This document shows positions 1-64,000 of a stretch of DNA of 64,000 nt, piece by piece. Made by a program: the position numbers and the translations under genes. Origin of the DNA: Candidatus Latescibacterota bacterium (GTDB lineage: Bacteria; Latescibacterota; UBA2968; UBA8231); the NCBI GenBank assembly GCA_965243025.1, contig CBDETY010000003.1:6624001-6688000 (forward strand). Direction: 5' to 3'. Within the stretch, counting starts at the first letter, position 1; each line of letters opens with the position of its first letter. Below the pieces are notes generated by a model, which was not told the origin of the DNA, searched no databases, and saw only the letters and a list, made by a program, of their open reading frames with translations.

Positions 1-1
1 G

Positions 2-271
2 GTGCCATGCCAGCCATATGCGGAAGTCGAGGTCGGAGGGATTATACTCCTCACCAAACGTGGAGCCGAAATCCGGCGTCAGATCAAGACCTGTCAGAGA
101 AGGTTCACCAATTACGGTAAGCCAGTCGCCTATCTCTCCGTCATGGATATCGATCTCGGAGAGCAGTTCGTCCGGTATCTCGAATATGGGCACCACGCGT
201 TCGCCCACATGACCTGAGCATAAGGAAGCAGTAACTGCAAGCAGGGTAATTGTCCGAAAGATATCCCGCAT
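2..271 (-). CDS. Secreted protein, paralog of 299..1204 (N-terminal part only; runs off the left edge)
   Basis: Not in the ORF track. Manual translation from ATG at 271: MRDIFRTITLLAVTASLCSGHVGERVVPIFEIPDELLSEIDIHDGEIGDWLTVIGEPSLTGLDL...YNPSDLDFRIWLAWH. Aligns colinearly with 299..1204 (HFGTRIVPIFELTDEMVEQIDIHDGSIEDW...YNPPDFDFRLWLAWH). Confidence 0.85.
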   Translation of the reverse strand, partial: MRDIFRTITLLAVTASLCSGHVGERVVPIFEIPDELLSEIDIHDGEIGDWLTVIGEPSLTGLDLTPDFGSTFGEEYNPSDLDFRIWLAWH

Positions 272-298
272 TGTTATCCGGCTGCCCAAGACATTCGG

Positions 299-1204
299 TC
301 AGGGTTGGAGTGAGGCTTTTATGCGTCCCCATGAGATTGACTGTACCGAGCTTGCCACTGTTTCATCAGCAGGCACGAGTAGCCCATCAGCAAAATAGTC
401 CGGGCCAAGGGGGTCAGCCGATGGAAATGAAAACCGTGAATCGGTCGTTGAGTTGGGGGGAGTTGTCTTTGGGGCGTCGTCGTCCAGAACTCCCAGCCTG
501 AACCCTATCACATTGCCTGGAGAGAGCAACGATCTTTCTGTTTTCTCCTGGCTCGCGGGAATCAATCGGTCGAATGGAGTGACATACATTTCCGTTATCC
601 AGATTGCTGGATTTTCACCAGCTACTGAACCGGCCCCATCAGCAAAGGGAGGTTCCCCGAACCAACAACACTCTTCTTCAAACGTTAACTTGGTCCACCC
701 AACAAAAACGGGGGGATCTTCCAGGCTGCTGTAGGGGTTTGCGCTGAAAAACTGGTTTTCCTCAGACAAGCTCGCGAGGTCTTCTTTATCGGGGCCGGGC
801 GGTCCGTAGATTCCGCCGGAATGATCAGCGTCTATCTCCAGGTTTGTTGCACCATCGAGCGCAACCTCACCGTCAGCGGGTACAACATGAACTTCATCGG
901 CACCCTGCACGGCGAGGTATACATGGCTGGTTCTCCTGTGCCAAGCCAACCATAATCGGAAGTCGAAATCAGGGGGATTGTATGGCTGCCCAAGAAAAAC
1001 CACAAAGTCGAGTGCCGTAAGCGTAGGCTCCCCGACAACCTCGACCCAGTCTTCAATGGATCCATCATGTATATCAATCTGTTCAACCATTTCGTCAGTT
1101 AGTTCGAATATGGGTACTATTCGCGTGCCAAAGTGGCCCCGACATATCGATGCAGATGCGGTGATTACAACCAGTAGAATTAGGGGTCTGAAAGTCGAAG
1201 TCAT
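299..1204 (-). CDS. Secreted acidic protein, possible CBM9/DOMON-like sugar-binding fold, C-terminal SWGRIK tail
   Basis: Signal-peptide-like N-terminus; IDIHDG..EDW, IDADHSGG and EMYVTPF motifs shared with 19614..20564; ends SSVQSISWGRIKASLQP. Fold assignment is inference. Confidence 0.75.
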   Translation of the reverse strand: MTSTFRPLILLVVITASASICRGHFGTRIVPIFELTDEMVEQIDIHDGSIEDWVEVVGEPTLTALDFVVFLGQPYNPPDFDFRLWLAWHRRTSHVYLAVQGADEVHVVPADGEVALDGATNLEIDADHSGGIYGPPGPDKEDLASLSEENQFFSANPYSSLEDPPVFVGWTKLTFEEECCWFGEPPFADGAGSVAGENPAIWITEMYVTPFDRLIPASQEKTERSLLSPGNVIGFRLGVLDDDAPKTTPPNSTTDSRFSFPSADPLGPDYFADGLLVPADETVASSVQSISWGRIKASLQP

Positions 1205-1293
1205 TTTCGTTTCACCTTAACCCGAACGTCCTTGGGTTGATCCTGCTGTTCTCCGAGAGGAGTGCCTTTTCTTGAGCGGGAGCAACACGCCGT

Positions 1294-2697
1294 TTAGAAA
1301 CCGGTCGTCGGCCTGGGGCCGACGTCGACGGAGAGGGCGAGCCGGTTGAAGCTGGCGAGCATCAGCTCCGCCTTGACGCCGGCGAGCCGCGGGTCGTCCC
1401 AGCGGTTGTCGAACTCTCCCGGATCCTCCTGCAGGTCGTAGAGGCGTCCGGTGTTGCGGTTGTGGTGGACGATCAGCTTGTAGCGCCGGTCGCGGATCAT
1501 GGTTGCATAGCTGCCCTCGAAGGTGGGGCGCAGGTGCGGGGACAGGGTCTGGTCGCGGAAGTACTCGCAGTGCACCCGGTCGCGGTGCTCGTCGGCGGTC
1601 CCCTCGAGCAGCCCGTTCAGCGAGGTCCCCTGCATTCGGGGAGGCCGCTCCACTCCGGCGTGCTCGAGCAGGGTAGGAGCCAGGTCGATCAGCTCGACCA
1701 GGGCGTCGCTCACCCGGCCGCCGTGGAAGCGCCCCGGCCATGACAGGATCAGCGGCACGCGCACCGAGGCTTCGAAGAAGGCGCACCCCTTGTTGGTGTG
1801 AAACCCGTGGTCGCCGAGCAGCTCGCCGTGGTCGGAGGTGAAGATGACGATGGTGTCGTCGCGCTGGCCCGCCTCCTCCAGGGCGTCGAGCAGGCGCCCG
1901 ACGTTGTGGTCGATCAGCTCGATCATGGCGTAGTAGGCAGCCTTTATCCGCCGGCCTCCAAGCTCTGCGGGCGGCAGCGGCGGTTCGGCGAAGCCGTCCA
2001 CCCCGGCGAACGGCCGGTGGGCGTCGACGTCGGAATCCCGCCACAGCGGCCCGGGCAGGCTGTCGGGATCGTAGCGGCGCAGGTACTCCCCCGGAGGGTC
2101 GAACGGCGGGTGGGGGTCGAAGGGGTTGACGCTGAACATCCACGGCCCGTCCCGCTCTTCCCGGATGAAATCGATCGCCCTGTCGGCGCACCAGGACGTC
2201 TGGTGCAGCTCCGGAGGCATGGTCTCCGGTGCCTCGTTGAAGGCGCCGAGGTCGTGACCCTGCCCTTTCAGCCAGTCGGCGTACTCGTGGCCCTCCTCCC
2301 AGCGGTCGATGGAGTCGTGGCTCCAGTGGAACACGCGGTAGCCGTCGTCGCCGCGGGGCTCGATGCGCCCCTGGGCCCCGGCGAGGTGGAGCTTTCCAGA
2401 AAGGCCGCAGTCGTAGCCGGCGTCGGCGAGCAGCCTGGGGAGAAGCGGCGCGGCCCCTGCCCAGTAGTCGTTGCCGTTCATGCAGGCGCGCACGCTTCCC
2501 GGGTACATGCCGGTGAGAAAGCTGGCGCGGCTCGGCGTGCAGACCGGGCATTGGGCGAAGGCGTGGGTGAAAGCGACTCCCTCGGCGGCCAGGCGGTCGA
2601 TGTTGGGGGTGTCGATCCTGTCGTTGCCGAGGCAGCCGATGGTGTCCCAGCGCTGCTGGTCGGTGCAGATCCAGAGGATGTTGGGTCGGTCCGGCAT
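1294..2697 (-). CDS. Sulfatase (Cys-type, formylglycine-dependent)
   Basis: RPNILWICTDQQR, CTPSRASFLTG (CxPxR), GKLHL, DPHPPF, FTSDHGE, LYDLQEDPGE; start placed at MPDR (2697). Confidence 0.95.
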   Translation of the reverse strand: MPDRPNILWICTDQQRWDTIGCLGNDRIDTPNIDRLAAEGVAFTHAFAQCPVCTPSRASFLTGMYPGSVRACMNGNDYWAGAAPLLPRLLADAGYDCGLSGKLHLAGAQGRIEPRGDDGYRVFHWSHDSIDRWEEGHEYADWLKGQGHDLGAFNEAPETMPPELHQTSWCADRAIDFIREERDGPWMFSVNPFDPHPPFDPPGEYLRRYDPDSLPGPLWRDSDVDAHRPFAGVDGFAEPPLPPAELGGRRIKAAYYAMIELIDHNVGRLLDALEEAGQRDDTIVIFTSDHGELLGDHGFHTNKGCAFFEASVRVPLILSWPGRFHGGRVSDALVELIDLAPTLLEHAGVERPPRMQGTSLNGLLEGTADEHRDRVHCEYFRDQTLSPHLRPTFEGSYATMIRDRRYKLIVHHNRNTGRLYDLQEDPGEFDNRWDDPRLAGVKAELMLASFNRLALSVDVGPRPTTGF

Positions 2698-3044
2698 GAG
2701 GGTTGACTCCGGGATTTCGAGGGCTTTTCGGGTTCCTGGCCGACTGCTTTGCAGTCCCACTCCGCTCCGGTTCAGACAAGGTCTCGACAGGGCGACGCGA
2801 ATGACCGGGTGCGAAACAGGCTTGCAGGACGGTCGGCGTTTGCGATACTCGAAGGATCGCCTGAAATTCGCCCGAAGCAGACTTCCCGCAGCCGGATGGG
2901 AAGCGGATCCCCGGACTGGGAATCCCCGGACGAACCTGCTTTACCCCACCCGGTCCGACCGATTCTGCCGCCGCCGCGAAGCCATGGCCTGAGCGGGCTG
3001 TAAAGCGGGCAGGTCAACCTAACGATCATACCCCGGAGAGAGAA

Positions 3045-3893
3045 ATGGCCACCTCGAAATCCCGCAGCAAGGGAAAGAAACCGCTGCTGATCCTGTTGTC
3101 CCCGGCCAAGTCGCTCGACTTCGAGACCCCGGCTCCCGCCGGGAAGGCCGGAGTCCCGCGCTTCCTGAAGCAGCAGACCGCGGAGCTCGCCGGCGTACTC
3201 AAGGAGAAAACCGCGGTCGAGCTCGCCGGCCTGATGAGCCTGAGCGGAAGGCTGGCGGACCTGAACTTCCGGCGCAACCAGAGCTTCGATGCGGCCGTCA
3301 TCGAGAAGCAGGCCGGGCGGAAAGCCGGCCCCGCCGCAACCCCGCTTCCGGCAAAGCAGGCCCTTTGGGCCTTCACCGGGGACGTGTACCAGGGGTTCGA
3401 CGCCGGGTCCCTGAAGGCCGGGGGAATCGACCGCGCCCAGGAGAGGGTCCGCATCCTGTCCGGTCTGTACGGGTTTCTCAAACCCCTCGACCTGATGCTG
3501 CCCTACCGGCTGGAGATGGGCACGAAGCTCGAGAATCCGAGAGGCAGGGACCTCTACCAGTTCTGGGGCAGCGCCATCACCGAGGGGCTCGCCGAGGAGA
3601 ATCCTGCCTGGGTCTGCAACCTCGCCAGCCAGGAGTACTACCGGTCGGTGCGCGAGAAGGAGCTGCCCTGTCCGGTGGTGCACCCGGTCTTCAAGGACGA
3701 GTCGAAGGGAGAGTTCAAGGTCCTGGGGATGTTCGCCAAGTACGCGCGCGGACTGATGGCGCGCTGGCTCGTCGACAACGACCTCAGGGAAGCGGAGGGT
3801 CTGCGCGGCTTCCACGCCGGCGGGTACGAGTTCAGCGAGCCGGAGTCGACCCCTGCCAAGCCGGTGTTCAAACGCCCGGCTGCGGCGAGGTGA
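3045..3893 (+). CDS. yaaA: Peroxide stress protein YaaA (DUF328/UPF0246)
   Basis: ILLSPAKSLDF, FTGDVYQG, ILSGLYGFLKPLDLMLPYRLEMG, NLASQEY, AKYARGLMAR. Confidence 0.93.
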   Translation: MATSKSRSKGKKPLLILLSPAKSLDFETPAPAGKAGVPRFLKQQTAELAGVLKEKTAVELAGLMSLSGRLADLNFRRNQSFDAAVIEKQAGRKAGPAATPLPAKQALWAFTGDVYQGFDAGSLKAGGIDRAQERVRILSGLYGFLKPLDLMLPYRLEMGTKLENPRGRDLYQFWGSAITEGLAEENPAWVCNLASQEYYRSVREKELPCPVVHPVFKDESKGEFKVLGMFAKYARGLMARWLVDNDLREAEGLRGFHAGGYEFSEPESTPAKPVFKRPAAAR

Positions 3894-4092
3894 GGGCGAA
3901 CGGTGGACCTGCCGACCCTCGACGGCGCGGCGATCCCGTTCCCCCGAACGCGGTTTCCGCAGCCACCCCAGGCCCGGGATGAACCTCGATGACGGAAATC
4001 CCTGCAGGGGATGTCGTCGGAGTCCCTCCATACCGAACTGCAGAAACCGGCGCGAGCCGTTGGCGCGATGAAATGACAGGAGGGTTGCAGGG

Positions 4093-4962
4093 ATGACCGA
4101 AGCGATCGGGAAACCGGATCCGGGATACCGCTACGAGTTCTCCACCGGGGAGCTCGACCCGATGTCGGCCTGCCTCGAAGCGCACGGCTACGCGATCGTC
4201 AAGGATGTGCTGCCGGACCACATCGTCGCCGGACTCAGGAAGGCGGTGTGGGACGGCACGGACCCGGACCGCACCCTGGGGCCGGGGGAGTCGCGGACGC
4301 GCCACGCCTGGATCGAGTCGGGGCCGGGGGCCTGGTCGCTGCTCGAGTACGAGCCCTTCATGGAGATCCACCGGCACCTGATCGGCACGGACGAGCTGAC
4401 CGTTCACCGCTCCGCGGCCATCATCCGCATGCCCGGGTCGGAGCCGGTCCGCTGGCACACCGACTGGTGCGGGTTCTCCGAGGGGCCGCCGAAGAACTCC
4501 GGCGACGTCCTCAACCGCGGCCTGTGGCCCTCGGGAAAGTGGTTCTACATCACCGGGTCGCGTCCGGTCCACGGAGGTCTCTGCGTCGTCGAGGATTCCC
4601 ACCTCGAGGGCTGGGAGGGCCCGGAAGGGTTCGCGCTGACCCGCGACCGCCGCTCGTTCTTTCCCGAGGGGGAAGAGGAAGCGAGCTACGACGGCTTCGA
4701 GATCCCGGGGCTCATTCCCCTTTTCACCGACCCGGGCGACATGATCGTCTTCGCTCACCGCACCTTTCACGGGGCCTTTGCCAACAACCTCGACGAGGTC
4801 CGGCTGTCCTGCGCCATCGGCTTTCGCGACCGCAATCACCGCATCGAGGTTCCCTGGGAGATACCGGAGAGCGGTCAGCGGTTCCTGGCCGGGTTGCCGG
4901 CGCACCTGCAGCGGTACGTCGACGGGTACACCAGCATCGATCTCGCCTGGAGGGGGGCGTAG
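4093..4962 (+). CDS. Phytanoyl-CoA dioxygenase (PhyH) family Fe(II)/2OG oxygenase
   Basis: HGYAIVKDVL, WHTD (HxD), PGDMIVFAHRTFHG..N...R; AGGAGG upstream. Confidence 0.85.
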   Translation: MTEAIGKPDPGYRYEFSTGELDPMSACLEAHGYAIVKDVLPDHIVAGLRKAVWDGTDPDRTLGPGESRTRHAWIESGPGAWSLLEYEPFMEIHRHLIGTDELTVHRSAAIIRMPGSEPVRWHTDWCGFSEGPPKNSGDVLNRGLWPSGKWFYITGSRPVHGGLCVVEDSHLEGWEGPEGFALTRDRRSFFPEGEEEASYDGFEIPGLIPLFTDPGDMIVFAHRTFHGAFANNLDEVRLSCAIGFRDRNHRIEVPWEIPESGQRFLAGLPAHLQRYVDGYTSIDLAWRGA

Positions 4963-5004
4963 GCTCTACTCCCCGGGTCAGGCAGGCCGGCTGCGGGGAT
5001 GGCT

Positions 5005-7056
5005 TCAGAACGCCGCCGCGGCGGTTCTGACCACTTCGAAGGCGCCGCGGCCGGTGGTGGCCGTGACCCGGCACAGGTACAGCCCCGGAGGCACCCGGCG
5101 CCCCGCTTCGTCGCCGCCGTCCCATACCGCCTCGTTCGGCCCGGCGCGCTGCCCGGGCAGCACCAGGCGCCGCACCGGCCGGCCCGCCAGGTTGTAGAAG
5201 ACGATCTCCACGTCCGCCTCCATCACCCCGAACAGCGAATAGGCCACCATCAGGCGGTCGTTGACGCCGTCGCCGTCGGGGGTGAACACCGGCGGCCGCA
5301 GCTCGACGCCGCCGACGGTCCGCGGCACCGCCTCCGTCGCGGCGACGACCCTGAGCCGGTCGCTGCCGATCTCCCCGGTGGCGTTCCCCTCCGGGATCAG
5401 CTGGCGCACCCCGGGGCGCCGGCGGTCGAACACCTGTCCTTTCAGCCGGGTCGACACCGTGAAGAAGGTGGTCGTCAGGTCGAGCCGCAGCTCCGCATCC
5501 TCCTCGATCCGTTGCGGCAGGTACACCGTCAGGCCCCCGGCGTCGGCTGCGACGCTGTCGGGCCGCACCTCGACCAGCGGGTCGCCGATGCGCAGGCGGC
5601 GCAGCAGCGGCGGCGACGGCGTCGAGATGGAAAGGGCGTCGAAGCCGCCGGCGCGCTCCGGGAACCGGGCCCGGACCGCGCAGGTCAGGTCCACCGGCTC
5701 GCCCAGGGGCACCCGGGCGAGCCGGGCGGAAGCCAGGTCGCCGGTCACCCCGACCTCGGCCGCCAGGTCGGGCACCAGCAGGGGCGCGATCGCGAACGCC
5801 AGCGAGTCCAGGCGCGCCCCTTCTTCCGGGACCGGGGTGGTGAACTCGACCTCGAACTGCAGGTAGCGGCCGCCGGGCATCTCCAGCGCCGTCTCCGGTT
5901 CCGACAGGGGGCTCGACCAGGGGGTCCAGTGCTCGAGGTCGTCGCCGACCGGCCCCTTCCAGCCGACGAACTTCTCGGTCAGCGGTCCGTCGCGGGGTTT
6001 GAGGGCCTGGTGTCCGGCGCGGTCGATCTCGACGACCTCCCTCTGGTCGTTCCAGGTGAAGTAGGAGCGCGGGTCCGGGTCGGTGCCGGTGCGGATGCGG
6101 ACCCCGGCCCTTGCGCGGGCGTCCGCCGCGGGCTCAAGCCGCCCTTCCCGGCGGCGCCACTTGCTGGCGTGGAAAACCACCCGGGCGGCGGTCGCCGGCT
6201 CCCCGAGATCGATGACGCGGCTGCGGTACCTCGCCTCCGCGGCGAAGCCGCTGCCGTAGGCCTCGAACTCGGCGTAGGTCCAGTGGTCTTCGTACCCCCA
6301 GTCGAGCCCGGGGATGCCGGCGTTGTAGCTGCGCCAGCGCAGGTAGCGCAGGTAGCGCCGCGGGAAGGTCAGCTCTATGGGGGCATGGATGTTCTGCGAC
6401 ACCCGCCCCAGCAGGAACCGCAAAGGCTGGTAGTTGAAGCGTTCCAGCTGGGGCAGGAGGTGGCCCTCGGTGCTGATCTCGGCCTCGTCGGGGCTGCCCG
6501 ACAGCTCGCCGTCGGGGGGGATCTCCCGCGCCAGGGGGGTGCCGTCGCGGTAGGTGACCGAGTCGGGCGGGGCCTGGATGACGAAGCGCTGCAGCGGCAC
6601 CCGGGCCCCCAGGTCGAGAGTGTACCACTCGGAGAACTCCCAGCGCTTCAGCTTGCTGGAATAGGTCGCGCGATCCCCGTCGAAGAAGTCCTCCGGCCGG
6701 AAGGCGTAGACGCCGTGGGTGTTGTGATTGCGGTTCCAGCGCCACATGCGGGGGATGCCGTCCTCCCAGAAGACGTCGACCGGCTCCTGGAAGATGCGCC
6801 AGGTGTGGCTGTTGAAGAGCTCGTGCAGGAGGTTCCGGCCGGGCAGCAGCTCGCGCGGCTGGAGAGCGCCGGCAACGGCGGCGTGATCGGCCATGACGTT
6901 CAGGTCCACCCAGTCGCCCCAGGATTCCCCGGTGCGTCCGCCGAAGGTCAGGGTGCGCAGGTCGTCGGCGGCCATCCGGCAGGGGAGCAGCGCGCAGGCG
7001 ACGGCCGCAACCACGGCGACAGGGTGGTTCCGGGCGGGTGGTCCGCGGCGATTCAA
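5005..7056 (-). CDS. Secreted protein with C-terminal FlgD-Ig / T9SS-like CTD; paralog of 20651 and 23640 proteins
   Basis: Signal peptide; AEFEAYGSGF, WTPWSSP, RYLQF; C-terminus FTPDGDGVND...FYNLAGRPVR...WDGGDEAGRRVPPGLYLCRV. Confidence 0.8.
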   Translation of the reverse strand: MNRRGPPARNHPVAVVAAVACALLPCRMAADDLRTLTFGGRTGESWGDWVDLNVMADHAAVAGALQPRELLPGRNLLHELFNSHTWRIFQEPVDVFWEDGIPRMWRWNRNHNTHGVYAFRPEDFFDGDRATYSSKLKRWEFSEWYTLDLGARVPLQRFVIQAPPDSVTYRDGTPLAREIPPDGELSGSPDEAEISTEGHLLPQLERFNYQPLRFLLGRVSQNIHAPIELTFPRRYLRYLRWRSYNAGIPGLDWGYEDHWTYAEFEAYGSGFAAEARYRSRVIDLGEPATAARVVFHASKWRRREGRLEPAADARARAGVRIRTGTDPDPRSYFTWNDQREVVEIDRAGHQALKPRDGPLTEKFVGWKGPVGDDLEHWTPWSSPLSEPETALEMPGGRYLQFEVEFTTPVPEEGARLDSLAFAIAPLLVPDLAAEVGVTGDLASARLARVPLGEPVDLTCAVRARFPERAGGFDALSISTPSPPLLRRLRIGDPLVEVRPDSVAADAGGLTVYLPQRIEEDAELRLDLTTTFFTVSTRLKGQVFDRRRPGVRQLIPEGNATGEIGSDRLRVVAATEAVPRTVGGVELRPPVFTPDGDGVNDRLMVAYSLFGVMEADVEIVFYNLAGRPVRRLVLPGQRAGPNEAVWDGGDEAGRRVPPGLYLCRVTATTGRGAFEVVRTAAAAF

Positions 7057-7137
7057 GGTGGCGAACGGATGGAAGGTCGGTGCCAGGCCCTCAAATGGCT
7101 CGGGGGAAGAACGGCAGGGAAATGCCGGACCGGGCCA

Positions 7138-7902
7138 CTAAGTCTCCGATCTTCCGGCCTGGTAGGAGTAGTTCTCCGCCCCGGTAACGGTGCCGTCGGG
7201 GTTGAAGGTGCGCGCCTCGATCGCGGGAGTCTCCCCTTTCGAGATCCGCTCCAGCACCCCGGTCACGCGGGGCACCACGATCTCGATGGCGCGACGCCCC
7301 TTCTCCGCGGTGGCGAGCCTGGTGTCGGCGTCGTCGATATCCTCGACGTGGACGCGCTCCGGGAAGGCGGCGAGGGCAAACGAGGTTTCGAACTCGTTGG
7401 CATGTCCGGGAAGGCGCTTGCTGTCCATGAGCGAGTGGGCCTCCTCTTGCGTGTACAGGTCCCAGTAGGAGATGCAGACCACGTTGGCTCTGAGGAGCTG
7501 GCGGTAGCGGATCATCTCCTTGCCGAGGGCGTGTATGTGGCCGCCGTGGCCGTTGAGGACGAGAATGTTGCCGATGCCGGCGCGGGTAATGCTTTCGCAG
7601 ATGTCGAATACGTAGTCGAGAAAGGTGCCGACGCGGGTCGTCAGGGTCCCCGGGTGGGGCATGTGGTGCTCGGACACTCCGACCTGCACCGTCGGCGCCA
7701 CCACCACCCTCGGGTGCAGGGCCAGGGCGGCCTGGTGCGCCACGTGGGTGACCGCGGCGCTGTCGTGGCACATTTCGAGATGCTCGAGGTGCTGCTCGAT
7801 GGTGCCGGTCGGCACCACCGCGGCCTCGATGGTGCCGGCTGCCAGCATCTCCCTGAACTCCTTGCGGGTGAAATCTCCAATAAGGATGCGCTTCTCTCGC
7901 AT
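7138..7902 (-). CDS. Creatininase / creatinine amidohydrolase family protein
   Basis: PTGTIEQH..HL...HD, SEHHMPHPGTL, NGHGGH, HANEFETS; GAGGAG RBS before ATG at 7902. Confidence 0.9.
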   Translation of the reverse strand: MREKRILIGDFTRKEFREMLAAGTIEAAVVPTGTIEQHLEHLEMCHDSAAVTHVAHQAALALHPRVVVAPTVQVGVSEHHMPHPGTLTTRVGTFLDYVFDICESITRAGIGNILVLNGHGGHIHALGKEMIRYRQLLRANVVCISYWDLYTQEEAHSLMDSKRLPGHANEFETSFALAAFPERVHVEDIDDADTRLATAEKGRRAIEIVVPRVTGVLERISKGETPAIEARTFNPDGTVTGAENYSYQAGRSET

Positions 7903-8099
7903 TGTTGTCTCCTCTCGAACTGCTGTCCCCTCGGCGGGACCAGGGGAAGCAATGGTTGGGTAAGGTGGCCGGGCAGGCAGCCGGTATTCCGGGAAGTGTC
8001 CGGGGTTTTGAAATGGCGCGCCTTGTACCCGTGCGACTTGGGGAAAGGATCGGGGCGCAGGCTGTAGAATAGGCCATCCCTCTTGGGCCAACCAGAATA

Positions 8100-8291
8100 C
8101 CGGATCACCTGACGCCGCCCCCGGGTCAGCCCCGGGTCGCCGCTGCGCCTGACGACGCTGCGCGAGAAGGGGCGCCGGCTGCGGCACATGCTCCCGCGAC
8201 AGGTGCAGACCGGGGTGCCGTCGGCCGCCCGGGCGATGCCGGCGAAGGCCTCGTTGATACCGTCGTTTCGGGAGAGGGTTTATTTCTCCAT
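8100..8291 (-). pseudogene. Degraded N-terminal fragment of a sialidase/BNR (Asp-box) protein
   Basis: One frame reads MEK*TLSRNDGINEAFAGIARAADGTPVCTCRGSMCRSRRPFSRSVVRRSGDPGLTRGRRQVI. There is an in-frame TAA at codon 4 and an Asp-box-like SGDPGLTR (SxDxGxTW with TGG->CGG). Confidence 0.5.
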
Positions 8292-8445
8292 AGTTTGGTC
8301 GCCATCCGGAAGGGTGTGGAAGCGGGGCAGGCCGGGGGATCGGATTCGTCTCCCGGATCCCCGCGCAGAAGGGAGGGACAAGATGGCATGCGGTCCCGCC
8401 CGGGGGCAACGGGCGGGATTCCCTGCCGAAAAGGACTCGGGAACC

Positions 8446-10038
8446 ATGGCAAAACCGCGCATCATGTTCGACCACGACGGGCGGCATCCCCTCATCTACA
8501 TGTACGAGCCCCCGATACGGAGAGAGGAGCTGGAGGCCGCCGTGGACGAGCTGGTCGGCACTCCCGTGGAGGCGCTGATGCTGACCCTGGGGGACATCCG
8601 CAGCCTTCTCTACGATTCCCGGGCCGGTGAGCTCTGGGGCCGGGACGTCGAGAAGTGGCCCCACCTGATCTGGCGGAGGGCCAACCAGAACTTCAGATCC
8701 CTTGTCGCCGGGGGGAACGACCCTCTGCGGGTGCTGTGCGAGCGGGCCCACGCCAAGGGGATGCAGCTCTACGCCACCCTGCTGGCCCAGCAGGGGCCGA
8801 GGGAGCGCATGCTGAAAAGCTGGGAGGAGGAGGATTTCTCCGCCGACGACTGGCGGTTCAGGCTGCACCCGCTCGACATAGGCTCCAGGGGCGGGGTGGA
8901 GCGCGACTGGCCGGGTTACCGCTGCCCCGACTTCGCCCACCCGGAGGTGCGGGCACGCACCCTGGCCGTTGTCGAGGAGGTCGTGGCCAACTACCCGGTT
9001 GACGGCTTCGAGCTGCAGCTGAACTACACCCCCTGGTATTTCCACCCCGACGAAACGGAAGCGGGAAGGCCGATCATGACCGAGTGGATCGGACAGGTGC
9101 GCGAGGCGGTCAAGGCCCGGGGCGGCGGACGGGAGCTTGCCGTGCACGTGCCCGCCGACGTCGAAGGGGGGCTGGCGGTCGGCCTCGAGCCGCTGGAGTG
9201 GATGCGGCGGGGAATCGTCGACGCGGTGATCCCGGAGGCCTCCGGCATGGCGGACCCGTCGGCCGATTTCACTCCCTTCGTCGAGGCGGCGCGCGGCACC
9301 TCATGCCGGGTGATCGCCGCCATCCAGAACCGGGTCAACTCCGACCGCATCGGGGAGGGGACCATCGAGATGATGAGGGCGGGGGCCTGCAACTTCTGGG
9401 CGCAGGGGATCGACGGCCTCTACCTCGCGCACTGGTTCGGGAGCTGGCCGTACGGGGCGGAATTCTACGAGAAGCTGCGCGAAATCGCAGACCCGGAGGT
9501 GATGGCGGCGAAGGACAAGTTCTACCGCGTGCCGACTGCGACGGAAGCGCCGCCGAAACCGGTGGTGCCGCCGCAGAAGCCCGACCCGCTGCCCGCGCCG
9601 CTGCAGGAAGGGGCGGCGGTGCGCCTGGAGTTCGCCGTCAGCGACGACCTGCCGTGCCGGGACCGCGCCGGCAGGGTGCACGAGGTGCTCCTGCGGGTGC
9701 GGCTGGCCGAGGTCACGGAGCTGGACCGCATCGAGTTCGCGCTCAACGGCAGGGTCCTGCCGGAGCGTCTGCTGCGCCGGCTCAACCAGATGTACGTCAT
9801 GTCGGCGCCGAGGTTCCGGGTTTTCGGGTACTGGTTCATTTTCCGGCTCGACCGGGAGCACTGGCCTGCCCGCGGCGGCAACGTCCTGGAGGTGACCCTG
9901 GTGCGCAGGGATCCGGCGGTGATTCCGGAGGCGAGCGTCCGCGACGTCGAGATCGAGGTCAGGTACCTGAAGGGGAAGAGCTTCCACCGGGACTTCGTCG
10001 ACCCCGACCTCGGCCCCTGGGAGCGCAAGGGCTCGTGA
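8446..10038 (+). CDS. Putative glycoside-hydrolase-like TIM-barrel protein (GHL10-like) with C-terminal beta domain
   Basis: DPLRVLCERAHAKGMQLYA, PDFAHPEVR...VEEVVANYPVDGFELQ, GIDGLYL; start at MAKPRIMFDHDG. Confidence 0.7.
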   Translation: MAKPRIMFDHDGRHPLIYMYEPPIRREELEAAVDELVGTPVEALMLTLGDIRSLLYDSRAGELWGRDVEKWPHLIWRRANQNFRSLVAGGNDPLRVLCERAHAKGMQLYATLLAQQGPRERMLKSWEEEDFSADDWRFRLHPLDIGSRGGVERDWPGYRCPDFAHPEVRARTLAVVEEVVANYPVDGFELQLNYTPWYFHPDETEAGRPIMTEWIGQVREAVKARGGGRELAVHVPADVEGGLAVGLEPLEWMRRGIVDAVIPEASGMADPSADFTPFVEAARGTSCRVIAAIQNRVNSDRIGEGTIEMMRAGACNFWAQGIDGLYLAHWFGSWPYGAEFYEKLREIADPEVMAAKDKFYRVPTATEAPPKPVVPPQKPDPLPAPLQEGAAVRLEFAVSDDLPCRDRAGRVHEVLLRVRLAEVTELDRIEFALNGRVLPERLLRRLNQMYVMSAPRFRVFGYWFIFRLDREHWPARGGNVLEVTLVRRDPAVIPEASVRDVEIEVRYLKGKSFHRDFVDPDLGPWERKGS

Positions 10039-10193
10039 AAGGACTCGGGCTGTCCGGGCCGGTTCGCCGGGGGTGTTCTCGGGGACGGCTCGGCTGTCCG
10101 CCGGCAGCCGCGGGAGCCGTGCTGTGCTCGTGGAAGGCCTCAAACTCCCGGCGGCGGCGACAGGAGAACAGAAGGAAATAAGGAGGGTCGACC

Positions 10194-11564
10194 ATGAAGC
10201 TGTGGATGGATGTAATGCGGGATCTCGAGAGCGTGATGAACGATCACGAGCGCATACTCGACGCCTGGGCGGGGGGGGGCGTCGACGGCGTCGTGTTCGG
10301 TCCGCTCGTGTTCGGCACTTCGAAACTGTCGAAGAACGCGCAGGCCGCCCCGGCCGGCGACACCGTGGCCGAGGCGTACGATCCGAACCCGTCCGTGTAT
10401 GCGCGGCTCGGGGTAGAGCCGCCGCCGCCGCCGGAGCACAAGCTGCCCGGGAAACGGGCCCTGCTCGAAAAGACGATGAACGCCGCCAGGGATCGGGGCA
10501 TGCAGGTTTACTGCATGTACGCCGACGGCGGCGCCGGTCCGGGCGGGCAGGGCCACCACCTGCACGACGACAGGACGCTGGCATCGCGGGTGGCGCGCAT
10601 GGTCGACACCCTGGAGCACTTCCCGATGGCGGACGGCGCCGTGATGGACGGGCCGGAGTGGGGGTACGAAATCGCCCCCCATCACATGGACCACCGCTCC
10701 TTCTTCTTTCACGACCTGCCGGAATCCGCAGCGCCGATGGCCGCGGATCTGGGGTACGACTACGAGGCTATGGTGGCGGCCAAAGACAGGCTCCTTTCCC
10801 TGTTCCACAACCTCGACCCGGTGCGCATCCGCGGACACGCCCGCGGCGGCCTGGTCGGAGCCTACCGCATGCTCGGGGCCGATCCCGACCTGATGGCCTG
10901 GATGTCGTTCCGGGCCGACTCGCTGACCCGCTATTTCCGCCGCATCCGCGAAGGCGTCGCCGCCGAGCTGGAGCGCCCGGTGCGCCTGGGATGCGGCCCG
11001 CGCTCGGCCGCCTTCGCCCCATTGTGCGGGTACGACTTTGCCGACCTGGGCCGGTTCATGGATTTCCTGATGCCGAAGCACTACTTCTTTCAGCGCGGCT
11101 TCGACGGTTTCCTCGGCACGGTCTACCGCTATTCGCAGACGCTCCTGGAGTGGAATCCGGGGATCAGCGTGGCCGACACCCTCGATGTCGTGGAAGCTCT
11201 CTTCGGCGTCGTCCTGCCGGGCGTGGGGGACGACATGCTCGATTTCGAGAGCGCCCTCAGTCCGGAGTTTTTCGAGGAGGTGGTAACGCAGGAGACGCGG
11301 CGGGCCCTGGCCTCGGTCGACGATCCGGAACGCATCGTGCCCTGGCTCGACACCGGCCGCTTTCCCCACGACGGCGACCCGATGTCGGCGCGCGACCTCA
11401 AGATGCTGCTCGACGCCGCCGAGGCCGCCGGGCTCAGGCGTTTCAACTACCACCACCAGGGCAACCTCAGCCCGGGTGAATGGGTGGTCATCAGCGACAA
11501 ATGCGGAACCCGCTGGGACCCGCGCAAGAGCGACTACGAGCCGCCGGACGAACTGGTGCTGTAG
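10194..11564 (+). CDS. Hypothetical protein, possibly GH-like TIM barrel
   Basis: Strong AAGGAGG RBS, GC3-biased codons; ARDRGMQVYC, DGAVMDGPEWG, WMSFRADSLT, GYDFADLG...DFLMPKHY. Confidence 0.65.
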   Translation: MKLWMDVMRDLESVMNDHERILDAWAGGGVDGVVFGPLVFGTSKLSKNAQAAPAGDTVAEAYDPNPSVYARLGVEPPPPPEHKLPGKRALLEKTMNAARDRGMQVYCMYADGGAGPGGQGHHLHDDRTLASRVARMVDTLEHFPMADGAVMDGPEWGYEIAPHHMDHRSFFFHDLPESAAPMAADLGYDYEAMVAAKDRLLSLFHNLDPVRIRGHARGGLVGAYRMLGADPDLMAWMSFRADSLTRYFRRIREGVAAELERPVRLGCGPRSAAFAPLCGYDFADLGRFMDFLMPKHYFFQRGFDGFLGTVYRYSQTLLEWNPGISVADTLDVVEALFGVVLPGVGDDMLDFESALSPEFFEEVVTQETRRALASVDDPERIVPWLDTGRFPHDGDPMSARDLKMLLDAAEAAGLRRFNYHHQGNLSPGEWVVISDKCGTRWDPRKSDYEPPDELVL

Positions 11565-11570
11565 GAGCCC

Positions 11571-13199
11571 CTACTGCTCCCCGGGCCCGATGACGCGGCG
11601 GGCCCGGTCGCTCAATCGCTGCGGAGTCCACCTGGGCTCGCGGACGAGGCGTACTTCGACCTCTCCGACGCCGCTCAGGCGGGCGCGGAGCCGCTCCTCG
11701 ATGCCGTCGGAAAACCAGTCGAACCAAGTCTCGCGGCCTGCGTACGGCATGACGATGTCGACGCGGATGTCACTGCCCTCGATGGCGACCTCCTGAACGA
11801 TGCCGATATCGACGAAGCTGAGCTGGCGCTGCCCCCAGGGCGACCCCTCGACGTAGAGCTCGAATTCGTTCGTTGCCCGCAGCGCGTCCATTGCATTGTC
11901 GAGGCTGACCGGCCTGGGAACCGGGTGGGCTTCCCCCTGGGTGACCGGGTTGAGAAGGCGCTCCTGGTGGCCGACGAGGTCGGCGAGGCCGCGGTGTTCT
12001 CCCCCTTCTTCGTACCGGTGCAGGACGTAGGCGTTCTTCTCGTACACGTGCTCGCCGGCGCGCATCGCCGCGTGCTGCACCGGATAGCGGACCCAGGTGC
12101 CGGTGTGCGAGAATCCGGCGTGGGCCGGCTGCGGCCAGCCGGGGTTGGTGTTTTCGAATTCGAGGTGAATGCTGCCGAATCCTTCGCCGGTTTCGCGGTT
12201 GAAATGGGTCACCCAGCGAGGGTCCTCCCGCTTCCAGCCGCGGGCGCCGAAACCGATCTCTCCATCCTGCCCCATCCAGGCTCGTTCGGGCAGCTGTTCG
12301 CCGATGACGAACTCGTCGTTGCGGCAGTCGCGGAAACGCACGTCCTCGAGAACATCGAGCTTCGATTCCATGATGACGTACGGCTGACCGGCCCAGAAGC
12401 TGTAGGTCACGGCAGCCATGACCTTGTGAGGCCGGCCGACCCGGGGGCCGATCGACAGGATCGGGTGCCCCCAGCGGCGGATGCGCACGCAGACCGGTCC
12501 CCTGATCACTTCGTAGTCGAACAGGGGCGGGCCGTCCCAGTTGGTGAGCCGGTAGCGGCCGACGCGCTCGTCGCTCCAGTCCGGCCCCCAGTGAATGGTG
12601 CCTTCGACGCCGTGGCCGTGCCGGTTTACGAGTTCTGCCGGGCCCCTTTTCGAGTAGTGATCCTTCCAGTTGCCGTTCATCTTCCCGAGGACCGCGCGGT
12701 AATGCTCGTTTTCCACCTCGAGGGCGTACCCCTCACCCGAGACCTCGAGGCCGGTGTCGTAGCAGGGGGCGGGCGCCTCCGGGTTGCCGTACAGCAGGAG
12801 GTAGGTCGCCGAACCCCCGGCCGCCGCATCGGCGAGGAAGAACAACCGGCAGCGCAGCAACCCGTCCTCGCGGTCCACGAGGTGAACCTGGCTCGGGACT
12901 ACTTCTACAGGACCGGTTTCGCCGTGGAGACGGGCGACGCGGATCTCGCGGCCGAGGTCGGTAATCTGGCCGGCGTGAATGTCCACGTCCGCTTCGACCG
13001 GTTCTCCCCGGCGCTCGTGCGCCGTGTCGTTCACCAGCACCATGCGCTTGGCGTACTTCCACCCGGGGGGCGGTGGGCCCCAGGATTGCGGCAGGGATGC
13101 GGTCGCGTCCCAGTCGCAGGCGGGAATGTAGATGGGAGAGTCCTTCATAATGGGAGAGTCCTTCATATGGGATTGGACGCTTCCGGTCCTGAAAGCCAT
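11571..13199 (-). CDS. Hypothetical protein with C-terminal DUF59 (SufT/PaaD/MIP18-like) domain
   Basis: C-terminus LSFVDIGIVQEV...IRVDIVM...GVGEVEVRLVREPRWTPQRLSDRARRVIG. Start is 13199 (TGATG overlap with the upstream gene) or alternatively 13166/13148. Confidence 0.7.
   Translation of the reverse strand: MAFRTGSVQSHMKDSPIMKDSPIYIPACDWDATASLPQSWGPPPPGWKYAKRMVLVNDTAHERRGEPVEADVDIHAGQITDLGREIRVARLHGETGPVEVVPSQVHLVDREDGLLRCRLFFLADAAAGGSATYLLLYGNPEAPAPCYDTGLEVSGEGYALEVENEHYRAVLGKMNGNWKDHYSKRGPAELVNRHGHGVEGTIHWGPDWSDERVGRYRLTNWDGPPLFDYEVIRGPVCVRIRRWGHPILSIGPRVGRPHKVMAAVTYSFWAGQPYVIMESKLDVLEDVRFRDCRNDEFVIGEQLPERAWMGQDGEIGFGARGWKREDPRWVTHFNRETGEGFGSIHLEFENTNPGWPQPAHAGFSHTGTWVRYPVQHAAMRAGEHVYEKNAYVLHRYEEGGEHRGLADLVGHQERLLNPVTQGEAHPVPRPVSLDNAMDALRATNEFELYVEGSPWGQRQLSFVDIGIVQEVAIEGSDIRVDIVMPYAGRETWFDWFSDGIEERLRARLSGVGEVEVRLVREPRWTPQRLSDRARRVIGPGEQ
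13132..13167. repeat. 18-bp perfect tandem duplication (ATGGGAGAGTCCTTCATA x2)
   Basis: Read directly at 13132-13149 and 13150-13167; encodes MKDSPI-MKDSPI on the minus strand. Confidence 0.9.
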
Positions 13200-15253
13200 C
13201 AACGCGACCGCCTGCCGCTCGCCGGTTCCCCTTCCGACAACCGCTCCGCCTTGTCGAGGGCGGCGCGGGCGCGCCCGGTCTGCCCGCGCCGGGAGTAGAG
13301 CGCCGCCAGGTTCCGGTGCGCCACAGCCGACGTGGAATCGTGGCGGATCGACTGCAGGAGGGCGGCCTCGGCAGCTTCCGGATCGCCGCGCAGGAGGTAG
13401 AGCACACCGAGGTTGCGCAACGCCGGGGCGAAGGTGGAATCCAGCTCCACCGCCTGTTCGAGGGCCCGGACCTGGGACCCTGCATCCCCGAGCTTCCCCC
13501 TGGCGTTCGAGAGCCCGTAGTAGGCGTTGGGGTCCCGCCGGTGCTCGAGGGCGCGTTCGAAAGCCCGGGCGGCCTCGCCGAACTGCTCCTCCTGCATATA
13601 AGCGTCGCCGAGGGCGAGGTTCCCCTGGTACCGGGGTATCGGCCGCAGGTCGATTGCCAGCCCCTGTTTGAGCGCGGCGATCGCTTCCCGGCGCCGGCCG
13701 AGCCGGAGGTACAGGGCCCCGAGGTTGAATCGCGGCTGCGCGTAATCCTCCGCGAGGGCGATGGCCCTTTCGAAGGCGTCCTCCGCGTCGCCGTGACGGC
13801 CCTGGGCTGCGCAGGCGGTTCCCAGGCCGTTCCAGAGGTCGGGGTCGTCGGGATTCTCCGCCAGCCCGTTTGCGTAGGCTGTTTCCGCGGCGGCCGGATC
13901 CCCGCTCCTGAAATGAACCATCCCCATGAGAAAGGCGGGCCGGACGTGGTCCACCTGCCTGGCGTCGACGCCGGTGTGAACGAGGGCGGCGGCGGCGGCG
14001 AGCACGGCGGCCAAGCCCGCGGTCCGGCGCCAGTCCCCGGCGCGCAGAAAGGCCGCGAGAAGCGAGAATCCGTGGGCGGCGAGGATGATGAGGAACGGGG
14101 CGGCGGGGACGCGGTAGCGGGCGCTGACAGTGAACAGCATCCCGGTGGCGAGGGATACCAGCACGAAGGTCCACAACAGGAGGTAACGGTCATCGCGGCG
14201 CCCCCCCGGAAACAGGCCGGCGACAGCCAGGGGGGCGACGACGCCGAAGTTGACGAGGAGTATCCGGTACAGGATCGAATGTTCCCGGTAATACGACAGG
14301 TCGCTGCTCACCGGTATCTCGAAGGCGTTCCAGAAGAGCCGGAACTTGCGATAGAGCAGATGCAGGTACTGGGAGGGGTTTTCCGCGGCGAAACCGACCC
14401 CGGAGCGCAGGTAGTAGAAGCCCCGTGAAACCGGTTCGACGAATCCGGCCCGCAGCGGCAGCAGCTCGTGGCGCTGCCACTGCAGCCCCTGGCGGACGTA
14501 CGGCGTGCCGTCCGCTTCGGGGTTGGCCCCCATGTAGAAACTCCACGCCCCCTGGAACGGCAGCGGCCCCCCCTGCACGATGTGGTTGCGCAGCGCCAGC
14601 GGTGAAAGGGTCAGCACGAGGGCAATCGCGAAGGAGGGCCACAGGCGCCGCCGGCCGCCGTCGTGAGCCGCGCGGGGGCGGCGGCAGATCCACCAGAAGA
14701 CCACGGGGATTGCCAGCAGGGCGTTGGCGCGGGTCGCGACGAGCAGGCCCAGGAGAACTCCCGCTGCCGCGCCAGTACCGTGGCCGGGGCGCCCGTCGAA
14801 GCGGAGCAGCGTGTCTACCAGCAGCAGCTGTATGAAAATGAAGAGGGTGGTCGCGAACAGTTCGCCGCCGAAGAACAGGAAAGGCCAGTAGGCCGCCGCG
14901 GCCGTACCGGCGATCGCGGCCGCGCCGCGGTCGAAGACATTGCGGGCGATGCGGTAGACGAGGACGCACGAAAGCGCCCCCAGGAACGCCTGCCACAGCC
15001 GGAAGTCGGCCGCTCCGAAGCCGGGGATCTTGAGGGCGGCCAGGAACGCGGGATACCCCAGGCCGTGGACGTAGGTCTGCTTTTCGTCGAGCCGCCAGTT
15101 CCCGCGCCTCAGTTCCCCGGCGAGGTGGTCGTATTCCTCGGCGTCGAGGATGAGGGTGTCGAAGTAGGGTGACCCGGAGACGTCGGCGAGGTAACCCAGA
15201 CGCAGCAGAAGGGCGAGCAGGAAGATCGCGAGGACCGGGGTCCGGTTTGCCAT
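13199..15253 (-). CDS. GT-C (ArnT/PMT-like) integral-membrane glycosyltransferase with C-terminal TPR repeats
   Basis: ALLLRLGY...ILDAEEY, GYPAFLA, many TM segments, TRAN, SFYMGANP, ARYRVP; TPRs (WNGLG, FNLGALY, LRNLGVLY, AHRNLAALY). Confidence 0.85.
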   Translation of the reverse strand: MANRTPVLAIFLLALLLRLGYLADVSGSPYFDTLILDAEEYDHLAGELRRGNWRLDEKQTYVHGLGYPAFLAALKIPGFGAADFRLWQAFLGALSCVLVYRIARNVFDRGAAAIAGTAAAAYWPFLFFGGELFATTLFIFIQLLLVDTLLRFDGRPGHGTGAAAGVLLGLLVATRANALLAIPVVFWWICRRPRAAHDGGRRRLWPSFAIALVLTLSPLALRNHIVQGGPLPFQGAWSFYMGANPEADGTPYVRQGLQWQRHELLPLRAGFVEPVSRGFYYLRSGVGFAAENPSQYLHLLYRKFRLFWNAFEIPVSSDLSYYREHSILYRILLVNFGVVAPLAVAGLFPGGRRDDRYLLLWTFVLVSLATGMLFTVSARYRVPAAPFLIILAAHGFSLLAAFLRAGDWRRTAGLAAVLAAAAALVHTGVDARQVDHVRPAFLMGMVHFRSGDPAAAETAYANGLAENPDDPDLWNGLGTACAAQGRHGDAEDAFERAIALAEDYAQPRFNLGALYLRLGRRREAIAALKQGLAIDLRPIPRYQGNLALGDAYMQEEQFGEAARAFERALEHRRDPNAYYGLSNARGKLGDAGSQVRALEQAVELDSTFAPALRNLGVLYLLRGDPEAAEAALLQSIRHDSTSAVAHRNLAALYSRRGQTGRARAALDKAERLSEGEPASGRRSR

Positions 15254-15345
15254 GTGAAATCGGTTCTGTATCCTTAACAACCCGCCACAGCCAGCCCCTG
15301 CCGCAACGGTTTCACAACCGGGAAAACAGAGGAAACAAAGGAAGG

Positions 15346-17106
15346 ATGATCAGCATTCGCAGCAAAGACGGATGTACCGCGACCCTGGCAGGCGGCCGCG
15401 GCCCGGGGTCCTCCCGGCCGCGTCCTGCCTGGTTGGTCCTTGTCCTGGCGGCCTGCTCGGCGCCGCCGGACGAAAAGGCGCCGGTGCCTGTTCCGTCGGG
15501 AGATGAGGCGCCGGCAGCTGTCGAGACTGCTCCCGACCGGGATGCGGTAGTTGCCAGGGTCGGGGATATGGAGATCACCGCGGCCGACCTGCGGGAATTC
15601 AGCGGCAGAATGCCCGAGCAGCTGCGAGGGGAAACGGCCGGAATCGAAAGGGCGAAAAACCACCTGCGGACGATGACGGACAGGGAGATTCTGCGGCTCG
15701 AGGCGCAGGCGCGAGGTCTCGATCAGAGCCGCGGTTTCCTCAAGAAGCTGAGCAAGGCCAGAAGGGAAAGGATCGTCGGCCTTTTTCAGGCGCGTGAAAT
15801 CGAAATCGAGACGAACCCGGAGGAGTTCGAGGAGTTCGTCGCCAGGGAGGAGCACGACCGGGCGATCCGGTTCAGCGAGATCATTGTCGAATCGAAGGCG
15901 GCGGCGGAGCGCGCCCGCGCCGAAATCGACGGCGGCAGGAGTTTCGAAGAGGTCGCCCGGGAAATGTCGCTGAGCAGGGCCACCGCGGAGCACGGGGGAG
16001 ACAGGGGGCGTGCTTCCGTCAAGGTGGAGATCGATCCGGTCTTCCGCGACGCCCTGTTTTCTCTCGAGGTGGGCGAAGTCTCCCGGCCGATCAGATTCCC
16101 CGGGAGACTTTGGGCGGTCGTCGAGGTTACGGACGAGACCAGTGTGAAGCTGGGGCCGATGGCGTTGCAGGAAGTGGTGAAGGAATTCCAGAGTCTCAAG
16201 TTCCGGGAGGCGCGCGACAAGCTGGCGGAGGAGCTGGCGCGGGAGTACCGGCTCGAGCTGAATCGCGGCGGGGTCGACCGCTTCCTTTCCCGGGCGCGCA
16301 TCGACAAGCCCTTCTCCCCGGAGGAGGAGGACTCGATCGTCCTCTACACCTTCACCGGCGGAAGCATCACTGCGGGGGATCTGATCGAAGCCCTGAAGGT
16401 CCGGCGCCAACGGCCGGATTCCATGGAGAAGGCTGACGACGTCATCGACGCGGCCACCCGCTTTCTGGTGCCGGACGCGGTGTTCATGGAGGCCGCGGTG
16501 CGCTCCGGGATACACGAGGAACCCGCGGTAGTCGCCTGGCTCGAAAGGCAGCGCCGGTGGCTGCTGATCGTCGAACTGCGCGCCTCCGTTCTCGAGGGAA
16601 GGCTGGAGGTCTCCAGGGACGAAGCGCGCCGGTATTTCGAGGACCACGCCGCCGTGTTCGCCGATCCCGAGCTGATCGTCATGGACGAGATCCTCGTCGC
16701 CACCGAAGAGGAGGCGCTCGGCCTGAGAAAGCAGATCGAAAAAGGGGCGGCGTTCGCCGAGCTGGCGGCGCGCTCGGAGCGGGCTCTCGATCACCGGGAC
16801 GAAAACGGCAGGGTCGAGCTGTATGCATTCGAGAAAGCGGCCTGGGGCGGCCTCGAAGCGGCGGCCAGGACCGCTCCCATCGGTGAGTTGATGGGTCCGC
16901 TGGAGGTGGCTGAGGGGTACTCCGTCTTCCGGGTTCTGTCCAGGGACCGCCGGCAGGTCACCTTCGAGGAGGTCGAGCGCCGCGTCGTCGCCACCGTCAG
17001 GTGGCTGCGGAAGCAGCGGCTGTTCGAAAGCGAAGTGGAAAGAATTCGGGAGAAGTACGCCTCCGAGGTGGAGATCCGCGAGGATGCCCTGGCGTCGGCC
17101 CTGTAG
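15346..17106 (+). CDS. Parvulin/PpiC-fold foldase lipoprotein (PrsA/SurA-like), two PPIase-like domains
   Basis: Lipobox LVLAAC; VVARVGDMEITAADL; SFEEVAREMS...GGDRG, LFSLEVGEVSRPI; second domain EILVATEEEA...FAELA, GELMGPLEVAEGYSVFRV. Confidence 0.85.
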   Translation: MISIRSKDGCTATLAGGRGPGSSRPRPAWLVLVLAACSAPPDEKAPVPVPSGDEAPAAVETAPDRDAVVARVGDMEITAADLREFSGRMPEQLRGETAGIERAKNHLRTMTDREILRLEAQARGLDQSRGFLKKLSKARRERIVGLFQAREIEIETNPEEFEEFVAREEHDRAIRFSEIIVESKAAAERARAEIDGGRSFEEVAREMSLSRATAEHGGDRGRASVKVEIDPVFRDALFSLEVGEVSRPIRFPGRLWAVVEVTDETSVKLGPMALQEVVKEFQSLKFREARDKLAEELAREYRLELNRGGVDRFLSRARIDKPFSPEEEDSIVLYTFTGGSITAGDLIEALKVRRQRPDSMEKADDVIDAATRFLVPDAVFMEAAVRSGIHEEPAVVAWLERQRRWLLIVELRASVLEGRLEVSRDEARRYFEDHAAVFADPELIVMDEILVATEEEALGLRKQIEKGAAFAELAARSERALDHRDENGRVELYAFEKAAWGGLEAAARTAPIGELMGPLEVAEGYSVFRVLSRDRRQVTFEEVERRVVATVRWLRKQRLFESEVERIREKYASEVEIREDALASAL

Positions 17107-17130
17107 CGGGGTGCCGCCCGGACACCTCGC

Positions 17131-19314
17131 ATGCAAGCGCGCAACCGGCAGAGGGTGAGCACGCGGGCATCCGGATCTTCCCGGCTCGCCGCCAGATACT
17201 GGTTCTGGCTGCTCGGGGGGACGGTGCTCCTCTCGCTGTGGCTGCGCTGGCCGCTCCCGGCCCCGGAATGGTCCCACTTCGACGAGGAATCCCTGGTCCT
17301 GATACCGCTGGGGTTCTGGAGCGGCGATCTCAACCCCCACTTCTTCAACTATCCCACGCTCCAGTTCTACCTGGCATCCCTCCTTTATTTCGTAAGGTTC
17401 GCCCTGGCCGACAGCGGCCCCCTGGAACAGTTCGTCGCCTACCGGTACTTCGTCGACGGCAGCGATCTGTTGTCCCTTGCCCGGGGCTTCGGCACCGTGA
17501 TGGCGGCGGCGACAGTGGCGGTCACGGGCTTTCTCGGGCGTCTCCTCTACGGCGCTGCCGGGGGGCTCCTGGCCGCCCTGTTCCTGGCGCTGATGCCCCT
17601 GTCGGTGCGCTTCGCCCATCTCGCCAACACCGACACCCCGGCGGTGCTGTGGGTCAGTCTCGCCCTGGTGTTCGCGGTGCGCATGCGCCAACGAGGGACC
17701 AGCGTCGACGCGCTCGCCGCCGGGCTCTTCGTCGGGCTGGCAGGGGCGACCAAGTACCCCGCGGCCCTGGCGGCGGTGCCGGTTGCGGCCGCGGCCTTGC
17801 TCAGGACCCCTTCCCTGAGGCAACCCGGCATCTGGTGCGCCGGCGCCGCGGCAGTTCTGGCCTTCTGTGCGGCGTCGCCGTACGTATGGCTCGACGCGGC
17901 GGCTTTCTGGAGCGATTTCTCCGAGATGGGACGCGATCATCTGATCCCGGATGCAGCAGCGGAACGGCCCCTTTTCTTTCACCTGCGCTACACCCTGCGT
18001 TTCGGACTCGGCCTGGGGGGTGCGGCACTCCTGTTTCTGGCACTGGCGCGCAAGCCGGGGGGCCTGAGCCGGGACGAAGTCGTGCTGCTTTCGGGGCTGG
18101 GTGCCTTCGCGATTCTGCTGGCGGCAGCCGGGTCGGTTTTCATGCGCTACGCGCTGCCCCTCACCCCGGTCGTGTCGGTGCTGATGGTGCGCCCCCTGCT
18201 TGGGTTGCGCCGCAGCCCGGCGCTTCTGGCCGGGGCCCTGGCCGTACTGCTGGCGGAGCCGGCCTGGACCTCGCTGCGCACCCGGGCCCTGCTGTCCGGC
18301 AGCGATACCCGCGAGCAGGCCGTCTCCTGGATGGGAAACCACTTCCCCGACCGCAGGCGGCTGGTGCACCTCCCCGACAAATGCGGGAACATCCAGGTGC
18401 TGACGCCGCACCGGGTCCTCGTCAGGCAGACGCATTTCCTTCGCAGTTTTGGCGAGGACAGGTTGATTGCGGCGTACGACTGGCTGCGCCAGCGCCATCG
18501 TCTGCCGCGGCTATATCTCGAACCGGGTCCGGCTTCTGTTCTCGACAGGGCGAGGCAGGAACCCGCGGCGGGTCCGGGGGTGATCCTGTTGGACTATCTA
18601 CACCCCCTCTGCGCCGATGCCGAGGTGTCGCCAAAGGCCGCAGAACTCGTCCCTTCAGCTTCCTGGCGGCAGACATTTTCTCCGGGAAAAAGGGTGGCTG
18701 CGGCCGATTTCGATCCCATGGACTGGTTTTTCCTTCCGCTTTCGGGGTTCGCCGGACTGGAGCAAACCGGGCCCACGATCCGGCTGGGAACACTGGGGTC
18801 CGACACGGAGGTGCCCGAACCCGGAGCCGCTACCCTGTTCGATGTGCTCCTCAACGCGCGGATCGGGCATCTGGCGATGCGGGACTCCGACTGGGACCAG
18901 GCAGTGCAGGCATTCGAGCGGGCCCTGAGGGTACCGCAATTGTCCGATTTGCTTCCCGATGCCTATGCCTGCCGCCTGTTGGGAAACGCGGGAGTCGCCC
19001 ATGGACAACTGGGCGCCCACGATCGCGCCCGTCCCTTGTTGAGGGCGGCGGTGGACCTGGTTCCCGACGATCCGGAATACTACAACGACCTGGCGGTCGC
19101 CTGCGCCGGCAGCGGCCGGATCGGGGAAGCGATCGAGGTTTGGGAGCGGCTTCTCGTCCTCGCCCCCGACCACCCCACCGCCTGCTTCAACCTCGCAAAA
19201 GCGCTCTACAACACCGGTCAGTACCACCGCGCATACGAGGTTGCCCTGAAGGGTCTCGGGCCGGATCACCCCTTTGCCGCCTCGGTGCGGCGTTTCCTCG
19301 GAAGGGATGAATGA
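17131..19314 (+). CDS. GT-C (ArnT/PMT_2-like) glycosyltransferase with C-terminal TPR repeats
   Basis: HFDE, DLNPHFFNYPTL, AHLANTDTP, GLAGATKY, FMRYALPL, DTREQA..W; TPRs at the end (YYNDLAVA, CFNLAKALY). Confidence 0.85.
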   Translation: MQARNRQRVSTRASGSSRLAARYWFWLLGGTVLLSLWLRWPLPAPEWSHFDEESLVLIPLGFWSGDLNPHFFNYPTLQFYLASLLYFVRFALADSGPLEQFVAYRYFVDGSDLLSLARGFGTVMAAATVAVTGFLGRLLYGAAGGLLAALFLALMPLSVRFAHLANTDTPAVLWVSLALVFAVRMRQRGTSVDALAAGLFVGLAGATKYPAALAAVPVAAAALLRTPSLRQPGIWCAGAAAVLAFCAASPYVWLDAAAFWSDFSEMGRDHLIPDAAAERPLFFHLRYTLRFGLGLGGAALLFLALARKPGGLSRDEVVLLSGLGAFAILLAAAGSVFMRYALPLTPVVSVLMVRPLLGLRRSPALLAGALAVLLAEPAWTSLRTRALLSGSDTREQAVSWMGNHFPDRRRLVHLPDKCGNIQVLTPHRVLVRQTHFLRSFGEDRLIAAYDWLRQRHRLPRLYLEPGPASVLDRARQEPAAGPGVILLDYLHPLCADAEVSPKAAELVPSASWRQTFSPGKRVAAADFDPMDWFFLPLSGFAGLEQTGPTIRLGTLGSDTEVPEPGAATLFDVLLNARIGHLAMRDSDWDQAVQAFERALRVPQLSDLLPDAYACRLLGNAGVAHGQLGAHDRARPLLRAAVDLVPDDPEYYNDLAVACAGSGRIGEAIEVWERLLVLAPDHPTACFNLAKALYNTGQYHRAYEVALKGLGPDHPFAASVRRFLGRDE

Positions 19315-19613
19315 AGGGGCCGTCGCCGGGAACCGGGAGTTGTTGTTTGGAGCAAATGTTCACCGATGTCCAATTGTTCCCCTTCGGCTGTTTTACTCTT
19401 GCCTTGCGGCACCGGCTGTGATTACATTGAATGAATCCGCTGTCCGAAAACAGTCCGTGGGACCACTGAATTTCAATGGGCTGAGGCAGCTTACTGACAT
19501 TCCCCCACAAGCGATCCAGTGACGGTTGCCTGTCAACCGGCTTCCATGCAACGACACAGAGTGTGGCGATTGCATTTCTTCAACCCCTTCAGTTCGTGAG
19601 GAGAGTCAAAGCA

Positions 19614-20564
19614 ATGAAAACCATGAAGGGCCTTCTTTCGCTCAGTCTCATCCTGGGCCTCAGCGCCGCCTCGGCGCACGAGCCTCCGGGTGTGACGTAC
19701 TTCGCGGTCGCGTTCCCGACCCACGCCATCCCGGCCATCGATGGCGATCTCAGCGATTGGGACATGGTTCCGGAGTCGTACTGGGTGACTCGCGAGAATG
19801 ACTTCGAAGAGACGGTGATCGGAAACGATACCGAAGTCAGGCTCGACGATTTCAACGTCAAGCACATCCTCGGCTGGAACGAGGAGACCAACCGTCTCTA
19901 CGTGACCGCCGACGTGTTCGACGACTACTTCAAGAGGGACAAGGAAGATCCCTCGGGCGTCGACTGGGATGACGGTTTCGACTTCATCGTCGATGCCGAC
20001 CACAGCGGCGGCGACCTGTGGAACGGTGACTGGCACGCAGAGGAACACGACGACCAGATCGACCTGATCTTCGTCTCGGGCCAGAACTACCGCTACTACA
20101 CCCCGCCCCTCGACGGCTACTACATCTTCATGCTCGGCCGCGGTTTTGTCGGAAACGACAACTTCCTGACCACCGGTCGCGAGATCCTGACTCCCCAGTA
20201 CCTCGAGGTGGGTTGGACGGTCAATGCCGAGCTCTACGAATCCGGCAGCCGCACCTACGAGATGATGGTCACCCCGTGGGAGAACCTGTACCGCGGTGAA
20301 GACGGCGAAGCCCGCAGCACGATCGTCGATCTGGAAGTGGGGCGTATCCTCGGCATCGCCTACATGTTCAAGGACTTCGACGTACCCGTCGAAGGCGAGC
20401 GCTACTCGGCTTCGTACGATTTCCCGCCGTTGCACGACACCTGGCGCAACAGCAGCCTGCTCGCCGACTTCGAGTTGCTCGAAATCGAAAGTGACCTGTG
20501 GCCCACCGCTGTCGAGACCGACACCTGGGGTCGTATCAAGTCCGATTTCCTCATCGAGGAGTAA
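19614..20564 (+). CDS. Secreted acidic protein, possible CBM9-like fold, C-terminal TWGRIK tail
   Basis: GAGGAG RBS; signal peptide ending ASA-H; PAIDGDLSDW, VDADHSGG, YEMMVTPW; ends PTAVETDTWGRIKSDFLIEE. Confidence 0.8.
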   Translation: MKTMKGLLSLSLILGLSAASAHEPPGVTYFAVAFPTHAIPAIDGDLSDWDMVPESYWVTRENDFEETVIGNDTEVRLDDFNVKHILGWNEETNRLYVTADVFDDYFKRDKEDPSGVDWDDGFDFIVDADHSGGDLWNGDWHAEEHDDQIDLIFVSGQNYRYYTPPLDGYYIFMLGRGFVGNDNFLTTGREILTPQYLEVGWTVNAELYESGSRTYEMMVTPWENLYRGEDGEARSTIVDLEVGRILGIAYMFKDFDVPVEGERYSASYDFPPLHDTWRNSSLLADFELLEIESDLWPTAVETDTWGRIKSDFLIEE

Positions 20565-20609
20565 TCTCGAGGGGGTAATGAGGTAACGAGTAGAGGACGC
20601 AGTAACTTG

Positions 20610-20650
20610 CAGGGGGGGCTCTGACGATTGGGGCCCCCCCTGTTCTCTTT
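20610..20650 (+). terminator. Probable intrinsic terminator/attenuator after the TWGRIK gene
   Basis: CAGGGGGGGCTC-loop-GGGCCCCCCCTG stem followed by TTCTCTTT. Confidence 0.6.
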
Positions 20651-23473
20651 ATGCAGGCATTGCCGTTCAACATGGAAATGTGTCATTCGCGCCTGAATCG
20701 GATCAGACCGGACGGGGGTGCGAGAAACGCAGGACTGACGATCGCCTCCAGGGCGCAGTTCGTACGTCCTTTTTCTTTCGCCGCTGCCCTGGCTGTCATT
20801 GCATCGTTTGCGGGCGAGCTTTCCGCCCAGCTCGGATACAGCATCCGGGGAAACGAAATCGTCGTTGACCGCAGCTCCCACTGGGAGCAGTGGGCCGTCG
20901 CCGGAGGCACTGCGGAAATAACCGGGGATGGCTCGGTCGGACCTCGTTTCATGCGGAAGGAAATCAACGCTGCCCTGAATGCCACGGAGTTCGAGAACGA
21001 GGCCCAGGGAGCGGCCTTCGACGATGGACCGGGAGGGGTCAGCGCGGGATCCAACGGCAGCGAGGCCCGGTTCCTGATCGACGGCGACCCGGCGACGACC
21101 TGGGGGCCCGATACGGACAGGCCCTTGTCCGAATGGTGGGCGGAGGTGAACCTCGGGCGCATAGTAGTCGCCAACAGAGTGGTGGTGCGCTTCGCGGAGG
21201 AAGGGGAAGGGGATCCGTTCCTGCAGTTCAAGGTCCTGGCCTGGCGCCACGCTCCTCCCAGGGGGGCCCCCGAGCTCTGGCTTAACGGTGCTCCGGACAT
21301 ACCCAAGTACTGGGAGCTGGGAAGGACAGACAAGCCGAACAAAAGCCGGAAGGTGTTCGAGTTTGTTCCGGACCCCGAGGCCAACAACACTTTCCGGCCC
21401 CCGGAGTCCCTGATTCGGGCCAGCAGCAACTTCGCCGGGGATGCCATAGACAGGATCCAGGTCATCGCCACCGACAGCGATTTCGACAGGGCTTCCGAGG
21501 TGTTGCCCGAAGGAGGGATGACCGCAGAGGAAAGGTATCTCGCCCTCCCGGACCACGAGCGGGGTGCAGTCGATCACTACCGGCGCGAACCATCAGGTCG
21601 CGAGACCTTGATCTCCCCCGGCGAGTACGAAAACATCCGGGCGGAACGCCGGGGCTCGATCAGGTATTTCAGGAGAGAGCGCCCGCGAGTCGCCGAGATC
21701 GAGGTCTGGACCTCGGGCGACAACCTGGCGCTTGGAATGGCGGAACGGGGCGGCAGCGTCAACATCGAGTTTCCGAGTCCCGGCCTGGGCTGGAAGGACA
21801 TCACCGCGGTCGCGGTAGACGGCAGGCATTCGACGGCGCACACCGTAACCTTGTTCAGGCACTTCGGTCCGGCCGACTTCGTCGTCGACCTGGGTGCTCT
21901 CTACTGGATCGACACCATGCAGTTCCTGATGGACGGCAAGGACGCGATCGACGAGATGGCCGTGGATGTGTCGGACGGCAGCCGCGCTCCTGACGGCAGC
22001 ATCAAATGGAACCGGGCGGCGGGTGAAGTGACCGGATTGGGGGTGGGAGGAGTGGGATCCCATTTCGGGTACTCCTGCGATCACTGCGCCGGTGAGGGAG
22101 CGCAGAAATTCCGCCAGTACGATATCGAGCCTACCCGGGTGCGCTATCTCAGGGGCACGATCGGCACCCTCAAATCAAACCCGGGAGGAGGCGGGGTTCT
22201 GGGAACGTTCACCGCTTTCGCCGAAATGCTGTTGTACGGGGAAGGTTTCGTTCCGGAACTGGTGATGGATTCCGATCTCATCGAGCTGGGCGGGAGCAAG
22301 AACCTCAGCACGATTTCCTGGGAAGCGGACCTTCCCGGGGGGACCCGCATCGAGATCCAGACCCGTTCCGGGAACGAGTTGATCGAGAATTTCCTCTATT
22401 TCGATTCCAACGGGAATCCCGTGGAACCGGTCGACGATCCCGCGGCGGCAAAGTCGAAATACGACCGCCTTCCGAAGTCGAAGAAAGGGGAGGTAAAAAG
22501 CTTTTTTACACCCGGAGGAGACTGGTCTGCCTGGAGTCCGCCGTACCAGTTCAAGGGGGCCGACATCACCTCCCCGAGCCCCAGGGAGTTCATGCAGATC
22601 CGCGCTACCCTGTTCTCCGCAAGTGCCGACGCGGGTGCCTCCCTGCATTCGATCGCGGTGGATTTTTCCGATCCGGTCGCCGATCGCATGGTCGGCGAAG
22701 TGTTTCCCAGCCAGGTCGTGGATCTGGGAAAACCACTGGATCTGTCCTTCTTCATACGACCCTCGTTTTCCAGCTCCAGACAGCGGTTCGACGAGCTGAG
22801 GATAGAGGCGACCGGGGGGGCCACGATGGAGTTGGTCGAGGCGCTCGTCGGCAGCGACGAAGATTTCGCCGGCGACGCGGCAAAAATTTATCCGGCAGCC
22901 GAGTTGGAGGTGATCGATTCGGCGGACAGCACGTTGTGGTTCCGGTTGCCGGAACCTGTGGAAAGGGGAACCGACCTCGTCGAGGTGCGCTTCAGGCCGA
23001 CGATTTTCTCGACGAGTACTTCGTTCAAGGTGGCCGGACAGAATTCTGAGGAGCCCGGTTTCTGGCAGCGCGTCGACGCCGGCGACGCCACCGAACTGGT
23101 CAACAGCCAGACTACAGCGGTCCTCGCTCTTTCCGGAAACGAGGTTATCAGCAATCTCTCGACAGGTTCGGGGGTTATCACTCCCAACGGCGACGGCATC
23201 AACGACATTATGACCTTCCACTTCACGGTCTCGCGCATCAACAGCGAGCGCGAGGTTACGTTGACGATTTTCGACCTCGGAGGCAGTGTCGTCCGTCAGA
23301 AAATGGAAAAGAGGGTGGATCCGCGTGGTTCCTACGCGGTCTCCTGGCTCGGCGACGACGATTCGCAGTCCCTGGTGCCACCGGGGATCTACATCGCCAG
23401 AATCCGGATCGATGTCGATTCCGCGTCGGCAACCTCGACATCCGCCCATCGGCTGATCCACGTGGCATACTGA
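20651..23473 (+). CDS. Large secreted protein with discoidin/F5-8-like segments and C-terminal FlgD-Ig / T9SS-like CTD (true start may be downstream)
   Basis: Hydrophobic signal FAAALAVIASFAGELSAQ; LIDGDPATTW, VNLGR, AEIEVW, AEMLLYGEGF, WSAWSPPY; ITPNGDGIND...IFDLGGSVVR...VPPGIYIARI...HVAY. Confidence 0.8.
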   Translation: MQALPFNMEMCHSRLNRIRPDGGARNAGLTIASRAQFVRPFSFAAALAVIASFAGELSAQLGYSIRGNEIVVDRSSHWEQWAVAGGTAEITGDGSVGPRFMRKEINAALNATEFENEAQGAAFDDGPGGVSAGSNGSEARFLIDGDPATTWGPDTDRPLSEWWAEVNLGRIVVANRVVVRFAEEGEGDPFLQFKVLAWRHAPPRGAPELWLNGAPDIPKYWELGRTDKPNKSRKVFEFVPDPEANNTFRPPESLIRASSNFAGDAIDRIQVIATDSDFDRASEVLPEGGMTAEERYLALPDHERGAVDHYRREPSGRETLISPGEYENIRAERRGSIRYFRRERPRVAEIEVWTSGDNLALGMAERGGSVNIEFPSPGLGWKDITAVAVDGRHSTAHTVTLFRHFGPADFVVDLGALYWIDTMQFLMDGKDAIDEMAVDVSDGSRAPDGSIKWNRAAGEVTGLGVGGVGSHFGYSCDHCAGEGAQKFRQYDIEPTRVRYLRGTIGTLKSNPGGGGVLGTFTAFAEMLLYGEGFVPELVMDSDLIELGGSKNLSTISWEADLPGGTRIEIQTRSGNELIENFLYFDSNGNPVEPVDDPAAAKSKYDRLPKSKKGEVKSFFTPGGDWSAWSPPYQFKGADITSPSPREFMQIRATLFSASADAGASLHSIAVDFSDPVADRMVGEVFPSQVVDLGKPLDLSFFIRPSFSSSRQRFDELRIEATGGATMELVEALVGSDEDFAGDAAKIYPAAELEVIDSADSTLWFRLPEPVERGTDLVEVRFRPTIFSTSTSFKVAGQNSEEPGFWQRVDAGDATELVNSQTTAVLALSGNEVISNLSTGSGVITPNGDGINDIMTFHFTVSRINSEREVTLTIFDLGGSVVRQKMEKRVDPRGSYAVSWLGDDDSQSLVPPGIYIARIRIDVDSASATSTSAHRLIHVAY

Positions 23474-23639
23474 ATGGGACCGTCTCTTTTGTCCCTGCCG
23501 GCCTGGGAGTGGAACCGGGAGTTCCAATCTGCGGCTCCCGTCGCCGCCACCCATATGCGGCGGTATGCCATGACAACCGCATTTCGATTCCCAGAATCGA
23601 TATTCCCCCGTCAGTCGGGGGAAGGATTCCGACTGTCTC

Positions 23640-25862
23640 ATGAATGCTGAACGAACCGGGCGCGGGGAACCGGCTCGCCGCTCGAGAAACGAGCCTCTTC
23701 TGGGGCTGCTTGCGGGGGTACTGATTGTCGCTTTCTCGGGGGGTGCGGCGAACGGGCGCACGATAGTCTTCGGCGGGGAGAGCGGCATCGAGTGGAGCGG
23801 CGGCGGCGACGGCATCACGCCGGTCTACATCATAGGGTCGCAGGCGATCGAGTCGGGAAACACTCCCGGCGGAGTGATCGACTTCGGCACCAGGGAAGGC
23901 TGGATGTCGCCGGAACTGGCCGACGAGTCAGAGAATATCGCCCTTGGCCTGCTCCAGCGGGGGGGTGTGATTACGGCGCCGAGCGTGCTGGAGAATCTCG
24001 ATACGGTCCTGCCCCTTATGGTCGACGACGACGGCGAGACCGCCTTCGAGAGAAAGGACTCCCCCGGGAGGCAGGTGAACACCCTCGGGGTCGTACTGCA
24101 GTTCGACCTCGGCTCGCAGTTCGGCGTCAGCAGGTTCAAGTTCTTCCCCAGGAACGCCGACCAGGCCTACGCGACCGAGGCGTTTCCGTTCGAAGACGAT
24201 TTCCTGCGGGCGTTCGAGCTGTTTCTCAACGACGGCTCCGACGAAACCCAGATCAGCGGCCGGCCGATATTCGGCCCCGGAGTCCTGCTCGAGCTGCAGA
24301 ACGACAAGCCGGTCGTCGAGCTGGAGATCGAGCCCCAGCTCGTTCGCCACATCCAGCTGAAATCGCATACCACCGTCGATTTCGAAATCGCCGAGTTCCA
24401 GGTTTTCGGGGCCGGGTTCGTGCCCCGGGCGCAGTACCTGACCAACATTCTCGATTTCGGCGAAAACCTCGCCCTCTGGGGCCGGATCCGCTGGGAAGAG
24501 GAGAGCATCGGCGATTCTCTGCGCTCGCGCGTCGAGATCCGCACGCGGACCGGCATCGACGATACTCCGGTAGTCTTCAACCGCCGCCGCCCTGACGAGG
24601 CGCAGGTTCCCTGGGCGGAGGCCGGGGAGTTCGACGAGGGTTCCCGGGAGAGGGAGATCGTCGAGATTCTCGATGCCGAAGACCTCGATCCGCGGGCGGC
24701 CCTGCGGCTGTACAACGAGTTGCCGCTCGATCAGCGGAACGCCATCGCATTGAGTGAAGGGGAGTACGGCCGCCTCAAGTCGGGGGTGAAGGGCCTCGTG
24801 CGGGACGACGTGGACAACTGGAGCACCTGGTCGCCGCCGTACTCCTCGGCGGGGGTCGGAACTGCTTCCCAGATTGCCGCCGGAGAAGGCGGGGTTCCGA
24901 TCGTTTCTCCCGGGCCGGCGCGCTATTTCCAGGTGAGGATCGATTTCGAGAACGACGACCTGTTCTCCGCCAGGAGGGTCGGAGCCCTTTCGATCGACGT
25001 TTCCGGTCCCTCTCTGGCTGAGCGGATCGTGGCTGAAATCAGCCCCCGGGAAGCGGACCTGGGACGCGCCCGGGAGTTCTCCTACACCGTGATACCCGAT
25101 CTGCGTCCCGGGATCGACCTCGGCTTCAGCGCCCTGGAGATTTCGACGCCGGTGCGCGTCCTGTCCATCGGCGAGATCACCTATACACGGCCGGATGGCA
25201 GCACCTCCGCGGAGGAATTCGGGGACGCAGACCTCGAAGCCCTTCCGATCCGCCGCGGAGATCTCAGCATCGACCTGATCGAGGAGACGCGGTTCCGCAT
25301 CGGTTTTCCCACCGTGGAATCCAGCCGCATCGAGGATGGGGAGATGACCGTAATAAAGGTCACTTTCACCTGCCCCGTGCTGAGGGCCGCGACCGCTTTC
25401 TCAGGCAGGGCGCTTCCCGACGCGGCGGAGGGCCTGCCGCAGGAGTTGAGCGGCGGCAACGCCGCCGACATCGCCTCCGCCTCCGGGGGGAAGGTGGTGC
25501 GCAACGCCGCCAACATTGTCGTCCAGGTCCCGATAAAAGGAGCCCTGTTGATCAACGCGGGCGCCACTCCGAAGGTCTTTACTCCGAACGGCGACGGTTT
25601 CAACGAAGCCACGGTCCTCGACTACGACGTGACGAGCCTGATCGGGAGCGCGGATGTAAAGACGCGGATTTACGACCTTTCCGGCCGCCTGGTGCGGGAG
25701 GTATACACCGGCACCGACAAAAGCGGCAGATACTCGCGGAGCTGGGACGGAACCGATGCCTACGGAAACGCAGTGCCGCCCGGCTCCTACCTGTTCAGGA
25801 TATCCGTGGACGCCGACTCCGGGAACGAAGAAACGAGTGGGATAGTAGTCGTGGCGTACTGA
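23640..25862 (+). CDS. Secreted protein with C-terminal FlgD-Ig / T9SS-like CTD
   Basis: Signal peptide; IVFGGESGIEW, FDLGSQF, AEFQVFGAGF, WSTWSPPY, RYFQVRIDF; FTPNGDGFNE...IYDLSGRLVR...WDGTDAYGNAVPPGSYLFRI...VVAY. Confidence 0.85.
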   Translation: MNAERTGRGEPARRSRNEPLLGLLAGVLIVAFSGGAANGRTIVFGGESGIEWSGGGDGITPVYIIGSQAIESGNTPGGVIDFGTREGWMSPELADESENIALGLLQRGGVITAPSVLENLDTVLPLMVDDDGETAFERKDSPGRQVNTLGVVLQFDLGSQFGVSRFKFFPRNADQAYATEAFPFEDDFLRAFELFLNDGSDETQISGRPIFGPGVLLELQNDKPVVELEIEPQLVRHIQLKSHTTVDFEIAEFQVFGAGFVPRAQYLTNILDFGENLALWGRIRWEEESIGDSLRSRVEIRTRTGIDDTPVVFNRRRPDEAQVPWAEAGEFDEGSREREIVEILDAEDLDPRAALRLYNELPLDQRNAIALSEGEYGRLKSGVKGLVRDDVDNWSTWSPPYSSAGVGTASQIAAGEGGVPIVSPGPARYFQVRIDFENDDLFSARRVGALSIDVSGPSLAERIVAEISPREADLGRAREFSYTVIPDLRPGIDLGFSALEISTPVRVLSIGEITYTRPDGSTSAEEFGDADLEALPIRRGDLSIDLIEETRFRIGFPTVESSRIEDGEMTVIKVTFTCPVLRAATAFSGRALPDAAEGLPQELSGGNAADIASASGGKVVRNAANIVVQVPIKGALLINAGATPKVFTPNGDGFNEATVLDYDVTSLIGSADVKTRIYDLSGRLVREVYTGTDKSGRYSRSWDGTDAYGNAVPPGSYLFRISVDADSGNEETSGIVVVAY

Positions 25863-25898
25863 CGAGCGCCGCTTCTGGAAAAAAGGGAGAGTTCCTAT

Positions 25899-28694
25899 AT
25901 GACCGGGATTTTCATGAGGGGGTACGCGCGCCTGCTGATCCCCGTCCTCGCAGCGGCAGTACTGGCGACAACGGTCCTGGCGCAGGACTACGGCGCCCGC
26001 CTGGGGACGAGGCGCGGAGGTACGGTCACCTTCGAACCGCGGGGAGCCGGGGTGCTCTTCGACGCCCTCGACCCGGCGGTAAAGAGGTGGTACGTCCCCC
26101 AGGAGCTCTACAACGAGTACCGCTGGAAGTCCTGGGAGTATTCGAACTACGCCAGGGTTCCCTACCAGCGCTACGTCAACACTGCCCTCGAAGGCGACTA
26201 CTTCTACGACGTGTACGGGAACTACGTCACCAGGGGGTGGCTGATCTACGACTGGAGGCAGGAGGCCAACACCCCGCAGGGCAGCTCGATCTATCAGGAC
26301 GCCAACTACCGCAACTGGTTCAGCAGCCTGGTCGTGGCCTCCGACTCGAAGGGGTCGGTATTCTACTCTCTCACGGTCGGCGATGACATCCGCACGACAC
26401 TGACGCCGCTGACTTTCTCGAAGCCTCGCTACAACGGGATTCAGCTCGATGCGGCGACCGACAAGTACGCGGGAACGCTGTTGCTTTCGCGCGCCAACAG
26501 CCCGATAAACGGATCGGTCACGGTGCCGGATCGCCGCACCAGCTCGACCAATCTGATCGCCGGCCGGGTGACCGCCCAGGTCGGCGACTTCGTCACCGTC
26601 GGCGGCACTCTCGTCAACGCCCACAACTCGCGCTCCAGCCTCGGTGCATTCAGCGGCAATTCCTTCAACGGCACGCTGGCAGAAGGGCAGGGGAGTTCGC
26701 CGGTGACGGCCATCGCCCTGATCCTCAGCGACGATTCACCGGAGGACGGGGAGGCGGGAGCCGCCCTGTTTTCCCACGACGTCAGGGTCGTCCGCCAGGA
26801 TTTCCAGAGCGGGGCCAGAACCACCCTGCGGCTCGCGGACCTGACCAGCGACCCGACCCGTTGGCCGATAATCGAAGGGGGTTTCTTCGAAGAGGGATTC
26901 CTTTCGGCCAATGGCCGGCAGCGAATGGTCATCAACTACGACTTTACCGATCCGGCCTACATCGGACCCGACCCGAGCGAGATCGTCGAAGTCGCTTTCG
27001 AGCTGATACTGGCAAACGACTTCAGGGTCCAGGTCTGGTCCGACCGGCAGACAGGTCAATCGGTCGTGCCGAACGCGCCCCTGACCATCGCCGCCCTCGA
27101 CAACGAGAACCCCGCCCTGCTCGAGGTCGCGCAGGCCTCGGGCAACGTCAAGGACGGCTCCAACCGCCAGCGCGTGGCCTTCGATTACGGGCTTCCGACG
27201 GCGAACCAGATAGCCGGCTTCACCATCGAGCTCACCGACGTCAAGGGGCTCGACGTGTACGCCGAGTACGACGTCAACCACCGCTTCCGGCAGTACCCCA
27301 ACGCCGCCCGCTTCAACGACAACAAAACCTTTTCGACCGCCTCCTCCAGCTCCGAAGCGTGGATGGTGAACGCCTCGTACAAATCCTTTCCGTGGTTCTT
27401 TTTCGGCGAGGCGTTCTCGATGGAGCGCGACTACTCGACGAGCACCTACATCGTCAACATACTCGGCGACGTCGTTTACGACCGGCCCTCGAGCTCCTTC
27501 TACGAATTCGTCGACGACAACGACGACCAGGACCGCTATCCCGACTGGCAGCGGCCGAACCAGGGGGGGCGCGACCTGGAGATTTTCCCGGGCTGGGACG
27601 AGAACAACGACTTCGTCTCCGACTTCAACCAGAACGACAACCGCTCGATCAGCAACCGCCTTCCCGACTACGAGGAACCCTTCCTCAGGTACACCGTCGA
27701 CCGCCCGGAATTCCTGTTCGGCATCGACCTGAACAACAACGGCTGGATCGACCGCTTCGAGAACGACGACGAGCCCGACTACCCCTACAAGCGGGATCAC
27801 AGCGGCTACAACGCCTACGGGGGTGTAAATCTCACCGCTTACGGGCGGGTGACCGTGGGGCAGACCCGGCAGGAGCTGTTGTCGTCGAACCGGAGGAACA
27901 ACACGACCTACGGTCTGGCGAGCTTCGACAGGGATTACTCGGCCCTGGGGCGTCTGCGGATATTCAACATGCTCAAAAGGGTCGAGGACAACATTCCCGA
28001 CGACCGCTTCGAGCCGCAGGCGTTTCTGCTGGCCGGGGCCCCGCGCAACGTCCCCGACATCGTGCCGGCGCCCGACACCTGGGTCAACTCCCTGTGGCTG
28101 GGGTTCGATTACCGGCGAATCTCCAATCTCAACGTGGTCAACAAGGTCAAGCTCGAGACCTATCTGCAGCAGGATGACGATCCGCGGGCCCTGGACGGGA
28201 GCCAGCTCAACAGCGAGTCCGCCTTTTTCGGTGTGGTCAACCGGGCCGATTACACCTACGCGATCGGCGCCTTCATCCTGCAGCCGCGGGTCAAGAGCGA
28301 GTACCTGCGCCAGACCGCGTTCCTGAAGCGCAGCCAGGACCGCAAGGAATGGCGCCGCCTGATCTCTCTGACGGGCAAGACCCCGATCCTGCGGAACTCG
28401 CAGTTGGAGCTGGGGCTGGAGCTGATGCAGCTCGCCGATTTCGAGCTCGACGAGCAGGAGCTTCTCGACCAGAACACGATCGGTCCCACCGGAGACCTCA
28501 CCGAGACGAACCTGGCCCTGCAGTGGTCGACGCGAACCGACTACCAGGGGTACAAGCTGTTGCTGCAGACCGGGTTCAGGCTGACGCGGGCGGCGATCGA
28601 GACGATCGAGATCCGGGAACTGGAAACGGTGAAGAGGGAGGAATCAGAAACTACGGGCACCACTTTCCTGACCATTTACGCCGGTCTGGAATGA
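25899..28694 (+). CDS. ~930-aa exported protein, putative outer-membrane beta-barrel with acidic Ca-binding-like loops (paralog A)
   Basis: Signal peptide (VLA-QDYG); alternating aromatic/polar strands; DDNDDQD, DENNDF, DLNNNG motifs; ends TTFLTIYAGLE; colinear with 28711..31485. The barrel is inferred. Confidence 0.7.
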   Translation: MTGIFMRGYARLLIPVLAAAVLATTVLAQDYGARLGTRRGGTVTFEPRGAGVLFDALDPAVKRWYVPQELYNEYRWKSWEYSNYARVPYQRYVNTALEGDYFYDVYGNYVTRGWLIYDWRQEANTPQGSSIYQDANYRNWFSSLVVASDSKGSVFYSLTVGDDIRTTLTPLTFSKPRYNGIQLDAATDKYAGTLLLSRANSPINGSVTVPDRRTSSTNLIAGRVTAQVGDFVTVGGTLVNAHNSRSSLGAFSGNSFNGTLAEGQGSSPVTAIALILSDDSPEDGEAGAALFSHDVRVVRQDFQSGARTTLRLADLTSDPTRWPIIEGGFFEEGFLSANGRQRMVINYDFTDPAYIGPDPSEIVEVAFELILANDFRVQVWSDRQTGQSVVPNAPLTIAALDNENPALLEVAQASGNVKDGSNRQRVAFDYGLPTANQIAGFTIELTDVKGLDVYAEYDVNHRFRQYPNAARFNDNKTFSTASSSSEAWMVNASYKSFPWFFFGEAFSMERDYSTSTYIVNILGDVVYDRPSSSFYEFVDDNDDQDRYPDWQRPNQGGRDLEIFPGWDENNDFVSDFNQNDNRSISNRLPDYEEPFLRYTVDRPEFLFGIDLNNNGWIDRFENDDEPDYPYKRDHSGYNAYGGVNLTAYGRVTVGQTRQELLSSNRRNNTTYGLASFDRDYSALGRLRIFNMLKRVEDNIPDDRFEPQAFLLAGAPRNVPDIVPAPDTWVNSLWLGFDYRRISNLNVVNKVKLETYLQQDDDPRALDGSQLNSESAFFGVVNRADYTYAIGAFILQPRVKSEYLRQTAFLKRSQDRKEWRRLISLTGKTPILRNSQLELGLELMQLADFELDEQELLDQNTIGPTGDLTETNLALQWSTRTDYQGYKLLLQTGFRLTRAAIETIEIRELETVKREESETTGTTFLTIYAGLE

Positions 28695-28710
28695 TGGAGG
28701 CCCTGGCAGC

Positions 28711-31485
28711 ATGAACGAGCTCATGCCGACAATCAGACGCCGGGCAAGCCGCATCGGTTTTGCCTGTCTGCTGGCCGCCCTGGCAGGTCAGCCGCAAACC
28801 GGAGAAGCGCAGCCGGAGTACGGCAACCGCCTGGGTGAGCGGGGACCCACCGGGGTGGTGTTCCGGCCCTACGGCCCCGGAGTGGACACCGGGCTCCTCG
28901 ACCCGATGCTGAGAAAACAGTACCTGCCGCAGGAGATTCGCCACGAGCACCGGTGGCGAACATGGCAGACCACCAACTACGCCGTCGACTCCTTCAAGCG
29001 CTACCTGTCTCCCCGTCTGCAGGGAGAATACCACTACGACAACTTCGGGAACTACCTCACGAGAGGGTGGCTGGTCTACGACTGGACCGAAGACCGCCCG
29101 AGAACCTCCGAAGGCAGCCGCATCCTCAGGACCGACAACTACGCCTCCTTCTTCTCCAACCTGATCATCGCCGCGGACCAGAAGGGGCAGTACTCCTACG
29201 CGGTGACCATCGGCGACGAGATCCGAACGACCTTGACGCCGATGACCTTCCGCAAAGCCGTCTTCAACGGAACCAAACTCGACTTCGCCTCGGACCGGTT
29301 GTCGATCACCGGGCTGATGTCGCGGATAAGCGCCCCCGGCTTCACGACCGACCCGAATCCGGCGGCGCTCAACAACGCCGTCAACATGCAGGCGGGCAGG
29401 GCGGAGTTCAGCATCGGCGACCACGTCATCCTCGGGGGCACTTTCGTGAACGCCCACAGCACGCGAGGAACCCTGGAAAGCTTCAAGGGCAACCCCCTGA
29501 AAGGAGCCCTGTCGACGAGCCAGGTGCAGAACCAGGTCAACACCATAACCATCAGGCTGAGCGACGATTCACCCGGTGATTCGCGGGGAGGGGCGGTGCT
29601 CCTTTTCGACGACATCGAGGTTGCGACCGCCATCGGCGGAGTCGACACCGTGCTTTCGGGCAACAGCATCGGCTTTACTCCCGACAGGGAGGGGGGGACG
29701 CTGAGGGAAGGAGTGCTGGTCGCCGACGGGAGCGAGCAGATCCTGCTGCGTTACGAGCTCGCCAAACTGGGGGAGATCATTAGCGACAGGGACCTCGTCA
29801 AGAACATCACGGCGGTCCGCTCCCGCCTCATCCTGGTCAACGACTACAAGGTCGAGGTAACCTCCGACCGCCAGACCAACCTCGAAGGACAGCCGGTCTT
29901 TCTGACCGTGGCCCAGGCCGAGGGCAACATTCAGGACGGGTCCAACCGGCGCGAGGTCGCTTTCAACTACGGCCTGCCCACGGCCAACCAGATCTTCGGG
30001 TTCACTCTCGAGACGAATGAAATCCTCGGCTTCAGGTTGTTCACCGAGTTCGACGTCAACCACCGGTACCGGCAGTACCCCAACAACCAGCTGCAGAAAC
30101 ACCAGGCGTATTCGGGGATCGAGGGAGACGAGACCGCCTACGCCTGGATGATGAACCTGTCGAAATCGGACTACCCCTGGTATTTCCTCGCTGAAGGCTT
30201 CTACATGGACGAAGACTACAGCACGAGCTCCTACATCCTCGACGGGATCGGCAGGGTCGACTACGAGGACGACACGCGAAGCCTGTACGATTTCGTCGAC
30301 GACAACGACGACGACGACAGGCTGCCGGATCAGAAGCGGCTCTACCAGGATCCCAGGCAGGGACACCAACGGCAGAACCAGAGCCGCTCATCGGCGGGTT
30401 TCGCCGACGACGCCATCTTTCCGGGGTGGGACGAGAACGGGGATTTCGTCTCCGACTTCAACCAGAACAGCAACCGGCTTCAGGAGAACGTCTTTCCCGA
30501 CTACGACGAGCCCTTCCTGCGCTACTCCTCGGACCGTCCCGAGTTCCTGTTCGGCATCGACCTGAACAACAACGGCTGGATCGACCGCTTCGAGAACGAC
30601 GACGCACCGGACTATCCCTACAAACGGAACCAGAAGGGGTACAACCTGTTCCTGCGCCGCTACCTGTCTCCCGAGCTGCGGCTGCAGGGGGGGCGGACGC
30701 GGCAGGAGCTGATATCCGACGACCGCAGGAACCGGACGACTTACGGGATGGTGGCCTACGAGCGGGATTTTGCGGGTGCGGGGAAGTTCCGCTTCTACAA
30801 CCTGCTCAAGAAAGCCGAAGACGACATCCAGGACGATCTGGTCCAGTGGGTGCAGGCTCCGGGGTCGACGGGCTCGCTGACGCCCGTAGCCGACCCCCTG
30901 GCCGCCCTCGACACCTGGATCAACACCGCCTGGCTCGGCCTGGAACGGCGTGCCAACCTGGGAATCAACTTCGCCCACAAGCTCAAATACGAAACCCTGA
31001 GACAAGGTTCGGGCGAGAGCGGGCACAAGAAGAGCACCCGCTTCCTGGGGGTCGTCAACAAGGCGGCGTACCTGATCGACGCCGGCAACCTTCAGATCAG
31101 GCCCCGGTTGAAAAGCGAGCTCCTGAGAGACAATACCCCCTATGCCCTCGGGGGGGAGGAGCGGCAGGAGTGGACCGGCACGCTCGATGTTTCGGTGCGC
31201 TTCCCCTTCCTCAACAAGAGCCAGGTCGAGCTGGGGGTCGAGCAGCTGTTCTTCGAGGAGCTGATCGTCGACGACGAGGAGGTGGAGGAGGGGGAATTCA
31301 CCGGCGATTTCCGCAACACCGTGCTGGCGGCCCAGGTGACCAACATCGGAGAGTACGGGGGCTACCGGTTGATAACCCAGTTCGGCTACAGCCTCAACAG
31401 GAGGAGCTTCGAAAGATCGGACCGGGAGCGGCAGTCCGAGACGGGCGGTCTGTCGTTCGCGACGGTGTACGCCAGTCTGCGGTGA
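28711..31485 (+). CDS. ~924-aa exported protein, putative outer-membrane beta-barrel (paralog B)
   Basis: Shares GNY.TRGWL.YDW, T.GD.IRTTLTP.TF.K, GGT.VNAH, YGLPTANQI.GFT.E and RPEFLFGIDLNNNGWIDRFENDD with paralog A; ends SFATVYASLR. Confidence 0.7.
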   Translation: MNELMPTIRRRASRIGFACLLAALAGQPQTGEAQPEYGNRLGERGPTGVVFRPYGPGVDTGLLDPMLRKQYLPQEIRHEHRWRTWQTTNYAVDSFKRYLSPRLQGEYHYDNFGNYLTRGWLVYDWTEDRPRTSEGSRILRTDNYASFFSNLIIAADQKGQYSYAVTIGDEIRTTLTPMTFRKAVFNGTKLDFASDRLSITGLMSRISAPGFTTDPNPAALNNAVNMQAGRAEFSIGDHVILGGTFVNAHSTRGTLESFKGNPLKGALSTSQVQNQVNTITIRLSDDSPGDSRGGAVLLFDDIEVATAIGGVDTVLSGNSIGFTPDREGGTLREGVLVADGSEQILLRYELAKLGEIISDRDLVKNITAVRSRLILVNDYKVEVTSDRQTNLEGQPVFLTVAQAEGNIQDGSNRREVAFNYGLPTANQIFGFTLETNEILGFRLFTEFDVNHRYRQYPNNQLQKHQAYSGIEGDETAYAWMMNLSKSDYPWYFLAEGFYMDEDYSTSSYILDGIGRVDYEDDTRSLYDFVDDNDDDDRLPDQKRLYQDPRQGHQRQNQSRSSAGFADDAIFPGWDENGDFVSDFNQNSNRLQENVFPDYDEPFLRYSSDRPEFLFGIDLNNNGWIDRFENDDAPDYPYKRNQKGYNLFLRRYLSPELRLQGGRTRQELISDDRRNRTTYGMVAYERDFAGAGKFRFYNLLKKAEDDIQDDLVQWVQAPGSTGSLTPVADPLAALDTWINTAWLGLERRANLGINFAHKLKYETLRQGSGESGHKKSTRFLGVVNKAAYLIDAGNLQIRPRLKSELLRDNTPYALGGEERQEWTGTLDVSVRFPFLNKSQVELGVEQLFFEELIVDDEEVEEGEFTGDFRNTVLAAQVTNIGEYGGYRLITQFGYSLNRRSFERSDRERQSETGGLSFATVYASLR

Positions 31486-31533
31486 TTTCGAAGTCCAGAA
31501 CAGATGATTCGCCGCCGGGAGGCTTGCCCGTTC

Positions 31534-31563
31534 CCCGCATGCGGTGCTATATTCCGATGTCTT
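31534..31563 (+). promoter_or_regulatory. Putative sigma70 promoter (extended -10)
   Basis: TTGCCC-N18-TATATT with TG at the extended -10 position, followed by an AT-rich stretch. Confidence 0.4.
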
Positions 31564-31872
31564 GTAACATCTTATAAATTCTGAATTTGTCCAATGGCGC
31601 CGCTTTCTTCGGCGGCTCCGGCCGCGCCCGTCCCCAAGGGCGTCGAACTTTCCCTCCCGCAACTTCACGGACCCTGGCTCCCCTGCCACGGCTGCGCCGG
31701 CGTTTCGCTCGCCGCGCACCGTGACGTCAGGCGGAAAGGACCCGTCCTGCGGCGGCTATGCGCCTGACGCAGGCAGGTTCTGCCTGCGCACCGGGGGGTC
31801 CGGTGATGAGCGAACCACTGCCCCACCGGTTGGAAAGCGGAATCCGGCAAAAATGCAGCTGAGAGACCGGCC

Positions 31873-33009
31873 ATGATACTGGATATACGCCATTTGCAAT
31901 GGCCCGAAGAGGACGAGGATCAGGCGGACGCCGTCGGAAAGGAAAAAGCCGAACCGCAGGCGCCGGAAGAACCCGATGTCCCCGAGTTAACCGGCAGCCC
32001 GGATCTGGAGGATCTTCTGAGCTCGGCATGCAGCGATGACCCCGATGAGCGGGCGGCTGCAATGGAGCAGTTGCGGGCCCTTCTTCCCAGCAGGGAAGGG
32101 ACCGACTTCCTGGCCGGGATCGTCGAGGACCCGGCCGACCGGCGCCGGCTTGCCGCAGCGGAGTTGCTCGGGTTACACCGCGGTTGGCTGGCTGCCCGGT
32201 CAGGGGTGGAGCGGCTGATCCTGTGGGTCCGCAAGGAAACCGACCCCGAGGTGGGAAGCGCCCTGGTCGGGGCTCTGCGCGGCAGGAGCGAGGCGAGCGG
32301 TTTTCTCCTCCACCCCATCCCGGCCGTTGCCCGTGAGGCGGCGCGGGGATTGCGGGTCGGCAAGGAGACGGCTCCTGCCCTGGTCAAGGCCATCCTGGGC
32401 GGCTGCGACAGCGAGGTCGGGACTGTCCTGATGGAAAAGCTGAGGACGGCACCCGGCTCACTGGCCGCCAGGATCGGGGAACTGGTCGTCGAATGGGTGG
32501 GATCGGCCGGCGATGAGGCGATCTCTCAATTGGTCGCCCGCCTTCCGCAGGTCGAGTTGTTCGAGCATTTCGTCGAAAAACGAGGGTTGCCCGCCTTCGA
32601 TCCCCGGGCCGGCGAAGAGGTGACCGACAGGCAGCGAAGGTGGTATCGACTGGCCAGGATGGTCGAGACGGGAATGCTGGAGGAGCCCTCGGCAGAGCTG
32701 GTGCGCCACCTTGTCGGGCGCTGCGCCGGTGACGACGCCTTTGCCCGCAGACACGCTTCGTTTCTGACCGCGGCGATCGCCAACACCGGGGCGACCTTCG
32801 GCAGCGAGCTGCTCAGGGATCTCGAACGCCTGGCGATCGCGGCGAGCGAGGAGCGCCTGGTGAAAATGGCGGCGATGCTGCTCGAGCTGAAGACCCGGCT
32901 CGACAGGGGGGCGGAACCGGCCGCTGAAGAGCTGCTCGAGGGGTGGAAGGGAAGATCGCCGGCGCTCAAGCTCAAGATCTACCACATGCAGCAGGGTCTC
33001 GACCAGTAG
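31873..33009 (+). CDS. Hypothetical alpha-helical (HEAT-repeat-like) protein
   Basis: Acidic N-terminus; DDPDERAAA, RRLAAAELLG, ETDPEVGSALVGAL, HPIPAVAREAA repeats. Confidence 0.6.
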   Translation: MILDIRHLQWPEEDEDQADAVGKEKAEPQAPEEPDVPELTGSPDLEDLLSSACSDDPDERAAAMEQLRALLPSREGTDFLAGIVEDPADRRRLAAAELLGLHRGWLAARSGVERLILWVRKETDPEVGSALVGALRGRSEASGFLLHPIPAVAREAARGLRVGKETAPALVKAILGGCDSEVGTVLMEKLRTAPGSLAARIGELVVEWVGSAGDEAISQLVARLPQVELFEHFVEKRGLPAFDPRAGEEVTDRQRRWYRLARMVETGMLEEPSAELVRHLVGRCAGDDAFARRHASFLTAAIANTGATFGSELLRDLERLAIAASEERLVKMAAMLLELKTRLDRGAEPAAEELLEGWKGRSPALKLKIYHMQQGLDQ

Positions 33010-33105
33010 CGACCGGGCCAGCTCCGGCCCGGTTTCCCCAGCGGTCGAAGCGGCCTGAACCACCCTCGGCGGCTCCGGAGAAGTGCATCCCGGGCCGTTT
33101 CCGAT

Positions 33106-34173
33106 TTACGAGTGCGCCCTCTTCAACAGAGCCAGGCCCATGAGTCCGAAGAGGAGATTGGCCGCCCAGGCACCCTGCCAGGGAGAGATGATCTCGTTCC
33201 AGCCGAGGGCCTGTCCCGCCTTTACGCAGGTGTAGAGCAGGAAACAGATCAGGACTCCGAGCCCGAAGCTGGCCGCGCGCCCGGAGCGCCGGGTGTTGGC
33301 CGCCAGCGGCGCCGTGACCAGGACGATTGCGAAGCAGGCGAAGGGAAAGGCGATTTTCAGGTGCAGGTCGACGAGGTGCCGGGTGGCGTCCTCGCCGTTG
33401 GCGCGGGCGCGGTCGACGTAGGATCGCAGCTCCGCGAAGTTCATCTCCTCCGGCTTTTTCTGCTGGCGTGAAAAATCGCCCGGCTCGAGGGTCAGGGTGG
33501 AAAGGGTCAGAGTGTCGAAGGAGCTGACCTCGAAGCGGTCGCCGGCCAGGGCGTAGCGGGTGCCGGCGACCGCCACCCAGCCCTTCTCCTTCCATTCAAT
33601 CCGCTTGGCGGTGGCGCGCTCGACGGTTCGGTCGGCGGGACGCCTCTCCCAAAGTACCTGCTGGGCCCGTTGCCGGGTGTGGTCGTACGAACGGGCGAAC
33701 ACCAGCTGACCGCCGACGTCCTGAAGCAGCACCTGCCGCCGGGACCCGTCGCTGCGGCTGTACGAACGGATGTCGTCCCGGGTCGTGTTGTAGCGGAACG
33801 TCGCCGGAGGAACGACGTACTCCGTGAAAAGCATGGCGCCGAGGCTGAACAGCAAGGCGCAGGCAAGCACCGGAACCAGGATGCGTTGGAGACTGACCCC
33901 GGCCGCCTTCATCGCCGCGATCTCACCGCGGTGCGCAAACCCCGTCAGGGAGAACAGGGTGGCGAGCATTCCCGCCGCCGGAAGAATCAGCACGATCCAG
34001 TAGGGGCTCCGGTAAAGGTAGTATCTCAGGATCTGGCCCGGCCGGGCGGCGTGGTCGATGAAGGTGTCGATGCTCTCGATCAGGTCGACGATTGCGGCGA
34101 TCACCCACAGGGCGACGACGCTGATGGCGAGCCAGAGGGCGAAACGCCGCAGGATGTAGCAATCGAGAATCAC
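33106..34173 (-). CDS. lptG: LptF/LptG family LPS export permease (LptG-like)
   Basis: ILDCYILRRF, GEIAAMKAAGVSLQRI, PEEMNFAELR, KIAFPFACF, GAWAANLLF; GTG start overlaps the upstream stop (GTGA). Confidence 0.85.
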   Translation of the reverse strand: MILDCYILRRFALWLAISVVALWVIAAIVDLIESIDTFIDHAARPGQILRYYLYRSPYWIVLILPAAGMLATLFSLTGFAHRGEIAAMKAAGVSLQRILVPVLACALLFSLGAMLFTEYVVPPATFRYNTTRDDIRSYSRSDGSRRQVLLQDVGGQLVFARSYDHTRQRAQQVLWERRPADRTVERATAKRIEWKEKGWVAVAGTRYALAGDRFEVSSFDTLTLSTLTLEPGDFSRQQKKPEEMNFAELRSYVDRARANGEDATRHLVDLHLKIAFPFACFAIVLVTAPLAANTRRSGRAASFGLGVLICFLLYTCVKAGQALGWNEIISPWQGAWAANLLFGLMGLALLKRAHS

Positions 34174-35552
34174 CGCGCGCGGGCTCCCGGGCGGTAATAG
34201 GCCAGGGCAGTCAGCAGCCTCTGGCCGAGGCGGCCGCCGGTCGGCTGATCGAGGGCGACAACCCTCAGCAGCAGGACTCCGAGGCCCCCGAAGCAGAGAT
34301 TGGGGGCCCACATCGCCAGCGCGGGGGGAACGTAGCCGCGGTCCGCCAGGCCCTCCCCCCCGATCAGGAACATCCAGTACACGAAGAAGAAGACCAGACT
34401 GAGGACGACGGCTGTCGCCGCCCCCCGGGTGCGCACGAGGGCGCCCGCCGGCGCCCCGACGAGCACGAATACGATGCATGCCGCGGCGATCGAGAACTTC
34501 TTGTGAATCTCCACGAGATAGGCGTTGGCGCGGCGCTCGCGGTTCTGGTTGAGGCGCCTCTTCCTGTGCAGCTGTTTGGCGATTTCCTCGGCTCGCGCCT
34601 GGAGGGGGGAATCGGACAGCCCCTGTCCGGCTCCGGCCTCGTCCGCGGCCCTGGTCGCAGCCTGGCGGGCTGTCACCGTGTCGAGGAAGGCGTGCACCGT
34701 CGAATCCATCGCCGCTGCTTCCCGGGCCTGCTCGTCACGATAATCCGCGACTTCGGCCATCATCGCACCGATATCCATCTCGCGGTCGCTGCGATAGGAG
34801 GAAGACGGGAAGTTCTGCACCTTGCGGTCGCGGTCGGTTATGTGAATCACCTGGCGCTCGAAGCGGCCCTCGACGAACTGCCCGGGATCGTCGGCATCGA
34901 TGCGGTGGAATTCGCCGTCGAGCAGGGTCAGGCGCATGTACCCGCCGTCGTCGAAGATCCGCACCTCGGCGGCCTCGGCGTGCAGTGTCTGCGGGGGGCC
35001 GCTGCGGCCGCCGTCGACGAGGGTCACTCCGTACAGCCGGTTCGCCTCCTCGTCGACGCGGCGGATCAGCAGGCTGTAGCCGCCCAGATCGCGGATGAAT
35101 ATCCCTTCCTTCTGCTTGAGAACGAGGGCGGCCTTGCGCCGCTTGAGATCGGCCTGGATGCTGCGGGCCTTGTGGTTCCAGTCAGGGAGAACGCGGTCGT
35201 TGAACAGAACCATAAGAGCGGTCAGAACCGCGGCGGCGGCGAGGACCGGCTTCATCACCTGAGGCAGACTGATGCCGCTAGATTTCATGGCGAGGATTTC
35301 GCTGTCGGCGGAGAGTCTGCCGAACGCCATCAGCACCGCCACGAGCACCGCCATCGGCACGGCGAGGGCGACTATCCAGCCGAGGTTGTAGAAGAACAGC
35401 TGACCCGCAGCGGAAAACGACAATCCCCGGCTCAGCACCCGGTCCATCATCTGCAGCACCACGTCGATGACCAGCACGAACACGATCAGCGAACAGGCGA
35501 ACAGAAACGGGCCCAGATGCTGTGCGAGGACGTAGCGTGAAAGTGGATTCAA
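34170..35552 (-). CDS. lptF: LptF/LptG family LPS export permease (LptF-like)
   Basis: LSRYVL, ALAVPMAVLVAVLMAFGRLSADSEILAMKSSGIS, VEIHKKFSIAAACIVFVLVGAP, AMWAPN; TTG start. Confidence 0.88.
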   Translation of the reverse strand: MNPLSRYVLAQHLGPFLFACSLIVFVLVIDVVLQMMDRVLSRGLSFSAAGQLFFYNLGWIVALAVPMAVLVAVLMAFGRLSADSEILAMKSSGISLPQVMKPVLAAAAVLTALMVLFNDRVLPDWNHKARSIQADLKRRKAALVLKQKEGIFIRDLGGYSLLIRRVDEEANRLYGVTLVDGGRSGPPQTLHAEAAEVRIFDDGGYMRLTLLDGEFHRIDADDPGQFVEGRFERQVIHITDRDRKVQNFPSSSYRSDREMDIGAMMAEVADYRDEQAREAAAMDSTVHAFLDTVTARQAATRAADEAGAGQGLSDSPLQARAEEIAKQLHRKRRLNQNRERRANAYLVEIHKKFSIAAACIVFVLVGAPAGALVRTRGAATAVVLSLVFFFVYWMFLIGGEGLADRGYVPPALAMWAPNLCFGGLGVLLLRVVALDQPTGGRLGQRLLTALAYYRPGARAR

Positions 35553-36195
35553 GGGGAACCGCCAGACTTTCGGCGCGTGTATCTTAAGGGACAGGCACGT
35601 GTAGCAGCGGAAACGCCGTCTCGTTGTGCATAGGTGCAGCGAAGAAAGGATCCCCCGGACCCGGGATGGTTCCCCCCGACCGTTCGGACTCGGGAAAAAG
35701 CGCCGGTGAATTCCCGAAGCAGGCCGGAGGGCGGGCCCGGACCGCAGCGCCGAATCGGTTTTCCGGCAGCATGGTCTTCGCTTTCTTGAAAGGTCCTCCC
35801 TGCTTGATGAAATCCAAGACTATATTCTATGTTAATTCGAGATTTACCCCACTCCACGGCCCCCGTGGAAGACTTCCCGATGACCGTGTCCCCAACTGAT
35901 CCCACCCACCTCCGGAGTCCGCTTATCGCTTCATAGCGAATGTCTGCAGGATCCCCGCTCAGCGGCTCTCATGCCCTGCAGCGGGGACATGCTCCAGTAC
36001 TTCAGGAGCCTGTCGGGCGATCCGTTCGGCGGGTCCGGGCCCCGGCGGCCTCACCCGCACACACGGGCGGGTTATGCGGACAAGCCCAGGCTATCACCGG
36101 TTTGTAAAGGGATAGCATACTCAAACCGGAAGGACCATGCGCGACTTTCGCGGTACGATGGTTGCTGTACATCCGTGCCGTGAACGGAATTCGTT

Positions 36196-39100
36196 TTGAT
36201 CGTCAGATCTCGATTCGACGCGAAGCGGGCCCGATTCGGGTTCCTGGGCTTCTTCGCGTGCGCCCTGTGTGCCCAGGCGTCAGCAACCGAAATCGGGTTG
36301 CGTCCCCATCCCCTGGTCGGACCCGTGGCGCAGCTGTACCACCAGCCTCTCGAATACGGCGATATCACTCGCCCGGGCCAGCCCCTGCTGCGCTGGCGCT
36401 GGAAAAGGCCGATGGTGGAATCGGCGATGTCCTTTGCCATGAAAGAGGTCACCGTCGACTCCAACGGGGTCCATTATACCCCGGTGACCGCCGGCTTTCC
36501 AAGCGGCCCCCCGGTGACCCTGAAACTCGGCGACTACCTCGATCTGGGGTACGACCACACCCTGAGAAGCCAGTGGCGGGAGACAGTGCGTCGCGACCAG
36601 AAGGTGACCGCCGCCCGCCAGGCCGGGAAGCGGGGCCGCTTCGAGTGGAGGGTTCCATTTCCGGCGCCGGCGCCGGTGCGCCGCTTCATCGGCGACGAGG
36701 GCAGCCTGAGGATCAACGGCAGTCATACCGCCACCCTGGGGGGAAAAAGCCAGTGGACTGCGGGGGAGGTGAGAACCAGGGCGGGAGGGCCGTCGAAGTT
36801 TCCGTCCCTGTCGATGGAGCAGGAATCGAAATTCTCCGTGGAAGGCAGCGTCGGAGAGGCGATCAACATCCGCATCGATCAGGACACGCAGCAGCTCGGC
36901 CAGGGAATTGCCGCCGGCTTCAAGGACAAGCTCGCCAACGAGATCAAGCTCGACTACAAGGGGGACGAGGACGACATCTTCCAGGAGATCGTCGCCGGCA
37001 ACACCACCCTCGCCCTGCCGCAGACCCGCTTCGTGACCTTCAACCAGCAGCACAAGGGTCTGTTCGGAATTCGCGCCAAGGGGCGCCTGGGACCGATGGC
37101 GTTCACGACCATCGCGAGCCATGAGAAAAGCGAGAGCAACCGGCGCACCTTTCGGGGCGGAGCGCAGGTCGACACGTTTTCCGTGAGGGACCACGACTAC
37201 ATCCGGAACAGCTACTTCTTCCTGGGGATGCGCTATCGCGACCGGCTCGGGGACTTTCGCGAGGTGGCTTCCTCCCAGCCGCGGGGCCTCGTCCAGGCCG
37301 ACATCATCGACGAGGCCAGCCTCGAAGTCTACATAAACGACTTCAACACCAACAACGACGCCGAGCTGCTGGCCAAGCAGGGAGTTGCGACCGTCGACGC
37401 CCAGGATGCGCAACTGGCGGCGGCCGGAGGCTCGGACATAGAGTGCTTCGACGCCAGCGGCGGTCCCATCGACCGCACCGGGTGCCGGGAAGAGGGAACC
37501 TGGCACAGGCTCGATCCCGACAACGACTACTCCCTGGTGCGGGAGTTCGGGTTCATAATCCTCAACCGCCCCGTCCAGGATCGCTACGCCCTGGCGGTGA
37601 AGTACCGCACTGTCGGCGGCGAGGAGTTCGGCGCCGGCGGCGACCAGTTGCGGCTCAGGCTGATCAAGGCGCGCAACGCCCGTCCCGACTTCCCGACCTG
37701 GAACCTCGAGTGGAAGAACGTCTACCGCATCGTTCGAGGCTTCTCCCGAGGTCGCCAGTTCGAAAGGGACAAGATCCGCGTCGAAATCCTCGAAGAGGTG
37801 CCGGGGCGCGAACCCTCCCCGTCCCAGGGCAGGAAGTCGCTGCTGCAGATCATGGGCCTCGACACGCACGGTCAGGACGCCGGGACTCCCCCCGACCAGC
37901 TGATCGACGCCGACTACATCGGTCTCGACGAGAGCCGGGGGGTGCTGATCTTTCCCGACCTGACCCCGTTCGCCCCGAGCGACACGCGCTTCGCAGGACT
38001 CGAGAATCCGGTTCCCAAGATCTACGACTCGCACCAGCGCCGGGACCAGGAAGAGGTGAGCCGCTTCCTCATCCAGGTCGTCAACAGCTCCGGCGAGCAG
38101 CGCATCAGCCTGACCCAGGGACGCCTTGCGGGAATCGACACCGAGTCGGTGCAGGTGCGCCTCAACGGCAAGAGGCTGACGCGGGACGTCGATTACACCG
38201 TGTCCTTCACCGGGGACGTAACCTTCCTCGGAGATGTGCAGAACATCGTCTCCGACCCCGGTGCCGAACTGGAAATCAGCTACGAGTCGCAGGACCTGCT
38301 CGGCCTCGGCAGCCAGCAGAAAACCCTGCTGGGCACGCGCGGGGAGTACGAGTTCATGGGCGGGGACGCGACCGTGGGGGGCACGGTCCTGTACAACAAC
38401 GTGCGCAGCGTCGATCCCCGCGTGCGCGTCGGCGCCGAGCCGGCGCGCACGGTGGTCTGGGACCTCGACCTCAAGGCGAAGTTCGACGCTCCGCTGCTGA
38501 CCCGGGCGGTCGACGCCCTGCCGCTGCTGAAGACCGCGGCCAGGTCCGACCTGTCCTTCCACGCCGAGGTGGCCCAGAGCCGTCCCAACCTCAACACCAA
38601 GGGGCGCGGCTACATCGACGACTTCGAGGGCAGCGAACAGCCGGACATCCTCAGCATTTTCCGCAACCGCTGGACACCGGCCAGCCGCCCCCTTGCCTTC
38701 GACGCGGACCACCGCGGCAGGATGATCTGGTACAACCCTTACAACAGGATCGCCCGCACGGAGATCTGGCCGCGGCAGGAGGAGCAGATCGAAGCCAGCC
38801 AGAACAAGACCGACGTGCTGGTCATGGAGCTGACGCCCCTCGAGGAGGGTCCCGAGTCATGGGGCGGCCTGATGTCGACCTGGTCGACGGGGGTGCGCGA
38901 CTTCTCGCAGAGCAAGTTCCTCGAGGTCTGGGTGCGCGGCACCGAGGGGGTGCTTCACATCGACCTGGGATCGATCGACGAGGACTGGATCGAGAACGGC
39001 GTTATCGACACCGAGGACATCCCGTACGCCGGAAGCAGAACCGGGGACAACGTGGTCTCGCCGGAAGAGGACGTCGGCATCGACCGCCGCGACGACGCGG

Positions 39101-42100
39101 CTGAGCTCGCCTTCTATCTCGCCGACGCCGGGGTGGGTACGGAAGGACTCTCGGTGGACGAGATGCGGGCGCGGTTCAGGGACCTGCCCCAGTACGAAGA
39201 CCGCGACCCGAGCGATCCGGAGGGAGACAACTGGCACTACGACTCGAGCCGGAACCGCAACGACTACAGCCGCATAAACGGCACCGAGGGCAACCGCAAC
39301 ACCGAGGCCGGCACCCGTCCCGACACCGAGGACCTCAACAACGACGGCATTCTCAACCGCAGCAACGACTACTACCACCACGTCATCGACCTTTCCGACG
39401 GCGGCCACGTGCCCGGTTCGGAAAGCCCGGCCGGTTGGCGTCTCTACAGAAGGCGGCTGTTCGACGAGAGGGTCGAACGTGTCGGCTCGCCGGATTCGAG
39501 CCGCGTCGAGTACGGACGCCTGACCCTGGCGGGAGGCTTCCCCGCCCCCGGAGAAACCGCCATCAAGGTGGAAATCGCCCAGATCGAGATCATCCGCAAC
39601 AACTGGCAGGAACAGGAGATCTCGGTGCTGCCGGGCGGCATGCCGCTCGAAGCGGACAGCGAGGAGAGCTTCAACGTCACCGTGATCGGAACCGACAAGA
39701 GCCTGACCTACAAGCCTCCTCCGGGGGTCAAGGTCAGGCGCCTGCGCAACTCGAGAGCGCGGGAACGGGAGCAATCCCTCGTGCTGGAGTACGGCGACCT
39801 CGAAGCCGGACACCAGGCCATGGCTACCAAGGTGCTGCCCGGCAAGGCGGACTACACGAAGTACACGCGCCTGAAAATGTTCGCCCACGGGGACTCCACG
39901 GGGAACTATCTCGTCGACGTCGATTCGAGCGAGATCGAGCTGTTCGTGCGCTTCGGACGGGACGGCTCAAACTTCTACGAGTTCGCCACCCCGATCTTCC
40001 CGGGTTGGGACGAGCGCAACGAGGTCGAAGTCGACCTGCTGCAGATGGCGCAACTGAAAGCGCTGCTGGAGGAAGGCCGCACCGACGACCTGGGCAATCC
40101 GGTTGCCGAGATCGACACGGTGATCGCCGATCCGGACCTCCGCGACGGCACCCCGGCGACTTACCGGGTTCGCGGAAGTCCGTCGATGCAGCAGATCAGG
40201 CAACTGGCCATCGGGGTGCGCAACCGCAGCGCCCTGCGCAGCTATTCCGGGCGCCTGTTCACCGACGAGCTGCGCCTTGACGAGGCGCGCAACGACCCCG
40301 GGCTGGCGGCCTATGCCCGCGTCAACAGCTCGCTTGCCGACCTGGTCAACGTCGACGCTTCGGTCGACTGGCAGGGGGAGAACTTTCGCACCATCACCAA
40401 CACGGGCCGCAAGCAATCGGACTTCCGGACGTCTTTGAACACCACGACCAACCTGCACAAGTTCCTGCCGGGCAGCTGGGGTTTCTCCATCCCCGTCAAA
40501 GCGACCTACACGCGCGACCAGAGCCTGCCACGCTTCGGTCCCAACTCCGACGTCGAGCTCGACCCGCTGGAGAAGCAGGAGCAGAAATCGCAGAGGATCA
40601 AGGAGCTCTACGAGATCTCGATCAGCAAACGCTCGAGCAAGAACTGGATCACCCGCTGGTCTTTCGACCAGATGAACTTCCGCATGTCGCAGACCCGGGA
40701 GCGCGGTTTCTCCCCGATCCGTCCGCTCGAAAACAGGGACAACCAGAACATGAGCTTCAGCTACAAGATGCCCCTCCCGAAACCGACCCTCAGGTTTCTC
40801 GGCTGGCTGCCCGGTTTCGCCCCGGAATCCTGGTCGAAGACCGAGCTGCGTTTCCTGCCGACAACCGCCAACTATTCGATGACCGTCAACCGCCGGGAGT
40901 CGGCGACGCTGCAGCGCTCGAACATCGATACGACCTTTCAGCAAGAGTTCGGGATGAGGGAAACCTACACCGCCAAAGCCAACCCGATAAAAGCGCTGTC
41001 AGGCGATTACAGCCTCCAGATCAATCGCGACCTGCGCAAGAAATACGACCTCGGGAAGCTGAGCTTCGGCCGTGAGGTAAGGCGCAACCAGAAGGCGGAC
41101 ATCAAGCTGACGCTCAGGTTTCTGAAATGGCTCGACCAGAGCTATACCTTCCTGGCCAACTACGAGGAGATCAGCGATCCGAGGCGAAGGCAGTCCAAGG
41201 CGGTCATCGACTCGGTCACCGGACTGCCGGCGAAGACCATCGACATAACGACAAAGAACAATCTTTCGGGCCGGGTGAACCTGCGCCTCGGGCAGCTGAT
41301 GAAAGCGGTCGGCAAGCCGGGGGTGAAGCGGAGCAGGAGCTCCCGGAGAGACCGGGAAGGGGAGGCGAACGAAAACTCACCCGAAACGGGGTCGCCCCGG
41401 ACTGACGGACCGCGCCAGCCGTTCTTCCTGCGCCGGTTCCTGTACTTTGCCGGGGGCCGCGTCGACCCCTTGAGCGCAAACTGGCGCCGCAGCGGGGAAG
41501 GGCGGAACTACAACCTCCTCGGGCGCCCGGCTGTCTCCTACCAGCTCGGGCTCGCCGACAGCCTCGAGATCCGGCGCGCTGCAGCGGGGTTGACCAGGCA
41601 GGATCAGCACAGCCTCAACCAAAACCTCGACCTGTCGACCGGCGCCAAGCTGCCGATGGGGTTCAGCGTCAAGACCAACTACAAGGACCAGACCTCGCGC
41701 CGCAGCGGCAGCACCCGCAACCGGCTGCGGATCCGCCGCGAGGAAACCTTCCCGAGCGTCACCGTCAGCTGGGGCCGGGCCGACCGTATTCCCTACGTCA
41801 GGAGGTTCCTGAACAGCGCCAAGGTGACCGCCTCGATCGATGGCGGGGTTACCGACGAGGGGAACAACACCCTGCTTCCGCAGGACCTGCTGAGCGAGGA
41901 AACCACGGACGAGATGCGCCTGTCGTGGACGGGACAATGGCGCTGGGGTCCGAGCACCCGGATAGGAGTGACTCGTTCGAGTTCCGACGAAACCAACTAC
42001 GAGCTCACCGCCGAGAATGCCGAGGCGGGCGGGAGACCCCCTGTGCGTGGGAGGGGGACGAGCGAGCGAAGCTCGACCAGCCTCGAGGTGAAGTACCGGC

Positions 42101-42387
42101 TGAGGCCGCGGGAACTGCCGCTCCTCGGGAAACTGAAGAGCGAGGTGGACCTCGCCTTCGAGATCGAGCGGGGGGCGAAGAAACGGTGGAGCGCTACCGG
42201 CCTTGAAGAACCTGTCCCTCTCGAGTCGAAGGATGAATGGAAAGCGGAACTGAAGGGGACCTACCGCTTCAGCGACACCTTCCGGGGCAACGGCCTCGTG
42301 CGCATGGACTACAGCCGCGACAACCGCAGGGCACAGCTTCGGAAAGTGCACGAGGTCAAGGTCTCCGGAATGCTGACTTTCCGCTGA
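36196..42387 (+). CDS. sprA: SprA/Sov-like type IX secretion translocon (large OM beta-barrel)
   Basis: 2063 aa with signal peptide; IKLDYKGDEDDIFQEIVAGN...GLFGIR...TTIASHEKS, WNLEWKNVY, YIDDFEGS, RGRMIWYN, LHIDLGSIDED, GTEGN, PDTEDLNNDG, DELRL; these match SprA motifs as I recall them. Confidence 0.88.
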   Translation: MIVRSRFDAKRARFGFLGFFACALCAQASATEIGLRPHPLVGPVAQLYHQPLEYGDITRPGQPLLRWRWKRPMVESAMSFAMKEVTVDSNGVHYTPVTAGFPSGPPVTLKLGDYLDLGYDHTLRSQWRETVRRDQKVTAARQAGKRGRFEWRVPFPAPAPVRRFIGDEGSLRINGSHTATLGGKSQWTAGEVRTRAGGPSKFPSLSMEQESKFSVEGSVGEAINIRIDQDTQQLGQGIAAGFKDKLANEIKLDYKGDEDDIFQEIVAGNTTLALPQTRFVTFNQQHKGLFGIRAKGRLGPMAFTTIASHEKSESNRRTFRGGAQVDTFSVRDHDYIRNSYFFLGMRYRDRLGDFREVASSQPRGLVQADIIDEASLEVYINDFNTNNDAELLAKQGVATVDAQDAQLAAAGGSDIECFDASGGPIDRTGCREEGTWHRLDPDNDYSLVREFGFIILNRPVQDRYALAVKYRTVGGEEFGAGGDQLRLRLIKARNARPDFPTWNLEWKNVYRIVRGFSRGRQFERDKIRVEILEEVPGREPSPSQGRKSLLQIMGLDTHGQDAGTPPDQLIDADYIGLDESRGVLIFPDLTPFAPSDTRFAGLENPVPKIYDSHQRRDQEEVSRFLIQVVNSSGEQRISLTQGRLAGIDTESVQVRLNGKRLTRDVDYTVSFTGDVTFLGDVQNIVSDPGAELEISYESQDLLGLGSQQKTLLGTRGEYEFMGGDATVGGTVLYNNVRSVDPRVRVGAEPARTVVWDLDLKAKFDAPLLTRAVDALPLLKTAARSDLSFHAEVAQSRPNLNTKGRGYIDDFEGSEQPDILSIFRNRWTPASRPLAFDADHRGRMIWYNPYNRIARTEIWPRQEEQIEASQNKTDVLVMELTPLEEGPESWGGLMSTWSTGVRDFSQSKFLEVWVRGTEGVLHIDLGSIDEDWIENGVIDTEDIPYAGSRTGDNVVSPEEDVGIDRRDDAAELAFYLADAGVGTEGLSVDEMRARFRDLPQYEDRDPSDPEGDNWHYDSSRNRNDYSRINGTEGNRNTEAGTRPDTEDLNNDGILNRSNDYYHHVIDLSDGGHVPGSESPAGWRLYRRRLFDERVERVGSPDSSRVEYGRLTLAGGFPAPGETAIKVEIAQIEIIRNNWQEQEISVLPGGMPLEADSEESFNVTVIGTDKSLTYKPPPGVKVRRLRNSRAREREQSLVLEYGDLEAGHQAMATKVLPGKADYTKYTRLKMFAHGDSTGNYLVDVDSSEIELFVRFGRDGSNFYEFATPIFPGWDERNEVEVDLLQMAQLKALLEEGRTDDLGNPVAEIDTVIADPDLRDGTPATYRVRGSPSMQQIRQLAIGVRNRSALRSYSGRLFTDELRLDEARNDPGLAAYARVNSSLADLVNVDASVDWQGENFRTITNTGRKQSDFRTSLNTTTNLHKFLPGSWGFSIPVKATYTRDQSLPRFGPNSDVELDPLEKQEQKSQRIKELYEISISKRSSKNWITRWSFDQMNFRMSQTRERGFSPIRPLENRDNQNMSFSYKMPLPKPTLRFLGWLPGFAPESWSKTELRFLPTTANYSMTVNRRESATLQRSNIDTTFQQEFGMRETYTAKANPIKALSGDYSLQINRDLRKKYDLGKLSFGREVRRNQKADIKLTLRFLKWLDQSYTFLANYEEISDPRRRQSKAVIDSVTGLPAKTIDITTKNNLSGRVNLRLGQLMKAVGKPGVKRSRSSRRDREGEANENSPETGSPRTDGPRQPFFLRRFLYFAGGRVDPLSANWRRSGEGRNYNLLGRPAVSYQLGLADSLEIRRAAAGLTRQDQHSLNQNLDLSTGAKLPMGFSVKTNYKDQTSRRSGSTRNRLRIRREETFPSVTVSWGRADRIPYVRRFLNSAKVTASIDGGVTDEGNNTLLPQDLLSEETTDEMRLSWTGQWRWGPSTRIGVTRSSSDETNYELTAENAEAGGRPPVRGRGTSERSSTSLEVKYRLRPRELPLLGKLKSEVDLAFEIERGAKKRWSATGLEEPVPLESKDEWKAELKGTYRFSDTFRGNGLVRMDYSRDNRRAQLRKVHEVKVSGMLTFR

Positions 42388-42449
42388 CGGCGACGATGAC
42401 CACGGGCACGCGGAACGGTTTGACCCGGCTTGTGCATCAGGTATCTTCG

Positions 42450-42836
42450 ATGTTCAACCGGCAGGAACAGACCGCGCTGCTGTTCCTCTCGGCTGCGCTC
42501 CTGCTGGGCACCGGCATAGCCGTCGTCGACCGCTACGATCCCGAGGCGATGGAGGAGTTCCACGTGATCGAGGCCGCGGTCGAAGCGCCCTCCGGCGCGG
42601 TTGCCGCGGATCGCCGCCCGCCTCCCCTTCCCGAACCGGCGGCCCCGGTGGGGGTGAACTCGGCGACCTCCGCGCAGCTGCAGACCCTTCCCTCGATAGG
42701 TCCGAAGACGGCCGCGCGAATCATCGGCTTCCGGGAGCGGAACGGGCCTTTCTCCAGGCTGGAGGATCTCCTCGAGGTGAAAGGCATCGGACCGGCAACA
42801 CTCGAAAAGATCCGTCCGGCAGTCACCTTGAACTGA
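42450..42836 (+). CDS. comEA: ComEA family helix-hairpin-helix DNA-binding protein
   Basis: N-terminal TM; VNSATSAQLQTLPSIGPKTAARIIGFRERNGPFSRLEDLLEVKGIGPATLEKI. Alternative start at 42396. Confidence 0.92.
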   Translation: MFNRQEQTALLFLSAALLLGTGIAVVDRYDPEAMEEFHVIEAAVEAPSGAVAADRRPPPLPEPAAPVGVNSATSAQLQTLPSIGPKTAARIIGFRERNGPFSRLEDLLEVKGIGPATLEKIRPAVTLN

Positions 42837-42840
42837 AGAC

Positions 42841-43809
42841 ATGCTGCGGTCACGCCAGAAGCGAGCCACCGGCATCCACTTCGATGACCGGGGGTTGTAC
42901 GCCGTCGAGTTGGCCCGGGCGCGCGGCAGAACGGTGCTGGCCGGAAGCGCCCGCGTCGACCTGGAGGTATCGGCAGGAGTCGACCGTTCCACGGACTCCT
43001 CGCTGAGGACGGGGTTCACCGCCGCCCTCAAGAAGGCTCGCGGCCACCGCGGCATGCGCTTCGAGAATCCGTATGCGACTCTGCAGTCCGGGGCTGTGCA
43101 CCTCAAGCAGAGGCCGCCTTTTTTCGTCGGGAACGCAAAACGTCGGGGCCAGCTCGAATGGGAGGCTCGGCAGTTCCTTCCCGACGACCTCCGCTCCTAC
43201 GCACTCGACTGCTTCACGACGACGAGAGCCGTTTTCGTGGTGGCCGCACGGCGCGAGGGAATTGAAGAGGTGACGGCCATCTGCCGGGGCGCCGGGATCC
43301 CCCGGCCCAGGGTGGATGCCGCCCCCCTGGCGTTGTGCAACGCCGCCGAGTCGAGCGGAGCATCGGCGCCGGTCGGGATCGACCTGGTTCTGGATTTCGC
43401 CGGGGACCGGGCCACCATGATTCTGCTCGACCGCGGAGAGGTGGCGGCGGTCGAGTTCTGCAACTGGAACGGCCGCTACGCTCCGTATGCGCAAGGGGCC
43501 GTCGACATTCAGGAGGACGGGGAGGCGGCGGCTGCCGCGGCCGACCCGGCCAGGGGGGAGCAGTTGTCGCGATCGTTGCGCAGGCTGATGGATCTGGAGC
43601 TGGGTGGAGAGAACCCGGACCGGGTCTGGCTCTCGGGCAGGGAAGCTCTGGACGGGTGGCCGCAGGAGGTCGAGACCAGGCTGTCCCTCGGGAGCAGGAC
43701 CCTCAACCCCTTTGCCGACGTCGATACCGCAGGGGCGGAGGACGTGGCCGACCCGTTCGCTTTCGCAACCGCCGCCGGCCTGGCCTTCAGAGGTCTGTCG
43801 GAAGCGTAG
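42841..43809 (+). CDS. PilM-like (actin-fold) pilus assembly protein, divergent
   Basis: GIHF...LYAVEL, LEWEARQFLP, VVAARRE, VDAAPLALCNA, VWLSG, LNPF, FATAAGLAFRG. Confidence 0.7.
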   Translation: MLRSRQKRATGIHFDDRGLYAVELARARGRTVLAGSARVDLEVSAGVDRSTDSSLRTGFTAALKKARGHRGMRFENPYATLQSGAVHLKQRPPFFVGNAKRRGQLEWEARQFLPDDLRSYALDCFTTTRAVFVVAARREGIEEVTAICRGAGIPRPRVDAAPLALCNAAESSGASAPVGIDLVLDFAGDRATMILLDRGEVAAVEFCNWNGRYAPYAQGAVDIQEDGEAAAAAADPARGEQLSRSLRRLMDLELGGENPDRVWLSGREALDGWPQEVETRLSLGSRTLNPFADVDTAGAEDVADPFAFATAAGLAFRGLSEA

Positions 43810-43818
43810 TGCCCCGGC

Positions 43819-44663
43819 ATGATACGCGTGGATCTGCGCCAATCCCATCGCCTGCGCTGGTTGCTGATCTCCGTCCTGGCGGCGGTCGGCGCCGGCATGG
43901 GGGTGCTCGCGCTTCCGGCGGCCTGGGACCTCCCGTTGCCGCCCGTAGAGGATCTGCAGGCGATCTTGCCGAAGTGGGGCACGCCGCCGCCGGCTGCGAA
44001 CGAGCTCCCGCCCGAAGAGGCGCCTGTCCCCGAATCCCCGGAAATCCCTCGGGGGAGTACCGCCTGTCTGCGTATCCTGCGCCTGGGGAATCAGCTTTCT
44101 CCTCCCCTTAGGTTGACCTCGCTGGCGGCCGACGGAAGCGGCGGATATCACCTCGAAGGGTCGTGCCGGGGCGACCAGGTGGAGAGCTTGCAGGGCATTC
44201 TCGATTCCCTGAAGAGACTGCCGGCGAAGGCGAGCCTGTCGTACTGGCGCGACCCGAATGCGGTGGAGGACCAGTACCGGTTCGCCTTCCGGGGAAAACT
44301 GAGCGGGTTCGGCGGAATGCCGCTGCCGCCGGTGACCGCGGCGGAAGGGGCGCAGCTGTTCGAGCAGGTGGTGGAGCGGGCGCGGGACGCCGGACTGCGC
44401 GGCGTCAATGCCGACGCCGTGGCACAGCGGCCGCTCGGCGAATCCCTTCTGCGCAAAAGGGGAAAGTTCTGGGGGTCTGGTTCCCGTTCCCAGATAACGG
44501 CTTTCGCGCGCGCGATCGGCTTGCCGACGAAACGGCGGGCACTGGTCGAGCTGCTCGTCGTTCCGGGCTATCCCGGTGAGAACGCGGACTGGGAGAGCGC
44601 CCAGATGTTCGCGACCGTCGACGTTGTGGTGAAGGCCGGGAAAAACCGAAACGGAGATTTGTG

Positions 44664-44664
<1 letters not shown>
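43819..44664 (+). CDS. Bitopic membrane protein, PilN/PilO-like (weak)
   Basis: MIRVDL N-terminus (cf. PilN 'I.INL'), single TM, LTSL...HLEG; located directly after the PilM-like gene. Confidence 0.4.
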
Positions 44665-47237
<2,573 letters not shown>

Positions 47238-47248
47238 TGTCCAGTCCC

Positions 47249-48085
47249 ATGAAAACGCAGTGCGCGTCCCCCTATCGCCGCATCGAGGTCCAACCGCTCT
47301 CCGGTGCCGTCGGAGCCGAGATCAAGGGGGCCGACCTTTCCCGCCCCCTCGACCCCGACCTCCTGGCCGAGGTCCGCCGCGCCTTCCTCGACCACCTGGT
47401 CGTCTGCTTCCGCGGTCAGGAGCTCACCCCGGCGGAAGAGCTCGCCTTCGCCCGGCAGATGGGGGAGCCGGTTCCCTACCCGCAGCTCGAGGGGCTGCGG
47501 GGATTCCCCCTGATCACGGAGGTCGTCAAACGGGAGAACGAGTGGGTGAACTTCGGCGGCGTCTGGCATTCGGATACCGCCTACCTCGACTCCCCGCCGA
47601 AGGCGAGCCAGCTGTACGCCGTCGAGGTCCCTCCTTTAGGCGGCGACACGATCTTCGCCAACCAGTACGTCGCCTGGGAAACTCTTTCGGAGGGGTTGAA
47701 GAAGACCCTTGCCGGCCTTGCCGCGGTCAACATCTCCTCCAAACCGGAGATCTCGAGGACAAGGGACGATCGCCTGCGGGAAAAGGGGGAGGCCCTGAAG
47801 GTGCTGAGCGCGGTGCATCCGGTCGTGCGCACCCACCCCGAGACCGGGGGCAAGGCGCTGTACGTCAACCGCGCCCATACGGTCCGCTTCGAAGGTTGGA
47901 CGGAGCCGGAGAGCCGGCCATTGCTCGACTACCTGTTCGAGCACCAGGTGCGCCCCGAGTTCACCTGCCGCATCCGCTGGGAAAAGGGAACCCTCACCCT
48001 GTGGGACAACCGCTGCGCCCAGCACCTGCCGCTGAACGATTACCAGGGATACCGCCGCCTCATGCACAGGGTGACGCTGGCCTGA
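47249..48085 (+). CDS. TauD/TfdA family dioxygenase
   Basis: GAEIKGADL, WHSD, GGDTIFAN, HPVVRTHPETG, WDNRCAQH, RRLMHRVTL. Confidence 0.93.
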   Translation: MKTQCASPYRRIEVQPLSGAVGAEIKGADLSRPLDPDLLAEVRRAFLDHLVVCFRGQELTPAEELAFARQMGEPVPYPQLEGLRGFPLITEVVKRENEWVNFGGVWHSDTAYLDSPPKASQLYAVEVPPLGGDTIFANQYVAWETLSEGLKKTLAGLAAVNISSKPEISRTRDDRLREKGEALKVLSAVHPVVRTHPETGGKALYVNRAHTVRFEGWTEPESRPLLDYLFEHQVRPEFTCRIRWEKGTLTLWDNRCAQHLPLNDYQGYRRLMHRVTLA

Positions 48086-48258
48086 GCGGACGTAAACCAG
48101 GGCCCTGGCGGTGTCCGAATTTCCTGTCTGCTGAAAAGGGACAGCGAGGAAACCTCCCGGACCCGGGAGTACCGGGATTCCCGGAACCGCCTCCCCCCGG
48201 CCAGGGAGGGCCGGGAGGTTGCACCGGGGGCCGATGGGAGAATAAGCCCGGGCGGCCT

Positions 48259-48450
48259 TCAGTTGCGGCCGGGCGGGTCGATCTCGACAAGGGAGGAGGG
48301 TGAGTCGGGGCCTTGCCCCTTCTCCTTCTTCCCGTTCCCGCGGCGGCGGGCGAACGGCCCCAGAACTCGCACCGCCACCCAGCCGGCGCAGAACCCGGCG
48401 ACGAGAAGCGCCGCCCAGGTCTGCCAGTTCTCTGTCGGGAAGCCGGCCAC
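48259..48450 (-). CDS. Small membrane protein downstream of feoB (FeoB-associated-like)
   Basis: 63 aa, one TM (WQTWAALLVAGFCAGWVAV), basic linker, LVEID; GGAG upstream; 18 nt after the feoB stop. Confidence 0.5.
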   Translation of the reverse strand: MAGFPTENWQTWAALLVAGFCAGWVAVRVLGPFARRRGNGKKEKGQGPDSPSSLVEIDPPGRN

Positions 48451-48468
48451 GGTTGCTCTCCTGGCGCG

Positions 48469-50655
48469 TTACCCCAACCCCAGCCACAGGGCGCCGCGGT
48501 AGGTGGCCAGGGCGCCGGCGTAGGCGAGAAGGGTCATGTAGGCGAAAGTCAGCAGCGGCCACCCCCAGGATCCGGACTCCCGCTTGATCACCGCCAGCGT
48601 CGACATGCATTGGGCGCAGAGGGCGAAGAAGACCATGATCGACAGGGCTGCGGGGATTCCGATCGCCGGGCGTCCGTCCGGGCGCCTTGCCGCCTGAAGG
48701 GCGTGGCTCAGGTCTTGGGAGGTTTCGTCCTGGTCTCCTCCGAGGCTGTAGATCGTTCCCAGCACCGATACGATCACCTCCCGGGCCGGGAAGGAGGCGA
48801 GCGTCGCCATTCCTATGCGCCAGTCCCACCCCAGGGGGGCGACGAGCGGCTCGACGAACTTGCCGGCCTGTCCGAGATAGCTGACTTCCAGCAGGTGGGC
48901 GGCCTCGCGGCGTTCGATGTCGGCGAGCTCCCCGGCCGCGGCCTGGCGCTCCGTTTCGTACTGCTGCACCACCTCGACGGGCCGCGGGAAGTAGGCCAGC
49001 GCCCACATGACGATGGTGGTAGCGAGAATGATGCTGCCGGCGCGCAGGACGAAGGCCTTGCTGCTGTGGTATACCCGCAGGGCGACTGTGCGCGGCGCCG
49101 GCAATTTGTACGACGGCATCTCGAGCAGAAAGGGGGGCGGGTCCCCCTTGAGGAGGATCCTCTTGAGCAGCCAGGCGACCGGTACGGCAACCGCGGCCCC
49201 GACGCAGTACATGGCGAAAAGGGTCAGTCCCTGCAGGCCGACCCAGCTGCCGAGGAGGGCGCGGTCGGGGATGAAGGCGCCAATGAAGAGGACGTACACC
49301 GGCAGCCGCGCCGAGCAGCTCATCAGCGGCGCCACCATCATCGTCGTCAGGCGGTCGCGCCGGTCCTCCACGGTGCGCGTCGCCATCACCCCTGGAACGG
49401 CGCAGGCGAAGCTGGAGAGCAGCGGCAGGAAGGACTTTCCCGACAGCCCGCAGCGGCTCAGCAGCCGGTCCATGAGCAGGGCGGCGCGCGCCATGTAACC
49501 GCAGTCCTCGAGCACGGAGATGAACAGGAAGAGGATGGCTATCTGGGGCAGAAAGATCACCACCCCGCCGACTCCGGCTACGACCCCGTCGACGATCAGG
49601 CTGTGAAAGGGGCCGGGGGCCATCACCGCGGAGGCCGCCGCCCCCAGGGCGGAGAACAGCGCGTCGATGGCGTCCATGACCGGCACCGCCCAGGCGAAGA
49701 TCGCCTGGAACACCAGCGCGCTGAGGAGGGCGAATACCGCCACTCCGGCGACCCGGTGCATCAGGAGGCGGTCGATCCTGTCGGAACGGCTCGGGAGCAA
49801 CGGGTCTCCCTGAACCACCGAGTCCTCGAGCACTCGCTCGATCCAGGCATAGCGGACCTCGGTCTCGAGCGCGGCCAGCGGGCCCGGGGAACCGACCTCG
49901 CCCCGCATCCGCTCCAGGCGGGTGTTGATGGCGGTTCCCAGGGAGGCGCCGAGGCGTTGTTCGATGACCCCGCCCGCGTCGACGAGGGCGCGAAACGCCT
50001 CGACCCGGGACAGGCTCCTCTCGCGGCCGCCTGCGGCCACCGCCATGCCCTCCAGCGCCTGTGCCTGCTCGCGCAGGGGCTCGGGAAACTGCGGCAGGTT
50101 CGGGTGCGGTTGTTCTCCTGAATGCAGCACCGCCTCGATGGCCTGTTTCAGCGTCCTCAGGCCAAGGCGCCGTCTCGCGGAGACCGGAACGACCGGCACC
50201 CCGAGACGCGCGGACAGGATGCTGGCGTTGACCTCGACCCCGCGGCGCCGGGCGATGTCGGTCATGTTGAGGGCGACGACGACCGGGGTGCCGACTTCGA
50301 GCAGCTGGGAGACCAGGTAGAGGTTGCGGCGCAGGTTGCTGGCATCGACGATGGCGAGAACGAGGTCGACCTCGGGAGCCCCGGCCTGCTGGCCGAGAAG
50401 GAGGTCGACGGCGATGAGCTGGTCGGGGGCGTGGGCGGCGAGGCTGTAGGTTCCCGGCAGGTCGATCAGCTCGGCGGTTCCGCCCCCGCTCAGGGAGAGG
50501 GTGCCGCTCATGTGCTCGACGGTCACCCCGGGGTAGTTGCCGACGTGCTGCGAGAGCCCGGTGAGGGCGTTGAAAAGAGTGGTCTTGCCGGTGTTGGGGT
50601 TGCCGATCAGGGCGATCGACGGCGCCGGCTGGCGCCCGGGTGACGCTGCGGTCAT
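48469..50655 (-). CDS. feoB: Ferrous iron transporter FeoB
   Basis: GNPNTGKTT, VGNYPGVTVE, DLPGTYSL, NMTD, LEDCGYMAR, FACAVP, MSCSARLPVY, CAQCMSTL. Confidence 0.97.
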   Translation of the reverse strand: MTAASPGRQPAPSIALIGNPNTGKTTLFNALTGLSQHVGNYPGVTVEHMSGTLSLSGGGTAELIDLPGTYSLAAHAPDQLIAVDLLLGQQAGAPEVDLVLAIVDASNLRRNLYLVSQLLEVGTPVVVALNMTDIARRRGVEVNASILSARLGVPVVPVSARRRLGLRTLKQAIEAVLHSGEQPHPNLPQFPEPLREQAQALEGMAVAAGGRERSLSRVEAFRALVDAGGVIEQRLGASLGTAINTRLERMRGEVGSPGPLAALETEVRYAWIERVLEDSVVQGDPLLPSRSDRIDRLLMHRVAGVAVFALLSALVFQAIFAWAVPVMDAIDALFSALGAAASAVMAPGPFHSLIVDGVVAGVGGVVIFLPQIAILFLFISVLEDCGYMARAALLMDRLLSRCGLSGKSFLPLLSSFACAVPGVMATRTVEDRRDRLTTMMVAPLMSCSARLPVYVLFIGAFIPDRALLGSWVGLQGLTLFAMYCVGAAVAVPVAWLLKRILLKGDPPPFLLEMPSYKLPAPRTVALRVYHSSKAFVLRAGSIILATTIVMWALAYFPRPVEVVQQYETERQAAAGELADIERREAAHLLEVSYLGQAGKFVEPLVAPLGWDWRIGMATLASFPAREVIVSVLGTIYSLGGDQDETSQDLSHALQAARRPDGRPAIGIPAALSIMVFFALCAQCMSTLAVIKRESGSWGWPLLTFAYMTLLAYAGALATYRGALWLGLG

Positions 50656-50685
50656 GCCCTGATTCGCCGCGCGGATTCCGGTATG

Positions 50686-50991
50686 CTACGTCGCCGCCGG
50701 CGGGTGGGAGCCGCCCGCTGAAAACGTCCGGTCGAGAGCCCGCACGCGAATGGTGGAGGCGTCTTGCCGGCGCATGGCGACCCGCCCCTCTCCTACCTGG
50801 AGGACGATCCGGCTGCCGCTTCGGATGACGCGGACGCGCACCCCCGGAACCAGGCCGATTTCGCGAAGCCGCGTCTCGACGGAGGTATTGCAGGGAGCTT
50901 CGACGACCTCGGCATCGACATCGAGGCCGCACTCGGACAGATTGGTAACCGGGGCGTTCTGCCCGTTCCCGGAGGTTCCGCTGGTGTTCAT
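50686..50991 (-). CDS. feoA: FeoA family protein
   Basis: RLREIGLVPGVRVRVIR...LQVGEGRVAMRRQDASTIRV; directly upstream of feoB. Confidence 0.88.
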   Translation of the reverse strand: MNTSGTSGNGQNAPVTNLSECGLDVDAEVVEAPCNTSVETRLREIGLVPGVRVRVIRSGSRIVLQVGEGRVAMRRQDASTIRVRALDRTFSAGGSHPPAAT

Positions 50992-51025
50992 TCGATTCCT
51001 GCCGTTATCGAGCCGTTACCTGCCG

Positions 51026-51107
51026 TATGCATGGCAAACAATCTGTTTGGCATGACAAACAGATGATTGATATGCCAAAGATAGATGCCTCCGTCAGCGT
51101 ACGTCAA
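51026..51107 (-). promoter_or_regulatory. feoA promoter with palindromic operator(s)
   Basis: Minus-strand TTGACG(51107-51102)-N18-TATCTT(51083-51078); perfect ATCTGTTTG-N6-CAAACAGAT palindrome at 51041-51064 plus two degenerate flanking copies. Confidence 0.7.
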
Positions 51108-51291
51108 TCGGCTTTTTGCCGGGTTCGGCCGTTGTATCCGGCATCGCTGCGCGTCCGGCCGGCGGCGCCGGACTCCGCCCGAAAACGCCGGTCCCCAGGG
51201 CAGCAACGAGCCGGACACCCTGCCGGGATTTTTCGAGAGGAGCCGGACGGGGTGCGATGGAAGGGAGGAAAGGACCGTTTCGAGGGGGGCT

Positions 51292-52572
51292 TCAGCGGGT
51301 GGGGATCTCCTTGCCCTGGGGGTCGAGGGCACGCTCGGCCACCTGCCGGTCGATCTCGCGTTCGAGGCGCTCGTCGATGTAGTGCTCGAGGATGTCGGCC
51401 GGATCGTGCACGTGGTCGGGCCGTATCCCCAGCTCGTTGAGATAGGTCTCCCACAGCCGGTGGCCGCGCAGCAGGCGCAGCCCCTCGCTGTGGCCCAGTT
51501 CAGTCAGCCGCAGCCCGGTCGCGGTCTGCCGGAGCAGGGCGCGGCGGCGCAGGCGGAGCAGGGCGAGGCGGGCGAGCAGGGGATTTACCGAGGCCTTTCC
51601 GCGCAGCTCCGGGGCCGGCCAGCGCCGGTTCTCGTCGACCTCGGCGGCCCGCACCATGGAGAGCAGCAGGTGGTCCTGGGCGATTCTGACCGACAGCTGG
51701 GTCCGCTGCCAGAGCCGCGCCAGCAGCCCCTGCCGCGGCGCGAGGGTAACCGACAGGGCGAAGATCCCGCCGAGGAGAACGACGATCGCCCCGGCGATCG
51801 AGCTGTTCCACAGGCCGGCGGCGTAGTAGCCCCCCAGGGCGGCGGCGACCCCGAACAGGACCGCAGCGGTCAGCACCATCGGCAGGCGGTCGCTCCACAG
51901 ACAGGCCGCGGCCCCGGGGACGATAAGCAGGGCGACCACGAGAATGGCCCCTACCGACTCGAAGCTCGCCACGGTGGTCACCGATACCGCTCCCATCAGC
52001 AGGTAATGGACGACGGTGGCGTTGATGCCGACGGACAGCGCCATGGCCGGGTCGAACGAGGCGATCACCAGCTCCTTGTAGAGCAACCCGACGAACAGCA
52101 GGTTGAGGAGGAGGACCGGGCCGAGGATCCACAGGGGCCGCGGACCGAGGTCGGTATCCCCCCAGACCAGGACGTCCCACGGGGTGTAGGCGATTTCGCC
52201 GTAGAGGACGCACTCCTGGTCGAGGTCGACCTGTCCTGCGTAAGCGGAAATCAACACCACCCCGAAGGCGAACAGGGAGGTGAAGACGATGCCGATCGAG
52301 GCGTCTTCGGGGACCTGCCAGCGGCGGTGGAAGGCTTCGACGAGAAGCGCGGTGACCAGCCCGAAGGCGGCGGCGCCGGCGAACATCGGAAGAATGGCCC
52401 GGCTCTCGGAGAAGAGGAAGGCGATGGCGATTCCGGGAAGCACCGCGTGGCTGAGGGCGTCGCCGAGCAGGGACATCCTGCGCAGCACGAGGAAGGTGCC
52501 GAGAAGGGCGCAGGAAGCCGCCGCGAGCGCCGCGGTCAGAAGAATGGACCACTCCCCCTGGACCGCGGTCAC
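51292..52572 (-). CDS. Mn/Zn/Fe ABC permease (TroD/MntD-like) fused to a C-terminal DtxR-like domain
   Basis: LGTFLVLRRMSLLGDALSHAVLPG, DASIGIVFT, SFESVGAIL; tail LTELG...RGHRLWETYL...DHVHDPADILEH. Confidence 0.9.
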   Translation of the reverse strand: MTAVQGEWSILLTAALAAASCALLGTFLVLRRMSLLGDALSHAVLPGIAIAFLFSESRAILPMFAGAAAFGLVTALLVEAFHRRWQVPEDASIGIVFTSLFAFGVVLISAYAGQVDLDQECVLYGEIAYTPWDVLVWGDTDLGPRPLWILGPVLLLNLLFVGLLYKELVIASFDPAMALSVGINATVVHYLLMGAVSVTTVASFESVGAILVVALLIVPGAAACLWSDRLPMVLTAAVLFGVAAALGGYYAAGLWNSSIAGAIVVLLGGIFALSVTLAPRQGLLARLWQRTQLSVRIAQDHLLLSMVRAAEVDENRRWPAPELRGKASVNPLLARLALLRLRRRALLRQTATGLRLTELGHSEGLRLLRGHRLWETYLNELGIRPDHVHDPADILEHYIDERLEREIDRQVAERALDPQGKEIPTR

Positions 52573-53903
52573 GAGGCCGCCCTGTCTTCGCCGCCGGCTC
52601 CGTAGCGGCTGCCGGTCTGGTGGATGTTGATCACCCTGGCCGGGTCGAGCCCGTGTTCGCGCTCGAGGATTTCCTCGAGGCGGGCGATGATTTCGGGCGT
52701 CAGCAGGTGCTCGACCTCGTCGGCCGCCCGGTCGACGTGGTCGGGGGCGAGGATGTCGCGGTAGACGAGGAAATGTTCCCACAGGCGGTGCGACTTGACT
52801 ACGAAGGTCGCCTCGGACATCCCCGCCACTGTCAGCTCGATGCCGCCGTTCCCGGCCCCGGCGAGGCCGGCGCGCCCCAGCCCCTTCGCCTCGGCTCGTA
52901 CGCGGTCCGTATCCCAGCCCAGCTCGGCGGCGATCTCGCCGACGGAAAACCGCTGGCGGCCGGGATGCGCCTCGAGCAGCTCGATCACTGCCCGCAGGAA
53001 ATGGTGGCGCCGCTCGCGGCGCTCGTTGGCGCGCCGCCGGCGCAGCCGCGCCAGGATTCCGCGCCGGGGGCCGAAAACTGCCGAAAACAGGAAGAACCCG
53101 GTCGCCACCATGACCATCACCGGCCCGGTCGGCAGGCGCGGGGCCATGGCGCTCAGGCAGGTACCGGCGATACCGGAAAGACCTCCGAAGAGGGCGGCGG
53201 TCAGCACCATCCGGTGCAGGCGCTCGGTCCAGAAGCGGGCGGCCACTGCCGGGGTGATCAGCATGGCGGCGATCAGCACCACTCCGACCGCCTGCAGTCC
53301 GACCATGACCGTCATCACGATCAGGCCCATCAGGGCGAGGTCGACGGCGCGCACCGGAAAACCGAGGGACTGCAGGAAGCCCGGGTCGAAGATCAGGGCC
53401 TTGAACTCCTTGTAGAGCGACAGCAGGACGGCGATGATGGCGAGGCTCATCGCGGCCATGACGAGGATGTCCTCCCTGACGATGGCCGCGGCCTGGCCGA
53501 ACAGGAACTTGTCGAGGCCGCTCTGGTTGCCGACGCGGCTGCGCTGGATGTGGGTGAGCAGGACGATGCCGCCCCCGAAAAAGACCGAGAGCACGATGCC
53601 GATGGCGGAGTCGGCCTTGAGGCGCGTGTGGTGGACGACGAAATGGATGACCAGCATGCCGGCCACCCCGGTGGCGGTGGCCCCGGCGATCAGCACCGGC
53701 AGCGACTTGCTGCCTGTCAACATGAAGGCGAGGGCGACGCCGGGAAGAGCGGCGTGCGCCAGGGCGTCACCCATCAGGCTGCGGCGCCGGAGGACGGCGA
53801 AGGTCCCCAGCATGCCGCCGGTGGCGCCGATGAGCAGAGAGCCGGCGAGGACGAAGCGCACGTTGGCGTCGGCGAGCGCGAGGACTTCCCAGGGTGCGGT
53901 CAT
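52569..53903 (-). CDS. Mn/Zn/Fe ABC permease (TroC/MntC-like) fused to a C-terminal DtxR-like domain
   Basis: LRRRSLMGDALAHAALPG, GLDKFLFGQAA, GLQAVGVVL; tail with HTH-like VGEIAAELGW, KSHRLWEHFL, DHVDRAADEVEH. Confidence 0.9.
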   Translation of the reverse strand: MTAPWEVLALADANVRFVLAGSLLIGATGGMLGTFAVLRRRSLMGDALAHAALPGVALAFMLTGSKSLPVLIAGATATGVAGMLVIHFVVHHTRLKADSAIGIVLSVFFGGGIVLLTHIQRSRVGNQSGLDKFLFGQAAAIVREDILVMAAMSLAIIAVLLSLYKEFKALIFDPGFLQSLGFPVRAVDLALMGLIVMTVMVGLQAVGVVLIAAMLITPAVAARFWTERLHRMVLTAALFGGLSGIAGTCLSAMAPRLPTGPVMVMVATGFFLFSAVFGPRRGILARLRRRRANERRERRHHFLRAVIELLEAHPGRQRFSVGEIAAELGWDTDRVRAEAKGLGRAGLAGAGNGGIELTVAGMSEATFVVKSHRLWEHFLVYRDILAPDHVDRAADEVEHLLTPEIIARLEEILEREHGLDPARVINIHQTGSRYGAGGEDRAAS

Positions 53904-53912
53904 CCTCCCGGA

Positions 53913-54718
<806 letters not shown>

Positions 54719-54722
<4 letters not shown>

Positions 54723-55660
54723 TCAAGGGCCTCGACGATGGTGTCGACGTTGGACCGCACCATGCCGGCGTAGGTGTCGGCGCCGCTGCCCGACCCCCCC
54801 ATGGCGTCGGAGTAGAGGGTGCCGCCGATGACGACCTCGTGGCCGCGGGCGAGACAGCCCTCGCGCACGGCGTTGATCGAACGCTCGGGCACGCTGCTTT
54901 CGACGAAGATCGCCGGCACGCGGCGGGCGACGATGAGGTCGACGAGGTGGCGCACGTCGGCGACTCCGTACTCGGCCACGGTCGAGATCCCCTGCAGCCC
55001 GACGACGTCGATTCCGTAGGCGCGGCCGAAATAGCCGAAAGCATCGTGGGCGGTGACCAGCATCCGCCGTTCCTCCGGGATCTGCCCCAGGCGCTCGCGA
55101 ACCCAGGCATCCAGCCCGGCGAGCTCGGAGCCGTACCTGGCCCCGTTGGCCGCGAACAGGGAGGCCCCCTCGGGGTCGGCTTTCGACAGGGCGGCGACGA
55201 CGACGCCGATCGTCGACCGCCACATGTCGACGTCGAACCAGATGTGGGGGTCGTAGCTGCCGTCGAACCCGGTGGGCTTGCGCAGCTGCTCCTCGGGAAC
55301 GGCGCTCGAGACGGCGATCACCGTCCCGGTGCGGGCCATCTTGCGGAAGATCTCGTCGAGCTTGCCCTCGAGGAAGAGGCCGTTGTAGAAGATGACGCGC
55401 GCCGCGGTCAGGTGTTCGAGGTCCCCCCGGGTCGCCTTGTAGTAGTGGGGATCGACGCCGGGTCCCATCAGGCCGGTCACCTCGACCCGCGAGCCGCCGA
55501 CCTCGGCGACCAGGTCGGCGATCATCCCGGTCGTCGCCACCACCTTGAGGCGTCCCGGTCCGGACTGCCCGGTTTCGACCCGGGAATCGCCGCATCCGGC
55601 AAGGCAGGCGGCGGCGATGGCGGCAACGGCGATTGCCGCCATGGTCCTGAAAGGTTGCAT
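54719..55660 (-). CDS. Metal ABC substrate-binding lipoprotein (TroA/MntA-like)
   Basis: Lipobox LAGC; GPGVDPHYY, DPHIWFD, TAHDAFGYF, FVESS, LYSDAMG. Start placed at 55660 because the promoter lies just upstream of 55696. Confidence 0.93.
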
Positions 55661-55702
55661 GCCCCTTTTCTTCCAGTCTGTTGCGAGTGAAAGCATCGCG
55701 AC

Positions 55703-55731
55703 AATTTAGTCTCGGCTAAATTTAAAGTCAA
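55703..55731 (-). promoter_or_regulatory. sigma70 promoter overlapped by a DtxR/MntR/TroR-type operator
   Basis: TTGACT(55731-55726)-N17-TAAATT(55708-55703); perfect palindrome AATTTAG-N6-CTAAATT at 55703-55722. Confidence 0.8.
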
Positions 55732-55910
55732 TGACCAGCTAGTGATTTCCCGATCCTCGAGACGGATCGCGGAATCCGGTCGCCCGGCCGGGTCCGGGGG
55801 GGGCCGCAGAGGGCTCTCTCCCGTGCCGGAATCCGGCGCCGCCCCTATCTTGCGAGACCGGTACCGCAAGGAGAAGCCGGCCGCAGAGGCCGTTACGTGG
55901 AGATGAGAGG

Positions 55911-56801
55911 ATGAACCGACTGTACGCGATCGCCGCAGCCCTGGCGGCCATGTCGCCCGCTGCCGCGCAGGATTTCTACGCGCACTGGGGGGACGGACGC
56001 GCCGAGCTCTCGAGCTACCGCATCGAGCAGCCCCGCTACGGAGAGTCGAGAGAGGCGTACGGGGTCATGATCTTCGTCACCGAAGACCTGAACGCCGGCA
56101 CCGGGATCAAGGTGGAGTCGCCGGCGCCGGCGGCCGACCGCGTCTACGTCCTCAAGCTCAACAACGTGCTGAAGTTCACGACCGGTATCTACGACTACTC
56201 GGTGATGACGTCGGTGTTCAGCGCCGTGGAGCCGCGTACCGGCACGGAACCGTTCGAGCCGTGGAAGGTCAGCATGAGCTCGCAGGAGTGGTGCGGGCAC
56301 GTGTTCGAGGAGGTGCGCGTCGGCGCCGATTCCCTGCGGGGGGACCTCAACAGCTACTTCGAGCGCGACGGCAGACAGCGGTGGAACATGGAAACCCCGG
56401 CGGCTTTCGAAAGCGAGGACAACCTGCTGATCCGCGTCCGCGAGCTGAAGGGGGAGTGGATGAAAACGGGGGAAGCGCGCCAGCTCGGCCTGCTTCCGGG
56501 CCTGTGGAAGATCCGCGCCGGCGAAGCGCCGCGAAAGCTGGTGCACGCCACCCTGACCAAGGGGGCCGTCGAAGAGATCGAGGCCGGCGGGGTCAGCGCC
56601 GCCGCGGTGCGCTGGACCTGGGGGTACGGCCACGGACAGACCGTGGTCTGGGTCGAGCAGGCCTCCCCCCGGCGCATTCTGGCGTGGCGGGACTCGGGCG
56701 GCAGCTCCGGGCAGCTGCTGCGCACCCTCCGCGTCCCCTACTGGGAGCTGCAGGCCAACGGCGAGGAGACCTACCGCGAGCAGCTGGGGATTCCCAACTG
56801 A
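55911..56801 (+). CDS. Conserved secreted hypothetical protein
   Basis: Signal peptide (AAA-QD); WGDGRAELSSY..EQPRYG, IFVTED, VLKLN..KFTTGIYDYS, SQEWCGH; GAGG RBS. Confidence 0.7.
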   Translation: MNRLYAIAAALAAMSPAAAQDFYAHWGDGRAELSSYRIEQPRYGESREAYGVMIFVTEDLNAGTGIKVESPAPAADRVYVLKLNNVLKFTTGIYDYSVMTSVFSAVEPRTGTEPFEPWKVSMSSQEWCGHVFEEVRVGADSLRGDLNSYFERDGRQRWNMETPAAFESEDNLLIRVRELKGEWMKTGEARQLGLLPGLWKIRAGEAPRKLVHATLTKGAVEEIEAGGVSAAAVRWTWGYGHGQTVVWVEQASPRRILAWRDSGGSSGQLLRTLRVPYWELQANGEETYREQLGIPN

Positions 56802-56899
56802 CCCCCCGTCTGCCCGGCCCCGATCCGATTGCCCCCCGCGGCCCCATGGGATAGGTTGAAGGCCCTGACCCTCATCCCGACAGACGGAGCCGCAATTTC

Positions 56900-57670
56900 A
56901 TGGCCGAAACGCCCGCCCGCGACCTGCTCGAGAAGCTCCGCAGGTTCGACACCCCCTCGATTACCAACGTCGTCGCCACCTACCCGAACAACCCGCTCTG
57001 CCTCGGCCTCTACCATCCCTGGACCGAGAACTGGTACACCGACCAGCGCGTCCGCTGCATGTTTCCCGAGCTGGGAGCCGTCGCCGGGTACGCGGTGACC
57101 TGCGTCTTCGGCATGCCCGACCCCAGCTTCAACCGCCTGTCCTTCATGGACGTGCTCGAGGCCATGGAGGCTTCGCCGCAACCGACGATTCTCGCCTTCG
57201 AGCAGAAATTCCCGCGCCGGCTCGCCGGCAAGGTGGGGTTGGCCGGGGGCAACATGGTTACGGCGATGAAGGCGGTCGGCTGCGTCGGCGCGGTTTCCAA
57301 CGGCCCCTCCCGCGACGTCGAGGAGATCCGGCCGATGAAGTTCCAGTACCTGCTGAGCGGGGTCACCCCCGGCCACGGGGAGATGCAGCTCCACGCCGTC
57401 AACGTGCCGGTGTCGATCTCGGGGATGGACGTCAGCCCGGGGGAGATAATCCACATGGACGAGCACGGGGCCTGCAAGTTCCCCGCCGGGCACGTGCGGG
57501 CGGTGCACGACAACGTCGCCGCCCTGCTGGCTCAGGAAGCCGAGCAGCAGGCGCGGATGCGGAAGGCGACGTCCGCGGCCGAGCTGCGCGCCATTTTCCA
57601 GGGTCACGCCTACGGCGACCAGGACAAGGCCGGGAAGCGCAAAGCCGCCAAAAAGAAAAAGAAGAAGTAG
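56900..57670 (+). CDS. RraA/HMG-aldolase-like family protein
   Basis: DTPSITNV, AVAGYAVT, GGNM.TAMKAVGCVGAVSNGPSRDVEE, VSPGEIIHMDEHG. Confidence 0.85.
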   Translation: MAETPARDLLEKLRRFDTPSITNVVATYPNNPLCLGLYHPWTENWYTDQRVRCMFPELGAVAGYAVTCVFGMPDPSFNRLSFMDVLEAMEASPQPTILAFEQKFPRRLAGKVGLAGGNMVTAMKAVGCVGAVSNGPSRDVEEIRPMKFQYLLSGVTPGHGEMQLHAVNVPVSISGMDVSPGEIIHMDEHGACKFPAGHVRAVHDNVAALLAQEAEQQARMRKATSAAELRAIFQGHAYGDQDKAGKRKAAKKKKKK

Positions 57671-57691
57671 CTGGCCCCCCGGCCCCCCGCC

Positions 57692-58531
57692 ATGACGGAA
57701 AGGGAGCTCATCACCCGCTCCTACGACGACGGGGCGCAGCGGGAGTACGGGCGCTTGCTGCAGTCCCCCCTGCAGGAAGCGGAGTGGGAGCTGACGGTCG
57801 AGCTGATCGACGAGTACGTCGCCGAGGGGTCGGCGGTCGTCGACATAGGAGCCGGACCGGGGCGTTACTCCGAGCACCTGCTGAAGCGCAGGGGGTGCGA
57901 GGTCGGCCTGGTCGATCTGTCCGAGAGCTGCCTGGCCCTGTTCAACAGCCGCGTCGGCGAAGCCCACCGCGGCCGCGTCCGGTTCACCTGGAAATCCTGC
58001 GCCACCGACCTGAGCTGGATCCCGGGGGAGCAGTTCGACGCCGCCCTGCTGATGGGGCCCCTCTACCACCTGCTCGAGGAAGGGGAACGGCGCCGGGCGA
58101 TCGCCGAAGCCGTCCGCGTCCTCAAGCCGGGCGGAATCGCCGTCGCTTCGTTCATCAGCCGCTACCCGGTTTTTTCGCGCATCCTCACGCACGACCCCTC
58201 CCGGATGCACGACCAGACCTTCCTCGAGGACCTGTTCGAACGCGGGCTGGTCCGGGCGCGGCACGGAATCACCTCGATGACCGACCACTTCCGCTGCTGG
58301 CCGCAGGAGGCGAAGGGGATGATGGAAGCCGGCGGCTTCGAGACCCTGCGCATGCGCAACCTCGAAGGGGTCGGGGCTTTCTTCCAGGCCCGACAGGAGA
58401 AGGTGCTGGCGGAACAGCGGGACAAGAAGGCCTGGTTCGACATCCTGCGCAGGACCTGCGAGCTCCCCGACCTCCTGGGGGCCACACTGCATTTCCTTTA
58501 CGTCGGCAGAAAGATCCGGGGCGATGCCTGA
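57692..58531 (+). CDS. Class I SAM-dependent methyltransferase
   Basis: VVDIGAGPGRY, LVDLS, FDAALLMGPLYHL, RVLKPGG. Confidence 0.9.
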   Translation: MTERELITRSYDDGAQREYGRLLQSPLQEAEWELTVELIDEYVAEGSAVVDIGAGPGRYSEHLLKRRGCEVGLVDLSESCLALFNSRVGEAHRGRVRFTWKSCATDLSWIPGEQFDAALLMGPLYHLLEEGERRRAIAEAVRVLKPGGIAVASFISRYPVFSRILTHDPSRMHDQTFLEDLFERGLVRARHGITSMTDHFRCWPQEAKGMMEAGGFETLRMRNLEGVGAFFQARQEKVLAEQRDKKAWFDILRRTCELPDLLGATLHFLYVGRKIRGDA

Positions 58532-59429
58532 GCTGCCCGACGTCGCCCTCTACATCGACGCCCTCGGCCGCGAGATCGGGGGCCGGACCATCGACCGGAC
58601 GGAGCTGCGGAGCCCCTTCTTCGTGCGTTCCTTCGACCCGGGGCTCGAGGCGGCACACGGCAGGGAGGTGCGCGGGTTCCGCCGCATCGGCAAGAGGATC
58701 GTCTGGGAGCTCGAGGGGAAGCTGTTTCTCGTCTTCCACCTGATGATCGCCGGCCGCTACCACTGGAGGAAGCCCGGCTCGAAGCCGAGGGGCAGGATCG
58801 ACCTGGCGGCGTTCCATTTCGACAAGGGGGTCCTGATGGTTACCGAGGCGGGATCGAAGAAGCGGGCCTCCCTGCACCTCGTTCAGGGGGAGGCGGGCCT
58901 TGCCGATCACGACCCGGGCGGGCTCGAGGTGCTCGACGCCGGCGAGGAGGAGTTCCGGCAGGCGCTGCTGTGCGAGAACCACACCCTCAAACGCTCACTC
59001 ACCGATCCCCGCCTGTTCAGCGGCATAGGCAACGCCTACTCCGACGAAATCCTGCACGCGGCCCGCCTCTCTCCCGTCAAGTGGACGAGCCGGCTGACCG
59101 GGGAGGAGATCGCGCGTCTCCACGAGGCGGCGCGCTCGGTCCTGGCGCTGTGGGTCGAGCGGCTGCGCGGCGAATGCCGGGAGGGCTTTCCCGGGAAGGT
59201 CACCGCCTTCCGCCCGGGGATGGCGGCCCACGGCCGCTACGGGGAGCCCTGCCCGGTCTGCGGGACCCGGATTCAGCGCATCGAGTACGCCGCCAACGAG
59301 ACCAACTACTGCCCGCGCTGCCAGACCGGGGGGAAGATCCTCGCCGACCGTCAGCTGTCGAAGCTGCTGAAGGAGGACTGGCCGGGAACCATCGACGAAC
59401 TCGAGGGCCGCAGGGGGTTCGGGGTCTGA
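58524..59429 (+). CDS. Fpg/Nei family DNA glycosylase/AP lyase
   Basis: MPELPDV, RIGKR, HLMIAG, SGIGNAYSDEIL (H2TH), CPVC...YCPRCQ zinc finger. Confidence 0.93.
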   Translation: MPELPDVALYIDALGREIGGRTIDRTELRSPFFVRSFDPGLEAAHGREVRGFRRIGKRIVWELEGKLFLVFHLMIAGRYHWRKPGSKPRGRIDLAAFHFDKGVLMVTEAGSKKRASLHLVQGEAGLADHDPGGLEVLDAGEEEFRQALLCENHTLKRSLTDPRLFSGIGNAYSDEILHAARLSPVKWTSRLTGEEIARLHEAARSVLALWVERLRGECREGFPGKVTAFRPGMAAHGRYGEPCPVCGTRIQRIEYAANETNYCPRCQTGGKILADRQLSKLLKEDWPGTIDELEGRRGFGV

Positions 59430-59543
59430 CCCGCGGGCGCATAACCGCCGGTTCCGGCGATTGCCACCGACCCCGGAGCGCATTAATTTTCAACGCCTTA
59501 CGTCAATATTTACAGGAATTTCCCAACCTCCCCCGAAACAGTA

Positions 59544-60656
59544 ATGATCGACTCTCGAGGATACCGGATCGCCGATCCCGACGGCATCGAAACGCCCGCC
59601 ATGGTCCTGTTCGAGGCCATGGTGGACCACAACATAGCGGCGATGGCGGAAGAGGCGGGCGAGGCCGCGCGCCTGATGCCGCACGTAAAGACCCACAAGT
59701 CCCAGGCGGTGGTTCGCAAGCAGCTCGAGTCCGGGGTCAGCGGTTTCAAGTGCGCGACCCTCAGGGAGCTGCAGATGGTGCTCGAGGCCGGCGCCGGGGA
59801 GGCGATCCTGTCGTACCCCCTGGTGCAGCGTTCCAAGGTCGGGCGCCTCGCGGACCTGGCCGCCGCACATCCGGGCGCCCTCGTCCACGCCATAGTCAGC
59901 AGCGATTGCCACGTCGATGTCCTCGCCTCGGTGGGGCGGGAGAGATCCTGGACCCTGCACGCCATGCTCGACCTCGACGCCGGCCAGCACCGGACCGGGG
60001 TGGCCTTCGGGGAGCCGGCGATGGCCCTGTACCGGCGACTGGCGCGCGAAGACCACCTCGAGGCGAGCGGCCTTCACATCTACGACGGGCACGAGCACTT
60101 CAGCGACCGCACCCTGCGGGAAGCGGCGGCCAACCGCCACATCGGGGAGGCGAGAAAGCTCACCGCAGCCCTCGAGGCCGAGGGGATGGAGGCGGGCCGC
60201 ATCGTCGGCGGCAGCACCTTCTCCTATCCGTTCTACGCCCGCGCCGAAGGGATGCTCGGTTCCCCGGGGGCCTGCATCTACTGGGACGCCGGGTACCAGT
60301 CCGGGATGCCGGACACCCCCTTCCGGTTCGCCGCCCTGGTGCTGACCCAGGTCGTCGACCGCCACCCCGACCAGAAGACCTTCACGACCGATCTCGGGTA
60401 CAAGGCGATCGCCGGCGATCCGCCGCTGTCGAGGAGGGCCAGCCTGCTCGGAACGGGGGGCGCCAACCTGGCGAAGCAGAACGAGGAGCACGGCGTCTTC
60501 GCCTGCGACGGAGACATTCCAGGCATAGGGACCTACCTGCTCGCCGTTCCAGGGCACGTCTGCCCGACGACGGTCCGCTATCCGGGCAGCTACGTTATCG
60601 GCGGCGAGGGGCAGGTCGTCGACTACTACCCGCACTCCGCCCGCGACCGTTCCTAG
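59544..60656 (+). CDS. PLP-dependent D-threonine aldolase / D-serine dehydratase (DSD1)-like enzyme
   Basis: IETP, PHVKTHKS, HRTGV, HIYDGH, PG...YWD, DLGYKA, NEEHG, PGHVCPT. Confidence 0.9.
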   Translation: MIDSRGYRIADPDGIETPAMVLFEAMVDHNIAAMAEEAGEAARLMPHVKTHKSQAVVRKQLESGVSGFKCATLRELQMVLEAGAGEAILSYPLVQRSKVGRLADLAAAHPGALVHAIVSSDCHVDVLASVGRERSWTLHAMLDLDAGQHRTGVAFGEPAMALYRRLAREDHLEASGLHIYDGHEHFSDRTLREAAANRHIGEARKLTAALEAEGMEAGRIVGGSTFSYPFYARAEGMLGSPGACIYWDAGYQSGMPDTPFRFAALVLTQVVDRHPDQKTFTTDLGYKAIAGDPPLSRRASLLGTGGANLAKQNEEHGVFACDGDIPGIGTYLLAVPGHVCPTTVRYPGSYVIGGEGQVVDYYPHSARDRS

Positions 60657-60820
60657 TGCCCCGTCGCAGAAATATCTCGACATTGGGATGCCGATCCATC
60701 CCGGCTCACGGCGTTGCCTTCGCTCGCCGTACACCCTCGGTACGACTCGCTCAGGCGCCTTGTGAGCCGGGCGCCTCGGCATCCCAATTTTGTCAATCTA
60801 TCTCTGCGACGGGACACTAG
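60653..60820. mobile_element. 168-bp MITE/REP-like palindromic element bounded by CTAG
   Basis: Ends CTAGTGCCCCGTCGCAGA / TCTGCGACGGGACACTAG (17/18 inverted match); internal arms ATTGGGATGCCGA/TCGGCATCCCAAT and CCCGGCTCAC/GTGAGCCGGG; no transposase. Confidence 0.8.
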
Positions 60821-60844
60821 CCAAGCTCGGTCGAGCCCCGCCCC

Positions 60845-61531
60845 ATGAAGCCGCAGCCGCGCTCACCCTTCTCGGTGAACTGGCTGGTCCACAGCATCAA
60901 CCGGCGCTGCGTCGAGGACGCGGTCGGCCGGTGCGCCCGGGGCCGCATCCTCGACGTCGGCTGCGGCGAGCAGCCGTTCGCCCCCCTGCTGGCCGACGCG
61001 GGGGAGGCACTGACCCACCTCGAGTTCGACCGCGGCCGCTTCGCCGCCACCCCTCCGGACGTTTGGGGGGACGCCCTCGCCCTGCCGTTCCGCGGGGGGA
61101 GCTTCCAGACCGTCGTCTCCTTCCAGGTCCTCGAACACGTGCCGCGTCCGGCGCTGATGGTCGAGGAGATGGCGCGGGTGCTGGCCCCGGGCGGCCGCCT
61201 GATCCTCACCGCCCCCCACATGTGGGGAGTCCACGAGGAGCCCCGGGACTACTTCCGCTTCACCGGCTTCGGCCTGCGCCAGCTCGCCGGGGACGCCGGC
61301 CTCGAGGTGGCTGACGTGAAGGCCATGGCGGGCTACTGGGTCACCGCGGCAGCGCGCGCCTGCCAGTACCTGCAGCAGTTCGAGAAGATCGGTCTCTTCT
61401 GGGTGACGCGGCCGCTCTACGCGCTGATCCAGCTCGCCGGCCTCCTCCTCGACAGGCTCCACCGCGTCGAGGGGGACGCGTGGAACTTCCTGCTGATCGC
61501 CGAGCGTCCGGCACGGGGAGGGACGGCGTGA
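60845..61531 (+). CDS. Class I SAM-dependent methyltransferase (type 11)
   Basis: ILDVGCG, GDALALPF, QVLEHV, RVLAPGG, HEEPRDYFRFT. Confidence 0.9.
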   Translation: MKPQPRSPFSVNWLVHSINRRCVEDAVGRCARGRILDVGCGEQPFAPLLADAGEALTHLEFDRGRFAATPPDVWGDALALPFRGGSFQTVVSFQVLEHVPRPALMVEEMARVLAPGGRLILTAPHMWGVHEEPRDYFRFTGFGLRQLAGDAGLEVADVKAMAGYWVTAAARACQYLQQFEKIGLFWVTRPLYALIQLAGLLLDRLHRVEGDAWNFLLIAERPARGGTA

Positions 61532-61630
61532 CAGCTGTCCGGGCGCGGCCTCTGTTCGACACCGGCGACAGCCGCCTGACCGCGGCGGCGCGCTCCGGGG
61601 CGGACCCCGCCCCGGCACCCGGATCAGCGC

Positions 61631-62803
61631 ATGCAGCTTCTTGAGGAGATCGCGGCCAAGCCAAGCCGCCTCGTCGTCGGGCTGATGACGGGGACCTCGG
61701 CCGACGGCGTCGACGCCGTGCTGGCGAGGATCTCCGGGTCCGGGTCCGCCACCCGGTTCGAGCTGCTCGCCCACGCCACCAGAGACATTCCGCCCGCCCT
61801 GCGGGAGGGGCTGTTCGACCTCTTCAAGCCGGACGCCGCCGTCGACGACCTGACCGGACTGAACTTCGAGCTCGGCGAGACGCTCGCCGCCGCCGCTCTC
61901 GAGGTGATCGGCAAGGGAGGCGCCGGCCCCGGGGAGGTCGACCTGGTCGGCTCCCACGGGCAGACGGTGCGCCATTTCCCCCGGGACGGCACCCCCTCGA
62001 CCCTGCAGATCGGGGAGCCCGCGGTGATCGCCCAGCGCACCGGAATCACCACGGTGGCCGACTTCCGGCCCGCCGACGTCGCCCTCGGCGGCCAGGGGGC
62101 GCCGCTGGTGCCGCTGGTCGACCTGCTGCTGTTCGGCCATCCCGGGCGGGGGCGCCTGATGCTGAACATCGGCGGCATCGCCAACGTCACCGTGCTGCCC
62201 CCCGGGGCCGGACCGGACGACGTCGCCGCCTTCGATCTGGGTCCCGGCAACATGCTCGTCGACGCCGCCGTCTCGTTCCTGACCGGGGGCAGCGAGCGCT
62301 TCGACCGCGACGGCCGCCGCGCCGCGGCGGGAGCTGTCGACGAGGAGTGGCTGGGGCGCCTGCTCGAGCACGAGTTCCTGCACCGGCCGCCGCCCAAATC
62401 GACGGGCAGGGAGGAGTTCGGCGCCGAGTACCTGTTCGAGGTGATGGCCTCCAGCGGGCTCGCCGGGGACGCCCTGATCGCCACCCTGACGGCGTTCACC
62501 GCAGGCGCCGTCGTTCAGGGCATCGGCCGCTTCGCCCTCGCCGGCGGCGGGATGGAGGAGTTATGGGTCAGCGGCGGCGGCGTGCACAACCGGTGCCTGA
62601 TGGAGCAGATCGCCCGCGGCCTCCCCGAGCTGCGCGTCGCGCCTACCGACGAGATAGGGGTGCCCGCCGACGCCAAGGAGGCCCTGGCCTTTGCCGTGCT
62701 CGCCAACGAGACCCTGGCCGGCAACAGCGGCAACCTGCCGGCGGCCACCGGGGCGGAACGGGCGGCGGTGCTGGGGAAAATCTGCCCGGGCCGGAAGGGA
62801 TGA
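61631..62803 (+). CDS. anmK: Anhydro-N-acetylmuramic acid kinase
   Basis: GLMTGTSADGVD, GSHGQT, DFRPADVALGGQGAPLVP, NIGGIAN, PPKSTGREEF, GGGVHN, KEALAFA. Confidence 0.96.
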   Translation: MQLLEEIAAKPSRLVVGLMTGTSADGVDAVLARISGSGSATRFELLAHATRDIPPALREGLFDLFKPDAAVDDLTGLNFELGETLAAAALEVIGKGGAGPGEVDLVGSHGQTVRHFPRDGTPSTLQIGEPAVIAQRTGITTVADFRPADVALGGQGAPLVPLVDLLLFGHPGRGRLMLNIGGIANVTVLPPGAGPDDVAAFDLGPGNMLVDAAVSFLTGGSERFDRDGRRAAAGAVDEEWLGRLLEHEFLHRPPPKSTGREEFGAEYLFEVMASSGLAGDALIATLTAFTAGAVVQGIGRFALAGGGMEELWVSGGGVHNRCLMEQIARGLPELRVAPTDEIGVPADAKEALAFAVLANETLAGNSGNLPAATGAERAAVLGKICPGRKG

Positions 62804-62911
62804 AGGCTCCCTGCTGCAAGCCGGCGGCCGGGCCGCGGAAACGGGCGCGCAGGCAAACTTCGATTCAAAAACTTTCACCATTCACTCAGGACAAAACGGG
62901 ACCACGGAACC

Positions 62912-64000
62912 ATGAGCCATGAATTCGAGCTGATCGAAGAGCGCGACATCTCCGAGCTCGATACCGGCGGCCGCCTCTACCGCCACCGCACCGGAGCCGA
63001 GCTGCTGTCGCTTTCCAACGACGACGAGAACAAGGTCTTCGGCATAACCTTCCGGACGCCGCCGGAGGACTCGACCGGGGTGGCCCACATCCTCGAGCAC
63101 TCGGTGCTGTGCGGCTCGCGCAAGTACCCGGTAAAGGAGCCGTTCGTCGAGCTGCTCAAGGGTTCCCTCAAGACCTTCCTCAACGCCTTCACCTACCCGG
63201 ACAAGACCTGCTATCCCGTCGCCAGCCAGAACCTCCAGGATTTCTACAACCTGATCGACGTCTACCTCGACGCCGTCTTCCATCCCCGACTGACGCCGCA
63301 GGTCCTGCAGCAGGAGGGCTGGCACTACGAGGTCGAAGAGGCCGGCGGCCCCCTGGTTTTCAAGGGAGTGGTTTTCAACGAGATGAAGGGGGCCAACTCC
63401 TCTCCGGACCGGGTGATGGCCGAGTACGTGCAGCACTCGCTGTTCCCCGGCAACACCTACGGCGTCGATTCCGGGGGCCACCCGCGCGAGATACCGGACC
63501 TCACCTACGAGCAGTTCGAAAGCTTCCACCGCGACTACTACCACCCGGCCAACGCGCGCATCTACTTCTACGGCGACGACCCGGCCGAGCGACGCTTGGA
63601 GCTGCTCGAGGAGTACCTGGGGGATTACGAGCCCGCCGGGATCCGGTCCGCCGTCGCCTGGCAGCCACCCTTCTCCGGTCCGCGGAAAGTCGAACGCACC
63701 TACGCCGCGGGTGAGGAGGGAGAGGAGGGGGGCCGCGCCAGAAGCATGGTCACCGTCAACTGGCTGATGCACGAGGAGATCGACCCGGTGACCGGTCTCG
63801 GGCTGCAGATACTGGACCACGTGCTGCTGGGGACGCCGGCGTCGCCGCTGCGCAAGGCGCTGATCGAGTCCGGCCTCGGTGAGGACCTCTCGGGCATCGG
63901 CATGGAGACCGAGCTGCAGCAGTTCTTCTTCTCGATCGGACTGAAGGGGGTGGCCCGCGAGGACGAGGAGCAGGTCGTCGAGCTGGTGCTGCGGACCCTG
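62912..64000 (+). CDS. M16C (presequence protease/PreP-like) zinc metallopeptidase, runs off the right edge
   Basis: Not in the ORF track. ATG at 62912: MSHEFELIEE...FRTPPEDSTGVAHILEHSVLCGSRKYPVKEPF..LLKGSLKTFLNAFTYPDKT, GVVFNEMKG (HxxEH). Confidence 0.95.
   Translation, partial: MSHEFELIEERDISELDTGGRLYRHRTGAELLSLSNDDENKVFGITFRTPPEDSTGVAHILEHSVLCGSRKYPVKEPFVELLKGSLKTFLNAFTYPDKTCYPVASQNLQDFYNLIDVYLDAVFHPRLTPQVLQQEGWHYEVEEAGGPLVFKGVVFNEMKGANSSPDRVMAEYVQHSLFPGNTYGVDSGGHPREIPDLTYEQFESFHRDYYHPANARIYFYGDDPAERRLELLEEYLGDYEPAGIRSAVAWQPPFSGPRKVERTYAAGEEGEEGGRARSMVTVNWLMHEEIDPVTGLGLQILDHVLLGTPASPLRKALIESGLGEDLSGIGMETELQQFFFSIGLKGVAREDEEQVVELVLRTL

Follow-up and report, generated by a model that had tools for sequence, protein, structure and literature searches.

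A recurrent gene module of T9SS-type tail proteins and large predicted outer-membrane barrels in a Latescibacterota bacterium

The SusC/SusD systems of Bacteroidota combine a TonB-dependent barrel with a surface glycan binder, and the giant SlpA/SlpA_C barrels (PF21620; 8ae1) belong to Deinococcus-Thermus. The T9SS type-B systems are exemplified by SprB-SprF and Fjoh_3952-Fjoh_3951 of F. johnsoniae and by PG1035-PorP-PorE of P. gingivalis. Two reports describe a genetic linkage of type-B cargo to cognate PorP/SprF barrels, on which it depends and to which it binds (PMC12618676; PMC9143113). The module described here resembles these type-B systems: its cargo ends in a CHU_C-type tail of ~100 residues with a TPNGDG motif, the cargo gene is immediately followed by a barrel gene, a genome has several such pairs along with orphan cargos, and SprA and PorU are encoded as well. 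The module barrels differ from PorP/SprF in having ~930 residues and a predicted 22-26 or so strands instead of ~300 residues, in lacking any PorP/SprF match, in often forming an ordered pair of old paralogues, and in having an Asp-rich loop and an N-terminal region that are both conserved. Furthermore, the module is amplified to ~25 copies, compared with 12 type-B substrates in F. johnsoniae, its tails score under the TIGR04131 cut-off, and its organism lies outside Bacteroidota. Our literature searches found no published description of such a module.

The locus occupies positions 19614-31485 of the window, the 64,000-nucleotide stretch of DNA analysed here, and is one copy of a module present about 25 times in the genome of an uncultured sponge-associated bacterium. 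Five exported genes, in the order g333, ctdA, ctdB, omA and omB, are co-oriented on the + strand with intergenic gaps of 86, 166, 36 and 16 bases. GC3 values of 0.76-0.87 and low GC2 in all five ORFs are typical of real genes of the host genome, and each translation begins with a hydrophobic signal-like segment. The preliminary description had listed five co-oriented exported genes, including two tail proteins and two paralogous ~930-residue proteins, and all ORFs were confirmed. The grouping is beyond chance. Between g333 and ctdA, a hairpin of 16 pairs, 10 of them G-C, precedes a T-rich run (20609..20643, + strand) and could be a terminator or attenuator; because the region holds 16 terminator-like sites against 16.0 expected from shuffles, it stands out solely by its stem size.

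The first gene, g333 (19614..20564, + strand; a longer ORF starts at 19563), encodes an exported CBM9-like protein. With the ATG at 19614, its N-terminus reads MKTMKGLLSLSLILGLSAASA|HEPPG, and its C-terminus is TWGRIKSDFLIEE. The protein itself has no Pfam or NCBIfam match, and CBM9_1 does not reach E 0.01; the likeness to CBM9 comes from its family, in which 5 of 33 aligned members match CBM9_1 (best E 3.9e-5), and from its nearest Atlas clusters (scores 0.94-0.97), where 37%, 13% and 94% of members do. In contrast to CBM9, g333 stands without an enzyme domain and carries a portable WGRIK tail at its end. In alignment A3, residues V317, E318, W322 and K326 of this tail, TAVETDTWGRIK (20505..20540, + strand; residues 315-326 of the ORF from 19563), show no variation. 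Matches to a DNA pattern encoding AVxxx[ST]WGx[ILV]K number 72 in the genome, each with an in-frame stop within 35 codons (72/72), and the tail also occurs on Fasciclin, Cache, Temptin_C, PD40 and LTD proteins. We read it as a putative portable, address-like tag. The g333 family occupies 17 places in the host genome and is present in 54 of 80 related loci.

The two tail proteins are ctdA (20651..23473, + strand; 940 aa), an exported surface protein whose body is beta-rich and which has a weak F5/8-type-C (discoidin-like) domain (F5_F8_type_C_2, 26.4 bits, under the cut-off of 27.8), and ctdB (23640..25862, + strand; 740 aa), an exported all-beta surface protein with jelly-roll and Ig/FN3-like domains according to AlphaFold and Foldseek, whose gene is the conserved one immediately preceding the barrels. 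Their C-terminal tail domains span residues 842-940 of ctdA (23174..23470, + strand), where the sequence includes GVITPNGDGINDIMTF, and residues 644-740 of ctdB (25569..25859, + strand), where it includes KVFTPNGDGFNEATVL. The earlier assignment of both tails to type B stands by the Pfam model CHU_C (29.1 bits at residues 842-920 of ctdA, 35.7 bits at residues 644-737 of ctdB; cut-off 27) and fails by the NCBIfam type-B model TIGR04131, whose cut-off of 35 both miss with 18.3 and 26.0 bits. FlgD_ig gave 19.8 bits for ctdA and 43.5 bits for ctdB (670-724; cut-off 27). The proteins are paralogous to each other (24% identity over 686 columns, E 4e-30), a point absent from the preliminary description, and ctdA has full-length paralogues of 52-54% identity elsewhere in the host genome. 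The AlphaFold model of ctdB (pLDDT 84.9, pTM 0.72) matched macroglobulin, complement, RbmA, galactose oxidase and PorU beta-domains in Foldseek, with no enzyme fold prominent among the matches. Among the 120 matches listed, nearly all ctdB relatives carry PF13585 and PF13860, and some bear the NCBI name 'T9SS type B sorting domain-containing protein'. The window also contains an orphan tail-family paralogue of 683 aa without an adjacent barrel (5005..7056, - strand; FlgD_ig 35.0 bits, CHU_C 19.7 bits, below its cut-off), which has a 93.7% identical copy at C3:2983308-2985356.

The remaining two proteins, omA (25899..28694, + strand; 931 aa) and omB (28711..31485, + strand; 924 aa), are 42% identical over their full length, and neither matched a Pfam or NCBIfam family. 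The omA model (pLDDT 68.4) consists mostly of long antiparallel beta-hairpins. Its best Foldseek matches were SlpA, LptD, MtrB, TonB-dependent receptors, ushers and SprA (E 1e-6 to 1e-3, TM 0.17-0.25), and a Foldseek-independent search listed membrane barrels alone (Z 10-14), the majority of them outer-membrane proteins of bacteria. Both proteins are predicted to be large outer-membrane beta-barrels of ~22-26 strands, as the preliminary description had suggested for the pair, and on the modelling they form an unnamed family close to no solved one. The Asp/Asn-rich loop found in both (residues 511-633 of omA; 27429..27797, + strand) is the most conserved part of the barrel family, with 35% Asp+Asn+Glu in 123 residues and 66 of 123 columns at least 90% conserved. 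In omA it holds four D-x-[DN]-x-[DN] motifs (starting at 539, 567, 575 and 610), a pattern that we take to be of EF-hand type; they are probably calcium sites, and the model has low confidence across the loop. The N-terminal 113 residues are likewise conserved (41 of 113 columns at 90% or more). In the tree, omA falls in a first-position clade (8 first and 3 single copies, support 95) and omB in a last-position clade (8 last copies and 1 single copy, support 99), and we read the pair as an old duplication kept in fixed order.

In the host genome, barrels number about 40 and tail proteins 82-96, amounting to 4.5% of its DNA. A co-oriented tail-family place lies within 3 kb of 33 of the 41 barrel places (random mean 3.0, maximum 12 in 1000 placements), and of 40 called barrel genes, 27 have a co-oriented tail gene as their nearest upstream neighbour when other barrels are disregarded. 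Among 80 related loci of other genomes, the tail family was present in 77, the other three being short or cut contigs, and in 72 a + strand tail gene ended no more than 600 bases before the first barrel; seven of the remaining eight are cut at a contig edge and one shows neither. The gene order is strictly kept, with gaps of 16-36 bases, across genomes down to 46% identity. The module is not a chance arrangement, and the synteny sought by the preliminary description is strong both in the host genome and beyond it.

The accessory gene content was compared with genome-wide abundance. A periplasmic chaperone of the SurA type that has two PPIase (parvulin) domains (15169..17106, + strand; Rotamase_2 76.6 bits, Rotamase 60.3 bits in Pfam) belongs to a family with 14 places in the genome, 9 of which lie within 6 kb of a barrel gene (random mean 0.9, maximum 4 in 500 trials). 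In other modules the gene is directly downstream of the barrel, and we regard it as accessory to the module. Near modules, FG-GAP/ASPIC genes show a modest enrichment (11 of 44; random mean 3.1, maximum 11). Neither DUF6785 (5/50 versus 3.5 at random), enolase-type dehydratases (2/69 versus 4.7) nor GHL10 (1/24 versus 1.6) are enriched there. Catabolic and inner-membrane transporter families had seemed to recur as companions, an apparent recurrence that disappeared once their abundance in the genome was counted.

The T9SS translocon SprA (36196..42387, + strand; PF14349, E 3.3e-31), included for context only, is encoded once in the genome and starts 4.7 kb after omB. The preliminary description had counted this distance of ~5 kb as part of the picture; the distance is real, and since such nearness was seen in the same genus only, among the matches listed, it is probably incidental. 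The host also has two PorU copies over the cut-off (621 and 615 bits), one of them adjoined by a PorV-like gene at 95.6 bits, below its cut-off. Profile searches of the host genome and of 63 further genomes from its family detected no PorP/SprF; the same model matches 25 of 30 sister-family genomes. In a phylum sample of 151 genomes, the barrel family occurs in 95. The barrel-poor lineages (f2 0/30, f3 0/19, f4 0/2 and f8 1/5) have weak CHU_C matches, with best E of 1e-4 to 1e-6, and most barrel-bearing lineages reach 1e-8 to 1e-15 with at least 32 matches. Across the phylum, the WGRIK tail is found together with barrels and strong CHU_C tails. The preliminary description had suggested profiling the three families for co-occurrence with sprA; strong tails follow the barrels, and SprA is present in 143 of the 151 genomes, barrel-free lineages among them. 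We observed neither a non-barrel fold or known family for the pair, nor an absence of synteny, nor tail proteins common in genomes lacking both SprA and the 930-residue family.

We propose that Latescibacterota-type bacteria have a lineage-specific outer-membrane module, of which the locus is one copy. The barrels might be cognate partners that take the genomic position filled by PorP/SprF next to type-B cargo in Bacteroidota and anchor lectin-like proteins delivered by the T9SS; with the putative binding deduced from gene context, we give this reading an even chance. Sec would export all five proteins, and omA and omB would be inserted into the outer membrane, probably aided by the module-linked SurA-like chaperone, where they might form a heteromer. 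Both ctdA and ctdB would cross the outer membrane via the single SprA translocon and be received by the cognate barrel or barrels, which would hold them at the surface through a putative tail-barrel contact. The outcome would be a surface-exposed binding device, possibly for sugars, and the module probably displays capture proteins on the cell surface. The partner or anchor role suggested in the preliminary description is partly supported, by the fold, the tails, the synteny and the failure to detect PorP/SprF, and the miss against the NCBIfam type-B model counts against it. So do several other observations. PorP/SprF proteins are a third as large as the barrels and have no detectable sequence in common with them. 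Eight of the 41 barrel places lack a co-oriented tail gene at a distance of up to 3 kb, and with 82 tail genes to 40 barrels, about half of the tail genes have no adjoining barrel. The T9SS motor and ring proteins GldL, GldM and GldN had no match in the host genome, in searches of which three out of four had controls that matched nowhere and the fourth a control that matched weakly in Caulobacter. At the one sister-family locus examined, the PorP-like gene is not adjacent to a CHU_C gene, so the canonical pairing was not seen in the phylum at this locus. Family f10 has distant barrels in 13 of 13 genomes (E 1e-11 to 1e-62) together with middling CHU_C matches, and genera g5 and g18 combine divergent barrels with weak tails. 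Moreover, the phyletic co-occurrence comprises few independent contrasts because the lineages are kin.

The barrels might alternatively be nutrient channels of an uptake machine analogous to SusCD, with the N-terminal 113 residues as a plug and the tail and CBM9-like proteins feeding substrate, which would be compatible with anchoring and which we consider possible at a rather low probability. As in SusC/SusD, a large barrel of similar size is encoded beside surface binding proteins, and the massive amplification and diversification of these pairs within one genome resembles SusC/SusD expansions. The barrel is about as large as a TonB-dependent receptor, residues 179-926 align to the BtuB barrel (Z 12.1), and the conserved N-terminal region sits at the plug position. 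The jelly-roll, discoidin-like and CBM9-like domains and the modest FG-GAP/ASPIC enrichment also fit uptake. No SusD was found in the host genome, which separates the module from SusC/SusD and equally speaks for an analogue. However, the barrels match neither Plug nor TonB-receptor models, the 29 Plug-bearing genes of the genome all lie elsewhere, and the N-terminal region has pLDDT below 50, so that no plug fold is visible in the model. The binders have a T9SS tail instead of a lipid anchor. The uptake alternative, already raised in the preliminary description, receives no support, since catabolic and transporter families show no enrichment around modules. An export pore that works like ushers, two-partner secretion or Slam, in which the barrels translocate or assemble the upstream proteins without SprA and the CHU_C-like tail is their own signal, appears improbable. 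It would agree with the placement of the barrel gene after the gene for its presumed substrate, an order shared with two-partner and usher systems, with FhaC, CdiB, TamA, PapC and FimD among the fold matches (Z 11-14), with the missing GldL, GldM and GldN matches, qualified by the controls as above, and with the equal presence of SprA in barrel-free lineages. Such fold matches are nevertheless generic for barrels (rmsd 8-10 angstrom), Pfam found no POTRA or usher plug domains, the host genome has SprA and PorU, and CHU_C is a known T9SS signal (PMC12618676, PMC9143113).

A structural envelope of the SlpA type, with the barrels as abundant scaffold porins anchoring an Ig-rich coat of tail proteins, seems equally doubtful to us. 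Trimeric SlpA (8ae1_A) is the best Foldseek match (E 1e-6), and ctdB is a chain of Ig-like domains with an S-layer protein at rank 42 of its fold matches. SlpA_C also matches, at positions 231-308, 9 of 26 remote family representatives (16.7-30.2 bits) and two divergent host paralogues (20.1 and 15.4 bits), but all these scores are under the cut-off of 35 and cover ~75 of 656 model positions, and omA and omB themselves have no SlpA_C match. The TM-score is only 0.23, profile searches of PDB sequences return no SlpA, Pfam found no SLH domain, no coiled-coil part was found, and a structural coat would leave the ~25 diverged modules unexplained. Finally, the three families might be co-amplified envelope genes under shared regulation that are located together without physical partnership. 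The derivation of tail-barrel binding from gene context and the many solitary tail genes and some solitary barrel genes would allow this, but the strict gene order with its short gaps across diverged genomes and the position-specific barrel clades make it very improbable. If the barrels do anchor T9SS-delivered binding proteins as cognate partners, the ~25 paralogous modules of this bacterium would differ in what they bind.

The five genes that concern us lie in a G+C-rich stretch (0.58–0.72) of a 6.8-Mb genome that comprises three contigs and is 96% complete. The closest named relatives of the window's proteins come from Candidatus Latescibacterota MAGs, some of whose records carry the label Gemmatimonadetes, and the sequencing runs in which the stretch occurs bear sponge, coral, and marine metagenome labels. 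The genes follow one another closely on the + strand: g333, a CBM9-like protein (ORF 19563/19614–20564); the tailed surface proteins ctdA (20651–23473, 940 aa) and ctdB (23640–25862, 740 aa); and the giant barrels omA (25899–28694, 931 aa) and omB (28711–31485, 924 aa), with a gap of 36 bases between ctdB and omA. All five open reading frames show the G+C by codon position that is expected of real genes and translate to signal-like N-termini, which bears out the preliminary description of five co-oriented exported genes at 19614–31485. To that description we can add that ctdA and ctdB are paralogous to each other (24% identity, E 4e-30). In one metatranscriptome run (X20), contigs from a related strain, 93–97% alike, cover pieces of a PPIase gene, g333, ctdA, ctdB, omB, and the next gene, a weak hint of expression from a library that may hold DNA. 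Read-depth peaks and "joints" at 27.1–27.7 and 30.2–30.8 kb were considered as rearrangements and rejected, their source being an Asp-rich loop common to all the barrel paralogues.

omA and omB share 42% identity over their full length. Neither has a match in Pfam or NCBIfam (E up to 0.1) or among PDB sequences in a profile search with the barrel family (alignment A1), and a PDB profile search with remote members (A4) gave nothing meaningful. An Atlas lead to DUF6029 (score 0.89) was discarded, as Pfam finds no DUF6029 in either protein. Their relatives are numerous: more than 1129 proteins in a 90%-clustered collection, without exception unnamed, and 965 clusters at 50% identity if E values up to 1e-3 are admitted, 344 of which reach 1e-30. 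The model of omA (pLDDT 68.4, pTM 0.62) is built of long antiparallel hairpins in which short turns and longer loops alternate. It has 22–24 long strands outside an inserted β domain at about residues 251–420, an approximate number since the strands were counted by hand on the DSSP string without coordinates. Foldseek returned SlpA, LptD, MtrB, TonB-dependent receptors, ushers, and SprA as the best matches (E 1e-6 to 1e-3, TM 0.17–0.25), and the best 50 matches of a search independent of Foldseek are all membrane barrels, mostly bacterial outer-membrane proteins (Z 10–14, r.m.s.d. mostly 6–11 Å). Because both fold searches return membrane barrels, omA and omB are, as far as the model goes, outer-membrane β-barrels that closely resemble no solved family, as had been supposed for the 930-aa proteins. 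The most conserved parts of the family lie outside the barrel wall. Conservation of 90% or more is reached by 41 of 113 columns in the N-terminal residues 30–142 of omA, where pLDDT is below 50, and by 66 of 123 in the 123-residue Asp/Asn-rich loop (residues 511–633). The loop carries four D-x-[DN]-x-[DN] motifs, among them DLNNNGWIDRFE, which fits the EF-hand-type loop pattern, and is a putative calcium-binding site.

Both tailed proteins pass the Pfam cut-off of 27 bits for CHU_C (PF13585) at their extreme C-termini, ctdA with 29.1 bits (residues 842–920 of 940) and ctdB with 35.7 bits (residues 644–737 of 740), but both miss the NCBIfam TIGR04131 cut-off of 35 (18.3 and 26.0 bits). The type-B tails ascribed to them thus stand by the one model and not by the other. 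ctdB also exceeds the Pfam cut-off for FlgD_ig (43.5 bits); PF13585 and PF13860 occur in nearly all of its 120 listed relatives, some of which NCBI names type-B sorting proteins. Its model is confident (pLDDT 84.9) and all-β, with, in order, a jelly-roll, Ig/FN3-like domains, and the tail. The fold matches are macroglobulin, complement, RbmA, galactose oxidase, and PorU β-domains at the low TM expected for a chain of domains, and no enzyme fold is prominent among them. For ctdA, Pfam gives a weak discoidin-type match that stays below the threshold. We read both as non-enzymatic binding proteins, putatively binding sugars. Elsewhere in the window, an orphan gene of the tail family (5005–7056, − strand) recurs 3.6 Mb away (C3:2983308–2985356) at 93.7% identity, which points to a recent duplication within this family.

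The main result is that the grouping of barrel and tail genes is real. By tblastn, the genome contains 57 loci with 42 places for barrels, 96 for the tail family, and 17 for the g333 family, together 4.51% of its length. A co-oriented tail-family place lies within 3 kb of 33 of 41 barrel places; 1000 random placements gave a mean of 3.0 and a maximum of 12. A rough gene call of our own (3907 ORFs) gives 40 barrel genes; the nearest upstream gene that is not itself a barrel is a co-oriented tail gene for 27 of them, and for the remaining 13 it is another co-oriented gene (7) or a gene on the opposite strand (6). The same order recurs in other genomes. Among 387 pattern matches, 358 encode an omA relative, and in the best 80 loci we find the tail family in 77, the three others being short or cut contigs, the g333 family in 54, and two or more barrels in 57. 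In 72 of the 80, the first barrel is preceded by a tail gene that ends no more than 600 bases upstream; in seven the contig edge cuts the locus, and one shows neither. The cluster is therefore syntenic well beyond this genome.

The first gene of the module, g333, has no family match of its own. CBM9_1 (PF06452) does not match the window protein; it matches five of 33 aligned relatives (best E 3.9e-5), and the Atlas clusters nearest to g333 carry it (feature scores 0.94–0.97). Profile searches of the PDB with g333 yielded nothing meaningful. The conserved part of the g333 family is its last residues, TAVETDTWGRIK..., located at 20505–20540 in the window, and this ending is by no means peculiar to CBM9-like proteins: it is also found on Fasciclin, Cache, Temptin_C, PD40 propeller, and LTD (lamin-tail) proteins. 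WG.[IVL]K occurs in 47 proteins of our gene call, at most 25 residues from the end in 43 of them. Genome-wide, the DNA pattern for AVxxx[ST]WGx[ILV]K occurs 72 times, in each case with an in-frame stop no more than 35 codons further on, and the motif [ST]AVExx[ST]WGx[ILV]K with 3–8 further residues ends at least 72 genes. The WGRIK-type ending thus looks like a portable tail and is a candidate for an undescribed address or docking signal. Between g333 and ctdA, a hairpin of 16 pairs (10 G-C) at 20609–20643 is followed by a T-rich tail and may give g333 a higher expression than the rest of the module.

SprA is encoded once in the genome, at 36196–42387 of the window (SprA_N, E 3.3e-31). The protein has 2063 residues, of which the SprA_N model matches 1027–1456 only; the two genes that follow (42841–43809 and 43819–44664) belong to no family. 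Two full-length PorU genes score over the cut-off (615 and 621 bits; C3:3584240–3588665 and C3:6052108–6055281), a PorV-like gene below the cut-off (95.6 bits) adjoins one of them, and dozens of proteins have tails matching PorU's own C-terminal domain. GldM, GldL, GldN, and GldM_1st were unmatched in searches whose controls matched nowhere in three of four cases and weakly, in Caulobacter only, in the fourth. As GldL, GldM, and GldN were not detected with models derived from Bacteroidota, this T9SS may have a divergent or missing motor. The preliminary description noted that type-B CTDs of Bacteroidota rely on a co-encoded PorP/SprF-type barrel; PF11751 and TIGR03519 have no match in the genome or in any of 63 other genomes of its family, and the gene linked to ctdA and ctdB is not of this type but a giant barrel. 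SprA is indeed present near the module, as the preliminary description stated, but its nearness looks incidental. Among the matches listed, the distance to a barrel is about 10.5 kb in a genome of the same genus (G079), as here, and 62–64 kb to the nearest barrel in G061, G110, and G132, all three from one other genus, which we regard as indicative.

We followed these families through a phylum sample of 151 genomes, this one included. The barrel family is present in 95: in all 63 genomes of the family of our genome (f1), in all 13 of f10 as distant members, in one of five of f8, and in none of the 30 of the sister family (f2), the 19 of f3, or the two of f4. SprA is present in 143, including 29 of 30 sister-family genomes and 19 of 19 of f3. 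The PorP/SprF model matches 29 genomes, none of the 63 in f1 and, weakly (20–28 bits), 25 of 30 in the sister family. CHU_C exceeds its cut-off in 109 genomes, with a best E of 1e-4 to 1e-6 and 1–11 matches in the barrel-less families, and an E of 1e-8 to 1e-15 and at least 32 matches in most barrel-bearing genomes. The WGRIK pattern occurs in 86 genomes (f1, 63/63; f2, 1/30; f3, 1/19; f8, 0/5; f10, 2/13; a reversed-pattern control was never above 1) and is almost confined to lineages in which the close giant-barrel family is present as well. Strong type-B-like tails and the WGRIK tail thus go with the barrels, and SprA does not discriminate; the lineages compared are kin, so they provide few independent contrasts, and the genera g5 and g18 and the family f10 show weaker versions of the co-occurrence. 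The canonical pairing of CHU_C with PorP was sought in the sister family and not seen at the two loci inspected. In this family, which has no giant barrels, the 374-aa PorP/PorV-like barrel gene at L130 (G028:C1:1964000–1983000; 29.7 bits) comes after a TonB-receptor-like gene and one for a 718-aa protein that belongs to no family, and not after a CHU_C gene; at the second locus (G035), none of the four genes scanned was a CHU_C neighbour.

Among the neighbour families tested, a SurA-like PPIase is the only one clearly enriched by barrels. In the window this double-PPIase gene lies upstream of the module on the same strand (15169–17106, +), in other modules it is directly downstream of a barrel, and nine of its 14 copies are within 6 kb of one (random mean 0.9, maximum 4). 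It is flanked by two membrane proteins that each combine PMT_2 (dolichyl-phosphate-mannose-type glycosyltransferase) with TPR (13199–15280, −, and 17131–19314, +), a possible link to surface-protein glycosylation. Several other families are strongly amplified in this genome: DUF6785/DUF6784 (about 50 places), the enolase superfamily (MR_MLE, 69), FG-GAP/UnbV_ASPIC (44), and GHL10 (24). A context like that of a polysaccharide-utilisation locus was rejected, the families that seem to recur by the modules being abundant genome-wide: DUF6785/6784 (5 of 50 near a barrel, against a mean of 3.5 at random), enolase-type dehydratases (2 of 69; 4.7), and GHL10 (1 of 24; 1.6) are at chance. FG-GAP/ASPIC is borderline (11 of 44; random mean 3.1, maximum 11). 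Further along the window, two adjacent ABC-3 metal-transport permease genes (51292–52782 and 52569–53903, both −) each have a C-terminal dimerisation domain of the iron-dependent repressor type (Fe_dep_repr_C), an unusual fusion.

How might these parts work together? In a FastTree phylogeny of the 38 barrel copies of the genome, with HSPs of fewer than 700 residues dropped, eight of nine first-position barrels, omA included, form a clade with three singles (support 95), and eight of nine last-position barrels, omB included, form another with one single (support 99). Clades that follow position imply that the pair is old and was copied as a unit, which argues for a joint function; mere co-location of the module's families is in our estimation very improbable. 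The closest parallel comes from Bacteroidota, where, according to two papers (PMC12618676, PMC9143113), genes for type-B cargo are linked to PorP/SprF barrel genes, and the cargo needs its cognate barrel, which binds it at the surface, for secretion. As with PorP/SprF, the giant-barrel gene stands directly downstream of a type-B-tailed gene (27 of 40 barrel genes here, 72 of 80 related loci), and as in type-B T9SS systems, SprA and PorU are encoded in the same genome; unlike PorP/SprF, omA and omB match neither PF11751 nor TIGR03519. Since the giant barrel fills the genomic slot of PorP/SprF in a lineage where none was found, it might be the cognate partner that receives and holds the tailed lectin-like proteins after their passage through SprA, the likeliest of the readings considered and one to which we give an even chance. 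The barrel family is new, and the proposed arrangement is of a known kind, that of T9SS type-B cargo with a cognate barrel. Literature on Latescibacteria or Latescibacter together with T9SS was not found, and broader searches returned nothing relevant by title.

The preliminary description had weighed partner barrels against an uptake complex independent of SusCD, and the gene context favours the former. The barrel could also conduct substrates, which is compatible with anchoring and which we consider rather doubtful: the scale of amplification of the module is like that of SusCD systems, but the lack of enrichment of catabolic-type families by the modules counts against a polysaccharide-utilisation locus. 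Unlike TonB-dependent or SusC transporters, omA and omB match neither PF07715 nor PF00593; the 29 Plug-bearing receptors of the genome are all away from barrel places, and SusD_RagB has no match in it (the control matched in B. thetaiotaomicron). A structural role like that of SlpA draws on the top Foldseek match of omA (8ae1_A; E 1e-6, TM 0.23, r.m.s.d. 20 Å) and on SlpA_C (PF21620) scores of 16.7–30.2 bits over about 75 model positions in nine of 26 remote representatives and of 20.1 and 15.4 bits in two divergent paralogues in this genome. These scores are all below the gathering score of 35 bits, however, and omA and omB themselves have no SlpA_C match, while controls matched in Thermus and Deinococcus; SlpA is not returned by PDB profile searches, and 8ae1_A is absent from the best 50 matches of the Foldseek-independent search. 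We regard the relation as a thin lead and an SlpA-like role as quite unlikely; that the barrel is a self-contained export pore seems to us equally improbable.

With the giant barrels as cognate partners, the tailed lectin-like proteins would cross via SprA, the barrels would then receive and hold them at the surface, and the SurA-like chaperone would meet the heavy demand for barrel assembly. A bolder picture, which we offer tentatively as somewhat unlikely, is that of a docking hub of a new class in the outer membrane: an ordered heteromer of two old paralogues with calcium-binding surface loops, receiving both type-B-like and WGRIK tails, might build dozens of substrate-specific capture, and perhaps uptake, devices, and would be a Latescibacterota counterpart of SusCD made from different parts.

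A module that occupies 4.5% of the genome must be central to the dealings of these uncultured bacteria with their surroundings, and its barrel family, with 965 clusters at 50% identity, is without a name, a domain model, or a paper. If the barrels partner the tailed proteins, the type IX logic of cargo plus cognate barrel reaches beyond Bacteroidota with a wholly different barrel three times larger, and the WGRIK tail would be another address signal, so far unstudied. The family thus gives a handle on two questions, by what means type-B cargo is sorted and retained on the surface, and what replaces SusCD in other phyla of the superphylum.
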